In this document: one piece after another, positions 1 through 64,000 of the stretch
How the letters are laid out: each line of letters opens with the position of its first letter
Position numbering within the stretch: position 1 is the first letter of the stretch
From: an uncultured Verrucomicrobiae bacterium
GTDB lineage: Bacteria > Verrucomicrobiota > Verrucomicrobiia > Limisphaerales > Palsa-1400
DNA length: 64,000 bases
NCBI GenBank assembly: GCA_963707025.1
Contig: CAVPOM010000004.1
Location: forward strand, 843,735-907,734
Reading direction: 5' to 3'
Made by a program: the position numbers and the translations under genes
The notes under the pieces: model-generated
Seen by the model: the letters and a program-made list of their open reading frames with translations, nothing else
Database searches by the model: none
What the model was told of the DNA's origin: nothing

Positions 1-1563
1 GCGCGGGAAAATCATGTACTGCATTTGCCGCGCCGTCGGAATGTATTCGGTCCACAGATTTCCCTGCAGGCCCAGAATGTGGCTCTGAAACGGCGCGGGC
101 AATCTCGCCGGGACCGGCTCAAAGGAATAAACCTTGCGCAACGGCAGAAAGCCGCCGATGGCGGGCGGTTCGGCGGATGGGTTGGTGGATTGGCAATAAT
201 CAAAATAGCAGTAGCCGGTGGGCGACATCACCACGTCGTGGCCCTCGCGCGCCCCTTCCTCCGCCCCGCCGATCCAGTCCATCAACGCGGCATTTTTGGC
301 CAGGCCGCCCTCGCGAATTTCGCTCCAGCCAATGAGCGTGCGTCCGTGGGCGCTGACGAATTGCTCGATGCGGCGGATAAAATAGCCTTGCAGCTCGTTC
401 TCGTCCTTCAATCCCTCCGCCTTGATCCGCGCCTGGCACTTGGCGCATTTTTTCCAATCCTCCTTCGGCACTTCATCCCCGCCGATGTGAATATACTTGC
501 CGGGGAACAAGGCGAAGATTTCCGTCAGCACGTCCTGGAGAAAGGCGAAGGTTTCGTCGTTGCCCGCGCAATAGACGCCATGAAACACGCCGCCTTGCAG
601 TTCGATCTGCGCCGGCCCGCCGGTGCAACTGAACTGCGGATAGGCCGTCAGCGCGGCGGTGGCATGCCCCGGCATTTCAATTTCCGGCACGATGGTGATA
701 TGGCGCGCCTGCGCGTAAGCCACCACCTCGCGAATATCCTCCTGCGTGTAAAATCCGCCATAGCGCCCGTCCGGACCATAATTGGCCGTGACGGCGGCGT
801 TCATCCCGAAGCCCACCCCGTCGCGCCAGGCGCCCGTCTGGGTGAGCCTGGGGTATTTTTTAATTTCAATCCGCCAGCCCTGATCGTCCGTCAAATGCCA
901 GTGGAAAGTGTTGATCTTGTGCAGCGCCAGCAAGTCCAGCAGGCCCTCAACTTCGGTCTTGGTGAAAAAGTGCCGGCTGACATCCAGCATCAACCCGCGC
1001 CATGGGAAACGCGGCTGGTCCTGGATTTCGACGCAGGGCGCCTGCCAGGCCGTGTTCGTCACCGGCGCCGGCGCGAAAATTTCCGGCGGGAGCAGTTCCA
1101 GCCACGATTGCATGCCGTAGAAAACGCCGGCCGCTGCCGGCGCGCGGATCACCACCGAGCGGGGCGCGACCGTCAGGGCGTATCCCTCCGGCCCCAGGGC
1201 GGCGGCGGCGCCTTGCGTTGTCAATAGTATTTCACCATCGGCCGCCTTCCCCTTCCTGCTGGCGGCGACCGGGACCGGATAACCCGTCGCCCTGCGCAAC
1301 CGCTCCGCCAGCCACTGCGCGGTTGGGAGGGAGGCCGGATCGGCCGCGATTCTTGTGGCCGGGAGCAGATGGAACACCCCGGCGCGGCGCTCCAACTTCT
1401 GCGGCGCTGGAATAATGGCGATGCCCGCGTCCGTCCCCGCGCCGGCAGGCGCCGCGGGGGAGGTGGCGGGGGCGGGAACAGGGCGGGCCGGGTTGCTGCG
1501 GCAGGAAACCGCCAGCCCAAGGGCCAGGGAACAAAGAAGGAGGGTCGGAATAACGTATTTCAT
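1..1563 (-). CDS. Beta-N-acetylhexosaminidase (GH20), probable lipoprotein; 3' end runs off the window
   Basis: Translated by hand from ATG 1563; absent from the ORF track because there is no stop in the window. Signal MKYVIPTLLLCSLALGLAVSC, then GH20 motifs RFPWRGLMLDVSRHF, FHWHLTDDQGWRIE, PEIEMPGH, IHIGGDE, GNLWTEY and YMIFPR. Confidence 0.93.
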   Translation of the reverse strand, partial: MKYVIPTLLLCSLALGLAVSCRSNPARPVPAPATSPAAPAGAGTDAGIAIIPAPQKLERRAGVFHLLPATRIAADPASLPTAQWLAERLRRATGYPVPVAASRKGKAADGEILLTTQGAAAALGPEGYALTVAPRSVVIRAPAAAGVFYGMQSWLELLPPEIFAPAPVTNTAWQAPCVEIQDQPRFPWRGLMLDVSRHFFTKTEVEGLLDLLALHKINTFHWHLTDDQGWRIEIKKYPRLTQTGAWRDGVGFGMNAAVTANYGPDGRYGGFYTQEDIREVVAYAQARHITIVPEIEMPGHATAALTAYPQFSCTGGPAQIELQGGVFHGVYCAGNDETFAFLQDVLTEIFALFPGKYIHIGGDEVPKEDWKKCAKCQARIKAEGLKDENELQGYFIRRIEQFVSAHGRTLIGWSEIREGGLAKNAALMDWIGGAEEGAREGHDVVMSPTGYCYFDYCQSTNPSAEPPAIGGFLPLRKVYSFEPVPARLPAPFQSHILGLQGNLWTEYIPTARQMQYMIFPR

Positions 1564-1631
1564 GCGGGGTTGCGTAGCTTGGTTCCAGCGGTGGCTAGAG
1601 CGGATTAAAAAATGATGCAGCCAAAACGAAG

Positions 1632-1675
1632 CTCCTCCCCCTCCTCCTCAGGAGGAGAGGGCAGGGGAGAGGAGG
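1632..1675. repeat. REP-like palindromic element (CTCCTCC...GGAGGAG-AGGGCAGGGGAGAGG)
   Basis: Intergenic hairpin; a related copy lies at about 45579-45616. Confidence 0.55.
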
Positions 1676-1720
1676 CCGTGCGGTCGGCTTCCGTGCGGCT
1701 GCAGTTTTCATGAAATTGCT

Positions 1721-2827
1721 CTAATTATTCTTGACAAAAAGTTTGCCCGGCAGTTGCCGGATCAACCGCTTCATCTCCAGTCCCAGCAGCGCCACCGAAA
1801 CGGAGGACGAGGGCATGCCGCTCCGGCGGATGATGTCATCAATCGCGCTCTCCTCCTTCTCCACCAAATCATAGACCGTTTGTTCGCTTTCGCTCAGGGT
1901 CATGGCCGGCAGGCCGGCGGCATCGTGCAGCAGGGAAGGGCGGTTGCTGGCGGGGAACATATATTCAAATTCGCTGAGAATGTCCTCCACCCCTTCGCAC
2001 AGTTTGGCCCCTTTCTTGATCAGGTCGTGACAGCCTTTGCTGCGCGGAGAATCCACCCGGCCGGGCACGGCAAAAACCTGGCGGCCATAATCCACCGCCA
2101 TGCCCGCGGTGATGAGCGCGCCGCTGGTCATGTTCGCCTCCACCACCACCGTGCCAAAAGTCATTCCCGCCACGATGCGGTTGCGAATGGGAAAACTCAG
2201 TTTGTCGGGCTTGCGGTTGAAGGGAAACTGCGTGATCAGCGCCCCTTGGGCCGCGATGCGCCCGAACAGTTCTCCGTTTTCCGCCGGGAACACCAAATTG
2301 ATCCCCGTGCCCAGCACCGCGATGGTGCGTCCCTTCGCGCTCAAAGCCCCTTGGTGGGCGGCCGTGTCAATCCCGCGCGCCCCGCCGCTAACGACGGTCA
2401 CGCCGGTGTAAGCCAGTTGGTAGGCGATTTTGCGCGCGACTTCCAGGCCGTAATGCGTCGTCATGCGCGATCCGACCATGGCCACCGCGTTCTTGTCCCG
2501 CGCCGTCAGGCCGCCCAGGACATACAGGAGCACGGGCGGATCGTAAATCTGCTTGAGCAGCGGCGGATAATTCTCGTCGGACTGGAGGAGGATGTGGCAG
2601 CCGGATTGCTCAATGCGTTTGAGTTCGCCGCTCAGATCCACAGTTTTCTCCCAACTCGCGATGCCCTCGGAAAGTTCCGGGCCGATGCCGTGGACCTGCT
2701 GGAGTTCGGAGCGGCTGGCGCGGAGAATGGCGGCGGAATCGCCGAAGCGTTCGAGCAACTGGCGCACGCGCACCGGACCGAGGTCTTTAATCATGTTCAA
2801 AGCGACGAACGCTTCCCGGCAATCCAT
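1721..2827 (-). CDS. dprA: DNA-processing protein DprA
   Basis: YPPLLKQIYDPP, VAMVGSR, VVSGGARGIDTAAH, FPIRNRIVAG, SGALITA, VFAVPG and a C-terminal winged helix. Start moved to ATG 2827. Confidence 0.96.
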   Translation of the reverse strand: MDCREAFVALNMIKDLGPVRVRQLLERFGDSAAILRASRSELQQVHGIGPELSEGIASWEKTVDLSGELKRIEQSGCHILLQSDENYPPLLKQIYDPPVLLYVLGGLTARDKNAVAMVGSRMTTHYGLEVARKIAYQLAYTGVTVVSGGARGIDTAAHQGALSAKGRTIAVLGTGINLVFPAENGELFGRIAAQGALITQFPFNRKPDKLSFPIRNRIVAGMTFGTVVVEANMTSGALITAGMAVDYGRQVFAVPGRVDSPRSKGCHDLIKKGAKLCEGVEDILSEFEYMFPASNRPSLLHDAAGLPAMTLSESEQTVYDLVEKEESAIDDIIRRSGMPSSSVSVALLGLEMKRLIRQLPGKLFVKNN

Positions 2828-3046
2828 GCGCCTGAGCAAACACCGTTTGCCCCCGCGGGGCAAGCTTTAGATGGGCTCAATCTACCACAAACCAGGACAC
2901 TGCCGGACCACGAGGAGCCTTGACTTTTCCGCCGGCCCGCGCAAGGTTGCATGGCATGAGTTCTCCATCTGAGCCAAGGCGAAGCGCCAGCAGGGGCGGC
3001 TGTTTTTGCGGGTGTCGCTCGCTCGCTCCCAGCCACCCTGACCGGC

Positions 3047-3685
3047 ATGAATGACCTGAGGTTCGGGAGCTTGGGGGAAACTTGGATTAATCTGGTCCAG
3101 AGGACCGTCCAGAGCGGGATTTGCGTGGACGGCGAGAGCCTTGAGTTGCTGGAGGTGCAGGTGGCTTTTCCCGCCGGGGCGGAGGGCGATGAGGCGATCC
3201 GGCAGTTTGGCGACCGCGGGATGATTGCCGAGATGGAGAAGGTTTTTTTCGCGCTCGGGGCCAATGCCGAGGGGCACTGTTATGCCAACCTGATGCGAGG
3301 CCCGGACGGCCGGCACGATCTCCAAGACGTCATGGCGCTCCTGCGCGCCGAACCCGCCAGCAAACGGGCGGTGGTAACTTTGTGTGATCCCGGCGGCGGC
3401 AAGGTGCCGTGCATCAATGTCGTGCAATTCCTGGTTCGCGCCGGCGCGCTGCGGACCATTTACTTCGCGCGCGGCCAGGATGCCTTCAAAAAATTTTATG
3501 CCGACGCGCTTTGCCTGGCAAAGATGGCGCGCAGGGTAGGGGAGGGGTTGGGCCTGGCGGAGGGCGCCGTGTCGGGATTCATCGCCTCCAGCCATGTCTA
3601 TCAGAAAGATCTGCCGGCCATCGCCGATTTCCTGGCGCGCGGCCGGCGGTTCCTGCGCAACGGCGAACCGGAAGGAGCCCGCTGA
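3047..3685 (+). CDS. Thymidylate synthase-superfamily paralogue (possible CMP/dCMP 5-hydroxymethylase-like)
   Basis: PASKRAV (SRR-like), catalytic VPC, QFLVR, RGQD in place of RSxD, Asp at the Asn177-equivalent, and the HVY motif. Short (212 aa), archaeal-type length. Confidence 0.85.
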   Translation: MNDLRFGSLGETWINLVQRTVQSGICVDGESLELLEVQVAFPAGAEGDEAIRQFGDRGMIAEMEKVFFALGANAEGHCYANLMRGPDGRHDLQDVMALLRAEPASKRAVVTLCDPGGGKVPCINVVQFLVRAGALRTIYFARGQDAFKKFYADALCLAKMARRVGEGLGLAEGAVSGFIASSHVYQKDLPAIADFLARGRRFLRNGEPEGAR

Positions 3686-5067
3686 TGCGCGTTTTGTTTG
3701 TCGCTCCACGGTCCTGCAATCCCAAGCAGATGTACCGCGAATACCCGTTGGGCGTCGGTTACCTCGGCACGCTCCTGCGGCAGCACGGGCATGAGGTGCG
3801 TGTCTTCGACCAAAACGCCGAGGGCCTGGAGGACGAAGGCCTGTGGCAACTCGTCGCCGAGTTTCAGCCCGACCTCGCCGGCTTCTCGGTCATCACGCCC
3901 AATTACCCCGTGGCCCGCCAACAGATTCGCCGGCTGAAGCGGCTGCACCCGGAGGTGCGGATCCTGGCCGGGGGCATCCACGCGACGCTGTTTCCCGATG
4001 ACCTCATGGCCGACGGGGCCGATGTCGTGGTGCTGGGCGAAGGCGAGCCGGTCATTGTCCAGTTGGTGGCCGGCTTGGCCGAAGGACGCAATTTGAGCAA
4101 CCTGCCGGGACTGCTGTTCCGCGACCGCACGGGCGAGGTCATACGGACGGCAGGACGGCGCCAGAACGCTTCAATTGATGATCTGCCGTGGGTGGACCGG
4201 AGCCTTTACAATCTTTCCAAGTACACCCATCACTCCATGCTCGCCTCACGCGGATGCCCCCACCATTGCGCCTTCTGCTGCAATTATACCGGCACGATCC
4301 GCCGCGACGGCGCGGCCGTGCGGCGGCGCGAAAATGTCCTGGCAGAAATGGAGCACTTGCGCGACACCCATGGCGCCGGCGAGATTTTTTTTGCCGACGA
4401 CATTTTCCTGCTGCGCAAACAGGACATCCTGGAATTTTGCGCCGCTTGCGCCGCCCGCCGGGTCGGCGTCAATTGGATTGGGCAAATGCGGGCGGACCGG
4501 GTGGACTCCCGGGTGGCGCAAGCGCTGCGGGCGGCCCAGTGTCAGCGAATCTATTTCGGGGTCGAATCTGGTTCCGACCGCATCCTGCGCCAGGCCGGGA
4601 AGGGGATGACCACGGCGCAAATCCGGCGCGGCATCAGGGCGGCGCTGGACGCCGGGCTGCGAGTCAAGACCGGTTGGATTTATGGTTTGCCCGGCTCGCT
4701 GGCAGAGCAGTACCAGTCCATTCCTTTCATGCTGGAGCTGCGGCCCCAGGAGATTTCCATCCACCAGCTCATTCCTTTTCCAGGGACGATCTATTACACC
4801 GACCCATCCCGCTTCGGCATTCGCATCGCGCAGCCCAAGGCCTTCGCGGACTTTTGTTATGGCGGACTGGAGGGCGGCATCCGTTTCGATTATCTGAGCC
4901 ACCGGCAATTGCGGCAATTGCTCCAAGACACGGCCGCCGCGCTGGAGGCGGCCGGTTATGTCAGCAGCGACCAGGCGGGCCCGGGCGCCGAATACATTTA
5001 TACCACGCCGCTCTCGCGCCACTCCATGAACGTCTTCCGGCCCTCCGCGCCCGTACTCGCCGCATGA
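3685..5067 (+). CDS. B12-binding radical SAM enzyme
   Basis: N-terminal cobalamin-binding domain (YPLGVGYL, GGIHAT, VVLGEGE), SRGCPHHCAFC (CxxxCxxC), FADDIF and GVESGS. TGATG overlap with the upstream gene. Confidence 0.93.
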   Translation: MRVLFVAPRSCNPKQMYREYPLGVGYLGTLLRQHGHEVRVFDQNAEGLEDEGLWQLVAEFQPDLAGFSVITPNYPVARQQIRRLKRLHPEVRILAGGIHATLFPDDLMADGADVVVLGEGEPVIVQLVAGLAEGRNLSNLPGLLFRDRTGEVIRTAGRRQNASIDDLPWVDRSLYNLSKYTHHSMLASRGCPHHCAFCCNYTGTIRRDGAAVRRRENVLAEMEHLRDTHGAGEIFFADDIFLLRKQDILEFCAACAARRVGVNWIGQMRADRVDSRVAQALRAAQCQRIYFGVESGSDRILRQAGKGMTTAQIRRGIRAALDAGLRVKTGWIYGLPGSLAEQYQSIPFMLELRPQEISIHQLIPFPGTIYYTDPSRFGIRIAQPKAFADFCYGGLEGGIRFDYLSHRQLRQLLQDTAAALEAAGYVSSDQAGPGAEYIYTTPLSRHSMNVFRPSAPVLAA

Positions 5068-5801
5068 AGCTTGCCCGCGACAAGGAGCGTCATCGCCTGG
5101 CCCTGGAGCGGCTGCGCCTGCCCCGGTTCGCAGGCCGGGATGCCTCCCGCCCGTTTGTGGTTGCTCTCGAAGGGGCCAATGGCGTCGGCAAAACGACCCT
5201 GTGCCGATTGCTCGCGCGCCGCCTGGCCGCGCCCGCCTGCCTGGGCACGGCTGAGGCCTGGTTCTCAAGACCTTTCAAAACCCGCATGATCCGCGACGCC
5301 GCCTGGTTTGCCTCGGCCATGTTCTTTCTCAGCGGCTGCTTCGAGCAGATGCGCGTCCTGCGGGGCCGTCCCAACCCGCTGGTCATTATGGACCGATCGC
5401 TTTGGTCCACCCTGGCCGTTCACGGCGCGGAGAGTCCCGGGAGGCTGGCGGCGCTGCTCGCCATGCTGCGGCCCGTGGCCGCCCAGATTCACGTGCCCGA
5501 CCTCACCCTGGTGCTCGAAGCGGGTTTTGAGACGTGCCAGTCGCGTATTGCCCGCAAGAGCCGCACAGCCCGCCTTTTGGATGATTTGACGGCCACGCCG
5601 GCTTTTCACGCGCGGGAACAGGAGTTTTATCGCTGGCTGGCCCGTCAACATTCCGAGGTGCTGTTTCTGGACGCAAATCAAGCCGGGCCGGAGAAAGTGG
5701 CGGAGCGGGCGTCGGCCTTGGTTCGGGAAAGAGCCGCAGCGCAGGGCCTGGCTCTGCCTCACGGCGGCAAGGGCGCAAAGCGCGCCGGCGCTGCTTGCTG
5801 A
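5064..5801 (+). CDS. Thymidylate/deoxynucleoside kinase-like P-loop nucleotide kinase
   Basis: VALEGANGVGKTT Walker A, IMDRS motif and PDLTLVL. ATGA overlap with the radical SAM gene. Confidence 0.88.
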   Translation: MKLARDKERHRLALERLRLPRFAGRDASRPFVVALEGANGVGKTTLCRLLARRLAAPACLGTAEAWFSRPFKTRMIRDAAWFASAMFFLSGCFEQMRVLRGRPNPLVIMDRSLWSTLAVHGAESPGRLAALLAMLRPVAAQIHVPDLTLVLEAGFETCQSRIARKSRTARLLDDLTATPAFHAREQEFYRWLARQHSEVLFLDANQAGPEKVAERASALVRERAAAQGLALPHGGKGAKRAGAAC

Positions 5802-5809
5802 AAGCAAAG

Positions 5810-7168
5810 ATGCTCACACTGGTTACCTCCAATCCCGCCAAGTACGCCCCATTCACCCGGGACCTGGAGCGCTTGCGCCTCACGCTAGAGCCGCCCTCCC
5901 AGTCCCTTCCCGAACTGCAGAGCCTCACTTTCGCCGAAGCCCTGGCCGCAAAGGCGCGTGCCGCCGCCGCCCTGTTTGGCCGGCCCGTGCTCGTAGATGA
6001 CACCGGTTTGGTGTTGGAGGCCTACGCGCCGTTCCCGGGGCCGTTGACCGGGGCCGTCCTCCGCAGCCTCGGCGCCACGGGACTCCGGCGGCTTCTTGCC
6101 GGCACTTCCCACCGGGCGGTGATGGAATGCCACCTCGGTTGTTGGCTCAAGGGCGCTTTGCGGCAGTGGACCGGCGCTGTTTCGGGCCGAATTGACCTTT
6201 CCCGTCCGCAACGCGACCCACGGATGCTCCTTTCCGATCTGTTCATCCCCGATCCATCCGAGGCTGGACCGGCCCCTCGCCGGCGCGCCCAGCCAGGCCA
6301 GGCGGCAAAGCCCGCGCGCGGCCGGCGCCGGGGAGCGGCGGCTGCATTGCTGCAAGACGGCGCGCTGCGGACCGAAGCGCCCGGCCTCCAGGGCGCCGCG
6401 ACCGGACATTCTCCGCTGCCCCACCGCGCGCTCGCCCTCGCCGCCCTGGAAAAAGATATATTCGAACTGCACCTCGAAACCGCTCCTCCGGAAACGGGCG
6501 GTGCGACGGCCTGCGCCGCGCCGACCAGCTATGATTGCCCGTTTTGCGCCGAGTTTGAGGACGACGGCCTGAGCCTGTTCGCCGGCATGATGGGGGATCG
6601 TCTTCCCAGCCGGGTGGTGTATGAAGACGAACATTTCGTGGTCATGCCCCCGTTGGGGGAGTTCATGGAAGGGGGCCTGCTGTTGCTGAGCCGGGAACAT
6701 CTCCCTTCCTTGGCGCACCTCGCGGCCGCGCAGTTCGACCGACTCGAACGCTTGTTGCAGGCGATCCAGCGGGCTTTGGCCAAACGCTGGGGCGCCGCAA
6801 CAGTGGTTTTCGAACACGGCCCCGCTGCCGACTGGAGCAAAGGCGCCTGCTGTGTTGACCACGCGCATCTGAACATCTTCCCGGCCCCGGTTTATGTCCG
6901 CCCGCACCTGGCTGGCCGGATGAGTCTGTCCCTTGGGTCGCTGGCCGGGCTGGCCAAACTCCGGCGCGCCGAATTCGGCTATCTCTTCGTCCAGGAAAAC
7001 GACGGCACGCGCCGCGCCTACGACGGCCGGGATGTCCCCACCCAGTTGGTGCGCCGCATCATCACCGCCCAACTCGGCCTGCCCGAACGGTGGCACTGGC
7101 GCGATTACCCGGGCCGCGACGAATTGCTCGCCACCTACCACGCGCTGAAGGAACAGATCCGGTTATGA
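5810..7168 (+). CDS. Fusion of a Ham1/ITPase-family NTP pyrophosphatase and a HIT-like nucleotide hydrolase/transferase
   Basis: N-terminal TSNPAK, LPELQ, VDDTGL, FPGP, GRI and PHR (SHR-like). C-terminal CPFC, VYEDEHF, FEHG and DHAHLN. Confidence 0.85.
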   Translation: MLTLVTSNPAKYAPFTRDLERLRLTLEPPSQSLPELQSLTFAEALAAKARAAAALFGRPVLVDDTGLVLEAYAPFPGPLTGAVLRSLGATGLRRLLAGTSHRAVMECHLGCWLKGALRQWTGAVSGRIDLSRPQRDPRMLLSDLFIPDPSEAGPAPRRRAQPGQAAKPARGRRRGAAAALLQDGALRTEAPGLQGAATGHSPLPHRALALAALEKDIFELHLETAPPETGGATACAAPTSYDCPFCAEFEDDGLSLFAGMMGDRLPSRVVYEDEHFVVMPPLGEFMEGGLLLLSREHLPSLAHLAAAQFDRLERLLQAIQRALAKRWGAATVVFEHGPAADWSKGACCVDHAHLNIFPAPVYVRPHLAGRMSLSLGSLAGLAKLRRAEFGYLFVQENDGTRRAYDGRDVPTQLVRRIITAQLGLPERWHWRDYPGRDELLATYHALKEQIRL

Positions 7169-7842
7169 GCGCCGGCCAGTCAAGCATTGGCCGCATCCGG
7201 CCAATTTATGCGCGCCGCCGTCTCAAGGCCATCGCCGCCCGCTGGGATGCCCGGGCTGGCGCCTGGGAGCGCGCCCTGGCCGACCCAGCCTGTCCCCTGA
7301 ACGAGGACGGCGCCTACGGCCGGTTCACCCGGGTCGTCCAACGCCTCATCGCGCGGCGGCGGCGATTCTGTGCCAGCCACGGCGTCATAGACGCCGGTTG
7401 CGGGACCGGATTGGTTTTGGCCGAAGTGTTTTCCGCCTTTGCCTGGGGCATCGGCCTGGACATCAGCCCGCGGATGATTCGCCTCGCGCGCGCCAAGCGC
7501 CTGGCCCATACCCGTTTCGTCGTGGGCGACTGCTTCAATCTCCCGTTGCTTTGTCCCAGGGCCGGCGCGGTCCTCTCGCGCGGCGTGCTCCTCTCGCATT
7601 ATGGCCGCGAGCAGGGTCAGGCCCTCCTCAACGCCGCCCGGGCCGCCTTGGTGCCGGGCGGCTTTTTGGCTTTCGATTTCTTGAATGCAGCCGCGCGCGG
7701 CCAACATCGCCACGCCCCGGCAAACAAAACCTGGTTCACCGGCCGGGAAGTCCAGGAGATGGCTCGCCGCGCCGGTTTCTCCACCGTCAGGACCTTGGGC
7801 AAATCAAACCGCCGCGCTCTCGTGTTGCTGGCCGAAACCTGA
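7165..7842 (+). CDS. Class I SAM-dependent methyltransferase
   Basis: VIDAGCGTG, GLDISPRMI, VVGD and LVPGG motifs. ATGA overlap with the upstream gene. Confidence 0.9.
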   Translation: MSAGQSSIGRIRPIYARRRLKAIAARWDARAGAWERALADPACPLNEDGAYGRFTRVVQRLIARRRRFCASHGVIDAGCGTGLVLAEVFSAFAWGIGLDISPRMIRLARAKRLAHTRFVVGDCFNLPLLCPRAGAVLSRGVLLSHYGREQGQALLNAARAALVPGGFLAFDFLNAAARGQHRHAPANKTWFTGREVQEMARRAGFSTVRTLGKSNRRALVLLAET

Positions 7843-7925
7843 TCAACACCGGGCGGGATCCTCCCGACCGCAAGTTGGGCTGCTGGCGGGAGTCCCTGCC
7901 TCAGTGAAAAGTTTTCCTAATGCAC

Positions 7926-7954
7926 TTGACCATTTGTTACATAAATGTTACACT
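7926..7954 (+). promoter_or_regulatory. Sigma70-type promoter with an overlapping TGTTACA-N4-TGTTACA direct repeat
   Basis: TTGACC (7926-7931), 17 nt, TACACT (7949-7954). TGTTACA at 7935-7941 and 7946-7952. Confidence 0.65.
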
Positions 7955-7992
7955 TGTCCGATGATAAGGATGGAATCAGGACTGCGATCTGT

Positions 7993-9129
7993 ATGACGAA
8001 CCTCACTCCGACGCAACGATTTAGAACCAGGAAGTCTCGTGCGGCGGTGCCCGGCCCTGCCATCTGGAAGGTGCCTGACATCATGGCCACCCTTGGGCCG
8101 ACACTGGAAAAGCAGGAAGACTTGCGCCAGGCCATCCAAGCCGGCGTCCGCTGGGTCCGGCTGCCTTGCGGATACCGGCAGCGACCACACTTGGAGAACG
8201 CCCGGACCGCGCGCGCGGCTGCGACGCAAGCCGGCCTGCCCGTCCAATTGCTGCTGGACCTGCCCTCTTCCCGGCCGCGGACCGGGACGATGCAGGACCT
8301 GCAACTGGCCATAGGCGATGCCGTGCTTTTCTGGGATCCCGAGGCCGGCAGCGAGGCGCCCCTCAAAAACGGCGCGTGGCCGGTGCCGCTGCCCGGTCTG
8401 CGGGAGTTGGCGGACAAGCTGGCTGCGAAGCACCGCATGTGGTTTTGCGACGGGCGTCTTAACTTTGTCGTGGATGGACTCCATGACGGGTTTGTCGCAG
8501 CCCATTTAGTTGACGGTACCATCCCGCTCAAGTCTTCCAACGCGCTCTTTTTGCCCGATTGTTCCAGCGGTTTCAGGGCCATTACTCAACTGGACCGTGA
8601 GCTGTTGCGAGAGTTCGCCGCCGCCAAACTGCTTCCCGACTGGGTGGCTCTGTCGCTGATTGCATCGCCTCAGGACGTGCGCGAAGGTCGCGCGGAGGCC
8701 GGCAAATGCCTGGGCGCTGAAGTCCGCGTGATGGCCAAATTCGAGACGGTCGCGGCGGTGGAGTGTGCGGAGGCGATCATCGCCGCCGCGGATGGCCTCA
8801 TGGTGGCCCGGGGCGACCTTGGCCTGGCCGTTGGCTACACCCGCCTGCCGGGCGTGCAAGAGCAGTTGGTGGCGGCCGCGCGGCGGGCTGGCAAACCGGT
8901 GGTTGTAGCCACTCAAATCCTGGAGACCTTCGCCGCAACCGGCCTCCCCCAGCGTCCCGAGCTTTCAGACTTGTCGCTCATCGCCCGCCAGGGGGCCGAT
9001 GCCATCATGCTGGGCAAGGAAACCGTCTTCAGTCCTCGGCCTCTGGAGTGCATCCGCCTGGCGTCGGAGGTCCTGACTTACGAGACCCGGCGTTTCGAGC
9101 AGGTTTATGGCACACAGCGCCCGGTTTGA
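7993..9129 (+). CDS. Divergent pyruvate kinase-like protein lacking the C-terminal domain
   Basis: IMATLGP, AKFET, DGLMVARGDLG, VATQILE, RPELSD and GADAIMLGKET. The RLNFSHG motif is replaced by RLPCGY. Confidence 0.85.
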   Translation: MTNLTPTQRFRTRKSRAAVPGPAIWKVPDIMATLGPTLEKQEDLRQAIQAGVRWVRLPCGYRQRPHLENARTARAAATQAGLPVQLLLDLPSSRPRTGTMQDLQLAIGDAVLFWDPEAGSEAPLKNGAWPVPLPGLRELADKLAAKHRMWFCDGRLNFVVDGLHDGFVAAHLVDGTIPLKSSNALFLPDCSSGFRAITQLDRELLREFAAAKLLPDWVALSLIASPQDVREGRAEAGKCLGAEVRVMAKFETVAAVECAEAIIAAADGLMVARGDLGLAVGYTRLPGVQEQLVAAARRAGKPVVVATQILETFAATGLPQRPELSDLSLIARQGADAIMLGKETVFSPRPLECIRLASEVLTYETRRFEQVYGTQRPV

Positions 9130-9925
9130 GTTGAAATACCTCATCGAGGAACCCCGCGCCGTGGCGGTGGCGGATTTTGTTTCCAGCTATCTTCGGCCTT
9201 CCGAGCACAACGGCTCCGGACCCATCCGCGGGCATCCGGTCATCAGCCTTTACCTGGATTCACCGGATTTCTTTTTTTTCAGGCAGGCCTACCAAGGCAA
9301 CAGAAACCGCATGAAGCTGCGCATCCGTTTCTACGACGACGAATGGCAGCGGCCCGCTTTCCTGGAGGTCAAGCGCCGCGTCAGCGAAGTCATCCTGAAA
9401 GACCGGGCGATGATGACGCGGGAAGGCGTCCGCCAGATCCTCACCCAAGGCTGGCCCGGCTGTCCTTATTGGGCCGACTTCACCCACCTCATCCACGGCC
9501 GGCGGCGGCAGGATGTGAACGAGGATTTCTGGAGGTTCGCCAACACGATGCGCGCCTGCGGGTCCATTTATATCTCCTATTACCGGGAAATCTACGAGGC
9601 GCCCGAGGACGAGGAGCTGCGGGTGACCCTGGACCGCCAAATCCGCGGCAGCCGTTACGACGGCAGCGGCCGGTTGCAGGTTCCCCAGCGCGGCTGGCGT
9701 CCCTTTCTGCCTCCTTACGCAGCGCCGTTCCCCCAGAACGGTGTTATCCTGGAGTTGAAATTCGACAATCAGGCGCCGCGCTGGATGTTTGATCTGGTCA
9801 AAATCTTCAATCTCCAGCGGATTCCCTTCTGCAAATATGTGGCGTGCATGTATGCGCAGGATCTGCAGTGGCGGCGGCGCGTGCTGGCGGAACAGGAGCA
9901 GGATTTGGTATTAACAGGAAACTGA
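9107..9925 (+). CDS. VTC / polyphosphate polymerase domain protein (CYTH-like)
   Basis: RFELKY, SLYLDS, KLRIRFY, FLEVKRR, RVTLDR, ILELKF and KY motifs. Confidence 0.9.
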   Translation: MAHSARFELKYLIEEPRAVAVADFVSSYLRPSEHNGSGPIRGHPVISLYLDSPDFFFFRQAYQGNRNRMKLRIRFYDDEWQRPAFLEVKRRVSEVILKDRAMMTREGVRQILTQGWPGCPYWADFTHLIHGRRRQDVNEDFWRFANTMRACGSIYISYYREIYEAPEDEELRVTLDRQIRGSRYDGSGRLQVPQRGWRPFLPPYAAPFPQNGVILELKFDNQAPRWMFDLVKIFNLQRIPFCKYVACMYAQDLQWRRRVLAEQEQDLVLTGN

Positions 9926-9934
9926 TCTGACATT

Positions 9935-10642
9935 ATGAACGATTTCATCAACCTGATCGAACACTCCGACCTGGCCCACTCCGTCTGGCCCGGCAACCCC
10001 GACCCGCGCATCGTCCTGTTCATCATCGTCCTGGCCTTTGCCGTGGGCATGTTCATCGGCTTTGTCTATATGTGGACCCACGAGGCGCTCTCCTACTCGC
10101 GCACCTTCGTCGGCGCACTGGGGGTGATGCCCTTGATCGTCGCCATGCTCATGCTCTCCATGGCCGGCAACGTCTTCGTCGCCTTCGGCCTGCTGGGGGT
10201 CTTCGGGGTCGTCCGCTTCCGCAATGTACTCAAAGATACGCGCGATACCGTCTTTATCCTCTGGGCGATCATGGAGGGTGTCGCCATCGGCACCACCCGC
10301 TTTTCCACCGGCGCCCTGGGCGCCCTGGGCATCGCCGCCGCTTTTCTTTGCCTGCGCTTCATGTCTTTCGGCACGCGGCTGCGCTATGACGCCGTGTTGA
10401 GCCTGCGCGTGACCGGGGATGTGGCGGCCCGGCTCCCGGCCTTGCAGCAGATCCTCAAGCGCCACGCCAGCCGGCTGGACCTGGCCAGCGAGCGCCGCAC
10501 CACCAGCGAAGGCACGGACATGACTTACCGGCTGCTGCTGCGCGACACTTCCCGCTCCAATGAACTGCAATCGGAACTGACCAGCGCCGAAGGCCTGGCC
10601 AACGTCTCCGTTTATATGCACGAGGACGAGGCGGAGATTTGA
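9935..10642 (+). CDS. DUF4956-type membrane protein
   Basis: Several TM segments with FGLLGVFGVVRFRNVLKDTRD; this is the usual partner of VTC genes. Confidence 0.85.
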   Translation: MNDFINLIEHSDLAHSVWPGNPDPRIVLFIIVLAFAVGMFIGFVYMWTHEALSYSRTFVGALGVMPLIVAMLMLSMAGNVFVAFGLLGVFGVVRFRNVLKDTRDTVFILWAIMEGVAIGTTRFSTGALGALGIAAAFLCLRFMSFGTRLRYDAVLSLRVTGDVAARLPALQQILKRHASRLDLASERRTTSEGTDMTYRLLLRDTSRSNELQSELTSAEGLANVSVYMHEDEAEI

Positions 10643-10654
10643 GCTTATACCCGG

Positions 10655-13600
10655 CTAGGGATTCAGGATCAGGCGATAGAAGCGATTGGTTGGGGACGGA
10701 GCGGAGGGATCGCAGATAGTAACGACCGGAGAGGCGGCGGTCAGGTTGGTCAGGAACTGCCAGTTGGCCGTGGCGAGGTCCCCGCTGTATAGCACGGTGT
10801 AATTGCGCCCGAGGAGAGCGGTCCAGCTTATCCGGAAGCCTTGGGCGGAGGACGCGGCGCCGTAGAATTGGGGCGCAACGCCCGCCGAGGGAGCAAAGGC
10901 GATGCCGCGATAGAGCTGGTTGACGCCCGCAGTGGCCAACGTGCCCGCCAAGGATGCGGCACCGGTGTCGGTCACGGTGACAATGCGATTGGCGGAGGAT
11001 TCCGCGGTGGTGGCGTAGATGATCGGATGTGGGCCGGTGAAAGCCACGGTCAGGCCGCGCGCGCCAACGTTGGTCAGAGCGATAAACGTGTAGCTGAGCG
11101 TCCAGGCACTGCCGTTCAAGTCCCACCGCTGGATTCCGCCGTTCCCGGCCAGCGTGTCGTCGGCGACGTAGGCCGAGGTGAAATTGGAGTTGAAGGCGAA
11201 GGCAAAAGGGCTGCTGTCCGGCCCGGTGGGAAGGAAGAGGGACGGGGCCGCGGAGCCGACGGGTGTGCCGGGGATTTTCCAGATGCCGGGAGTGGACTTG
11301 CTGGTGCTGAAATAGAGGTTTCCGCCGAGGTCCTGGATAACCATGCTGTTGGCGACGGCGGATTGAACGGTGGCAGGGAGGCTGCCGCCAAAGTAAAATG
11401 TCCCGCTGTTGGCGCCTGCGCCCCAATAGTTGCCCAGGCCGTCGGTGGTGGCAGACCGGAAGTTGTTGGAGCTGTATTGGTTTGTGGTCAGGCCGAGGAT
11501 GGCAAACTGACCGCTGCCATCCAGGGCGCCGATGACGCGGGGCACCGTTGCCGCGGCAGAACCGGCCAGCGAGGAAGAGCTGTTGCTGTAGGCCATATTG
11601 TAGCCCGCGAGCATGAGCAGGCGCCGGTCGGCGGAAAGGGTCAGGCCGCCCTCGGAGGTGGCGCTGCCACTGGCGAGGAAGGCGTTGGACGATTCATCGG
11701 GAATGGCAATGCTGCCGGCCAGCCCGCCATTGGTGTTGAATTGGTCCACGAAAAGGGAGTTGCCGTGGCTGCTGAGGGATTCCGCGCCGTCGCCCACGCG
11801 CACGACGGCCAAATTGCCGGGGGTGAATGGGAGAGGGGAGGAGCTTCCGGCGAAGCTGTTCTGGTTGACCACCGCGCCCCGGTCGTTTTCAAGGATCAGC
11901 GCGGAGTTTCCCTGCGCGCTGAGGAAGCCGGCGAACGGCCCCTGCACAAAAAGGTTCTGGCCGGCGTGCGGACTGGCGGCGCGGGCGCGGAAAGCGTTGA
12001 CGCTGGCCGTGAGATAAAGAGATTTGCCGGCGGGGATGACTGTGCCGGGGCGCATGCGGAACTCAATGGCGCCCGTCAGGCGCCAGTTGGAAACATCCAC
12101 GGCGTAGGAGTTGGTGTTGCCCAGTTGCACGTATTGTTCGGCGGGATTTCCGCTGACAGGAGCGTAGTCGGAGGAGGCAATGAGGACGACGGCGTTCGTC
12201 GGCTGCGCGGCCGGAATGGAATTGCTGATGCTGATGGAAGTGCTGCCGTTGAGCGTGGCGTAAGGACTGGTGTAAAGAAAGGCGCGCCGTCCGGCCAGGA
12301 AATTGGAGATCAGGCGTTCGGCGTCATTCGGGAAATAGCTGAGGTTGGTGTCGCCCCAGGCCGGCCCCCAGACCGCGTAGTCCAGCGCGGTGTCGGACGG
12401 GGAGAGGCCCGGCGGGTTGAGGGTGTTTTCGTATTGACGGATGAGGGGTTCGAGGACCTGCGCGCCCGCCGGCGTCCCGGCGGGCATGAGGATGGTGTCC
12501 ATCAAGGTCCTCAGCCGCCGCAGATACATCTGGCTGAAATCGCCCGAGGCAAAAAACAGGTCGAAAAGGCGGTTGGCGGGTTTGGACTGGATGGGCGCGC
12601 CGGGATAGAAATCAAGGACGTTCGTTGTAAAAATGACGTCGTTGAAATAGTTCGACCCTGAGAATTCGTCCACCCAATCGCGCCCCCACGAAAGGTCAAC
12701 GTCCCACGGGAAAATCGCCCATTCGCCGGTGTTGTCGCTGTCGCAATAGAGATAGAAATTTTTATGGCCGACGTCCTGATCGCTGGTCAGCGCCATGTCG
12801 GCAAAATAACTTGCCGTCTGCGGCAGGTCGAGGTTGTCGTAGGCGTAGGCCACGCGTGTGGCGAGCGCAATGGACTCGTCCAGGTTGGTGATCAGAGCGG
12901 TCAAGTCCGCCGTGCCCGCGGGGTCCGATTGACGCGTTTCCTTGACATTGCCCGAAGCGCTGCTCATTTCATTATACATTTTGTAAAGCGCGCCGTTGTC
13001 ATCGCGCCCGATGCGGTCCAAAAACAACCCGTCCCCATATTCGACCATGTCTTCCAGCCCCCAAAAGGAGCCGTTGAGATGGATGCGGATGGGAAAGGAG
13101 AAAAAGCCGACGCCGCCCGACTGGGCGATGGCGGCGTAGGTGAGGGTGGTGCGGAGGCGCGCCTTGTCGCTGTAGTCGCTCATGAAAATGACCTTCTGCT
13201 CGCGCGTGCCGTTCGGCGCGTAAAGAAAGTCGTGGTCCTTGGGAAAAACCAGGTCGTGGCTTTTCTTGGGCCAGCCGGTGGAGGTCTGCCCATGCACATG
13301 AATGGCCAGGTTGTCATACAGCTCACCCAGGTAGAACATCGAGGCCTGCGTGCCGGTTTGATTGTCGGCGGCGGACGGATTTTGAATGAACAAATAAGCC
13401 ACCGGCAACTGCGAGTGAATGGCAGGATCGGCCACCACCGTTCCATAATACTGCTGCGATTCGGCCGGATCCGGGAAAATCGGCCAGCGCGAAGAGTTGC
13501 CGGCGGTGTCTGAAGCCGTGACATAATAGCGAATCAGTTGACCCGCCGCCGCCACCCCGGCGGGAATTTTGCCCGTCCAGGTCCCGTCTCCGGCGGCGGC

Positions 13601-15538
13601 ATCGCCATTGGTGCCGGCATCGTTCATGGGCGCGGTGGTTTCGGCGTCAAACATGACGCAATAATGCAAGGTGACGTTGGAAATGGCGCTGAAGCCGGGC
13701 GCCACTTGCGCGGTGACGGTGAGGGCATCGGTCGTTTGCGGAGGGTTGGGAGTGTGGCTGGCGCCGGTCATGATCGGGCCGAGATCGTTGCTGCTCGTGC
13801 CGTTGGGGCCGCCGGGAGTCGGCCCGGAGAAATAGCGATATGCGGCGAGGGAATTGGTGACGGTTTGGCCGAGCAATTGCGCCTGCAGCAGGAAATCGCT
13901 GTTGGTTGCGGCGAGGTTCAGGCCCTGCACGGCCAGCAGGTTGTTGCCCGCCTGCAAATACGGCGGCGCCGCGCTTAGGTCGAATTCCTGCCATTGCACC
14001 GCCCGCGGGTTCAGGTTCAGTTGCGTGGCGGTGGAATTCCAGGCCAGCGTGGCGGGGGCGCCGGCGGAGGCGATTTGCTGGCCGTTGAGGAAGGCGACGA
14101 AGCCGGCGTTGTAGCGCACCAGCAGGCTCAGTGTGCTGAAGGCCGGCGGGTCGGCCACGCTGAAAGGGATGCGCACGCAAGCGCTGGCGTTGGAACCATA
14201 CATCAGGGCGCGGACATCGGTGTTGATGTAATTGCTGTAGTTGCCCTCGGCGACGTTGGTCGCCAGGAAACCGGTGATCTCGTTGCTGGCCAGGGCGCGG
14301 TACCAGACCGCAACCTCGTCAATGCCACCCTTGAAATAATTCCCCGTGGGATCAAACACCCCGTCGCCGCCGATGTTGAAATTGAACAGCGATTCGCCGA
14401 AATTCGCCGCCGAAATTGCAGTGCTCCCCACATTGGTGGCGTCGAGAAAAAGCGACAGCCGCCCGTTGCCGCCCACGGCCGTGACATAGTGCCACTGGTT
14501 GGTTGGGTATGGGTAGCTCGCGGACACCGAGCCGGCTGGCGTCCAGATCTGGATGGTGGGATAGGAACTGAATCCAAATTCCATCGTGTCGTTTTGGCCG
14601 AACAAACCGGCCCGGTTGGTTTGCTGGGTCGTCGCCGGATTGATCCAACCGGCGATGGTGAAGGCGGGCAAATCATTGACCAGTTCATACGGTCCATTGA
14701 CAGCGGCGCTGACCCCGTCAAAGACAGGCGCGCAGTTGGCCGCTTCCAATGTCGGACATTTCGGCGGACGCGGCCCCGCGCCGCCCAGCACGATATGGCC
14801 CAAGTAACCCGCCGCGTCCGTGACGCCGTCCGTACCGGAATTGACCGCCTGGACGCCACTGGTTTCGTTCAGGCGCCAGTAGGCGGCGGGTTGGGAAGCG
14901 AGTACTTTGGCGGCGAACGATTCTTCTCCCGGGTTAAAAAGGCCCGTTTCGTATCCAATCCCATTGGTTCCCGCCCGCCAGGTCGAATCATCGAATCCGG
15001 TCTGCTGCCAGGCTCCATCCACGGAGGAGTTGGTGGGAATGATGTAAGACATCGTGGCGTTGGTGACCACCAGCGGGGTCGTGATAAAGGCCATGACCAG
15101 GCCGTAGGAGACATCTGGAAACTGCTGGGGATAGGAGGGCGAGAACTCGGTGGCGATGGAGAGGTCGGGACGGGACAGGGCCAGGTACTCCCCTGCGGGG
15201 TTGAGTTTGAAGTTGGTGTGGAGCGGGGCGCCGGGGACGCGGCGGTTCTTGCCGGAGGCAAAAACGACCATAAATGCGCCGGGAGGGAGGTTGGTGGAGG
15301 GGAAAAGCCATTTTTCCGGGTTGCCCGAGCTGTCGCTCAACGCCCAATTGCGCAGATTAACATTTGTCATGGACGCGTTTTGCAGTTCGATCCAGTCCGA
15401 GTAATCGCCATCCTCGTCGGCCAGGGTGTGGGTGTTGCTCGCCATGAATTCCGTGAGGCGCACCTGCGCCAATCCGGTGGCGCATCCCAGAAACAAAAGC
15501 GCCCCGAGAACTGGCCGGAGATTAGCAAGCTTGGTCAT
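10655..15538 (-). CDS. Large secreted protein with lamin-tail domains, a LamG/ConA-like domain and a CotH kinase-like domain
   Basis: Signal peptide; LTEFMASN...DYSDWIEL (lamin tail); AYWRLNE...GIDEVAVWYRAL (LamG); HKNFYLY...PWDVDLSWG (CotH); C-terminal FYRL module. Confidence 0.85.
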   Translation of the reverse strand: MTKLANLRPVLGALLFLGCATGLAQVRLTEFMASNTHTLADEDGDYSDWIELQNASMTNVNLRNWALSDSSGNPEKWLFPSTNLPPGAFMVVFASGKNRRVPGAPLHTNFKLNPAGEYLALSRPDLSIATEFSPSYPQQFPDVSYGLVMAFITTPLVVTNATMSYIIPTNSSVDGAWQQTGFDDSTWRAGTNGIGYETGLFNPGEESFAAKVLASQPAAYWRLNETSGVQAVNSGTDGVTDAAGYLGHIVLGGAGPRPPKCPTLEAANCAPVFDGVSAAVNGPYELVNDLPAFTIAGWINPATTQQTNRAGLFGQNDTMEFGFSSYPTIQIWTPAGSVSASYPYPTNQWHYVTAVGGNGRLSLFLDATNVGSTAISAANFGESLFNFNIGGDGVFDPTGNYFKGGIDEVAVWYRALASNEITGFLATNVAEGNYSNYINTDVRALMYGSNASACVRIPFSVADPPAFSTLSLLVRYNAGFVAFLNGQQIASAGAPATLAWNSTATQLNLNPRAVQWQEFDLSAAPPYLQAGNNLLAVQGLNLAATNSDFLLQAQLLGQTVTNSLAAYRYFSGPTPGGPNGTSSNDLGPIMTGASHTPNPPQTTDALTVTAQVAPGFSAISNVTLHYCVMFDAETTAPMNDAGTNGDAAAGDGTWTGKIPAGVAAAGQLIRYYVTASDTAGNSSRWPIFPDPAESQQYYGTVVADPAIHSQLPVAYLFIQNPSAADNQTGTQASMFYLGELYDNLAIHVHGQTSTGWPKKSHDLVFPKDHDFLYAPNGTREQKVIFMSDYSDKARLRTTLTYAAIAQSGGVGFFSFPIRIHLNGSFWGLEDMVEYGDGLFLDRIGRDDNGALYKMYNEMSSASGNVKETRQSDPAGTADLTALITNLDESIALATRVAYAYDNLDLPQTASYFADMALTSDQDVGHKNFYLYCDSDNTGEWAIFPWDVDLSWGRDWVDEFSGSNYFNDVIFTTNVLDFYPGAPIQSKPANRLFDLFFASGDFSQMYLRRLRTLMDTILMPAGTPAGAQVLEPLIRQYENTLNPPGLSPSDTALDYAVWGPAWGDTNLSYFPNDAERLISNFLAGRRAFLYTSPYATLNGSTSISISNSIPAAQPTNAVVLIASSDYAPVSGNPAEQYVQLGNTNSYAVDVSNWRLTGAIEFRMRPGTVIPAGKSLYLTASVNAFRARAASPHAGQNLFVQGPFAGFLSAQGNSALILENDRGAVVNQNSFAGSSSPLPFTPGNLAVVRVGDGAESLSSHGNSLFVDQFNTNGGLAGSIAIPDESSNAFLASGSATSEGGLTLSADRRLLMLAGYNMAYSNSSSSLAGSAAATVPRVIGALDGSGQFAILGLTTNQYSSNNFRSATTDGLGNYWGAGANSGTFYFGGSLPATVQSAVANSMVIQDLGGNLYFSTSKSTPGIWKIPGTPVGSAAPSLFLPTGPDSSPFAFAFNSNFTSAYVADDTLAGNGGIQRWDLNGSAWTLSYTFIALTNVGARGLTVAFTGPHPIIYATTAESSANRIVTVTDTGAASLAGTLATAGVNQLYRGIAFAPSAGVAPQFYGAASSAQGFRISWTALLGRNYTVLYSGDLATANWQFLTNLTAASPVVTICDPSAPSPTNRFYRLILNP

Positions 15539-15682
15539 ACCTCGTCCTTCTTACGTAATCATCAGTATATCAGAAGAGTTAATGGGTTGCAATGGGGATT
15601 CTCAAGCAAGGCGGATGCGGGAGTTTAGATTCGGAGTTTTGGCTTGCAAAACTCCGCAAACTGGCTATGCTCAACTGTTGCC

Positions 15683-18600
15683 ATGAAGGTTTCTCAAAGT
15701 TCACTGCGTTTTTCGGCGCAACTCCCCGCAAGCAATGGCCTTTGGCGCGGGGTTGGCCTGCGCTGGGGCGCTCCCGCGCTGCTGGCTTGGCTGTTCCTTT
15801 TTGCGGGTCTTCCTCCAGCCAGAGCCGGTCTGCCGCCCGGCTGGAGCGACACGGACATTGGGACGCCCGCGGACGCCGGTTCGGCGTCTGACAACAATGG
15901 CGGGTGGACCGTCTCCGGCGGCGGGGCGGACATCTGGGGAACGGCCGACCAATGCAACTTCGCCAGCCAAGGTTTCAATTGTGACGGCGCCATCGTTGCC
16001 CTGGTCACCAGCGTGCCGAACACCGATCCAAGCTCCGGCTGGTCCAAAGCAGGCGTGATGTTGCGCAACGACACCACGGCCGGGGCGGTCAATGCTTTTA
16101 TGACCGCCTCGGCGGGCCAGGGGGTCTCTTTTCAATTTCGCGACACGGCGGGCGGCGCGTCTGTCACCACGAAGGTCGGCGGAGTCAACCCGCCGGTCTG
16201 GGTCAAAGTGGTTCGTTCGAGCGACCAATTCAGCGGTTATTATAGTGTTGACGGGAGCAATTGGACCCAAGTGGGCGGCGCCGCCACCATCGAGATGGCC
16301 GGTCCCGCCCTGGCCGGGCTGGCCGTGACGGCCCACAACAACGGCGCGCTCAACACCTCCACCTTTACCAACGTCAGCCTGACGCCGCCCGCCTTCGGCA
16401 TCTACCGGGAGCTTTGGACCAACCTCAGCTCCAGCGTGGGCAACACTCTGGCCGCGCTGACGAACACAACCGACAACCCCAACTGGCCCAACGACCCTGC
16501 GCCGTCCTACACCCATGTTTTCACTAATTTTGAAACCGAAATCAATACCGGCATGAATTATTTCGGCCAGCGTCTGCGGACATTTGTCGTGCCGCCCGCC
16601 AGCGGTCTTTACACGTTTTGGATCGCCAGCGACGATAATTCCCTGCTTTACCTGAGCACCAGCGAGAACCCCGCCGGCATGGTGGCGATTGCGTCCAACA
16701 CGGCCTGGACGCCTTCGGAGGACTGGACCGAGTACCCCAGCCTGCAATCGGCGCTCATCAGCCTGCAAGGGGGCTGCCGTTATTACCTGGAAGCGCAGAT
16801 GCAGCAAGGGGCGGCGGGGAAAACCTCTCCGTGCGCTGGCAGTTGCCCAATGGGGCATTTGAACAGCCCATGGCGGCCGTAAGCGCAGCCGGCACGCTGC
16901 TGATCCCGTGCAACGGGGTGAACACGACCCCGGGCATTTTTGCCCAATCCAGCAGCGTGACGGTGGTGGAGAATCTCAATGCGGTTTTTTCGGTGCTGGT
17001 CACCAATCAGGCCCCGGTGACTTACCAATGGTTCACCAACGGCAGCAAGCTGGCCGGAGCCACCCTGCCGGTGGACACGCTGAGCAACGCCAGTTTCACG
17101 CTGAACAACGGCCAGATTTACACCTGTGTCGTCAGCAACAGCGCCGGTTCCATCACCAGCGCTCCCATCGCCCTGATCGTGCTGCACGACACCGTCCCGC
17201 CGGCGGTGGCTGAGGTTTTCAACCTCGGACCGGCCAGCGTGGAGATCGTTTTCTCCAAACCGGTCGCGGTCACCGACGCCACCAACGCGGCCAATTATGC
17301 GTTTACCAACGGGACCGCCATTACCGGCGCGGCGCTCGCCGCGAATAATTACAGCGTGACGCTGACCAGCGCGCCCCTGGTCTATGGGAGCAATTATGTC
17401 ATTGTCATAAATAATATTCACGACCGGGCCAGCACGCCCAATGTCATTGCCACCAACACCCTGGCTGGATTCACGGCCTTGCCTTTTGCGCCGCAGGACA
17501 TCGGCAGCCCGCCCATTGCTTCCACCGCCACCTACACCACCAACGGAGAGACCATCCAGAGCGCCGGCAATTACATCGGCGGCACCAGCGATCAATGCAA
17601 CTTGGAATACCAACTCCAGACCGGCAATTTTGACGTCTCCGTCTGCCTGGCCGGCCTGGGTCTGTCGGACCTTTGGGCCAAGGCCGGCTTGATGGCGCGC
17701 GCCAGTCTGGATGCGGGCAGCCCGTTCGCCGCCGCGCTGGCCACGCCCGGCATGAACGGGGATTTTTTCGCCGATCGCACCGCCACCAACGGCCAGGCGG
17801 CGGCCTCGGGGAGTTTTCCGGCCAATTATCCCAACACCTGGCTGCGGCTCAAGCGGGTGGGCAACGTGTTCACCGGCTTTGCCAGTTACGACGGACCAGA
17901 CTGGACGCAATTGGGCAGCGCGACGATCGTCATGCCCAGCCAGATTTACCTCGGCCTGGCCGTGGCCAGCCACAACACCAACCAACTGACCACGGCGCAG
18001 TTTCTGCGATTATGAAACCACGCCTGCCGACGCGGTGGTGGCCACGACCGTCAATCCGCACGAACCGCCGGGACCGTCCAGCCGCAAGACCGCCGATTGT
18101 CATTTCCGAGATCATGTGGAAGCCCGCCCCGCGCAGCGACGGCAACAACATCGGAGTTTCTGGAACTTTACAATTCCAATCCCTGTTTCCAGGACATCAG
18201 CGGCTACCAAGTCACCTGCGCGGACATGAATTACACCTTCCCGCCGAACACACTGATCCCCGGCGGCGGCTTTCTCGTCATCGCCGCTTCGCCGCCAGGC
18301 ATCGCAAATGTTTATGGCGATCACCAACGTCCTGGGCCCCTACACCGGCAGCCTCAAGAAATCCGAGACGCTCCAATTGCTGGACGAACAGGGAGCAGTG
18401 TCTTGCTGACCGTGCCTTATTCCGATGTCTACCCGTGGCCGGTGGCGGCCGATGGCACCGGGCATTCGCTTGTCCTGGCCAATCCGACTTACGGCGAAGG
18501 CGATCCGCGCGCCTGGGACATCAGCGACATCGTGGGCGGCTCGCCGGGCCAGATGGATTCGTTCCGTCCCAGCCCGCTGCGCAACGTGGTCATCAACGAG

Positions 18601-21600
18601 ATCCTGGCGCACTCGGAAAACCCGGCCGTGCCGCAATTTATCGAACTCTACAATCACAGCACCAACAGCGTGGACGTCTCGGGCTGCATTCTGACCGATG
18701 ATCCGGCGACCAACAAATTCGTCATTCCCGCGGGCACGGTGATCGGCCCGGCCGGTTTTGTTTCCTTCACGCAATCGCAATTCGGCTTCACGCTCAACGG
18801 CGCGGGCGAAACGCTTTACTTCATCAAGCCCGACGGCAGCCGCATCTTGGACGCCGTGCAATTCGGGGCGCAGGCCGACGGCGTTTCCTATGGCCGCTGG
18901 CCGGATGGCGCGAATGATTTTTACGCCTTCACCACTAACACGCCCGGCGCGCACAACAGCGCCAATTCTGATCGGCGACATGGTCATCAACGAATTGATG
19001 TATGACCCGATCAGCGGCAACGACGACGATCAATACATCGAACTCTACAACAAGGGCACCAACACGGTGAATCTGTCCGGCTGGCAGTTCACGGCCGGCG
19101 TCACTTTCACTTTTCCACCCAATGTTCATGCTGGCCTCCGAACGGCTATCTGGTCGTGGCGCGCAACCTGACCAATCTGCTCGCCAAATATACCAATCTG
19201 AACGCCGGCAACACCGTGGGCAATTACTGCGGCAAAGCTGTCGCACAACGGCGAGCGGGTGGCCTTGGCCCATGCCGCGAGACGCTATTATGGCACCAAC
19301 ACCATCTACGTGGTAGAAGACGAGGTGACCTACGGCACCGGCGGACGCTGGGGCCAATGGTCCTCCGGCGGCGGCAGCAGCCTGGAACTGATTGATCCCC
19401 ACGCCAACCACCGCCTGGCCGCCAACTGGGCGGACAGCGACGAGACGCAAAAATCGTCAGTGGGTGGACATCGAAACCACCGGCGTGCTGGACAACGGCG
19501 CCAATTACGATGCCGGCGATTGATTACGCCCAGATCGGCCTGCTGGACGTGGGCGAATGTCTGGTGGACAACATCGAAGTGGATTACAACGGCAAGCAAT
19601 TATGTTTCCAACGCCGCCTTTGAAAGCGGCCTGGGTTGACCAACTGGTCGCTCCAAGGCTGCATGGTGCGTTCCAGCCTGGAAAACACCGGCTATCAAAG
19701 CAGCTATTCCCTGCACATCCGCTGCAGCGACCGCATTTGGACCGGCGACAATTCCTGCCAGGTGGCCCTGAACGCCAACACCACTGGCACGCGGCCAGAC
19801 GGCGACGCTGCGCTTCAAGGCGCGCTGGCTGCACGGCTGGCCGGAAGCGCTGCTCCGTTTGAACGGCAACTGGCTCGAAGCCACCGGCGCCCATGCCCGT
19901 GCCCGCCAACCTCGGCACGCCCGGGCGTGCCCAACAGCCGATCCGTGACCAATGCCGGGCCGGCCATTTACAAGGTCACCCACAATCCCGCCGTGCCGGC
20001 CGCCTAGCCAGGCGGTGGTGGTGACGGCGCAGGTGCATGATCCGGACGGCGTGCAAAAGCCTGACGCTTTATTACCGCATCGATCCGGCGACCAGCTTAC
20101 ACGGCCGTGCCGATGAAGGACGACGGCACGGGCGGCGACGCCATCGCCGGGCGACGGCGTTTTCAGCGCGACCATTCCCGGACAGGCTGCCAATCAAATC
20201 GTCGCCTTTTACATTGCCGCCACCGACAGCCGGGGCGCGGCAACGCGCTTTCCGGCCTTGCGTCCCAGTGACAATGAACCGGTGCGCGAATGCGTGGTGA
20301 TGTTCGGCGACGGCAATCCCGGCGGCAGTTTTGGCGTGTATCATTTGTGGCTCACCCAGACCAACGTGACCCGCTGGGCCAACTTGTCCGATTTGAGCAA
20401 CGAAGGCAACGATTGCACCTTCGTCAACGGCAACCGCGTCATCTACAACATGCAGGGCCGGTTTGCCGGCAGCCCGTATCACCAGGGCTTTGACACCCCC
20501 GCCGGCAATCTGTGCCATTACAAATGGGAATTTACCGACGACGACAAGTTTCTGGGCGCGACGGCTTTCAACAAGATCCATCAGCCGGGCAACGGACCGG
20601 GCGACGACGCCAGCCTCCAGCGCGAGCAGATGGCCAACACTTTTCTGCGCGCCCTGGGCGTGCCGTGGCTCAACCGCCGCTATGTGGCGGTCTATGTCAA
20701 CGGCAACCGCCGCGGCACGCTGATGGAAGACGCCCAGGTGCCCGGACAGCGATGTGGTCAAAGAACACTTCCCCAACGACGACGGACGGCTTCCTTTACA
20801 AAATGCAGCCGTGGTTTGAGATTCGGCTCCGTTCCCGTCGGGCAACACCATCGGCTTCAGCAATCAATCCTGGTGCAACCTGATGCCCTACACCACCACC
20901 GGCGGGGTGAAAAAGCCGGCGCGCTATCGCTACAATTTTGAGATCCGCCGCACGCCCGATTCCGACAACGACTTTACCAACGTCTTCTCCCTGGTGGACG
21001 CCGCCAGCTCCTATGGCACGCCCAATTACGTGGCCAACATGGAAAACCTGGCCGACATGGAGAACTGGATGCGGGTCTTTGCCGCCAACCACGCGGCGGG
21101 CAATTGGGATTCGTTTGGCGCGCAAAACGCCCAGAATCTTTACGGTTACATCGGCGCGCTGGGCACGAAATATGCCTTGTTGATGTGGGATTTCAACATC
21201 GTCATCGGCAACAGCGGTTCCTGGGGCCCGGGCCAGAATCTGTTCAATGTGAACGGTGAAGACCCCAACACCGCAGAATATTTACAACAATCCCACCTTC
21301 CTGCGCATGTATTGGCGCGCCTTGCAGGAACTGGTCAACGGCCCGCTCAATGTCGCCAATAGCGGACCGTTGCTCGATGCCAAATACAACGCCTTCACCG
21401 CCAACGGCCTCAGTGTCGAAAACCCCGGCACGAACATCAAACCCTGGCTTTCCCAGGCGCAGACCAGCATCGCCTCGCAACTGGCCGCGGTCAACGCCAC
21501 CAGTTTCCAGGTCAACCCAGCCGTGACCGTCAGCAACGACCTCGCCTACGTCACCGGGGGGGCTCCGGTGAACGTGGCCGCCGTCTGGATCAACGGCGTG

Positions 21601-24183
21601 GCCTATCCGCTGACCTGGACGAGCTTGACCAACTGGACCGTCGCCGTGCCGCTGACCAATGGAGCCAACCTTTTGAGCATCGTGGGCGTGGACCGCAGCG
21701 GCCAGCCGCTCGCCGGGGACAGCAATCAGTTGACCGTCGCCTACAGCGGGACGATCCCGCCGCCGGCCGGGCAGGTGGTCATCAACGAAATCATGTAGAA
21801 CCCGTCCGTCGCCGACGCGCGAATATGTGGAACTGTACAACAACTCCACCAACCTCACTTATGATTTGTCCGGCTGGCAGTTGCAAGGCTTGTCCTACAC
21901 CTTCCCGCCCGGTTCCTTGCTGTCTCCGCTGGGTTTTCTGGTCCTGGCGGCCAACGCCCCGGCCTTTGCCGCGGCTTACGGAGCAACCAACCTTGTGTTT
22001 GACACCTTCGATTCGCACCCTTTCGCCCGGCCAGCTCCTCTCCCTCGAACAACCCGGCGGCGGCAGCAACCTGATCGTGGCCCAAGTGCTGTTCGACGAT
22101 GCTTTGCCCTGGCCAACCAATGCCAGCAATCCCGGCGTCTCCCTGCAATTGATTGATCCGCGCCAGGACAACTGGCGCGCCGGCAACTGGAGCGCCGGGC
22201 AAACCAATCCCCCGCCCGTCGTTCCGCAGTGGGTGTAAGCCGCCGCCACCGGCGCCGCCTCCAGCTCCTTGCTTTATATTTACCTCCAATCCGCCGGCGA
22301 TGTTTATCTGGACGACATCAAATTGGTGGCCGGCAGCGTGCCGGAAGCGGGCGCCAACACCTTGACCGACGGCGATTTTGAATCCGGTTTCCCCGACGGT
22401 TCCGTGTGGAACGTCTCCCCGAATCTCACCGGTTCGGCCCTGAGCACCACGCTCCAGCATTCCGGCAACGCCAGCCTGCATGTCGTCTCCACCGCCGCCG
22501 GCACCACCAAGGCCAGCGCCATCTACCAGAACCTTTCGCCCGCCCTGACGACCAACGCGACTTACACCCTCAGTTACTGGTATCTGCAAAGCACCAATGG
22601 CGGACCGCTCACCGTCCGCCTCTCCGGTTCGGGGATCGTTGACACCGTCGAATCCGGCCCCTCCCGCCGCTCTCGCCCACTCGCTCTTCACGCCGGACGC
22701 CGGCAACAGCGTCGCGGTCAGCCTCCCGCCCTTCCCGCCGCTTTGGATCAATGAAGTCGAGCCGGACAATCTCACCGGCCTGACCAACAGCGCCGGACAA
22801 CACGCCCCCTGGCTGGAACTTTTCAACCCGGGCACCAACACGGTTTCTTTGGCCAACCTCTACCTGACCGGCAGTTACACCAACCTGACCAATTGGGCCT
22901 TCCCGTCCGGCGCGGTCATCAACCCCGGCCAATTCATGGTGGTTTTTGCCGACGGCCAGACCAACCTCTCCACTTTGAGCCAACTGCATGCCAGCTTTGC
23001 CCTCGGCGGCAGCGCCGGATCGGTGGCTTTAAGCCGCCTCTACCTCGGCCAGCCCCAGGTGCTGGACTATGTCAACTATACCAACCTCCCGCCCAATTGG
23101 TCCTATGGTTCGCTGCCCGACGGCCAGAGCTTTGTCCGCGTGGCGTTTTATTCCCCCACGCCCGGCTCCGGCAACAGCAATAGCGGCGCCCTGCCGGCCT
23201 CGTTTATCGCTTACAACACCGGCGGTTCTGTTTACACTCAGGACTTTGACTCCCTGCCCGATCCGGGTTCGACTTCGGTCAACACGGCCAATCCGGTGAC
23301 CATCAACGGCGTGACCTATTCCCTGCCCAATCCCTTTGACTTTGCCTTCCCCGTTTCGGCCACGGGCAACAGCGGCGGACTGGGCCTGGCCGCCATGGCC
23401 GGCTGGTATGGTCTGGCCGATCCGACGGCCGGCGTGGGCGTGCGCTTTGGCGCCACCGATGGCGACCAGACCACCGGCGGACAGCTCAGTTTCGGGCTGC
23501 CCAACGGTTCCAACCGCGCCTTGGGCCTGCTGGCCACCAGCACCACCGGCTACACCGCCATCGGCGCCAAGTTTATCAACAACACCGCTGCCGCCATGAA
23601 CTTCATCAACCTGCAAGTGACCGGTGAAATCTGGCGGCAATCCAACATCCCCAAGATCCTGGAATGTTATTATTTCATTGATCCCACCGCCACGGCGCCC
23701 ATGTCCACTCATGCCACCGCCTATCTCACGGCCTTCAACATCTCTTTCCCAACTGTTTCCGGGGACGTGGGCGGCGCGGCGGTGGATGGAACCGCGCCGG
23801 CCAACCAGGTTTATCTGGCCGTGACGAACCAAGCCATCGCCAATTGGCCGCCGGGCGCGGCTTTTTGGCTCGTTTGGGAAATGGCCGATTCGACGGGCAA
23901 GGCCCAAGGGCTGGCCATTGACAACTTGAGCTTCGCCGCCACCGCCCTGGGCACGGCGACCAACACCGTCACCCTCGGCATCCAAAGTTCAGCCGCCGAT
24001 CCATTGGTGCTGTCCTGGCCGGCCCCGGCGACGGGTTATCAATTATATTGCACCACCAATCTGGCCCCGCCGGTCGCCTGGTCTCTGGTGACCAACCCGG
24101 TCGCCGGGAGCAACGGATCATTCTTCCTGGCCATTCCGCCCACCAACGCCGCCGCCCAATTTTTCCGCCTGATGGCGCGCTGA
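15683..24183 (+). pseudogene. Very large secreted lamin-tail/PA14/Ig/CotH protein broken by many frameshifts (probably assembly error)
   Basis: Consecutive fragments in shifting frames: GADIWGTAD module, PA14-like (YTFWIASDD), repeated VVINEI lamin-tail domains, CotH-like GNWDSF...LMWDFN and C-terminal FFRL. Confidence 0.75.
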
Positions 24184-24257
24184 ATCGGGCCGCCCTGTTT
24201 ATAGGGATGCGTGCAAAAATACCCTCTGATTTTGCTTTTGGAGCAAGACCGGTTCGG

Positions 24258-24356
24258 ATTGAGAATTGGTCGTTGAAGAATGGTCATTGGCAATTGAAAA
24301 CCACCTCCCCGACCGCCCAATGACCGATGACAATTTGTCAATTTTCAATTCTCAAT
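24258..24356. repeat. Imperfect intergenic inverted repeat built from 7-nt units
   Basis: ATTGAGAATTG (24258) pairs with CAATTCTCAAT (ends 24356); inner GGTCATTGG pairs with CCAATGACC. Confidence 0.6.
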
Positions 24357-24551
24357 GGCTCTCAAGAGCGCGCTCCCGGGCGCCACTTCGATCCCGTTTC
24401 GAATTGCGCCTCAATTTCCGAAGTGGTTTTTGCCCGGAGCCTGGGCTGAATGATCGTGACTTGCGCCAAGGCAAATATAATCTTGCCCGGAAGCCGGGGT
24501 AAGTCAGTATGGCGGCGTGAAAGTCTTCCGGCTTATCGCCGCTTTGCTCTT

Positions 24552-27092
24552 ATGCTGGCCGGCATCACCGCATTAAGATGGGGCCTCCTTTTGGCCACTC
24601 TGTCTGGAATGGCCGCCGCCCAGGAAATCATCCCTTTCCCGCGGGCCGTCATCAAAAGCGAGAAGATGCTCGAGTGGACTTTCCAAACGAATGCCGCGGG
24701 ATGGGCGGCGGCGCACGACTCTGTCCTCAGCGCGACCGGCGGCGTTCTGCGTATTCAGAGCAGCGGTGATGATCCCTATCTCTTTGGGCCGCCCATCCAG
24801 ATTGAGGGACCGGTCACGGCGCGGCTCCGCTTAAAATGCGCCGCCGGCGGCAACGCACAAATCTTCTGGGCCACGGCGGTCGCGCCGCATTTCGACGAGG
24901 CGCGCAGCGAACACTTCCACCTCATTCACGACAACCAGTGGCACGATTACACCATCGCGCTGGCCGCCGGGGGAACGATTCAGCAATTGCGTCTGGACCC
25001 GGCCGAGGGCCCTGGCGTCATCGAGTTGGAATCCTTTCAATTGACTCGGGAGACGCTGCACCCGCTTGAGATTCAATCGGTCCATACCGATGGCGCCAAC
25101 GTCAGCGTGCGGCTGAAGAATTATGCCGCCGAACCGGTTTCCTTCACGATGGCTGGCCGGCCCTTCGCCCTGGACGCGGGCGCCACCGGTGAGTTCTCCC
25201 AAATCGCGCCGGGCAACGCGCCGTTCCGCGCGCACGACCTGGCCATCCAATCCGCCGGGCTGCCGCCCATTCACCGCGTTGTTTCCATTATTGACTCCGT
25301 GCCGGTCGCCCATTGGACGAGCCTCCAGTCGGGCGGACTCGTGCTGCGTGCCGCTCCGGACGGTTCCGGCGCGCGCATTGAACTTGCTGGCCGCCTGGTT
25401 GGTGTGCTGGCGCCGTTGCTCAGCCGGGATGGCGTGACCCCCCAAATGAAATTGACCGGCAGCGCCCATGCCCTCCTCTGGCGCGGCCAGGGCGTCACGC
25501 TTGACCTGTCCCTGCACGAGGACGCGATCACGGCAAAGATTGAAAGCGACCGCCCGTGCGAGGGTCCGGTGCTGCGCGCCTTCGGGCCTCTGGAACAAGG
25601 TCTGTTCCCGGGATTGGAGTACCTGGCCAAGGGCGAGCATTCCTCCTCCACCCTGGACATTGAAACCGCCGAACACGTCCGCTTCGCTCCTGATCCGCGG
25701 AAAGTCACCATGCCGTTGATGGCCTTCGTCACCGATCGCGCCCTGGCGGCCATGACCTGGCGCGACCTGTCCTTGCAGCCGGTTTTTGCCACCCCCAATT
25801 TCCTGGACGGACCCGAAGGCCATCGCGCCTCCCTGCGCGGGTCCAATATCCAATGCACCATCCTGGTCCGCCCACCCGGGCCGATTGAAGAGGCGGTCCT
25901 TTGGGCGGCGCAACGCCGGGGGCTGCCGCCGCTGCCGGCCCCGCCGCGCCCGCGCCAGGCGGAACTTGACTTATGCTTGACTGCGTTGAGCGGGCCTCCC
26001 CTCAAAACCGCCGAAGGCTGGGGCCACTGCGCCGAACCCAACTGGCCGCGCCAGCCCTACGCCGATCAGGCCTCGACCGTCTGGCGCTTGACCGGGCAAA
26101 TCCCGGCGCTGCCCCGGCTGGTTCCGGGCGGCGCGCACATCGTCAACGATGCCATTTATTTTCTCACCGGCCGGGCCGGCGAGTGGCTGGCCATGCGCTC
26201 CGCCCGCGCGCGCCAGATCATGGCGGAGCAGAAGCCCGACGGCTCATTCCGTTATGACGGCCCCTATCAACGCGGCCATTTTGAGGACACGGCCAGCGGC
26301 TATTGCGCCGCGCGCGCCGTGGAATTATTGGAGCACGCCTGGCTCACCGGTGACGCCGCCTCGCTGCAAGCCGGGGTCAAGGCGCTGGAGTTCATGAAGC
26401 ATTTCCGAGATCCGCGCGGCGCTCAAACCTGGGAGGTCCCGTTGCACACGCCCGACATCCTGGCTTCCGCTTACCTGGTGCAGGCTTATGTGCGGGGCTG
26501 GCAGTTGACCGGGCAGCGCGATTATCTCGACCGTGCGCGCGCCTGGGCGGTCACCGGCCTGCCGTTTGTCTATCAATGGAGCGACGAGCCGACCATGGCC
26601 TACGCCACCATCCCGGTTTTCGGCGCGACCGGCTGGCAAGCCCCCAACTGGATGGGGCTGCCCGTCCAATGGTGCGGCTACGTCTATGCTTACGCGCTGA
26701 CCATGCTGGCGCCGCTGGATCATGCGATGGACTGGAAGAAAATTGCCACGGGGATTCTGACCACCGCCGAGCGGATGCAATATCCCTCCGGCCAATTCGC
26801 CGGGTGCGAACCGGATTCGTTCAATCTGGCCGAGCAACGGCGCAACGGCCCGGCCATCAATCCCTGCGCCCTCGTCAGCCTGCGCCTGGCGCTGGAAGGC
26901 AAACTGGATTCCCTCGCCGTCGCCACGGGCGCCGGACACCGCGTCCTCGCCCCGTTTCCCGTGACCATTCGCGGCGGCCAGGCCCGCCTCCAGGCCCGCC
27001 AAGGCGTGGCCTACCAAATCGTCGTGGACGGCGCGCGCATCGTCCAAGTCCAATCCCGCGGCGACGATTCCATTCCGCTGCCCGTGAAGTAA
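24552..27092 (+). CDS. Secreted hypothetical protein with an N-terminal carbohydrate-binding-like domain and a C-terminal alpha-toroid (hydrolase/lyase-like) region
   Basis: Signal ending AAAQ; DDPYL...LRLDP module; PRGAQTWEVPLHTPDILAS and YLDRARAWA helical repeats. Confidence 0.65.
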   Translation: MLAGITALRWGLLLATLSGMAAAQEIIPFPRAVIKSEKMLEWTFQTNAAGWAAAHDSVLSATGGVLRIQSSGDDPYLFGPPIQIEGPVTARLRLKCAAGGNAQIFWATAVAPHFDEARSEHFHLIHDNQWHDYTIALAAGGTIQQLRLDPAEGPGVIELESFQLTRETLHPLEIQSVHTDGANVSVRLKNYAAEPVSFTMAGRPFALDAGATGEFSQIAPGNAPFRAHDLAIQSAGLPPIHRVVSIIDSVPVAHWTSLQSGGLVLRAAPDGSGARIELAGRLVGVLAPLLSRDGVTPQMKLTGSAHALLWRGQGVTLDLSLHEDAITAKIESDRPCEGPVLRAFGPLEQGLFPGLEYLAKGEHSSSTLDIETAEHVRFAPDPRKVTMPLMAFVTDRALAAMTWRDLSLQPVFATPNFLDGPEGHRASLRGSNIQCTILVRPPGPIEEAVLWAAQRRGLPPLPAPPRPRQAELDLCLTALSGPPLKTAEGWGHCAEPNWPRQPYADQASTVWRLTGQIPALPRLVPGGAHIVNDAIYFLTGRAGEWLAMRSARARQIMAEQKPDGSFRYDGPYQRGHFEDTASGYCAARAVELLEHAWLTGDAASLQAGVKALEFMKHFRDPRGAQTWEVPLHTPDILASAYLVQAYVRGWQLTGQRDYLDRARAWAVTGLPFVYQWSDEPTMAYATIPVFGATGWQAPNWMGLPVQWCGYVYAYALTMLAPLDHAMDWKKIATGILTTAERMQYPSGQFAGCEPDSFNLAEQRRNGPAINPCALVSLRLALEGKLDSLAVATGAGHRVLAPFPVTIRGGQARLQARQGVAYQIVVDGARIVQVQSRGDDSIPLPVK

Positions 27093-27504
27093 CGTCCCAC
27101 GCCGGAGTTCGGCAGGGCGTTGCCGGAATCGGCCAAGTGAGATTGGAGGAAAAAGGGATCAACCCATGGTTTGGTGCTATTTGACGGATGTTCGTCTTGA
27201 AAGAACCACGTAAAAACGAACCAAACTATGGGTGCCCCCTTTCCCTATTTGACCGCGAGGCCGACGGGAGCAAAAGACTTTGAAATCAGACCGCCTGCGG
27301 CGGTAGAATTGGAGACCCTCAGAAAACGGAGAGGCTGGACGGGCAGTGCTCCGCACGGCTCGTTTTCTCTTTCGAAAGGGTTTGGAAGCGCGGAATGAAC
27401 AACAGTCAAACAGAAGTATATCTGACATCAGACCGCGAAACTCGCGCTTATTTTATGCGCTCCGTGGTCTGAAGGATGAGGTCCACCTCCACGAACCAAG
27501 TTCC

Positions 27505-28993
27505 ATGCGAACGAACGGGGCCAAAAAGAAACAAATTCCTGTCACTAAAATCCCTGATGCCAGGTTTTCCGATGTCTTTTTCGGACTGCTTCTGCTGTGT
27601 TTCGGGATGGACGCCGCGGTTTTTGGCCAAACCAGCACCCTGACCCTCAGCGCCGCCGCCGGGGCGCGGCAATCATTAATCGGCATGGGCGCGACAGAAG
27701 GGGTGCCGCGCAATTATGCAAGGCTGCCCTTGGACAGCCGTCTGGACATGGCGCGGATGATTTGGGGCCATGATGGCCTCGGTTTCCGGGTCTGCAAACT
27801 GTGGGGCGACCCGCGCTGGGCCCCCAACGCAGCCCAAATGCTCTCCAGCTACAAAAGGTTCTACGATGACATCAACTCGGTCCAGACGAATATGATTTGG
27901 CTGTATGGCGCCGTAGGAAATGCCGCCAGCCAAGGCCTTGCCAACTATGCGGCCCATCATGCGCAGATGGTCGCCGACTGCAAGGAGGGCGGCATGGTTT
28001 TTCAGTATGTGGGGACATGCAATGAACCCAATGACCACACTCTGTATGCTCCCAGCCAGGCGGCGGAGGTCGTCAAGGATTTTCGCGCGGAACTGGACAA
28101 AAGGGGGCTTCAGAATGTAAAAGTCACTCTCTCCGGAATGTGCCAGTGTTGATGCCATGGGCATGAGCTACATTCAGAATATCAAGGACGATCCTGCCGC
28201 GCTGGCCGGCCTGACCGCCTTTGCCAGCCATTCGGCCAATATGTGTTTTACCCCGGCCTACTACAACCTGTGCCATGTTCCGGGCAAGGAATCCTGGATG
28301 ACGGAAGGGGATGCCAACGGTCCCGAGGGGACTAACGATGCGGGTCTTGCGGCAAGTTTTACCGCAAAGGCATGCAATGATTTTAATTTCGGCTGCCAGG
28401 CATGGTTGCATTTCTTGGCCTATCTCGAATACGACCCCCGCGACAACGCCACGCGCATCATGGGCTATGACCAAAACACGGGCGAACACCAACCGTTTCT
28501 CAAGTATTACTATTACAAGCAGTTGCGGCTGGCCTTCAAGGACGGCTGTGTGTTTCGTTCGTCCACCAGCAGTGATACCCGTGAGGACCGCTATAGAACG
28601 ATGTGCCTGACCTATGGCGACAAGCCGGCGATTGTCGGGGCCGCCGCGCGCAATGCGGACGGCTCCTGGGGCCTGAGCGTCGTCAATCTGACCGGTGAGC
28701 CGGCCCGCCGGGGGGACAGTCGCGGCTCCGCCAACTATCAGCCGGCCGCAACTTATGACATCACCTATCAGGTCGCGGAATTGGAGAAGGCAGGCACGGT
28801 CAGCTTCACCTTGTACCGTTCCAGCTCCACAGTGCGGGTGGCCAACCAGGGGGCGGTTTCCATGACTGGCGGCAAGGTCGCCTTCACCATCGCGCCCCTG
28901 GAACTGGTCACGCTGGTGAGCGCCCCAGCCGGGCCAAGCACTTCCCAGCGCAGCGGCATTGCCCCAGTAAAGGGGTCAAGGCCGGAATTCTGA
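27505..28993 (+). pseudogene. Secreted clan GH-A (GH30-like) glycoside hydrolase with one frameshift near 28130
   Basis: Acid/base motif CNEPND in the first fragment and nucleophile motif WMTE in the second. The frame changes at a CTCTCT tract. Confidence 0.7.
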
Positions 28994-29111
28994 GCTATAA
29001 CCATAATCAAGTCGCGGCGGTTTTACGTTCGCTACAATGTGCAACCCATATTCAGCTTTCCGGGCTTGACCCCTTCACCCCTTCATGACCCCTTCACGGT
29101 CTTCGGGCGGC

Positions 29112-29957
29112 CTACGGCGCTTGCGGGTCCCTGGCGGTGATGCGCAGGATCGGGTTGCCGTTTATCCGGGTCGCTTGCCATCCAAATTCATCCAACAACG
29201 ACTGCATGGCCTGGCGCGGTGTGATATTTTTCATTTTTTCGCTCACCCGCGGGGACAGAATGGGATGGTGATTGGTGTCCTGTGGATTGGCCAGACGAGG
29301 GTCAATTTGGATGTTCAGCCGCGACAGAAGGGCCAACTCCCGAATGGCATCCGGCAAGGGAAGGTCGTCAAAGGTCATCGCCTCGACCACTTCGTCTCGT
29401 GCGGTCGCGTTGGCCGCCACCGCGGCCGGAGCGCCTGCGGCAAGCGACTTGTCCAAAACATTAACTTTTGTCAGCGGCGGACCAACCGCGTTGGGGTCCT
29501 TGGCGTGGATGCGGATAATCGGATTGTTCGAATCGCGTTCCATCTGCCAGCCATAATTGTCCAACAACGCCTGCAAGGCCTGATTGGGAGTCACCGCCCT
29601 CCATCTTTCCTTCACCTTGGGTGGTGGCATGGGATTTCCATTGGCGGCCTTTTGGTTGAGAAGCGCGGGGTCAACTTGCACGAGGAGACGCGCGTGTTTT
29701 GCCAGCTCGCCAAGCGCGTCCGGCAGGGAAAGGTCATCGAGGACGAGAATTTCCGCCACCTTGTCGCCCGGCGTGGTGTTCATCTCCATCCCAACCGGTT
29801 TGCCGGCGGCTGCGGCGACAGCCTGTGCTGCTATGGCCTCCGGATTGGCCGCATTGGTGTCGCTGCCCGCGCTGGAGTGCCCGGGCAGGATGAGAAAAAG
29901 CGCGGTCGCCAGAACCGTTGCCGTGGCCGCCCCAAAAGTCTTCGGTTGCGTTCTCAT
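29112..29957 (-). CDS. Exported protein with two tandem secretin-N0/STN-like domains
   Basis: Signal peptide plus an internal repeat DDLxLPDAxxELA...DP...TPxQAxQxLLDxxGWQ. Confidence 0.6.
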   Translation of the reverse strand: MRTQPKTFGAATATVLATALFLILPGHSSAGSDTNAANPEAIAAQAVAAAAGKPVGMEMNTTPGDKVAEILVLDDLSLPDALGELAKHARLLVQVDPALLNQKAANGNPMPPPKVKERWRAVTPNQALQALLDNYGWQMERDSNNPIIRIHAKDPNAVGPPLTKVNVLDKSLAAGAPAAVAANATARDEVVEAMTFDDLPLPDAIRELALLSRLNIQIDPRLANPQDTNHHPILSPRVSEKMKNITPRQAMQSLLDEFGWQATRINGNPILRITARDPQAP

Positions 29958-30363
29958 AATTTGGCTCTTTCACTGGTCATTCTTTCCCGCCCTGACGAAT
30001 CTTTAAAACACACGTGGTTCCCGCCCCCTGGCAAGCCCACCGCGCCTCCTGATTCCTCCCACCCTTCTTCGGGTGAGGGACAGCCGTTTGTTTGCCACAT
30101 AAACTCCTTAATTGCAGATGCATGTTTTAAATCCGTTCTGCCGCCAACATGTTAGACTACCGCCCAGTCAAACTATTCGATTTGACATTCCCCATTTTGA
30201 TTCTTGCCCACGACCAGCGTGCCTCTCAGGCAGCCAATGGGAGAATCCGGCACAGGCATGGCCGCCCGATTTGAAGGATTCTGTCTGTGTCCCGGTTCGA
30301 TGTTTTAGCTGGACATTGAGTGATGCAACGGCTAAAAGGACAGGGACAGAAAGGTGCTGAAAT

Positions 30364-31412
30364 ATGACAAGCGACTGTTTGACTTCGCGGAGAGATTTCC
30401 TGAAAACTTCAGTGCTCGGCGGCGCGGCGGCGCTGGCGGCCTGGCGTCTCCGCCCGGCGTGGGCTGCCCAAGCCGCGCCCGCGGCCGCGGGCAAATTCAG
30501 CAGCCGTGTCGCGCTGACCGCCGGCAACGATCGCGCCAACCTGGCCTTCCAGGCGCTGGAGCCGTTCCGAAAAGAAATCGCGGCGGCCATTGGCAACAAG
30601 CGCGTCATCCTCAAGCCCAACAACGTCGAAATCAACCACCCGCTCTGCGCCACCCACGCCGACAATTTGGAGGGCATCCTGGAATTCCTGAAGTCCATCG
30701 GCAAGAGCAACGTGATCATCGCCGAGTCGCCCGCCAGCGGTTCGGCCCTGGATGGATTTGCCAACTATGGCTACAACAAATTCGTCGGCCAATACGGCAT
30801 CAAGCTGGTCAACCTGGACACGGAGGGTTTCGAGGTGGTGCATTGCATTGACCAGAAAGATTTTCGGCCGCATCCCTGCCGCGTGTCCAAGCTGTTGCTG
30901 GATCCGGATAACTTCATCATTTCCGCCGCCAAGCTCAAAACGCATGACCGGGTTGGCGTCACCCTCTCGCTGAAAAACATCGTCGTCGGCTCGGGGATCA
31001 AAGACTCGGCGCCGGCGGAGGCAAGTCCGACAAACCCCTGATGCATGGCGGCGGAATCCACGGCATCAATTACAATCTGTTCACCCTCTCGACGAAACTG
31101 CACCCGCACCTGGCGGTGATTGATGGCTACGAAGGCATGGAAGGCAGCGGCCCGGTCCATGGCACGCCGGTGGACCAAAAAGTGTGCGTGGCCAGCCTGG
31201 ATTGGCTGGCCGCCGACCGGGTTGGGGCGGAACTGATGGGAGTGGACGCGAGCAAGATCGGCTACTTGACCTACTGCGCCCAGGCAGGCGACCGGGGAGA
31301 AGGGGATTTGAGCAGGATTGAGATCGTGGGCCCGCCGATCAAGGACCACGCCAAATCCTATCAACTGCCGGGCAACTGGGAGCAGATGACAAGCTGGCAG
31401 AAGCCGATGTGA
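30364..31412 (+). pseudogene. Tat-exported DUF362 protein with a single frameshift near 31005
   Basis: SRRDFLK Tat motif, VILKPN, KLKTH, TLSLKN; the second fragment has AVIDG and DWLAADRV. Adding one base restores IKDLGAGGGKSDKPLMHG. Confidence 0.8.
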
Positions 31413-31448
31413 CCGGCTGACCCGCATTTTGGACCTTGCGGTTGGAAA

Positions 31449-32504
31449 TCAACTTAAGCGCACGGGCACGCGGCGGGAGCCCCAGCGGCCGGCGATTTCG
31501 AAGCCGCACTGCGCGCAGCGATGGTCATTAAGACGCCACTCACCCAGAACAAACCAATCGCGCTCAATCAGCCGTTGGCCGCAGCCCGGACACCACGTGC
31601 TGCCGCCCTCGCGGTCATGAATGTTGCCGGTGTAAACGTAGCGCAGTCCGTGGGCGCGGGCGATGGCGCGCGCCCGCGTGAGCGTGGCCGGCGGCGTGGG
31701 CGGTTTGTCGAGCATCTTGTAATCAGGATGAAACGCGGTGAAATGCCAGGGCACGTCGGGCCCCAGATTGGCGGCAAACCAGGCGGAGGCCTTTTCAATT
31801 TCCGCCTCGCTGTCGTTCTCGCCGGGGATGAGCAAGGTGGTCACCTCGAACCAGACGCGGGTCTCGTGGCGCAAATACTTTAAAGTGTCGAGCACGGGCG
31901 CGAGCTGGCCGTAGCATTGGCGGTGATAAAACTCCTCGCTGAATCCTTTCAAATCCACATTCGCCGCGTCCATGTGCCGGTAGAATTCGGGGCGCGAATC
32001 GGCGGTCATATAACCGGCCGTGACCGCCACCGCCGCCAGCCCGGCCGCGCGGCAGGCGTCGGCCACGTCCATGGCGTATTCGGCAAAGATGACCGGATCA
32101 TTGTAGGTGAAGGCGACGGAGCGGCAGCCCAAACGGCGCGCGGCGGCGGCGATGGTTTCTGGCGAGGCCTCATCGGCCAGCCGGTCAAACTCGCGCGCCT
32201 TGCTGATGTCCCAGTTTTGACAGAAGCGGCAACCCAGATTGCAGCCGGCCGTGCCGAAGGAAAGCACGCTGGTGCCCGGATGGAAATGGTTCAAGGGCTT
32301 TTTCTCGATGGGATCCACGCGGAAACCACTGCTGCGGCCATAGGTGGTCAGGACCATCCGGCCTTCGACGTTTTGGCGCACAAAGCAGAACCCCCGCTGG
32401 CCGGCGGGAAGTTTGCACAGGCGCGGACAGACCTGGCAGACGATGCGCCCGTCGGGCAGCGGTTGCCACCATCGGGCCGGATAAGGAGCGGTCGCGGCAA
32501 GCAT
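31449..32504 (-). CDS. amrS: AmmeMemoRadiSam system radical SAM enzyme
   Basis: CQVCPRLC, DPIEKKPLNHF, GCNLGCRFCQNWDIS, FTYNDP, NVDLKGF and YVYTGN. Confidence 0.93.
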   Translation of the reverse strand: MLAATAPYPARWWQPLPDGRIVCQVCPRLCKLPAGQRGFCFVRQNVEGRMVLTTYGRSSGFRVDPIEKKPLNHFHPGTSVLSFGTAGCNLGCRFCQNWDISKAREFDRLADEASPETIAAAARRLGCRSVAFTYNDPVIFAEYAMDVADACRAAGLAAVAVTAGYMTADSRPEFYRHMDAANVDLKGFSEEFYHRQCYGQLAPVLDTLKYLRHETRVWFEVTTLLIPGENDSEAEIEKASAWFAANLGPDVPWHFTAFHPDYKMLDKPPTPPATLTRARAIARAHGLRYVYTGNIHDREGGSTWCPGCGQRLIERDWFVLGEWRLNDHRCAQCGFEIAGRWGSRRVPVRLS

Positions 32505-32508
32505 GACG

Positions 32509-33945
32509 TTATCCAATCTGCTCTTCAAAGTGATCCGCTTGAAAGCGCTGCAGCCGCACCGGTTCGCCCGGCCCGATCCAGGCCTTCTTCCGGGCGAAAC
32601 CCAACTGCTGGAGGCCGGTCTTGATCTCCGCCAGGCCCGGCAGCAGCAGGCCGCGCCGGCCGTCCTCAGCGGAGACCACCACGCCGTAGCGCGCGGGATC
32701 CAGCTCGTCGGCCGAAGTAACTTTCTCCATCGAGTGCAGCACGCTCACCTCAAACCGCAGGTTGGGCAGTTCCGCGGCTTGCACCGGTGGAAAGCGCGAG
32801 TCCTGAAACGCCGCCAGGCGCGCGCTGTGCCAGGTTTCAGCCACCAGGCTGGCGCAGACAGGAAGGATCGTCCCGGCGCAACCGCGCAACCGCCCGCTCC
32901 GCTCGTGCAGGGTCACAAAAACCGCGCGTTGCGCGCGGAGATATGGACCGGTGGCCGCGGGCGCAAGCTCGGAACTGCCGCGCACTGCCGCCGTGACGGA
33001 TTGGCGGGCCAGACCGGGCAGGATAACGCCCTCGCGGTCAGGGGTCTGAACTGGCGCCGGCCGCGTCCCGGCTGGATTTGATTTTTCCGCCAGGAGGATC
33101 GCCACGCCGTAGCCAACGCCGAACGGTCCTTCGTAATGGAGAACCTTGTGGCCCGCGGCCCTCCAATCCACCGCCGCCGCCGCGACCAAAGTGGAGTCCA
33201 CCGCGTCTTCTGCCGCCAATTCCCGCAGTGACGGATCCATGTTCCCAATCTCATGGTAATCGCCTTCGCGGATGAGACGAATGAAGGTTTCATCGAATTG
33301 ATGAGCCTGAGGATGAAAACCACACGGCGCGTTTGGCGTCAGACGATGACTCATGTCACCACTGGCGACGAGGGCAATGCGGCGATGAGAGGCGCGGGCG
33401 GCGGCCGCGATGGCTTGGCCCAGCTCACTCAGCCCGCCGTCCTCGGGATAATTCAGACTGAGCACGATAGTGGGTCCAGACCAGCCCGCTTCGGCCAGAA
33501 ACCAAAGCGGCACCAGCGCGCCGTGATCGAGCGTGCCGTGGTCAATCATCCAGGTGGCCAGATCGCGGCTCCTGGCCTCGGTGACGATGAGCTGGGCCAA
33601 CGACGTGTCGTTGGGCAGGTTCACCTGCGCGCCAGGAGCGTTAAATTGGGCCAGCGAGCCCCGCAGACGTTCCCCGGCCCAGATGCCGAAGGCCCGGGGC
33701 TGGCGCGGGGAGTGCGGCGAGATCAACACCAGGGTCTCCGGTCGTAAACTCATCACGCACGCCGCAGCCTCGCGCATGGCCCGGCAACTCGCCTGCGCCG
33801 CGCCGCCTCTTTCGCCCCCGACTTCAGGTACGAGGATGGGCGCGTGCGGCATCAACACGGCGCACACCACCGCGGCCGCCGGATTTTCCCGCAACGGCCC
33901 CGCTGCCTCCCCGGCGGCCGGCTTGGATAAGATGTTGGTTGTCAT
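32509..33945 (-). CDS. amrA: AmmeMemoRadiSam fusion: MEMO/LigB-like domain plus AMMECR1 domain
   Basis: MPHAP, ISPH, DHG, ASGDMSH and YEGPFGVGY, then VFVTL...LRGCAG, DSRFPPV and GLLLP. Confidence 0.88.
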   Translation of the reverse strand: MTTNILSKPAAGEAAGPLRENPAAAVVCAVLMPHAPILVPEVGGERGGAAQASCRAMREAAACVMSLRPETLVLISPHSPRQPRAFGIWAGERLRGSLAQFNAPGAQVNLPNDTSLAQLIVTEARSRDLATWMIDHGTLDHGALVPLWFLAEAGWSGPTIVLSLNYPEDGGLSELGQAIAAAARASHRRIALVASGDMSHRLTPNAPCGFHPQAHQFDETFIRLIREGDYHEIGNMDPSLRELAAEDAVDSTLVAAAAVDWRAAGHKVLHYEGPFGVGYGVAILLAEKSNPAGTRPAPVQTPDREGVILPGLARQSVTAAVRGSSELAPAATGPYLRAQRAVFVTLHERSGRLRGCAGTILPVCASLVAETWHSARLAAFQDSRFPPVQAAELPNLRFEVSVLHSMEKVTSADELDPARYGVVVSAEDGRRGLLLPGLAEIKTGLQQLGFARKKAWIGPGEPVRLQRFQADHFEEQIG

Positions 33946-34046
33946 AAAACCCTCCGCATGATTCCGGCGGGGCGCCTCACTCCGCCTTCCCTGTCAAACC
34001 TCCGAAGTCGCTGCCCTTGGCGCCGTGGATTGGAGGTTCGATGCTT

Positions 34047-34607
34047 TCATTTCCTTTGATACGTTCCCATCAATTGTCCTTCGGCGAGGATGTGGCCATC
34101 CATCGCCTTGAGCAGATCCTTTTTCGTGAGGCCGGGCTTCAGACCCGGCTTCAGGTCAAGGGCGTACAGTTTGAAGAAGTAGCGGTGCGGCTTGCCGGGC
34201 GGTGGAGCTGGCCCGCCGTAGCCGGTGCGCTTGAAATCGTTCACGCCCTGCTTGGCGCCGTTGGCCAGTTCCGGCGATTTCGGCACGCCTTCGGCCAGTC
34301 CGGCGGTGGCCGGCGGCAAGTCGTAAACCACCCAATGCACCCAGGTGCCCGCCGGCGCGTCGGGATCGTCGCAAATCAGCGCCAGGCTTTTGCTGGCGGG
34401 CGGCACACCCGACCATTGCAAGGCGGGCGAAAGGTCCTGGTCATCGAAGGCGTGCCGCCGGGGAATCGGCTGGCCCTCGGCAAAGGCGGTGGTGGTGAGT
34501 TGAAGTTTCATGGTGGCTCCGTGGGTTGGGGGATCTTCCGCATGGCCGGCCGTGACGAAACCGGCCAGCGACGCCGCGGCGAAAAGCACTTTGATTCGCC
34601 CGCTCAT
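34047..34607 (-). CDS. YbhB/YbcL family (PEBP) protein
   Basis: SPALQW, DDPDAP, WVHWVV and GYGGPAPPPGKPHRYFF. Confidence 0.93.
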   Translation of the reverse strand: MSGRIKVLFAAASLAGFVTAGHAEDPPTHGATMKLQLTTTAFAEGQPIPRRHAFDDQDLSPALQWSGVPPASKSLALICDDPDAPAGTWVHWVVYDLPPATAGLAEGVPKSPELANGAKQGVNDFKRTGYGGPAPPPGKPHRYFFKLYALDLKPGLKPGLTKKDLLKAMDGHILAEGQLMGTYQRK

Positions 34608-34897
34608 AACAGGACTTTACCCCGCCGCGCGCAATTGGAAAGTAAAAATTTCCGCCGCGACAGCCCGAATAGCGCAGTCTTCCCGGAGGAAATTCAAAAA
34701 GGAGATTCTGACCGTCAATGGCAAAACTCGAGCAGTACCACCCATAGGCACCGGCGGAACAGCGCCGGGCAATCCTTGACGTTTTTGCGGGCCAGCTTCT
34801 CTTCCAGCGCCTCCAGCCGATTCCGGGGCAAAGCACAAGTTGCATTTTCAAACCGGGGCCAACAGTTGCGGCGGAATCCCGGCGAAAAGCCCGGGTT

Positions 34898-35494
34898 TCA
34901 TTGCAAATTCTCCCGCTTTATTCCCGCCAGAAGCGAGGCCATGCGGCGGCGCGCATAGAACAAGCGGGACATGACCGTTCCGATGGAGCACTTCATGTGC
35001 CGGGCAATTTCCCGATATTCCATTTGCTCAAATTCATGCAGGACCAGCACGGTGCGGTGCTCGTGCGACAACTGGTCCAGCGCGCGGTTGATCCGCACCC
35101 GCAACTCGGCCCGTTCCAGTCCTTCGGTTGGATTGGACAGGACCACCGGCATGTGCCGCTCCACCCCGCCGGCTTCCTCTGCCATCGCCTCCAACGATTC
35201 GGCGCGCTTGCGTTTGAGCTTGCGCAACTGATCCAGGCAGAGGTTGATGACGATGCGGGTCATCCAGGTGACAAAGCTGGAATCGCCCTGAAACTGGCCC
35301 AGCCGCTGCCAACCTTTGACCCAGGCGTCCTGGGAAAGATCCAGCGCCTCATCCTCATTGCGCATCATGCTGTAAGCGCGCGCATAAACCTTGTCCCGAT
35401 GCCGGGCCACCAACTCCTCAAAGGCCTCCATATCGCCTTTTTGCGCCGACCGCACCAAGTCAACGTCGCTGGAGTTATCCTGCTGGTCCGGCAT
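34898..35494 (-). CDS. ECF RNA polymerase sigma factor
   Basis: GDMEAFEELV, region 2 (FVTWMTRIVINLCLD) and region 4 (YREIA...IGTVMSRLFYAR). Confidence 0.93.
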   Translation of the reverse strand: MPDQQDNSSDVDLVRSAQKGDMEAFEELVARHRDKVYARAYSMMRNEDEALDLSQDAWVKGWQRLGQFQGDSSFVTWMTRIVINLCLDQLRKLKRKRAESLEAMAEEAGGVERHMPVVLSNPTEGLERAELRVRINRALDQLSHEHRTVLVLHEFEQMEYREIARHMKCSIGTVMSRLFYARRRMASLLAGIKRENLQ

Positions 35495-35532
35495 AGATGG
35501 GGCGGTCCCGGCTGGGAATTATGGAGGGAAAC

Positions 35533-36216
35533 TCATAATTTTCCCTTGGTGCTGGGCAGGCGGCCGGCCAGGCGCGGGTCGCGCTGGCAGGCGGCATCGG
35601 CGGCGCGGGCGAAGGCCTTGAACAAGGCCTCGACGATGTGGTGGGGTTCGTCGCCATAAAGCAGCTCCAGGTGCAGGTTGCAGCGGGCTTCGTTGGCCAA
35701 GGCCTGGAAGAATTCGCGCGCCAGGCCGAACCGGAAGGCGGAGGAGGCGTCCTGGGTTTTTTCCTCCGCGCTGATTTTTTTGTGGGCGTATTTGGTCAGG
35801 CCGCGCCAGACCAGATGGGGCCGGCCGCCGAAGTCAATGACGCATCGGGCCAGGCACTCATCCATGGGGACATAGGCTTCGGCGGTGAAGGGATTGCGCG
35901 GGTCGAAACCGGTGCCATAGCGGCGGATGCCCATCTTGCCGCCCAGCGCCTCGCGCAAGGCCTGTCCCAGCGCCAGTCCGCAGTCTTCCACCGTGTGATG
36001 GCCGTCCACCGCCAGATCACCCCGGCAGCGCAAGTCCAAATCCATGGCGGCATGCCTGGCAAAGAGCGTGAGCATGTGGTCGAAGAACGGAATGCCCGTG
36101 GCCACGGAAGCTTTGCCTGCGCCATCGAGGTTGAGGCTCAGGGCGATGCGCGTTTCGCTGGTGGTTCGCCGCACGGCGGCGCAGCGCGGTCGCAATTTGG
36201 TTTTTGCTCTCTTCAT
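35533..36216 (-). CDS. hisB: Imidazoleglycerol-phosphate dehydratase
   Basis: RTTSET, GIPFFDHML, DGHHTVED, PMDE, HHIVEALFKA and PSTKG. Confidence 0.95.
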   Translation of the reverse strand: MKRAKTKLRPRCAAVRRTTSETRIALSLNLDGAGKASVATGIPFFDHMLTLFARHAAMDLDLRCRGDLAVDGHHTVEDCGLALGQALREALGGKMGIRRYGTGFDPRNPFTAEAYVPMDECLARCVIDFGGRPHLVWRGLTKYAHKKISAEEKTQDASSAFRFGLAREFFQALANEARCNLHLELLYGDEPHHIVEALFKAFARAADAACQRDPRLAGRLPSTKGKL

Positions 36217-36225
36217 GTTGCCTTG

Positions 36226-37152
36226 CTAAAGCTTGGCCAGGTAGCGCTCGGCTTCCATGGCAGCGGCGCAGCCGGAGCCGGCGGCGGTGATGGCTTGGCG
36301 ATAGAGGTGATCGGCGCAATCGCCCGCCACAAAGACCCCGGCGATGTTGGTGGCGGGGCCGCGCGCGGGAATGATGTAACCGTTTTCATCCAGATCCAGC
36401 GCCCCCTTGAAAAGCCGGGTGTTGGGCACATGCCCGACGGCCACGAAAACGCCGGCGCAAGACAGGAGCGTTTCGGCGTTGGTCTTGACGTTTTTGAGGC
36501 GGACGGCAGTGACTTTGTCCTGTTTGGGGTCGAGGATTTCTGTCACCACCGAATCCCAAACGTTCTTGATTTTAGGGTTGTCCAAGACGCGGCCGGACAT
36601 GATTTTGGAGGCGCGCAAGCGGTCACGGCGATGAACCAGATGGATCTGCGGGGTGAAACGGGTCAGGTAAAGCGCCTCTTCACAGGCGGAATCGCCGCCG
36701 CCCACCACGACCAGCGGTTGATTGCGAAACATGGGCCAGGCGCCGTCGCAGGTGGCGCAATAGGTGACGCCCTTCTTCTCGAGGACATGTTCGCCAGCCA
36801 CGCCCAAATGCCGGTGGCTGGCCCCGGTGGCGATGATGACCGTTTTAGTCTCCACTTTCTCGCCGTCCACGGTGAGGACAAACGGGTTTCGGGCAAGGTC
36901 CGCCTCTTCCACCACGCGCAGCACCTGGACGCGGGCGCCGAAGCGCTCGGCCTGCTTTTGCATGCGCGTCATCAGTTCACAGCCGTCAACCCCTTCGGGA
37001 AAACCGGGGTAATTCTCCACGATGCTGGTGGTGGTCAACAAGCCGCCCGGCATGGTGCCGGTGAGGACCAGAGGGGACAGATTGGAGCGCGCCGCGTAAA
37101 TGGCGGCGGTCAAACCGGCGCAGCCGGTGCCGATGATAACTACTTGTTCCAT
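36226..37152 (-). CDS. trxB: Thioredoxin-disulfide reductase
   Basis: IIGTGCAG, VENYPGF, CATCDG, GGGDSACEEA, GVFVAGD and YRQAITAAG. Confidence 0.95.
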   Translation of the reverse strand: MEQVVIIGTGCAGLTAAIYAARSNLSPLVLTGTMPGGLLTTTSIVENYPGFPEGVDGCELMTRMQKQAERFGARVQVLRVVEEADLARNPFVLTVDGEKVETKTVIIATGASHRHLGVAGEHVLEKKGVTYCATCDGAWPMFRNQPLVVVGGGDSACEEALYLTRFTPQIHLVHRRDRLRASKIMSGRVLDNPKIKNVWDSVVTEILDPKQDKVTAVRLKNVKTNAETLLSCAGVFVAVGHVPNTRLFKGALDLDENGYIIPARGPATNIAGVFVAGDCADHLYRQAITAAGSGCAAAMEAERYLAKL

Positions 37153-37539
37153 AATGGCAGTTTGCGAGTTGTCAGCCGTCAATCATGCTGGGAATTGAAC
37201 AGTGGCACAGTTGGACATGAGTTTTCAACTCGTTTAAATGGCGAAAGTTTCGGCAACGCGCACCATGCCCGGAAGCACCCATGATGACTGCAAAAAACAA
37301 AATGCGAGGAATCCCCGAATGGGCGCGACATGGAGACATGGTTGCAATGCAGCCACAGGGAAAACGTCATGAGCCGCCTGGGTGGATGGCCCGCTCGATG
37401 GCGAAGGGGCGGGACGCGCAGCGCGGCCAACTCAAACCCGGTGAATTGGCCACAAAAGAGCGGAAAGAGCGGACGTTCCGCCGCAGGAAATCTGCTGGAC
37501 TCGCCCGGCGCAAGCCGCAAATATCCATGGCATACTGAG

Positions 37540-39288
37540 ATGAATTTATTGCCCTTTGACAAGCTGGTTCCGTACCGCCCCCGCGTCTTTGTCCCGGAAA
37601 AGATTGACCTGGGCGACTGGCCGCAAATTGCCCGGCTGTTCGACCTGCTGGAAGCCCGCGCCCCGCGCTGCAAAACGGCGGCCCAGTTGCAACGCTGGCT
37701 GCTGGATGGCAGCGAGTTGAGCGCCGCGCTGGAGGAGGAGTCCTCCCTCCGCAACATCGCCATGACCTGCCACACGGAAAGCGCCGAGGCGGAGAGGGCC
37801 TACATCCATTTCGTCGAGCAAATCGAGCCGCAGCTCAAGCCGCGGCAGTTCCAACTGGCGGTCATTTATTTGCAGCACCCGCTGCGGGTCAAACTGCCCC
37901 GAAAACGCTGGTTCGTTTTCCAGCGCAACGCCCGGCTGCAGGTGGAGTTGTTCCGCCCGGAAAATGTCCCGCTGGAAACCGAGGAGGCCCGGCTCGGCCA
38001 GCAATACCAGAAACTCTCCGGCTCTCTCACCGTGCAATTCCGCGGCGGGGAACAGACCCTGGCGCAAATGGGCCGTTACCTGGAAGAACCGGACCGGCCG
38101 CTGCGCCAGGAGGCCTGGGAACTGACGGCCAAGCGGCGTTTGCAGGAAGCGGAACATTTTGAGAACAACTTCGAGCAACTGCTCCATCGGCGCGAGCAAA
38201 TCGCCGCCAACGCCGGCTTCCCCAACTACCTGCAATACGCCTTCCGGGCGCGCGGACGTTTCGATTACACGCCCGAGGATTGCCGGAAATTTCACGACGC
38301 CGTGGAAAAGGAAATCATGCCCGTTGTCCGGCAGTTGCAGGCCCAGCGCCGCCGCCAGATGGGCCTCCCGTCGCTCCGCCCGTGGGACATGAGCGTGGAT
38401 CCTTTGAACCGCCCGTCCCTTCGGCCGTTCGAGCACGTCGAGGAAATGGTGGAGCGCACGCAAAAGATTTTTGACCAACTGGATGCCAGGCTGGCGGCCG
38501 ATTTTCAATTGATGCGCCGACTGCGCCTGCTGGATTTGGACAATCGCAAAGGCAAAGCCCCCGGCGGTTACCAATCCACCTTGTCCGAATCGCGCCTGCC
38601 GTTCATCTTCATGAACGCGGTGGGCCTTCATCGCGATGTGGAAACGATGTTGCACGAAGCGGGCCATGCTTTTCACTCGCTGGCGGCGCGGGGGGAGGAA
38701 TTGCACGCCTACCGGAGCGCGCCGATTGAATTTTGCGAGGTCGCCTCCATGGGCATGGAACTGCTGGGCAACGAGTTCATGGAAGCTTTTTATGCGGAGG
38801 CCGAGGCCCGGCGCGCCCGGCACGATCACTTGGAGGGAATTGTCACCATCTTCCCCTGGATCGTGACCGTGGACGCCTTTCAACATTGGATTTATTCCCA
38901 TCCCCGCCACCGCCGGGCGGAGCGGCGGCAGGCCTGGCTGGACTTGATGGACCGCTTTGGCGGCGAGGTGGATTGGAGCGGTCACGAGGAGGCGCGCGCC
39001 CATTTATGGCATCGCCAGCTCCACATTTTTCTGCATCCCTTTTACTACATCGAATACGGCATTGCCCAACTGGGCGCGCTGCAAGTCTGGGCCAATTCCG
39101 GGAAGGACAAGGCGCGCGCCCTCCGCCAGTATCAACGCGCCCTGGCCCTGGGCGGCTCCCGTCCGCTGCCCGAACTCTTTGCCGCCGCGGGCTGCCGTTT
39201 CGATTTCACCCGCCGCACCATCAAGCCGCTGGTCCGCCTGGTCTGCAACCAATTGCAGAAGCTGGGGGAGAGCAAGGCGGCTGGTTGA
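37540..39288 (+). CDS. M3 family oligoendopeptidase F
   Basis: GKAPGGY, FIFMN, HEAGH zinc motif, EVASM and PFYYIEY. Confidence 0.93.
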   Translation: MNLLPFDKLVPYRPRVFVPEKIDLGDWPQIARLFDLLEARAPRCKTAAQLQRWLLDGSELSAALEEESSLRNIAMTCHTESAEAERAYIHFVEQIEPQLKPRQFQLAVIYLQHPLRVKLPRKRWFVFQRNARLQVELFRPENVPLETEEARLGQQYQKLSGSLTVQFRGGEQTLAQMGRYLEEPDRPLRQEAWELTAKRRLQEAEHFENNFEQLLHRREQIAANAGFPNYLQYAFRARGRFDYTPEDCRKFHDAVEKEIMPVVRQLQAQRRRQMGLPSLRPWDMSVDPLNRPSLRPFEHVEEMVERTQKIFDQLDARLAADFQLMRRLRLLDLDNRKGKAPGGYQSTLSESRLPFIFMNAVGLHRDVETMLHEAGHAFHSLAARGEELHAYRSAPIEFCEVASMGMELLGNEFMEAFYAEAEARRARHDHLEGIVTIFPWIVTVDAFQHWIYSHPRHRRAERRQAWLDLMDRFGGEVDWSGHEEARAHLWHRQLHIFLHPFYYIEYGIAQLGALQVWANSGKDKARALRQYQRALALGGSRPLPELFAAAGCRFDFTRRTIKPLVRLVCNQLQKLGESKAAG

Positions 39289-39325
39289 GAGAATAGGGCG
39301 ACGCCTTCCTCATAAGCGCCTGCGA

Positions 39326-39841
39326 TCAGCGCTGGAAAAACTTCCGCACAATTTCACGCGGCGTTGCGACGACGGGGGCGGTGACATCAAACGCCTGCAA
39401 CTCCAGCGTCAGACGCTCGAAATCAATCCCGCGCAGGTGTTCATCGCTGGTCAACAGCATGGAACATCCGAGCAACGCGAATTCGGCAAGCACCAGTGAA
39501 TCATTGATCTCTTCCCCCGGTATCAGCCCTTGTTCGCGGATCCGCTCCGCGATCCGTTCGGCAATTCCATGCCCGACGGCGATGAGATTTACTGGAACAA
39601 TACGCCATGATTGGCCAAGCTGAATTGCCTTGCGGGCGGCCTTGCGCTTTGGCCCGACGCCGCACAAAGCCAAGTTCGCCAATTCATGTTGGACAGTGGG
39701 CGGGATGAAAAAGCCAGCGTCGCGAAGCCGCTCCCGAATAATGGAAACTGCGTCAACGGTGTCATCCAAACCGTCCGCGAGGTCGAAAAGAACATTCGCG
39801 TCAACGGCGACGAGTTGTGGCCGGTTTGGTCGCGCCGCCAT
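39326..39841 (-). CDS. PIN-domain (VapC-like) toxin
   Basis: VAVDANVL, PTVQHEL, NDSLVLAE and LLTSD acidic PIN residues. Confidence 0.85.
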   Translation of the reverse strand: MAARPNRPQLVAVDANVLFDLADGLDDTVDAVSIIRERLRDAGFFIPPTVQHELANLALCGVGPKRKAARKAIQLGQSWRIVPVNLIAVGHGIAERIAERIREQGLIPGEEINDSLVLAEFALLGCSMLLTSDEHLRGIDFERLTLELQAFDVTAPVVATPREIVRKFFQR

Positions 39842-39974
39842 AGTAGAGCTTCATGAAATCTTCACCGAGTTTTTCCCGGTCCGCGTCGGTCCACTGATTG
39901 CCCTCGGCCCGCGCCCGAGCGGCGAGCACCGTGCCGACGGACGCCTTGTCGAGACGCGTTTTCTTGCGTTTCAT
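39801..39974 (-). CDS. Putative 57-aa antitoxin (below the ORF-track cutoff)
   Basis: Hand translation: MKRKKTRLDKASVGTVLAARARAEGNQWTDADREKLGEDFMKLYYGGATKPATTRRR. It overlaps the PIN gene start and is preceded by TTGAAA-N16-TAGAGT. Confidence 0.65.
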   Translation of the reverse strand: MKRKKTRLDKASVGTVLAARARAEGNQWTDADREKLGEDFMKLYYGGATKPATTRRR

Positions 39975-40123
39975 GCCGTTACTCTACCCGTTATGCGAAT
40001 AGTTTCAAACCCCAAATACACATCAGGCAGACTTTGCAGCGTGCATTGCCTTGAGGCACATTTCACAAAAGCCTTAAAGGAACGGCGTGGCCGTTAACGG
40101 TGGCGGCTATGCCGCCGCGCGGG

Positions 40124-40180
40124 GGCGGCCAGATCCACTTTGCGCTGGTTGTGGTTGTTGAAGAACTGGCAGCCTTCGCG
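40124..40180 (-). repeat. Degenerate copy of the hpnJ 3' end (42431-42487)
   Basis: 49/57 identical by manual alignment, including a perfect 24-mer GGCGGCCAGATCCACTTTGCGCTG. Confidence 0.85.
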
Positions 40181-40236
40181 CGAGGAGGCAGTTTGTCAAG
40201 TTTTCAAACGTTGGCTTCCTCCGATTTGCGCCCGTC

Positions 40237-42387
40237 TCACCGGGTGGCGTCCGCGGGAACCTTTAATTCGTTCCAAAGAAACGTGTAAGCCAGGGTTTCC
40301 ATGAAAGCGGTCTCCCGGCTGTTGGCGGCGGCGCCGTGGCCGCCTTCGGTGTTTTCGTAGAACAAAACCCGGTGTCCCATTTCTTCAAGACGCGCGGCCA
40401 TTTTTCGCGCGTGGCCGGGATGCACCCGGTCATCGCGCGTCGAGGTCGTAATCAAGATCGGCGGGTATTTCCGGTCCGACCGGGCGTTTTGATAGGGCGA
40501 GTATTTTTGGATGTACTGCCAGTCCTTCGCCTGGTCAGGATCGCCGTATTCGCCCATCCAGCTTGCGCCAGCCAGGAGTTTGTTGTAGCGGCGCATGTCC
40601 AGCAGCGGCGAACCGCAATGGACCGCCCCAAAAAGATCGGGGCGCTCGGTCAGCATCACTCCCATGAGCAGGCCGCCGTTGGAGCGGCCCTCGATTCCCA
40701 GATGCTTCGGCGAAGTCACCCCGCGCGCGATCAGGTCCTCCGCCACCGCGATGAAATCGTCGTAGGCGCGCTGGCGGTTTTCCTTCATGGCGGCCTGGTG
40801 CCAGGCCGGGCCAAACTCGCCGCCGCCGCGGATGTTGGCCAGCACATAGACGCCGCCGCGCTCCAGCCATGCCGCGCCCACCAGCGGTCTGTAGGAAGGG
40901 AGCATGGCAATTTCGAACCCGCCGTAGCCCGTGAGCAGCGTGACGTTTTTACCGTCAAAATGAAGTCCCTTCCGGCTGACCTCGAAATAAGGAATGCGGG
41001 TGCCGTCGGCGGATTTGGCTTCGTGCTGCGCCACTTCCAGCCCGGCGGTGTTGAAATAGTCCGGCAGGCTTTTGATTTTTTCACTCCCGTTCCGTCCGGC
41101 GGTGGCCAGGAACAGACTGGAAGGCGTCAGAAAACCCGCCTCGTTCAGGAAACAGGCATCCGATTCATCCGGGTCAATCCCTTGCACGCTGGCTGCGCCC
41201 AAAGGAGGCACTTCCAGCGGCGTTTGTTGCCATTGACCCCCGGAGAAATGCCAGAGAAACGCGCGGCTGCGGACGTTGTCCAATTCGTTGAGAACGAGAT
41301 AATTCCGGGTGTCGCTGATGGATTCCAGGGAAGTCCGTTCTCCCGGCGCATACAAGACCGCAAAATGACGGTCGCCTCCCAAATAGGCGCCGAGGTTGTC
41401 CAGCAGGAGCGAGCCGCCGGCGTAGGATTGGCCGCCGGCCGTCCAATTGGAGCGCAGTTGCAGCAAAATATATTCGCCAAAGGTGTGGAGGCGCGCGTCC
41501 TCCGGCTTGTCTATCCGCGTCCAGCCATTGCTCCGGCGGAGCCAGGTTTCCTCCGTGTAAAAAGTCAGGGCGCGATGGATCAATTCATAGACCTGCCCAT
41601 GATCACGCTCCACATGCGCGCTGACCCCCACATCCTCCGATTTCCCCGCAAATACTTCGGTCGCCTGGCTCAACGGCGTGCCCCGTTTCCATTCCTTGAT
41701 TATCCGTGGATAGCCCAACGTTGTCAGAGACCCGGGACCATAATCGGACGCCACATACAAGGCGTCCCGGTTGCGCCAGGCAACATCGCTCTTCGCCTCC
41801 GGCAGGTTGAATCCGCCGGGGACGAATTTCTTGCCCGCGAGGTCAAACTCGCGGATGACGGCAGCGTCCGCCCCTCCACGGGACAAGTTTACCAGGCACT
41901 CGTCAAAACCGGGCTTCAGGACTTCATAGCCTTCCCAGACCCAGTTTTCCTTTTCCTCGCCGGCCAGCTTGTCAAGATCAATCACCGTTTCCCATGCGGG
42001 ATTGGTCTTCTTATATTCCTCAAGAGTGGTGCGGCGGAAAAGGCCGCGCGGATTCCGGTCGTCGCGCCAGAAATTATAATAAAACTTCCCCTCCTTTTCG
42101 ACGGAGGGGATTCGCTCCTTGGAATCCAGGATGAGGAGCAGCCGCTGGCGTGTGGCCTCAAAATCGGGGGACGCCGCCAGTTGATTGGTGCTGAGGGCGT
42201 TTTGCCGCCCCACCCAATCCAGCGCCCTCGGTCCCGTGATCTCCTCCAGCCACAGATACGGATCAACCGTATTGGCGGCCGCATTGGTCTCATTCGCGGC
42301 ACGCGCGCCCGGCAGCGCGGCCAGAACAACCAGGGCCATCGGCAGCGCGGTCACCCGGCGAAACTGGTTTCGTAACCGTGAGGTCAT
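40237..42387 (-). CDS. Prolyl oligopeptidase (S9A), secreted
   Basis: Signal peptide, DPYLWLE, GYGGF, NIRGGGEFG, catalytic Ser in GRSNGG, DDRV and GGH. Confidence 0.95.
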   Translation of the reverse strand: MTSRLRNQFRRVTALPMALVVLAALPGARAANETNAAANTVDPYLWLEEITGPRALDWVGRQNALSTNQLAASPDFEATRQRLLLILDSKERIPSVEKEGKFYYNFWRDDRNPRGLFRRTTLEEYKKTNPAWETVIDLDKLAGEEKENWVWEGYEVLKPGFDECLVNLSRGGADAAVIREFDLAGKKFVPGGFNLPEAKSDVAWRNRDALYVASDYGPGSLTTLGYPRIIKEWKRGTPLSQATEVFAGKSEDVGVSAHVERDHGQVYELIHRALTFYTEETWLRRSNGWTRIDKPEDARLHTFGEYILLQLRSNWTAGGQSYAGGSLLLDNLGAYLGGDRHFAVLYAPGERTSLESISDTRNYLVLNELDNVRSRAFLWHFSGGQWQQTPLEVPPLGAASVQGIDPDESDACFLNEAGFLTPSSLFLATAGRNGSEKIKSLPDYFNTAGLEVAQHEAKSADGTRIPYFEVSRKGLHFDGKNVTLLTGYGGFEIAMLPSYRPLVGAAWLERGGVYVLANIRGGGEFGPAWHQAAMKENRQRAYDDFIAVAEDLIARGVTSPKHLGIEGRSNGGLLMGVMLTERPDLFGAVHCGSPLLDMRRYNKLLAGASWMGEYGDPDQAKDWQYIQKYSPYQNARSDRKYPPILITTSTRDDRVHPGHARKMAARLEEMGHRVLFYENTEGGHGAAANSRETAFMETLAYTFLWNELKVPADATR

Positions 42388-42412
42388 CTTGCCGGGGCTT
42401 TTGGAGCGGCGG

Positions 42413-43879
42413 TCAGGCCCCGGCGCGGGAGGCGGCCAGATCCACTTTGCGCTGATTGAGGCTTTTGAAAAATTCGTAGCCTTCGCGGCAGCGGCGCACG
42501 AAGACGTCCTTGTCCTCCAGCATCGTCTTGATGATGCGCAGGATCGGTTTGGGGCGCAGATAATAGGCGCGATAAAAACGGTCCACCGCCTCGAAGATCT
42601 CGTCCTTGCTCAGGCCGGGATATTCGAGGGTGCTTTGCTGGAAGCCGTCGCTCTTCCACGAGGTCGGTCTTGTCCTGTCTTGACGAACCAGCCGTTTTGC
42701 CGGGCCATTTCGTAAAGCTCGGTGCCGGGATACGGCGCGGCGAGCGAAACCTGCATGCTGAAGACATCCAGCTCCTGCGCGAAGCGGATGGTTTCCTCGA
42801 TGGTCTCGCCGGGTCTCCACCGGCAGGCCGAGAATGAACGTGCCGTGAATGACCACGCCGGCCTGGTGGCAGGCCTTGGTGAACCGGCGCATCTCGTCCA
42901 GTCGTCACGCCCTTTTTGATGCGGGTGAGGATGTCGCTCGTTGCCGCTTTCGTAGCCGACCAGGAACAGGCGCAGGCCGTTGTCCTTGAAGACTTTGATG
43001 GTGTCGTAATCGAGGTTGGCGCGGCTGTTGCAGCGACCAGGTGACGCCGAGCGGGCCGAGTTTTTTGGCGATCTCGCGGGCGCGCGGCAGGTTGGCGGTG
43101 AAGGTGTCGTCGTCGAAGAAAAATTCCTGCACCTGCGGGAAAAGTTTCTTCATGTAGGCCATTTCGTCGGCGACATTCTGCGGCGAGCGGACGCGGTATT
43201 TGTGCCCGCCGATGGTCTGCGGCCAGAGGCAGAAGGTGCATTGCGCCGGGCAGCCGCGGCCGGTGTAGAGGCTGACGTAGGGATGGAGCAGGTAGCCGAT
43301 GAAATACTTCTCGATCTTGCAGGTCGCGCTTGTAGACGTCCGCCACCCACGGGCAGCGTGTCCATGTCCTGGGATCATCTCGCGCTCGGGGTTGTGCTTG
43401 ATTTTGCCGTCCTTGTCCCGGTAGGAAAGCCCGGCGATCGGTCGAGAGGTCGCGGTCTTCGGCGACTTCCTTGCAGGTGAAATCAAATTCCTTGCGGCCC
43501 ACCCAGTCAATCGCCGGGGAGGCCTTCAAGAGTTTCCGTCGGCAGCACCATCGTGTGCGCGCCGACGAAACCGATTTTGGTGTCCGGGCTTCTGCGCCTT
43601 GATGGCCTCGGCCACCTTGCAATCGTTTTTCAGCGACGGCGTGGAGGTGTTGATGATGACGTGGTCGAAGTCCTTCGCGATCCGCGAGGCATTCGCTCGA
43701 TGCCGATGTCGTGCGGCGGGCAATCGAGCAGCTTGCGAGTCGGGCGCGAGCGCGGCGGGTTGGGCCAGCCAGGTCGGATACCAGAAGCTGGTGACTTCGC
43801 GCCGCGCCTGGTAACGCGCGCCGGCGCCGCCGTCAAACCCGTCAAAGCTCGGTGGTGAAAGGAAGAGGGTTCTGCTCAT
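42413..43879 (-). pseudogene. hpnJ: Hopanoid-associated radical SAM protein HpnJ, multiply frameshifted (likely assembly error)
   Basis: SFDGFDGGAGARYQARREVTSFWYPTWLAQPAAL, GRGCPAQCTFCLWPQT, FFDDDTF and HGTFILGLP, spread over several frames. Confidence 0.85.
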
Positions 43880-43908
43880 TCAAATTCCGATTCACTATCG
43901 GACGCACT

Positions 43909-45296
43909 TCAATCTTCTTGCGTCCTTGTTGCGAGATCTTGCGCGCACCGCAATGTCGTGCCGACGTGCTGCTCGCTGGTCATCGTCGCTGGAAAACGCG
44001 CCTCGCGCCGCCGGCGGCGATTGATGGCGGCCTTGGCTTCGGCCAGATGGCCTTTGCCGATGGAAACGCCGTTGAAGCGCCTTGACCAGTTCCGGCGACT
44101 ACGTAAACGGCTTGGGCTTGGCGCCGAAGTTGTATTTGAAATTCTTCCAGTTGTCGCCGCGCTGATAATTGCGTGCCCAGCGCGCCGCTGGGATCGTAGC
44201 CGCAATGCACCATGCAATTCTCGCAGCGCGGGTCGCGCGCCACGCCGTCCACCACGCCGTATTTTTCCCAGTCCACCTTCTCCAGCATTTCCTGGTAGCC
44301 GCGCGTAATGGCCGTCGGTCATCAGATAGCAGGGCGCTTTCCAGCCCTTGATGTTGCGGGTGGGAATGGCCCAGGCGGTGCAGGTCAATTCGCGTTTGCC
44401 GGCGAGAAATTCCTGGTAAACCGGCGTGCCGAAGATGGTGAAGCGCTCGCCCCATTCCTGAATCTTCGCGAATTTCTCGCCGCGTCATGTCGCGCGTGAG
44501 GAAGAAATCCTCCGGCTGCTTGCCCAGGCGCTTGACCATGTCCTTCTTGGCGGCGTCGTATTCGTAGCCGGGCGAAATCGTGTGGCCGTCCACTTCCAGC
44601 GAACTGAGAAGAACTCGAACATGTCCTCGATTTCCTGCACGTCGGTTTCCTTATAGACCGTGGTGTTGGTCGCGACCTGGTAGCCGAGGATTTTCGCCAT
44701 TTTGATGGCCTCGACGCATTCCTTGAACACGCCTTCGCGCTCGACGATCAGGTCGTGCGTGAATTCCAGACCGTCAACATGGACGTTCCAGTACATCCAC
44801 TTGCGTCGGGCGGATGACCGGGCGGCCGTCGCGTCCGGCCCTTGCGGATGGTTTCGGCGTCCTTGTCGGAAATCAGTTTCTGCGTCGAGCAGCTGCTTCA
44901 GCATCGGCTCCAGCTCCGGCGAATAAATGCGCCGCCAGATAATCCTTCATCTTCTTCCGCATGAACATGCCGTTCGTGCAGACATAAACGATGCGGCCCT
45001 GGTCGCAGCAGGCCGGCGACCAGCTCCTCGATCTTCGGATAAATCAGCGGTTCGCCGCCGCAGATGGAAACCATCGGCGCGTCGCATTCCTGCGCCGCCG
45101 CCAGGCAATCCTCCAGCGGCATCATGTCCTTGAGGCTGGTGGAGTATTCGCGGATGCGGCCGCAGCCGGTGCAGGTCAGGTTGCAGGTGTGCAGCGGTTC
45201 GAGCTGCAGGACCATCGCAAATTTGGGCGTGCGCAGATCTTGTGCTTGATGATATGTGCCGGCGATCTTTGCCGTCAAGGCGAGTGGGAATCGCAT
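43909..45296 (-). pseudogene. hpnH: Adenosylhopane-forming radical SAM HpnH, multiply frameshifted; 3' end approximate
   Basis: LQLEPLHTCNLTCTGCGRI, APMVSICGGEPL, CTAWAIPTRN, PCYL and DPRCENCMVHCGY. Confidence 0.85.
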
Positions 45297-45301
45297 AGCG
45301 T

Positions 45302-45508
45302 TTAATAAGCTTGGGCCACGGTCTGGTTGGTTTGGGTCTGGCCCGGCGCGGGCGGTGGCGGGAGACCCGGTTTGGTTTGGGCCAATCCCGGCAGCAGGAA
45401 CATGAGCGGCGAAACCGCCGGCGCGGCGTAAAAACCGCCGCAGCCTGTCCCGATGACAAGGACGGCTGAGATCATCACCATAATTTTGACTGCTGAACCG
45501 AACTTCAT
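45302..45508 (-). CDS. Small putative lipoprotein (68 aa)
   Basis: MKFGSAVKIMVMISAVLVIGTGC signal/lipobox-like sequence, with a TTGCCC-N16-TATACT promoter just upstream. Confidence 0.6.
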   Translation of the reverse strand: MKFGSAVKIMVMISAVLVIGTGCGGFYAAPAVSPLMFLLPGLAQTKPGLPPPPAPGQTQTNQTVAQAY

Positions 45509-45700
45509 GGCGGCAGTATAATGCCTTATGGCCAATGGGCAACAATTATTTCCCGCCGCAATGAACCGTCCCACGCGTCTTCTCCCTCTCCTCCACACAC
45601 TTGTGGAGGAGAGGGGCGGTGTTCTGAGAGCGCGTCCACCGCCTTCCTGCACAAAGCGAGCCTGCGAGCGATTGCAGGCAGGGTGAGGTGCGCCACACCC

Positions 45701-45777
45701 GTTACACCGTTACAGTTGTTGATTATCAACGGTTTACGAAAACTGCCCCCGTTACACCCCGTTACATTTTGTTACAT
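45701..45777. repeat. Cluster of five GTTACA repeats around the palindrome GTTGATTATCAAC
   Basis: Read directly from the intergenic sequence. Confidence 0.6.
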
Positions 45778-45922
45778 CCAGCTTTCCCTGCCTCATCAAA
45801 TCGGTGAGATGGTTGATTATCGTATCGGCCACTTCCAGGAGTTGGTTTCGCGCCGCACCACCGCCACCGGGCGCTTTATTTCGTTAAGGGATCGCGTAAA
45901 AATAACCTCTGGACTGCAGGCC

Positions 45923-46930
45923 TAGAGCGTTTCCATAAATGATATAGCTTGACTGGGGCGAGAGGGCTGGCAGGCTTGAGCCATGCGAGCGATACCCGTG
46001 TCTGCGCGCGAGCGCATCCTGCAACTCTATGAACAAGGCAAAAGCACCCGCGAGATCGCGGACTTTTTCGGCTTTTGCGTGGCGGCGGTGCGCCGGGTCC
46101 GGCAGCAGTTCCAAGAGCGCGGCACGCTCCAGCCGCAAACCCATTTGTGCGGGCGCAAAACGCTGCTGAACGCCGGACGCCAGGCTCGCCTGCAAAAGCT
46201 GGTGGCGGCCCAGCCCGACGCGACGTTGGCCGAGTTGGGGGCGCGTCTGGACCGCCCTTTCGGGACCTCCACTGTGGATTTGTGGCTGCGCAAACTGGGG
46301 TTGAGCTATAAAAAAAACGCTCTGCGCCGCCGAGCAGAACCGTCCGGACGTGGCCGAAAAGCGGGCCCATTGGCATGAGCGTCTGGCAAGTGACCCACCT
46401 GCCCGACTGGTCTTCGTGGATGAAAGCGGGGCCAACACCAAGATGACCCGTTTTTGCGGGCGGTCACCCGTGGGCCGAAGACTGGCGGCCCACGTCCCGC
46501 AGGGACATTATCAGACCACCACCCTGGTCTGCGCCATTCGTCTGGCCGGGCCTGCGGCCCCCTGCCTCTTTGAGGGGGCCATGGACGGGGAAATGTTTTT
46601 GGCCTGGATCCAGCAGGGGCTGGTGGTGGAGTTGCGCAAGGGTGACTTGGTCATCATGGACAACTTGGCCACGCATAAGGTGACCGGAGTCCGCCAAGCC
46701 ATCGAAGAGGCCGGGGCAACGCTGCTGTATCTGCCGCCCTATTCGCCAGACTTTAATCCCATCGAAAATATGTGGAGCAAGGTCAAACAAATTATGCGAG
46801 GTCTCGCGCCGCGAACCGCCAAGGAACTGCTCCAAGCGGCGAAGATTGCCTTTGAAGCCATCTCCACCGCCGATTGCCGGGGCTTCTTTTTAAACGCCCG
46901 CTACGCTACATGATTTATGGAAATGCTCTA
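45923..46930 (+). mobile_element. IS630-family insertion sequence
   Basis: The ends match at 23/26 (TAGAGCGTTTCCATAAATGATATAGC vs TAGAGCATTTCCATAAATCATGTAGC), including the flanking TA; contains HTH and DDE ORFs. Confidence 0.95.
45983..46913 (+). CDS. IS630 transposase split into two ORFs at an A8 tract (46310-46317)
   Basis: ORF1 is an HTH ending LSYKK; ORF2 has FVDESG, MDNLATHK and PYSPDFNPIE. Confidence 0.9.
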
Positions 46931-46957
46931 AGGCAAACATTTTCAAAAGGAAGGCGG

Positions 46958-47051
46958 TGGCAGAAAAATAGGGGCAGAAAAATGAAAATGTCCCGTTTCG
47001 CTCTGAACGGGGGGCGGGGCGTATTATATTTCTGCCTGGATATTTCTGCCA
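46958..47051. repeat. Doublet inverted repeat: (GGCAGAAAAAT)x2 ... (ATATTTCTGCC)x2
   Basis: Read directly from the sequence, immediately right of IS630. Confidence 0.55.
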
Positions 47052-47362
47052 TACTCTTCAGGAACAATCGGAAATCGTTTTTGCGCGAACCCTGAGAATG
47101 TGCTCTTTGTCCACCTCTTCAAAAATTGCTCATTTTTGGCAAAATTGTTCCTTCTCCGTTTTCTCCGTTTTCCTGTCAAGTTCTTTGGTTACGGCTTGCC
47201 GCGCTGTGTGCCTTTGCGGCAAAAATCTTCTTGGAATCGCGTGCTTCCTCGCCATTGCCGTATAGCACGGTTTTCGGTGGGTTCTGCCGGGCCGCCTCCA
47301 AATCCCGCGCGAAGTCATCGGCCTCTTGTCTGGTTAGATGAAAACGGTGCTTATTCTCGCGC

Positions 47363-49648
47363 CTATTTAAACCCCAGCAGGTGGCCGCCCTGGAAAGCCA
47401 CGAAGGCCAGGACCCACGCCAGCACACCCATATAGACCCACTGAAACAAGGGCCACTTCCAGGAGTTGGTTTCGCGCCGCACCACCGCCACGGTGCTGAC
47501 GCATTGCAAGGCCAGCACATAGAAAACCATCAGGGTGATGGCCGTCAGCGAGGTGTAAACCGGCGAGCCGTCCGGCCGCTTTTGTTCCTGCAAAACCTTT
47601 TGCAGTTTGGCCTTTTGCGCCGCCTCGTTCTCGTCCTTGTGATCGGCCACGCTATAGACAATGGACATGGTGCTGACAAACACCTCCCGCGCCGCAAACG
47701 ACGATAAAATGCCGACGCCCATTTTCCAGTCAAAACCCAGCGGCGCAATCGCCGGCTCCAGCAGGCGTCCGGCATATCCGGCGAAGCTGTTCTGCAGGCC
47801 GGCGCTGTCTTCGTCCGCGTTCAACTGCTCCAAGGCGTTGGTCTGCTCGCGGGTCCAGGGTTGCAGGGCGAAGCTGTTGGTCAGCGCCGCCCGCCGGGCG
47901 TCGAAATCGCGGGTGAGCTGGGGATGTTTGGGATAAAAGGCCAGGAACCAGAGCAGGATGTTGATGCCCAGAATGACGGTTCCCGCCTTGCGCAGAAACA
48001 ACCTGGCCCGGTCCCAGGTATGGCGGAGAACGTCCTTGAGCACGGGCCGGCGATAGGGCGGCAACTCCATCACCAGCATGGGCGTTTCCCCTTTGAGGAG
48101 CGTCTTCTTGAAAAGCCAGGCCATCCCCAGCGCCACCCCGATGCCCAGCAGATACATGCTCAACATGGTCAAGCTTTGCATCCACACTCCGCCGGTGATG
48201 CACGCCCCGATGAGGAGGGTGTAAACCGGCAGCCGGGCCGAGCAACTCATCAGCGGCGCCACCAGAATCGTCACCAGCCGGTCCTTGGGCGATTCAATCG
48301 TGCGGGTGGCCATGATGCCCGGAATGGCGCAGGCGAAGGAACTGAGCATGGGGATGAAACTCTTGCCGTGCAGCCCCACCCGGCTCATCAGCCGGTCCAT
48401 CAAAAACGCCGCCCGCGCCATGTAGCCGGTGTCCTCCAGCAACCCGATAAACAGGAACAACAAACAAATCTGCGGCAGAAAAACCACGACCGCGCCCACC
48501 CCGCCCACCACGCCGGTTTCCAGCAGCGAGCGGAAAGCCCCTTGCGCCATCCAGTTGTGAACCCAGCCCTTGGTCAATCCAAACAGCCCATCCAACAGAT
48601 TCATCGGCCATTTGGCCAGGGTGAAGATGCTCAAAAACATCAGGGCCATCACCGCGATAAAAATCAGCATCCCCCAAAACTTGTGCGTGACAACGCGGTC
48701 CAGCCGGTCGCTCACCGTTTCCGAAGCAACGCGGGTCTGCGTCACCACGCTGCGTTGCAGCTCCGCCAACCGGGCGTAGCGCGCTTCGATCGCGCCGCTG
48801 CGCCAGTCCACCCCGGCCTGCTCGAGGCGTTGCCGCGCCGCCGCCGCCGCCGCCCGCACCTCGGCGGGATAAGCCGCGCCGCCGCCAGCTAGAAACTTTT
48901 CGTCCGACACGATGAGCAGCGCCTCCGCCCGGGCCGACGCGGGCCGCTGCCGCAAGGCCGGCAACTGCGCCAGCGCCTCCACTTCCCCGGCCAGGGCCGG
49001 GGGCAGGTTGCAAAAAGTCTTTGCGCTGGCGCGCTTTTCCTTTCCCCGCACCATGGCCACAATTTTCTCCCGGGTCTGCGGCACCCCGGTTCCGCTGCTC
49101 GCCACCGTCGGAATCACCGGCACGCCCAGGGCGGCGGCCAGCCTGGCCGTGTCAATGGTTTGCCCGTTCTGTTCGGCCACATCCACCATGTTCAAAGCGA
49201 TCAGAGTGGGATAGCCCAGTTCGATGACTTGGGTGGCGAAATAAAGATTCCTTTCCAAGTTGGAGGCATCCACCACCACTATGACCATGGCCGGGGCCGG
49301 CACCTCGGCCAGGCGGTGCAAGAGAATGTCGCGGCAGATTTGTTCATCCAACGATTGCGGGCTGAGACTGTAAGTGCCGGGCAAATCGAGCATCGTGACC
49401 GGCAGTTCGGCCGGCCCGCCCGCCAGCCGCCCTTCCTTTCGTTCCACCGTCACCCCGGCGTAATTGCCCACCCGCGCCCGCAACCCCGTCAAGGCGTTGA
49501 ACAAGGTGGTCTTGCCCGAATTGGGATTGCCGCATAAAACCACAAACAACGGCGGATGGCGGACGGCGGAAGGCGGATGGATGGAAGGCCGGACGTCGGT
49601 GTGGACGTTCGGATCAGTTGGCAAGACTGCGTTCTGCGGCGTTTCCAT
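47363..49648 (-). CDS. feoB: Ferrous iron transporter FeoB
   Basis: GNPNSGKTTLFN, VGNYAGVTVE, DLPGTYSL, NMVD, CSARLPVY and FAAREVFV. Confidence 0.96.
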   Translation of the reverse strand: METPQNAVLPTDPNVHTDVRPSIHPPSAVRHPPLFVVLCGNPNSGKTTLFNALTGLRARVGNYAGVTVERKEGRLAGGPAELPVTMLDLPGTYSLSPQSLDEQICRDILLHRLAEVPAPAMVIVVVDASNLERNLYFATQVIELGYPTLIALNMVDVAEQNGQTIDTARLAAALGVPVIPTVASSGTGVPQTREKIVAMVRGKEKRASAKTFCNLPPALAGEVEALAQLPALRQRPASARAEALLIVSDEKFLAGGGAAYPAEVRAAAAAARQRLEQAGVDWRSGAIEARYARLAELQRSVVTQTRVASETVSDRLDRVVTHKFWGMLIFIAVMALMFLSIFTLAKWPMNLLDGLFGLTKGWVHNWMAQGAFRSLLETGVVGGVGAVVVFLPQICLLFLFIGLLEDTGYMARAAFLMDRLMSRVGLHGKSFIPMLSSFACAIPGIMATRTIESPKDRLVTILVAPLMSCSARLPVYTLLIGACITGGVWMQSLTMLSMYLLGIGVALGMAWLFKKTLLKGETPMLVMELPPYRRPVLKDVLRHTWDRARLFLRKAGTVILGINILLWFLAFYPKHPQLTRDFDARRAALTNSFALQPWTREQTNALEQLNADEDSAGLQNSFAGYAGRLLEPAIAPLGFDWKMGVGILSSFAAREVFVSTMSIVYSVADHKDENEAAQKAKLQKVLQEQKRPDGSPVYTSLTAITLMVFYVLALQCVSTVAVVRRETNSWKWPLFQWVYMGVLAWVLAFVAFQGGHLLGFK

Positions 49649-49667
49649 CAAGTCAGATAATTCTTTA

Positions 49668-49699
49668 AATCCGCAATCCGCAATGCGCAATCCGCAATT
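49668..49699. repeat. Heptamer tandem repeat (AATCCGC)n
   Basis: aatccgcaatccgcaatgcgcaatccgcaat between feoA and feoB. Confidence 0.7.
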
Positions 49700-49717
49700 G
49701 AGTTTGCCGCAATTCGT

Positions 49718-49957
49718 TCACCCGGCCTGCACCAGAATCTGCTCGGCATCATGGCGCCGCAGGGTCAAATGATACCCACGCACCTTGATTTCCACCGGAT
49801 CGCCCAGCGGGGCGAAGCGCACCAGTTGGAGGGCCGTGCCCGCGACCAGGCCCATTTCCAAGAGGCGTCCCCGATGTTCGGGCGGCAATTTGATTTCGCT
49901 GATCGTGCCGCTTCCGCCGATGTGGAGGGAAGTCAGCGGTTGACTGGAGGCAGGCAT
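49718..49957 (-). CDS. feoA: FeoA family protein
   Basis: RLLEMGLVAG, APLGDPVEI and LTLRR. Confidence 0.92.
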   Translation of the reverse strand: MPASSQPLTSLHIGGSGTISEIKLPPEHRGRLLEMGLVAGTALQLVRFAPLGDPVEIKVRGYHLTLRRHDAEQILVQAG

Positions 49958-49958
49958 A

Positions 49959-50252
49959 TCAGGCGACTTTTTTCCGGGGGATCTGCTCGACCAGGATTCG
50001 TTCGGCCAACCGCTGGCTGATGCCCAGGCGGGCATTGCAGACCTGGCATATCAGGCTGGTTTGGCGGCTGAGGAGTTTGATCTTTTGTTCTTCGCAGAAG
50101 CCCATTTCGCGCAGGCGATGGGTCACCTCGGCCGGGGCGGAAAGCTGTTTAATGCGCACGTCCACTCCCGTCCGCACGCGGCTGAGCGGACACAAGAACG
50201 GCTGGGAACACTGCTCCTCAGCCGCGTCGTTGGGGCGATGCGATTCGTTCAT
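49959..50252 (-). CDS. feoA: FeoA family protein (second copy)
   Basis: CPLSRV, HRLREMGF and RLGIS...ILVE. Confidence 0.85.
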   Translation of the reverse strand: MNESHRPNDAAEEQCSQPFLCPLSRVRTGVDVRIKQLSAPAEVTHRLREMGFCEEQKIKLLSRQTSLICQVCNARLGISQRLAERILVEQIPRKKVA

Positions 50253-50333
50253 CCTGCCATAGTAGGCCAACCCGCCCCCGCTGGCAAGAGACGATTCCAA
50301 TCCGCAGGGTCCTGATTTGCTGTAGGGTCAAAA

Positions 50334-50430
50334 GGTAGGGCGGGCAGTCCCCTGCCCGCCGCACGACGGGACTGTCACGTTGATGACTCTGCCAATGCCG
50401 GACGGCGGGCAGAGGACTGCCCGCCCTACC
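50334..50430. repeat. GTAG-type REP doublet (REPIN)
   Basis: 28-bp inverted arms GGTAGGGCGGGCAGTCCCCTGCCCGCCG with 1 mismatch; each arm is itself a hairpin. Confidence 0.85.
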
Positions 50431-50462
50431 ACCCACGACTGGCGCGTTGCCGCCGATGTTCT

Positions 50463-52658
50463 TCAGTATTGGACCGCGATTTCGCGTGGCACAACGTCGT
50501 TCTGGAAATGAATCCAAAGCAACTGCTCTTTGGCGGAGTAGGCAAAGGTCGTCAACGGTTTCCCATCCAAACTCACGCCACGGGGAGCCTGGGTGGATTC
50601 CAAAAGCAGGATGGCCGGCGTGTCACCCACCCCTTCGACCGTAAAACTGATTTGATGGCGTGTTTGCCCTTTGGCCACCGCCTTGCAGGCGGAGGCGAGC
50701 AAATGCGGCCTGCCGGTGCGGGCCGCGGCCAAGTCGAGCAAAAACCAGCGCGTGCCAGGATTGATGGCAATATCGTTTTGGACGCGCAGTTCGGAATCAA
50801 AGAGATTGACGAACCGTCCATGCAGTGTGCGCGGCCGGCCTCCAATGGATTCATCCAGCCCGGCCGCGACGAGCCAGGGGCCGCGGCGGAGCAGAAGATA
50901 ATTTGAATTGCGCCACTTCAGGCCGATGCTCGTGGCGGCCAGTTCGGTCGCCGCCAAGACTTGAGCCGCGCCCTGCGCGCTGGCCGCAAAGGCGGCGGGC
51001 CGTTCCCGCCGCCAGATCAAACCGCCCCGGTTAATGCGAATGAATTGGTTGGCCGCAACGGATTTTCCAACTCCCAGCAGTTCGAAAAGATGTTCGCGCG
51101 GCGTGGCGTAATTATTTGCGGCGCTGTTCCACCATTCACGAATGTTGAGATAGGGATCGGCGTCCTGGTCGCAAAAAATGAGCACTCCGCCGCGTTTGAC
51201 CCAGGCCGCCAGCGGCGCGTGAACTTCGGGCGACAAGGGCTTTTGTCCATCATAGCTCAACAGCAGGATGCGGCAGTTATCCAAATAATGAGGCACGGTG
51301 ACGTTTTCGAGCTGGACGGGCGTGACGGGCAAGCCTTGTTTGAGCAGGGGCAGGGCCAAACCATAAACGTTGCCCAGATCGGGATCGCTCGGCGTCGGTC
51401 CGCCGCGCTGGAACATAAGCGAGTCGCTGACCAGCACCCCGACGCCGGCCGTGCCGCAATCCCATTCCACGCGCGCTTGCTTCATGTCGTTGAGCGCGTT
51501 GAAGACCGTCTGCAATTCGGCGGCATAGGCCGGTGGGATGGGTTGGCGGTCGGCGGGCCTGGCCGAGCGGGGATAGCGGCCGCCAAAAACCCGTTCCGGC
51601 CAGGGGGCGACTTCGAATTTCGCCACCTCCGGCTGGAACAAGGAAGCCGTCAGGGTGGATTCCCAATTGGTGCGATAATCGGTCCAGTCGTGATTGGCGT
51701 TGTCTTCAATCGGATCATTCAGATACCAGACGGAGCGTCCCGTGGCGCGGACCAGATTTTGCATGGCGCCGTATTCCAGGAAGGCGGTCTCAAAAGTGCG
51801 CGAACGCGCCAGGCCGGCAAAGCGATTGGGGGTGCGGGAGGTGCCGGTCCAAACTTGGGCGATGTAGCCATCGCACCCCTGGAGTTGGGCGAGGCTGGAT
51901 TCCGGGCTGACAATGCGCCACTGGGCGTAATTGAGCAAACTGTGGGTCGGCACGTAGCAATGGACATGGCGGCCGGTGCGTTGATTGTAAAGCTGGACGT
52001 AATCGAAGACCTGTTGCAGGGCGCGGCGATAGAGGAAATACTTCAGTTTGGAGGAGCGCCAATGGGCATCCACCGAACTGTCCGGCGGCTGCCATTCCTC
52101 GTGGTAATAATTGCGCCATTCGCGCTTGAAACCTTCCGAGTAACCGGCGCGATCCCAGAACTCCGGTTCCTCCAAGTGAATCGCCTCCGCCCCGGCATCC
52201 AGCGCGCGCTGCACGCCGACGCAAAGGAATTTGCCGTAGTTCTCGCCGGGCGACATATAATAGACATCGCCGCCGTGGCTGATTTTTTGGCCGCTGCGTT
52301 CGGTTTGGGCCTCGTCCTCGTGGTTCACCCCGTCGAAGCGGCCATAGAGGTAATCTTGATATTGTCCCCACGCGACCCCCGTCATGACGTGAATGCGATA
52401 GCCCCGGTCGCGCCACGAGGCAATGCGGGCCGGCAGATTGGTGTCAATGCCATAGACGATGGCGACGTCGGAACGCAAATTCCCCCGCGGACTCCACGCC
52501 TGGCCCGTTTGAAAGCAAGTGCGTTCCAGAACTTGCCCGGGGTCAGCCGGAAACGGCGTGGTGCCTGCTTTGACTGACTGGCACGAAACCATGGCGAGCA
52601 GGCAGGGCAGGACCATCAGGTTCCGGGTGATCTCTCTGGATGTTTTGTTCATTTGCAT
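50463..52658 (-). CDS. Putative lipoprotein, glycoside-hydrolase-like (TIM barrel plus GH42-trimerisation-like domain)
   Basis: LAMVSC lipobox-like sequence; HLEEPEF; 'AWVKRGGVLI' class-I-GATase-like domain. Confidence 0.6.
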   Translation of the reverse strand: MQMNKTSREITRNLMVLPCLLAMVSCQSVKAGTTPFPADPGQVLERTCFQTGQAWSPRGNLRSDVAIVYGIDTNLPARIASWRDRGYRIHVMTGVAWGQYQDYLYGRFDGVNHEDEAQTERSGQKISHGGDVYYMSPGENYGKFLCVGVQRALDAGAEAIHLEEPEFWDRAGYSEGFKREWRNYYHEEWQPPDSSVDAHWRSSKLKYFLYRRALQQVFDYVQLYNQRTGRHVHCYVPTHSLLNYAQWRIVSPESSLAQLQGCDGYIAQVWTGTSRTPNRFAGLARSRTFETAFLEYGAMQNLVRATGRSVWYLNDPIEDNANHDWTDYRTNWESTLTASLFQPEVAKFEVAPWPERVFGGRYPRSARPADRQPIPPAYAAELQTVFNALNDMKQARVEWDCGTAGVGVLVSDSLMFQRGGPTPSDPDLGNVYGLALPLLKQGLPVTPVQLENVTVPHYLDNCRILLLSYDGQKPLSPEVHAPLAAWVKRGGVLIFCDQDADPYLNIREWWNSAANNYATPREHLFELLGVGKSVAANQFIRINRGGLIWRRERPAAFAASAQGAAQVLAATELAATSIGLKWRNSNYLLLRRGPWLVAAGLDESIGGRPRTLHGRFVNLFDSELRVQNDIAINPGTRWFLLDLAAARTGRPHLLASACKAVAKGQTRHQISFTVEGVGDTPAILLLESTQAPRGVSLDGKPLTTFAYSAKEQLLWIHFQNDVVPREIAVQY

Positions 52659-52667
52659 AGTTTTTGC

Positions 52668-53723
52668 CTATTTCCAAACTCGGGCCAACTGCTCCAGCTT
52701 CGCCAGCGCCCGGCCCGAATCCACCAATTCCTCCGCCAGTTCCCAACCCTCCGTCAGCGACGCCGCCTGCTCCGCCACGAACAACGCCGCCGCACTATTA
52801 AGCAACACCGCGTCCCGTTTCGGCCCCCGGTCCTGGCCCCGCAGCAATTGCCGCACGATTTGCGCGTTCGCCTCCCGGTCCCCGCCGGACAGGTCCGCCA
52901 GGAGGGCCGGCTGCACGGGAAAACCGCGGGGCGACAAGGTGGAAACCGAGAATCCGCGCTCCTGATAAAACTCCGCGATGCAATTGTCGCCCAAAGCGGA
53001 AAGCTCGTCCAAATGCGCGACCGCGCCCGAAAAAGGAACTTCCCCCGACGCCACCATTCCCCGCCGCGCCCCCAGCAATTGCAGGACTTGCGCGATCGGC
53101 TGGCACAATTCCGGCCGCGGCACGCCAATGAATTGCGTGGCCGGCCGCACGGGATTGAGCAGGGGACCCAGAAAATTAAAAATGGTCCGCTGCCCGCGCG
53201 CCGCGCAAAGTTTTCGCGCCGGAGCAATTTGGAGGAAAGCAGGATGATATTTGGGCGCGAAAAAAAAGGCGAACTGATGATCGCGCAACCCCAGCGCGGC
53301 CTCCTCCGGCTCCAGATCGGTCTTGATCCCCAGCGCCTCCAGCACATCCGCGCTCCCCGCCTGCGAAGTGATGGCGCGGTTGCCGTGCTTGGCCACCGTG
53401 ACCCCCGCGGCCGCGGCGATCAGCGCGACCGTGGTGGAAATGTTAAACGTATTGAGCCGGTCGCCGCCCGTGCCGCAGACATCCAGAATCTGGCGCGCGC
53501 GTGTTTCCGCATGCAGTGGCGGGGCGATGGATTTGGCGCGCAATTCCCGCGCGAACGCGGCGATTTCCGAAACGATTTCCCCTTTGCGCGCCAGCGCGGT
53601 GAGAAACTCAGCCTTGATCTGCGGCGCCACGTCCTGGCGGATCAGCGCCTCCACCGCGCGCGCCACCTCGGCATCGGTCAGCGATTGCCTGTCCGCCAAT
53701 TGTTGCGTCAAAACTTCCAGCAC
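52668..53723 (-). CDS. trpD: Anthranilate phosphoribosyltransferase
   Basis: DVCGTGGD, FNIST, KHGNRAITS, GSADVLEALG and RTIFNFLGPLLNP. Confidence 0.96.
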   Translation of the reverse strand: MLEVLTQQLADRQSLTDAEVARAVEALIRQDVAPQIKAEFLTALARKGEIVSEIAAFARELRAKSIAPPLHAETRARQILDVCGTGGDRLNTFNISTTVALIAAAAGVTVAKHGNRAITSQAGSADVLEALGIKTDLEPEEAALGLRDHQFAFFFAPKYHPAFLQIAPARKLCAARGQRTIFNFLGPLLNPVRPATQFIGVPRPELCQPIAQVLQLLGARRGMVASGEVPFSGAVAHLDELSALGDNCIAEFYQERGFSVSTLSPRGFPVQPALLADLSGGDREANAQIVRQLLRGQDRGPKRDAVLLNSAAALFVAEQAASLTEGWELAEELVDSGRALAKLEQLARVWK

Positions 53724-53926
53724 CCGGGAACATTAGAACATCCCATGAACTTTGCCAGTGTTCAATTCCAACGCGGCAGGGCGAGGCTCCGCCGAGGGGT
53801 CCCTCGATTTCCTGGGATTTAGTCACGGCTCGAACAGAGTCTCGCCCCGCCGGCTGGTGGTTCGGGTGATTTCTCTGTCTCGTTCCCTATTGCATGGAGG
53901 CGCGTCCGCCGTCACTCTTTACCACC

Positions 53927-54949
53927 ATGACCTCGGTCGTTTTATCAACCCACACCGCCGCGCTCTTCGCCGAGGCGGTGGAACGGGCCGCCGCGCTGCT
54001 GCGCGCCGGGCAGTTGGTCGCGCTGCCCACCGAAACCGTCTATGGCCTGGCCGCCAATGCCTGGGACGCCGCCGCCGTCGCCCGCATTTATGAGGTCAAA
54101 GGCCGGCCCGCGCGCAATCCCATCATCGTTCACGTCGCCAGTTTGGAACTGGCGCGGGACTGTGTTGCCGGGTGGCCGCCTGTGGCGGATAAACTGGCCA
54201 AGGCGTTCTGGCCCGGCCCGCTTACCCTGGTTTTGCCCCGTTCGCCGCGCATCCCGGATAGCGTCACCGCCGGCGGTCCGACCGTGGGCGTGCGCTGGCC
54301 CTCGCATCCTTTCATCCAGGCGGTCATCCGCGCCTGTGGTTTTCCCCTCGCCGCCCCCAGCGCCAATCCCGCCAATCAAGTTTCCCCCACCCAGGCCGCG
54401 CATGTGCGCAAGGCCTTTGACGGCAAAATTCCCCTCATCGTGGATGGCGGCCCGTCGCAAGTGGGCTTGGAGTCCACCGTGCTGGACCTCGCCGCCGCGC
54501 CGCCGCGCCTGTTGCGTCCGGGCATGATCCATGCCGAGTCCTTGCTGGCGGTCATGGGAGAAGCGGAGTTGCGCCTGGCCGCGCCCGATTGGCCGGCGGG
54601 CGCAGAAACCATCCTGCGCAGCCCGGGAATGCTGCCCAAACACTATTCCCCCAAAGCGAAATTGTTGATCCTCGCCTGGCGCGACCAGGCCGATCTGTCC
54701 TCGCAACTCCAGCCGCTGCCATTTCGCCCAGAAGAAACCTGCATCATCGCCTACAGCCGGATCCCGTTGTCCGGTAGTTTTGGCAGGGTGGCCGTGCTCC
54801 CCCACGACGCCGCAGCCTTCGCCCGCGCCCTCTACGCCGAACTCCATCAATGCGACGAGTCCGGCGCGGCCCTCATCGTCGTGGAAGCCCCGCCCCCGCG
54901 CGAGGCCTGGCGCGCCATCGCCGACCGCCTCTCCCGCGCCGCTCAATAA
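53927..54949 (+). CDS. sua5: L-threonylcarbamoyladenylate synthase (Sua5 type)
   Basis: PTETVYGL, KGRPARNPIIVH, FWPGPLT, AAPSAN and the SPGM..HYSP linker. Confidence 0.95.
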   Translation: MTSVVLSTHTAALFAEAVERAAALLRAGQLVALPTETVYGLAANAWDAAAVARIYEVKGRPARNPIIVHVASLELARDCVAGWPPVADKLAKAFWPGPLTLVLPRSPRIPDSVTAGGPTVGVRWPSHPFIQAVIRACGFPLAAPSANPANQVSPTQAAHVRKAFDGKIPLIVDGGPSQVGLESTVLDLAAAPPRLLRPGMIHAESLLAVMGEAELRLAAPDWPAGAETILRSPGMLPKHYSPKAKLLILAWRDQADLSSQLQPLPFRPEETCIIAYSRIPLSGSFGRVAVLPHDAAAFARALYAELHQCDESGAALIVVEAPPPREAWRAIADRLSRAAQ

Positions 54950-54953
54950 TTTC

Positions 54954-54985
54954 CTAATCATAATCTTAATCTTAATCCTAATCCT
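54954..54985. repeat. Hexamer tandem repeat (TAATCN)n
   Basis: cctaatcataatcttaatcttaatcctaatcc immediately after sua5. Confidence 0.6.
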
Positions 54986-55076
54986 CTTTGTCCCGCCGCA
55001 AGGCCGGGGCCAGGGCATGATTGACGAAAAAATTGAAGTGGGCCAGACTGGCCGCCGTCCAAAGACGAACGAAGTG

Positions 55077-56594
55077 ATGAAACCATCCGGTATTTTATGG
55101 GGGTTGCTGTGCTGCGCCGCCGCCGCCCAGGCGCAAACGAACAAAACTCAATTGCTGACTCTGGAACAAGCCATCCAGATGGCCATCGAGCACAACCTCA
55201 ATCTGAAAATCCAGCGTTACATACCGGAGCTCGATCAATTTACCCTGGGCGCTGTTTACGGCACGGCCTACGAACCGGCCTTCAACAGCACCTATAAAGG
55301 CGGTCACACCGACGCTCCGGGCCAGCTTATCAATGGCATCACGGTTCCAAGTCTGGACACTGATTATCAAGATTTCCAGTTTGGCATCGGCGGCGCCAAC
55401 GGCGGCAACGCGCTGACGCCCTGGGGCCTGCAATACAGTTTGACCAGCACCATGGACAGGAATGATTATCAAACCTTCACCAGCAACGGCCTGCCCAGGG
55501 CTCCGTTCGCGCAGGACGCCACCTCCGCCAGCCTCAATCTGCAGCAACCCTTGTTAAAAAATTTTTGGATAGACAGCAACCGGGCCACCATTCTGATCGC
55601 CAAGAAAACCATGCAATACGATGAATTCGGCTTTTACCTTGCCGTGATGACCAACATCAGCTCCACCGAGCAGGCTTATTATGAATTGAATTATGCCTTT
55701 GAAAATGTCCGGGTGCAGGAAGACGCGGTTCGCCTGGCGGAACAACTGGTGTCGGAAAATAAACGGAGAGTGCAGGCCGGCGTCCTCACCGACCTGGACG
55801 TGGCGCAATCCCAATCGCAACTGGCGACCAGCCAGGCGGCCCTGCTGGCGGCGCAGCAACTGGTCATCCAGGACGAAAACAATTTGAAAGCGCTCATCAC
55901 CGACAAGTACCGGGATTTGTACGACGTGAAGCTCATTCCCGCGGAAAAATTGCTGGCGCTGCCCGAAATGTTCGACCTGGAAGGAAGCTGGCAAACCGCC
56001 ATGACCAGGCGCCCCGACCTGTTGCAGGCCAAAGTGGCCGTGGAACGGCTGGATGTCAGCCGGCGGTTCCAGAAAAACCAGCTTTTCCCCGAACTGGATC
56101 TGACCGGCAGCTATGGCCGCACCGGATTGAATGGAAGCCTGGGCAGTTCTTTGGGTGAAATTCCAGGCAACAATTTCCCCAGTTATTCCTACGGCGCGAT
56201 CCTGACCGTTCCCCTCGGCAATCAGGCCGCGCGCAACAATTACAAGGCGGCCAAGGCTTCCAAAGAACAAGCCGAGGCCGTCTATCAAATGGTGGAGCAG
56301 AATATGTTGATTCAAATCCAGAACACCATCGAGAAGGCCAAAAGCGACTTCCAGCAAACCAAAGCCACGCGCGACGCCCGCGATTACGCCGACCAGGCCC
56401 TCCAGGCCGAGCAAAAAAAGTTGCAAGTTGGCACCAGCACCTCGTTTATTGTCCTGCAACTGCAAAGCAATTTGACCGCCGCCCGCTCCGCGGAAATCCG
56501 CGCCCTGGCCGATTACAATGAAGACCTGGCCCAACTGGCCCAATTCGAAGGGACCATCCTGGAAAGACACCATCTGACCGTGAAGATCTATTGA
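55077..56594 (+). CDS. TolC-family outer membrane protein
   Basis: Signal peptide, [24 protein letters not shown] and the two-fold OEP repeat. Confidence 0.9.
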
Positions 56595-56608
56595 CGGGGG
56601 TTGAACTT

Positions 56609-57442
56609 GTGAAGCAATACCTCGACCTTTTGCAAAACATCCTCGATCATGGCGCCATGCGAGGCGACCGGACGGGAACCGGGACACGGAGCATCTTCGG
56701 GGCGCAATTGCGCTTTGCCTTGTCGCAGGGATTCCCGCTGGTGACGACCCGGAAGGTCTTCTTCAAAGGCGTTATCCACGAACTTCTCTGGTTTCTCGCC
56801 GGCGACACCAACATCAAATATCTGACGGACCATCATGTTCACATTTGGGATGCCTGGGCGGATGAAAAAGGAGACTTGGGTCCCGTCTATGGCGCGCAAT
56901 GGCGGGCCTGGGAAGCGCCGGACGGGAGGAAAATAGACCAAATAAGTCAGCTCATCCACCAAATCCGGACCAAGCCGGAATCACGGCGGCATCTTGTGAG
57001 CGCCTGGAATCCCGCGGTGCTCCCGAACGAAGGAAGAAGCCCACAGGATAATGTCCGGGCGGGATGCGCCGCCTTGGCCTCCTGCCACGCCCTCTTTCAA
57101 TTCTACGTTGCCGAGGGGCGGCTGTCGTGCCAACTCTACCAACGCTCGGTTGACTGCCCGGTTGGCATGTGTTTCAACGTGCCGCAATACTCGTTGTTGA
57201 CACACCTGGTCGCACAGCAGTGCGATCTGGAGCCCGGCGACTTCGTCTGGACCGGCGGCGACTGCCACATTTACCTCAACCAGATTGAAGGCGTCCGGGA
57301 GCAACTCACGCGGGAACCTCGGCCGCTGCCGAAGCTGATCATCAAACGCAAACCCGCCTCCATCTTCGAATACCAGTTCGAGGATTTTGAAATCGCCGGC
57401 TACGACCCGCATCCACCGATCAAGTATCCCGTGGCGGTGTGA
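56609..57442 (+). CDS. thyA: Thymidylate synthase (canonical)
   Basis: DRTGTGT, FPLVTT, ELLWFL, LGPVYG, SRR, SCH, YQRSVD...FN and DCHIY. Confidence 0.97.
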
Positions 57443-57616
57443 TTTCGGGCTGCCTGAATCCTGCCATGCAGCTTCAGTCCTTAAGCGTCGGCAGTCGTTC
57501 AACCAACGGCCATAATGGGAAAGAGATTTGGCAGCCTGAACTGACTTCGGGCGGGGTTGCAGGTTGATACTGTCCCCAAGGTGAGGGACTGTGCATAGCG
57601 ATTCAAAGGGTTGATC

Positions 57617-60368
57617 TCACTGCGGCACGAGATAGGACTGCGTCCAATCCGGCGGCGGCTGCTCGGCGGACTGGAGTTGCGCCTGCCATCCGGCGTCGGT
57701 GAGTCGGGTGGTTCCGGGAACCTCAAACTCGTAATGGCTCAATACCGGCCCGGCATAGACCATTCGGCTCGACCCATTGTCCACAGCGATCATGATCAGA
57801 TTCACACTTCCCGCGGCTTCGTGCAGAACGGCTCCGGGGTCATTAATAAGAGGATTGGGCGGATCGGTCTGAACATCGGTGACCAAAGCGTCCCACTTCT
57901 CCGACCCTAAAGTCGCGTCGAATTGCCACGTTGAATAGACGCTATCGTAGAAGAGTTGGGGATACCATCCATTGAACTGTGACTGGCCAGAGTAAGAAAA
58001 GTGCTGCTCCATGAGGTTCAGGACCATATTGGTTTCCGCATCGCTGTAGGGCTGCTGGGCCAATTCCCTCTCCGCCATGTCCTGCAAGGTCAGCATTTGC
58101 GCGGCGAAATTAGTAAGACAGCTAAATTCGGCCGACTGAATGGCCGGGAGATCGGTACTGAATCATTGGCGGCGGGGGCGCGGAAGGCGCGCGGCTCGGC
58201 AGTGTGATGGTCCCGGAAAGAGGCAGCGCGGCGATGGCGGTGGCCGCCACCGTGCATAACACGTTCATCGCCTGCCAGAATTCCGGACGCGGCTCGACGT
58301 ATCCAGCCGGGTAGTCGCAGAGAATCTCCCCACTGTAAGGCTGCGCATCATAAAGCACCGTGTCATGTTTGAGTTCCGTCCAAGATGCCAGTTGGGTGTT
58401 GAGGTTTTTCATGGCCCAAGCCTGAGTCCGCATCGCCTCGGGATACTCCGAATCGGTCGTGGGCGCGGACAACGCGCGAAGCGCCCCCAGCCAAGCCGTG
58501 TACATACTGTTGTTCCAGGCCCCGGAGTTCTGACTGTCTATGACGTTGCGCACCGCCGCCAGATTTGATTGATAGGGCAGTCCGTCACGAAATGGAGCGC
58601 CGTTGGTTGCCGTCATGCGCGAGGCAAGTTCCGGCACGATCGAGTTGTTGCCGAAAACTGAGAAGGCAACGTCCAGGCAACTCGGCCTCATGCGAAAAAC
58701 CCAGTTGCCGGTACTGGGCCATGTCACCTCTGAGAATGCCCAGGCATCCATGGTGAAGCGCTGGCTGAAGACCGCGAAGGACCGAGGCAGTTTTGGGATG
58801 TCTTCAGTAAAGGGATCGTAGAAAAAGATCCCGCTGCCAAAGGTTTCAAGGCCGAGTTCGCCGGTCAGCAACCGCGTTTGCAGTTCCGTCAGCGTGAACA
58901 AATCCGGCACATCGGCGGGCGAATGGATATTGGCAGCGCAGAGCAGGCTTTGCAATTGGGGGAACGTCATGGACTCAGGAACGCCTACAAAACCGCGAAT
59001 CGCTTGGTCCAAAGCCGACCAGGCTGGGTATTGGCCACTTTGCTGCAACAGATATTCCATGACAACCGTGGTGCCCAATTCACGAATATCGTCCTCCCGT
59101 TTGGGGTAAAAGGTCGCAACCCGCAGGTCAATCAGCGAACACCACATCATAGTCTGAAAGTAACGTTGCAGCCGCACAGAATTGGTGTAGTGCCCCCGCA
59201 CCTGGAATTGCGAGAAATCAATGGTGCGAGTCGTGCCGAAGAGATTGAAATCCTGAATCGCCAGACTCTGGACGGCTGCCAGTGCTGCGCTAACACGAGA
59301 GTCAACGCCGAGGTAACTGGGCACCCGCTGGCCGTTCCAAAGGCTGCGCGCCACGGTCAGGAAAAAATCCGCGTCCTGAATGCTCGAGTTGAGTGGCTGT
59401 CTAATGCCGCCGTAGAGCTGCGCCGTCTGCGGAATCTGCGCCGCCATATTCGTAATCACCTGCTCCATCAAGGTCGCCATTTCCAGTTCTTCCAGTTCCT
59501 CCAGCATATTGTCGTAGGTGCGGTGCCACGCTTGCAGGACCGAATCGGCGGAAATGAACACCGGCATCTCATCGCTCAAAAGCTTGTAATAAACTTGGCC
59601 GAAGCTCTGATTGCCCAGGCGCTCGCTGACGACGAAACCGTTGGTCATAAAGATGGAGAATTCATTGCTATTGAGGCGAAAATCCGTCTGGCGCTGCCCT
59701 TCTCCATTTGTGTGCGTTTCGTTCCAAACCGCCGGATCGGTGTTGAAATTCGTCCAATACTGGGCTGTCGTCGGGTCCCAATCCAATTGGGGAAGATATG
59801 CCGGTAGCGGATAGTTGGTCAAAAAACCGCCGATGGATAACGATTGCAGTTGGGCCATCTGCGATCCGAACAGCGTGTCATAGCCAAAGACATCGGCGCC
59901 GCCGCTGGCGGTTTCATTTGTCGATTGGGAATTGGTGGAAGCAACGGCACGGTAGAAACCCAGGCTGCCCTGGTTGGCCAAGGAAATGTTCAGCGAAGGT
60001 CCAGACACGCCGCTGATGCCGCGCACCTTCCCGCCGACCGGCGCCCAGTGCGTCAGGTCCGGGCTGCCCAGGATCGTGTATTCCGGAAATATCTGGCCTT
60101 GCTGCGGGACCGTTATTTCAGAGGGTGCGGAAAGATTGACGTTCGAGGAGCCAGTGCTGATGCCAAGGACCACCTGTCCGGAGCAGCGATAGGCCAGGGC
60201 GCAAGATGCCAGAACACCAAGGACAAGAAGAGTTTTTGCCAACGCCTGGGTGGTCCTATGTTTCGATCCTGCCAAAAAACGGGATGCGTCCTGCCAGGAT
60301 ACGTGATCGGGCCACTGCAACTTGGGGTGCTCCAGATTCGCCTGAAATGCGGGGAGAAAATCCATCAA
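57617..60368 (-). pseudogene. DUF3160-type secreted protein with one frameshift near 58170
   Basis: NGFVV, PVFISADSVL, DFSQFQVRGHY, LASWTELKHDTVLY and GYVEPRP; the C-terminal fragment has LVTDV and AGPVLSHYEF. Confidence 0.8.
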
Positions 60369-60409
60369 ACAAAATTAGCTGATCTTTGCGCTACATGCAA
60401 GTTTAATTA

Positions 60410-60434
60410 AAAAGCCTAATCCGTTTGGGCTTTT
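60410..60434 (-). terminator. Possible intrinsic terminator
   Basis: AAAAGCCTAA-loop-TTGGGCTTTT hairpin downstream of the 60542-62164 gene. Confidence 0.4.
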
Positions 60435-60541
60435 GGGACAGGAACTGGTAGAATGCACTTACCAATCAAGTTCGACGATTCTGCGTTGGCCGGCTACGAC
60501 CCGCACCCCGGCATCAAGGCGGCCATCGCCGTCTGATCGGC

Positions 60542-62164
60542 CTATTTCTCCAAGGTCAGCCCGGCCAGAAACGGGGCCGCGCCGCTCAGGGTGGAGAGGT
60601 AATCCACGCTGGCAATCTCCACGCCGGGCTGCGGATTGGCAAAGGTGGTCTTGTAAATGCGCGCCGCCAAAATGGGCGGAGACTGCGGCAGCCGGGAGTC
60701 ATTTCCCACCCAGGCCAGCTCCGTGCCCCGGTCTTTGGGGGCGAGCTGTTCCCCTGCTGCCGGGGTCGTGTAAATGGGGCCCAGCCAGTCCAGCAGATGC
60801 TCCCCGGAAACGATGGCCAGTTCCCGGGTGGAGCCATCGGCGTAATGGAGGACGAGTTTGGCGATCGTCACATCCAGATCCATGACATGGCTGGCCCCGT
60901 GCAGCAGATGAATCTGGCGGCATTTTTGGGAGATCGGGATGTTTTTGCGGATGACCGGATAAAGGCGGTTGGCGCTCAACAGGCTGCGGCCCATCAATTG
61001 TATCTTCCCGGACACGGCAAAGGACACGCCGCCGAAGGTGTGAATTCCCTGCGGCAACCCCGCCAGGTCCGTTTCCGGGGCTTCCTTGAAACCGGAAGTT
61101 GGGGTGGTCCGGCCGACGTTCACGTAAGGCTGCAAATCAATCATCCTCTGGTTTTCCGTGCTGGCGGCGACTTGGCGCAATTGGAGTCGCTCGATCACCG
61201 CCGCGCTCTCGGCGGGCCAGGTGTGGGTCCGCAGCGCCGCCGCGCGGGCCGGGCCTTGCAAAAGTTCGGCCCGTCCCCGCATGATGTTGCGGCCAATCAG
61301 GAGTCCCAGCGCCAGGATGGCCGCCAAGGCCGGTGTGGAAATCCAGTAAGTTGGCGTGGTCAAAAACTTGTTGGCCCATGGCTCTCCCCGGTCCAAGGGA
61401 TGAAGCCGGAGGAGGTTTTCGCCTTTCCTCGCCGCCAGGGAACGCGACGGACCGGCCAAAACCGGGAGCCGCCGCACCCTCTGGCGTTGGCGCAGCAACG
61501 CCCCCGCCGCGACCAGCCAGGGGATGGACGCGCCCATCCAGTTTGGGGAGGAACCCCAGCCCAGGCCGATGCTGTCCGGCGAAATATCCGCCCAACTGAA
61601 CGCCCCGCTCAGCGAGCAAACGGCGCACGCCGTGAGCATCCATTTCCGGCCGGAGACGGAGCGGCGCGCCAGCCAGCAAAACAGCCCGGCCATGGCGGCG
61701 ACGGCGGCGCCGTTGAGCGTCGCGTTCAACGGCCGCGAGTACTTCAGGAATTCGTTTGGGTCCAAAGCCAGGGCATGGGCGGTGTCAATGGTCACCAGAT
61801 AGGCCGGCCCAAAAAGGTGGCCGATCAACCAAACGCCTCCTGCCAGGATCAAGCCGCACAGCAGCCACAGCGGCAAAAAACCAAACAGCGGCAACAGACA
61901 AAAACCGATGACAGGATGACGTCCCCACCACGAGGATTGCCGCATGATGCCGGCGAGTCTTTCCGCCAGGCCGGACGGCTCGCCCAGTTGCGCCGCCGCG
62001 CGGGCTTCGGCTTCGGCCTCGGTTAATCCTTCCTCCAGCGCGGCTTGTTTCAAGTCGGCGTGGTGGTCGGCCAGTTCCCGGGCCTTGTGCCGTGCCTGTC
62101 GCGCCGGGCAGCCCAACTCCAGCAGGCGGCGCTCGAATTGTCCGATGGCCGCGGTTTCAGGCAT
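60542..62164 (-). CDS. Membrane protein with an N-terminal permease-prefix/HAAS-like domain and a C-terminal beta-rich extracytoplasmic domain
   Basis: ELADH...GLTEAEAEARAAAQLGEP signature and several TM helices; overlaps padR. Confidence 0.75.
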   Translation of the reverse strand: MPETAAIGQFERRLLELGCPARQARHKARELADHHADLKQAALEEGLTEAEAEARAAAQLGEPSGLAERLAGIMRQSSWWGRHPVIGFCLLPLFGFLPLWLLCGLILAGGVWLIGHLFGPAYLVTIDTAHALALDPNEFLKYSRPLNATLNGAAVAAMAGLFCWLARRSVSGRKWMLTACAVCSLSGAFSWADISPDSIGLGWGSSPNWMGASIPWLVAAGALLRQRQRVRRLPVLAGPSRSLAARKGENLLRLHPLDRGEPWANKFLTTPTYWISTPALAAILALGLLIGRNIMRGRAELLQGPARAAALRTHTWPAESAAVIERLQLRQVAASTENQRMIDLQPYVNVGRTTPTSGFKEAPETDLAGLPQGIHTFGGVSFAVSGKIQLMGRSLLSANRLYPVIRKNIPISQKCRQIHLLHGASHVMDLDVTIAKLVLHYADGSTRELAIVSGEHLLDWLGPIYTTPAAGEQLAPKDRGTELAWVGNDSRLPQSPPILAARIYKTTFANPQPGVEIASVDYLSTLSGAAPFLAGLTLEK

Positions 62165-62492
62165 GTTCCCCCCGCAGCAACAGCGCGATCCCTTCCGTCA
62201 CCCGGTTCCATTCGGTGGCTAAATCTCCCAGCCGCTTTTTGCCCTGCCGGGTGATCTGGTAATAATTTCGACTGCGGCCATTGACCTCTTTGCGGCGGCT
62301 GGTGACCAGTGCCTCCTCCTCCAGATAATGCAGGTAGGGATAAATGCAACCTTCGCCGAAGGCCAGGCTCTGCCGCGTTTCGTTTTGGATGGCCTTGACG
62401 ATTTCGTAGCCGTACATTTCGCGCCGGGACAGAAGCTGGAGCACCAGCAATTCCGGGACGCCGTTCAGGAAGGTTGGATTGGATTTGCGCAT
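62157..62492 (-). CDS. PadR-family transcriptional regulator
   Basis: MYGYEI, EGCIYPYL and RNYYQITRQG; upstream TTGACA-N18-TATCAT. Confidence 0.93.
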   Translation of the reverse strand: MRKSNPTFLNGVPELLVLQLLSRREMYGYEIVKAIQNETRQSLAFGEGCIYPYLHYLEEEALVTSRRKEVNGRSRNYYQITRQGKKRLGDLATEWNRVTEGIALLLRGEHA

Positions 62493-62582
62493 GTCGGCGG
62501 GCATGATACCTTGTGGTTAGAGGTAGTGTCAATCTCCAAAATCTTGACCGCACGGCCTGCCCGCCACAAACTCCGGTCCTGG

Positions 62583-63095
62583 ATGAGACCTTTTAAAGCC
62601 ATTGCCGCCATGAGCGAAAACCGCGTGATTGGTTGCGGCGGCAAAATCCCCTGGCATTTGCCCGAGGATTTCCGCTTTTTTCGCAAAATGACGCTGGGCA
62701 ACATCATCGTCATGGGCCGCAGAACCTTCCAGGCGATGGGCCGCCCTCTGCCGGACCGGCACACCATCGTGCTGTCCCGCCGCTTTAAAAAGACGGGGGA
62801 GATTCTCCCCCAGCCGGAATTGGGGTTGTTCAAGTGTGGGACCTTTGAGATCGCGTCCAAGCTGGAGAGAATTGATTATTCCAAGGACAAGCGCGAGATA
62901 TTTATTTGCGGCGGCGGACAGGTTTATGCCGAGGCGCTGCCCTTTTGCTCCGATCTTTTTCTAACCTGTGTCAAAAAAAATGTCGAAGGCGACACCTTTT
63001 TTCCCCCTTTCGAGGATCAATTTGAACTGGCCGCGGAAATCCTGGATGGACCGGAGTTCAAAATCCTGCACTACCGCAAGGCCGCGTTGGAATGA
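62583..63095 (+). CDS. folA: Dihydrofolate reductase
   Basis: IAAMSENRVIG, IPWHLPED, MGRRTF, RPLPDR, GGGQVY and GDTFFP. Confidence 0.96.
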   Translation: MRPFKAIAAMSENRVIGCGGKIPWHLPEDFRFFRKMTLGNIIVMGRRTFQAMGRPLPDRHTIVLSRRFKKTGEILPQPELGLFKCGTFEIASKLERIDYSKDKREIFICGGGQVYAEALPFCSDLFLTCVKKNVEGDTFFPPFEDQFELAAEILDGPEFKILHYRKAALE

Positions 63096-63194
63096 GACCA
63101 ATCGTCAGGAGTGGCCAAGTGGTGCAAAGGGGGGCGCAGCGGCCCGCCGCAAATTGCTCATCGGCCTGCCGGACGATTTGCCAAAGCAAATTAT

Positions 63195-63872
63195 ATGAAA
63201 AAAAACGAACAACCCAAGGCGAAGATTCAAATTACCAAGGACGGCCCTTACGTCGTGAGCGGAGACCTGCCACTCAGCGAACAGTGGATTGTCACCAATG
63301 CCGGGGGGGAATCGCTCGAATACCGGGAGGGAAAGAAATACCCGGCACAGCCGCAATATGCGCTTTGCCGCTGCGGCCAGTCCGCCGCCAAACCCTTCTG
63401 TGACGGCACGCACCACAAGGTCCATTTCGACGGCACGGAATCAGCCAGCCATCAGCCCTATCTGAAGCAAGCTGAGACGATTGCAGGCCCCGCCATGCTG
63501 CTCACCGACCAGGAGAACCTTTGCGCCTTCGCCCGGTTCTGCGATCCGAAAGGCAGGATTTGGAATCTGGTGAAAGAAACAGACAGCCCCGAAGCCCGGC
63601 GGCTGGTAAAACACGAAGCCGGCCATTGTCCCGCCGGGCGGCTGGTCGCTTGGGACCGGGAGACCGGCAAACCCGTGGAGCCGAAGTTTGAACCCTCGCT
63701 CGGACTCATTGAGGACACGGCCAAAAAGGTGAGCGGTCCGATTTGGGTGCGGGGAGGCATTCCGGTGGTTTCCGCCGCCGGCCAGACCTATGAGATTCGC
63801 AATCGAATGACCTTGTGCAGATGCGGCCGGTCGGACAACAAACCGTTTTGCGACGGAGCACACGCGGCCTGA
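63195..63872 (+). CDS. CDGSH iron-sulfur domain protein (two CDGSH motifs flanking a ferredoxin-like segment)
   Basis: LCRCGQSAAKPFCDGTH, CAFARFC...CPAG and LCRCGRSDNKPFCDGAH. Confidence 0.92.
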   Translation: MKKNEQPKAKIQITKDGPYVVSGDLPLSEQWIVTNAGGESLEYREGKKYPAQPQYALCRCGQSAAKPFCDGTHHKVHFDGTESASHQPYLKQAETIAGPAMLLTDQENLCAFARFCDPKGRIWNLVKETDSPEARRLVKHEAGHCPAGRLVAWDRETGKPVEPKFEPSLGLIEDTAKKVSGPIWVRGGIPVVSAAGQTYEIRNRMTLCRCGRSDNKPFCDGAHAA

Positions 63873-63924
63873 GGATGCGGGCTTGCCGCCGGCGCAATCT
63901 TGTATATATATGGCACCGGCGGTT

Positions 63925-64000
63925 GGAGAGGTGGCAGAGTGGTTTAACGCGCACGCCTGGAAAGCGTGAGTGCCTAAACAGCACCGGGGGTTCGAATCCC
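63925..64000 (+). tRNA. tRNA-Ser(GGA), 3' end cut by the window edge
   Basis: GGAGAGGTGGCAGAGTGG D-arm, anticodon arm CACGC-CTGGAAA-GCGTG, long variable arm and GGTTCGAATCCC. Confidence 0.95.

Follow-up and report, generated by a model that had tools for sequence, protein, structure and literature searches.

A predicted cytosine-type thymidylate synthase-fold enzyme encoded in a conserved operon and inherited together with export genes

The stretch of DNA analysed here (64,000 nucleotides; hereinafter, the window) encodes, in addition to a canonical thymidylate synthase, a short second protein of the thymidylate synthase (TS) fold (212 aa; 3047..3685, + strand) that is predicted to act on a cytosine nucleotide and whose gene heads a conserved operon. 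The preferred reading, to which a probability of about 0.55 is attached, is that this TS-like enzyme modifies C5 of CMP and that the product, once converted to a modified cytidine triphosphate, probably supplies an envelope machine made of VTC, DUF4956, HlyD and TolC proteins. This reading joins predicted catalytic steps to residues, a fold, a gene order, gene fusions and a pattern of co-inheritance that were read directly. In the literature searched, which for the most part does not include subscription journals, neither the TS-like subfamily nor the operon is described. The operon offers a compact, directly expressible route to a predicted cytidine analogue that includes a cobalamin radical SAM step, and many important antiviral and antimicrobial agents belong to the class of modified cytidines.

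Active site, fold and substrate of the TS-like protein

The TS-like gene and the canonical thyA (56591..57442, + strand), which lies outside the system and serves as an internal control, are the only two PF00303 matches in the genome, with scores of 27-28.4 and 386 bits, respectively. Translation of positions 3404-3601 (+), within the 212-aa open reading frame 3047-3685, runs from VPC to HVY, both of which the earlier note had described as kept. The catalytic Cys (C122, codon 3410-3412) ends the motif K119-V-P-C122 (3401..3412, + strand), with Lys at the product-determining position that is occupied by Leu143 in the E. coli enzyme and by Asp145 in T4. This motif is followed by R142-G-Q-D145-x3-K149-x3-D153 (3470..3505, + strand; the codons for R142, G143, Q144 and D145 start at 3470, 3473, 3476 and 3479, and D153 is encoded by 3503-3505), in which Gly, Lys and Asp replace Ser167, Gly173 and Asn177, respectively, and by the sugar-binding motif H183-V-Y185 (3593..3601, + strand; H183 at 3593 and Y185 at 3599). 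In the canonical thyA, the pattern RSVD-x7-N starts at 57143 and has the same +11 spacing; the comparison of RGQD...D with RSVD...N made in the earlier note is thus read in both translations. Among the best 120 of 381 homologues (62-100% identity, query counted), C122, R142, Q144, D145, K149, D153, H183 and Y185 are invariant (120/120 each), whereas G143, K119 and K106 (3362..3364, + strand; according to the alignments, the counterpart of MilA Lys133 and E. coli Arg126, a ribose-preference site) are present in 118, 114 and 117 of the 120, respectively. Because the motif is kept across these close homologues, it is neither a product of chance nor a sequencing error, and it is under selection.

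The best sequence match in the PDB is MilA (phmmer E-value 2e-8, the next match being at 8e-4), and a profile search of the PDB also places MilA first (7e-22), followed by AfhB (1e-19). With the AlphaFold2 model of the TS-like protein (pLDDT 93) as the query, Foldseek ranks MilA first, and VIA puts AfhB first (Z 20.8, rmsd 2.2, 191 aligned residues) and MilA second (Z 19.3, rmsd 2.9, 197 aligned), with ThyA proteins at 18.1 and below. Both AfhB and MilA, the leading structural matches of the model, are of the cytosine type. The look-alikes in the ESM Atlas carry generic TS and HIT/CwfJ labels only. In a quick tree of 127 of the 162 rows (fragments and short matches were dropped, and MilA was represented by stand-ins), the query falls into a clade of 32 rows (SH-aLRT 99), and the BcmA-like proteins form a clade of their own (97). 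These sequence comparisons suggest that the TS-like protein represents a separate subfamily of cytosine-type TS rather than an orthologue of MilA.

The features common to the TS-like protein and the CMP 5-hydroxymethylases MilA/BcmA (mildiomycin and bacimethrin; PDB 5jnh and 5b6d) are the fold, the catalytic Cys, Asp at 177, Lys at 126, a small residue at 167 and the His/Tyr sugar pair. Cys155, Asp186, His216 and Tyr218 of these enzymes are matched by C122, D153, H183 and Y185 (120/120 each), and the ribose pair Lys133 and Ala176 by K106 and G143, with Gly instead of Ala and with less uniformity in the distant clade. However, the TS-like protein is shorter (212 aa vs about 330) and lacks the C-terminal helical domain, Asp152 and Gly182 are both replaced by Lys, the PRG Arg loop is deleted, and Glu68 is unplaced.

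In an alignment with E. coli ThyA, T4 gp42 and RB69 gp48, G143 falls on Ser167/Ser169/Ser184 and D153 on Asn177/Asp179/Asp194, respectively, which bears out the earlier assignment of an Asp to the Asn177 position; the phmmer alignment to MilA sets RGQD...D on RAND...D. As described in the MilA study (PMC5175136), Asp186 accompanies cytosine substrates, MilA has Ala176 and Lys133 where deoxy-preferring enzymes have Ser and Arg, a double mutant reverses the preference, and dCMP is accepted only 5-fold less well than CMP; the statement of the earlier note that MilA lacks the Ser of RSxD is also correct, Ala176 being found there. Given that Asp186, Ala176 and Lys133 align with D153, G143 and K106, all three published specificity sites are matched, and K106 adds to G143 a second ribose-type site that was absent from the earlier note. 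Among the 26 distant members of the clade, D153 and D145 are invariant (26/26 each), position 143 is occupied by Gly, Ala and Ser in 19, 5 and 2 members, and position 106 by Lys, Arg and Asn in 13, 12 and 1; in the 59 sister rows, Lys at 106 is mostly paired with Ser at 143. K106 is therefore a weak ribose marker, since the distant members so often have Arg and since Lys co-occurs with Ser167 in most sister rows. With an Asp at the 177 position and a separate canonical thyA in the genome, the TS-like enzyme very probably acts on a cytosine substrate; a preference for ribose, that is, for CMP over dCMP, is somewhat favoured.

The database names (thymidylate synthase), a PF00303 score just above the cut-off, and the presence of Asn at the 177 position in 21 of the 59 sister-group rows (Asp in the other 38) would speak for a redundant or degenerate, dUMP-specific thymidylate synthase. 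Such an identity is highly improbable, given that Asn177, Ser167, Arg126, Leu143, Arg21 and Gly173 of ThyA, all six of which are kept by the canonical thyA in the window, correspond to D153, G143, K106, K119, a gap and K149 in the TS-like protein, which also has no C-terminal tail. The NCBIfam equivalog models for ThyA give 21.7 bits against a cut-off of 108.35 (TIGR03284) and 44.2 against 174.55 (TIGR03283), and a full thyA is present in the genome. The predicted cytosine-type identity would correct the misannotation of hundreds of database proteins as thymidylate synthase.

Product signatures and the folate pocket

According to PMC6400193, hydroxymethylases are marked by an Asp three residues before the Cys together with Ser-x-Tyr (in T4, D145N is inactive), TS carries at the former position a Leu that goes with methylation, a conserved acid, Glu58, activates the folate, and the PABA ring is contacted in E. 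coli by Ile79, Gly173 and Phe176; according to PMC13326640, D169N marks every tested hydroxylase. An alignment of E. coli ThyA, T4 gp42, RB69 gp48 and two BcmA/MilA-like proteins assigns to the TS-like protein, by E. coli numbering, Lys at 143, Gln at 168, Asp at 169, Lys at 173 and Ala at 176, and places a His (H77; 26/26 in the distant clade) at the position of T4 Ser94, with the Tyr of Ser-x-Tyr kept. The Arg21 loop is deleted, leaving a gap in the alignment, as is part of the folate-binding segment, and about 10-20 residues are missing from the Glu58-Trp83 region. K149, the Lys at the Gly173 position, is invariant in both sets of homologues (120/120 close, 26/26 distant); all 17 MilA-side sequences have Gly there. 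The Glu58 position (Glu68 in MilA) lies in the deleted, poorly aligned stretch and is placed neither by sequence nor by profile alignment; E62, present in 98/120 close and 21/26 distant members, is a candidate for the catalytic Glu.

The TS-like subfamily fits none of the three published product signatures. Where MilA/BcmA have an acidic residue three before the catalytic Cys, the TS-like protein has K119, and where they have Gly at 173 and a C-terminal helical domain, it has the invariant K149 and ends at residue 212. T4 gp42 is similar in having Asp at 177 and in lacking the C-terminal tail of ThyA, but it combines the deoxy-type Ser169/Arg123 with the water-activating pair Asp145/Ser94, and of the T4-type set Asp179/Ser169/Arg123/Asp145/Ser94-x-Tyr96, only the Asp and the Tyr are kept in the TS-like protein. 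The flavin-dependent dCMP 5-hydroxylases AfhB and RB69 gp48 (PDB 9iqc and 9iqu) share with it the compact size, Asp 177, Gln 168 and a non-Gly residue at 173; however, they have Asn 169, Ser 167, Arg 126 and Glu 143 where the TS-like protein has Asp, Gly, Lys and Lys, and the D169N signature is replaced by D145 in 120/120 close and 26/26 distant members.

With Lys in place of Gly173, no Arg21 loop and Glu58 unplaced, the use of CH2-THF is an assumption, and the product appears less sure than the 5-hydroxymethyl- or 5-methyl-(d)CMP initially proposed: the CMP or dCMP substrate of that proposal agrees with the cytosine-type residues, whereas the residues that signal either product are absent (K119, and no Leu). 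A hydroxymethyl group from CH2-THF is the single most likely guess for the C5 substituent but, given that the folate pocket is rebuilt, its chances fall somewhat short of even. The same cytosine substrate could instead undergo folate-independent chemistry, in which a Cys122-CMP adduct would meet another partner (flavin-activated oxygen, as in AfhB, formaldehyde, or a SAM- or cobalamin-derived methyl) or a C5 group would be removed. Compatible with such chemistry are the Gly173 to Lys replacement throughout the close and distant sets, the loss of the Arg21 loop and of part of the folate segment, the lack of an invariant Glu58, the higher VIA rank of the flavin-using dCMP hydroxylase AfhB (Z 20.8 vs 19.3 for MilA), and the Gln 168 and the absence of Gly173 in its relative RB69 gp48. 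Nevertheless, a folate-independent reaction is rather unlikely, considering that D145 retains the Asp169 that is changed to Asn in every hydroxylase tested (D169N; PMC13326640), that E62 might act as the catalytic acid, that H77 or K119 might serve to activate water, and that MilA scores above AfhB by sequence. Few reactions are known for the TS fold, and a single cofactor switch, from folate to flavin, was described only recently; since the residue set fits no published product signature, a single assay might bring an unfamiliar reaction to light.

The operon and the predicted pathway

The gene neighborhood was compared across 89 loci (9 genomes and the best 80 of 145 metagenome matches, including some near-duplicates), with each gene counted over the loci that have room downstream. 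The TS-like gene heads a conserved operon in which the gene order is kept down to 52% identity. The second gene, the start of which overlaps the TS-like stop, encodes a B12-binding radical SAM enzyme (460 aa, PF02310 and PF04055; 3685..5067, + strand; 61/62 loci), followed by a thymidylate-kinase-like NMP kinase (PF02223; 5064..5801, + strand; 49/50 loci); a Ham1 pyrophosphatase fused to a CwfJ/Cwf19-like HIT domain with the motifs FEHG...DHAHLN (5810..7168, + strand; 42/43 loci); a class I SAM methyltransferase whose subtype also occurs in fusions with distant TS-like homologues (7165..7842, + strand; 36/37 loci); a divergent pyruvate-kinase-like protein with the barrel domain and an uncertain start codon (PF00224; 7945..9129, + strand; 24/33 loci); a VTC-domain (polyphosphate-polymerase-like) protein (PF09359, 114.6 bits; 9107..9925, + strand; 19/31 loci); and a DUF4956 membrane protein (PF16316; 9935..10642, + strand; 23/31 loci). 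The first five open reading frames overlap or nearly abut, and a gap of about 100 bases precedes the pyruvate-kinase-like gene. Four loci that keep DUF4956 lack VTC (L045, L047, L078 and L083). A large LTD/LamG/CotH-kinase protein with a signal-peptide-like N-terminus (10655..15538, - strand) is loosely associated with the operon (4/8 TS-positive vs 0/23 other family genomes).

Several minor features of the neighborhood can be added. The radical SAM gene is absent from L045 and L048, where the kinase is kept, and L045 retains the other genes except VTC; the two loci offer a natural contrast from which the radical SAM step might be assigned. DprA, upstream of the TS-like gene, is a local neighbor only (0/62 loci). 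DUF3616 was considered as a core gene and rejected: it adjoins the operon in 7/28 long loci (L029, L030, L031, L038, L066, L076 and L079, in each case upstream and with a signal-peptide-like N-terminus) but occurs in 0/31 family genomes. The non-coding leader (2900-3049) matches no Rfam family, and a promoter/terminator scan gave no result. In about 15 close loci, 70-145 bases of this leader show 66-86% conservation, and it is probably a promoter or regulatory sequence.

Both the kinase and the Ham1 protein of the operon are extra to housekeeping copies elsewhere in the genome, where the stronger PF02223 matches are found, and PF00224 has no match in this 88%-complete genome other than the pyruvate-kinase-like protein. 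In the operon Ham1 domain, MLLSDLF replaces FGYDPIF, the loop that sets purine specificity. The HIT domain folds like Cwf19/CwfJ (TM 0.66), with FEHG and HAHxN invariant. At G000:C7:160746-161977, this genome also encodes two tandem thymidylate-kinase-like domains; the housekeeping copy is on contig C9.

A search of 1.84 billion representatives for distant homologues gave 540 matches, and fusions were read among the 150 listed; among these, TS-like domains are fused to Ham1 (at least 5), methyltransferase (at least 5), NUDIX (at least 1) and SLOG (at least 2) domains. The fused methyltransferase of P0205 is similar to the operon methyltransferase (E-value 2e-28), as is one fused Ham1 to the operon Ham1 (3e-20). 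These fusions occur in a broad, so far uncharacterised family of short TS-fold proteins with the pattern RSQD-x3-K-x3-D/N (P0142, P0146, P0149, P0152, P0153; P0176, P0205, P0211, P0229, P0259; P0163; P0181, P0255). One long homologue, P0284, was considered as a TS-radical SAM fusion and discarded, as it looks like a frameshift join.

Under the preferred reading, Cys122 would add to C6, Asp153 would select cytosine, and Gly143 and Lys106 would make room for ribose, the TS-like enzyme thereby placing a group at C5 of CMP. Tailoring of this product would fall to the SAM methyltransferase and the B12 radical SAM enzyme, and its phosphorylation to the triphosphate to the NMP kinase and the pyruvate-kinase-like enzyme, which agrees with the broad NDP tolerance of pyruvate kinases; Ham1-HIT would supply the monophosphate or remove surplus or side products. 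What results would either leave the cell or be consumed at the membrane by VTC, a type of domain that builds polyphosphate from NTP. The thymidylate-kinase-like family is mostly deoxy-specific, which speaks against this reading. A complex prediction for the TS-like dimer with the methyltransferase gave a score of 0.22 (mark 0.32).

The combination of a pyrophosphatase, a TS-fold enzyme and a kinase is common to the operon and the T4 gp42 pathway, and Ham1, TS, the TMK-like kinase and an NDP kinase parallel T4 gp56/gp42/gp1. The TS-like protein could accordingly be a dCMP-specific enzyme that yields modified dCTP for DNA, as in T4-style genome modification or defence; the operon kinase matches the thymidylate and deoxynucleoside kinase families, and MilA itself takes dCMP at only a 5-fold disadvantage (PMC5175136). 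This alternative is improbable: neither Ser167 nor Arg126, which the deoxy-preferring enzymes share, is retained, the conserved neighboring ORF clusters include no recurring polymerase, glycosyltransferase or nuclease, and the co-inherited genes are export genes. Furthermore, the TS-like gene is chromosomal whereas T4 gp42 is phage-borne, a scan of viral contigs found no relative of the TS-like protein among 127 pattern matches, and tblastn against phages and plasmids gave distant matches only (22-31% identity among the matches listed).

Co-inheritance with export genes

The TS-like gene is present in 8 of the 31 family genomes, in 5 of 10 genera. Counting related genomes and loci, which are not independent, an HlyD orthologue is found in 8/8 TS-positive and 0/23 other family genomes, and the same holds for TolC orthologues of at least 54% identity, the others having paralogues of at most 45% or none. 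The low-scoring pyruvate-kinase type, DUF4956 and the methyltransferase are each present in 7/8 TS-positive and 0/23 other family genomes; in the eighth TS-positive genome, which is 85% complete, the TS-like gene lies on a 3.3-kb contig. Within 18 of the 28 loci of at least 12 kb, there is a TolC-like or HlyD-like gene, located upstream or downstream, in either orientation and in several arrangements. In G422, the pyruvate-kinase-like gene is found with DUF4956 and HlyD on another contig than the TS-like gene. In the genome analysed here, HlyD and TolC are in the middle of contig C5, away from the operon, yet kept. A link that survives rearrangement argues for function, although short of proof, and functional coupling of the TS operon to the export module is considered reasonably probable. 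Given that the operon is inherited with predicted membrane export genes, the modified nucleotide or a derivative is probably exported. On C5, the TolC-like and HlyD-like genes form a convergent pair (G000:C5:305229-307869) beside a flanking gene that is also seen in locus L012, where TolC-like and HlyD-like genes lie about 4-7 kb from the TS-like gene; the cluster has apparently been split in the genome analysed here.

Beyond the family, no TS orthologue is present in 400 other genomes of the phylum (the best match there has 47 bits vs 289), whereas DUF4956 is found in 57 of these 400, all without a TS orthologue. The 12 DUF4956 regions that were read contain HlyD in 11 cases, VTC in 11 and the pyruvate-kinase-like gene in none. 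Hence VTC-DUF4956-HlyD is an older, independent module, and because it exists without the TS-like gene, the co-inheritance may reflect one island gained or lost as a whole. The four loci without VTC and the two without the radical SAM gene likewise speak against a simple reading of the link. Within the family, this module is tied to the TS operon, and the pyruvate-kinase-like gene appears only with the TS operon. An accessory set in which VTC, DUF4956 and a CotH kinase gene occur together, as they do in the window, is described in 10.1101/768473, where it adjoins Gram-positive pel clusters and has no assigned function; here, HlyD and TolC accompany VTC-DUF4956, and the set is inherited along with an operon for nucleotide modification and a dedicated pyruvate-kinase-like gene. 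The tie to VTC-DUF4956-HlyD-TolC is a handle on a common bacterial module without an assigned function.

The patchy spread of the operon (8/31 family genomes, 0/400 others in the phylum) and the loss of VTC from some loci would also suit a cassette for a cytidine analogue with antiviral or antimicrobial action, in the manner of viperin or of the nucleoside antibiotics. The steps up to the triphosphate and Ham1-HIT would be unchanged, but Ham1-HIT would provide self-protection, HlyD/TolC would be an efflux system or a passenger, and VTC would not consume the nucleotide. In PADLOC, the radical SAM enzyme and the kinase (36 and 47 bits) match PDC-M51A/B and VakA (E-values 7e-10, 5e-13 and 2e-7), but these matches are weak and likely generic, and the TS-like, Ham1-HIT and pyruvate-kinase-like proteins have no PADLOC match; the main text of 10.1101/2024.01.29.577857 does not name the PDC-M51 system. 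In one bcm-type cluster a SAM methyltransferase adjoins the BcmA-like gene, as in the TS-like operon; however, the operon methyltransferase resembles a BcmC-like protein over 38 residues only. The partner of MilA/BcmA is the MilB/BcmB glycosidase, whereas those of the TS-like protein are kinases, radical SAM, Ham1-HIT and export genes, and no base-releasing gene of the MilB/BcmB type recurs in the loci. An analogue-producing cassette is accordingly considered unlikely, if worth keeping in view.

The preferred reading, a modified cytidine triphosphate that feeds the envelope machine, has a more specific and speculative form, which is doubtful: the operon might maintain an orthogonal nucleotide currency, in which a modified CTP, made by a possibly folate-free enzyme and recharged from the diphosphate by the pyruvate-kinase-like enzyme, would serve as phosphate donor or primer for the VTC polymerase, with the VTC product passing through a DUF4956-HlyD-TolC channel and on to surface CotH kinases. 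If true, the modified nucleotide would have a role outside both nucleic acids and antibiosis, and the widespread VTC-DUF4956-HlyD module would gain a function.

Among the other loci collected, L124:5737-10760 (plasmid of Burkholderia sp. FERM BP-3421), taken as a reference, is by annotation a bacimethrin-type cluster with NUDIX, nucleoside deoxyribosyltransferase, BcmA-like TS, methyltransferase, thiD and bcmE genes. In L120:4346-9051 (Parabacteroides distasonis, NZ_OY725790.1), a cassette that immediately precedes dihydrofolate reductase encodes a distant relative of the HIT domain, an ATP-binding protein and an FAD-dependent thymidylate synthase of 540 aa. In the window, the gene directly upstream of the canonical thyA encodes a paralogous TolC-like protein (54780-56594, + strand; about 40% identity to the TolC of the system), an arrangement that resembles loci in which the TolC of the system is directly upstream of the TS-like gene. 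A second very large gene of the PA14/Ig/LTD/CotH type (15644-24183, + strand) is broken into about ten open stretches in three frames, which is attributed to frameshifts or assembly errors; in family genomes, intact CotH open reading frames span 2600-3100 aa.
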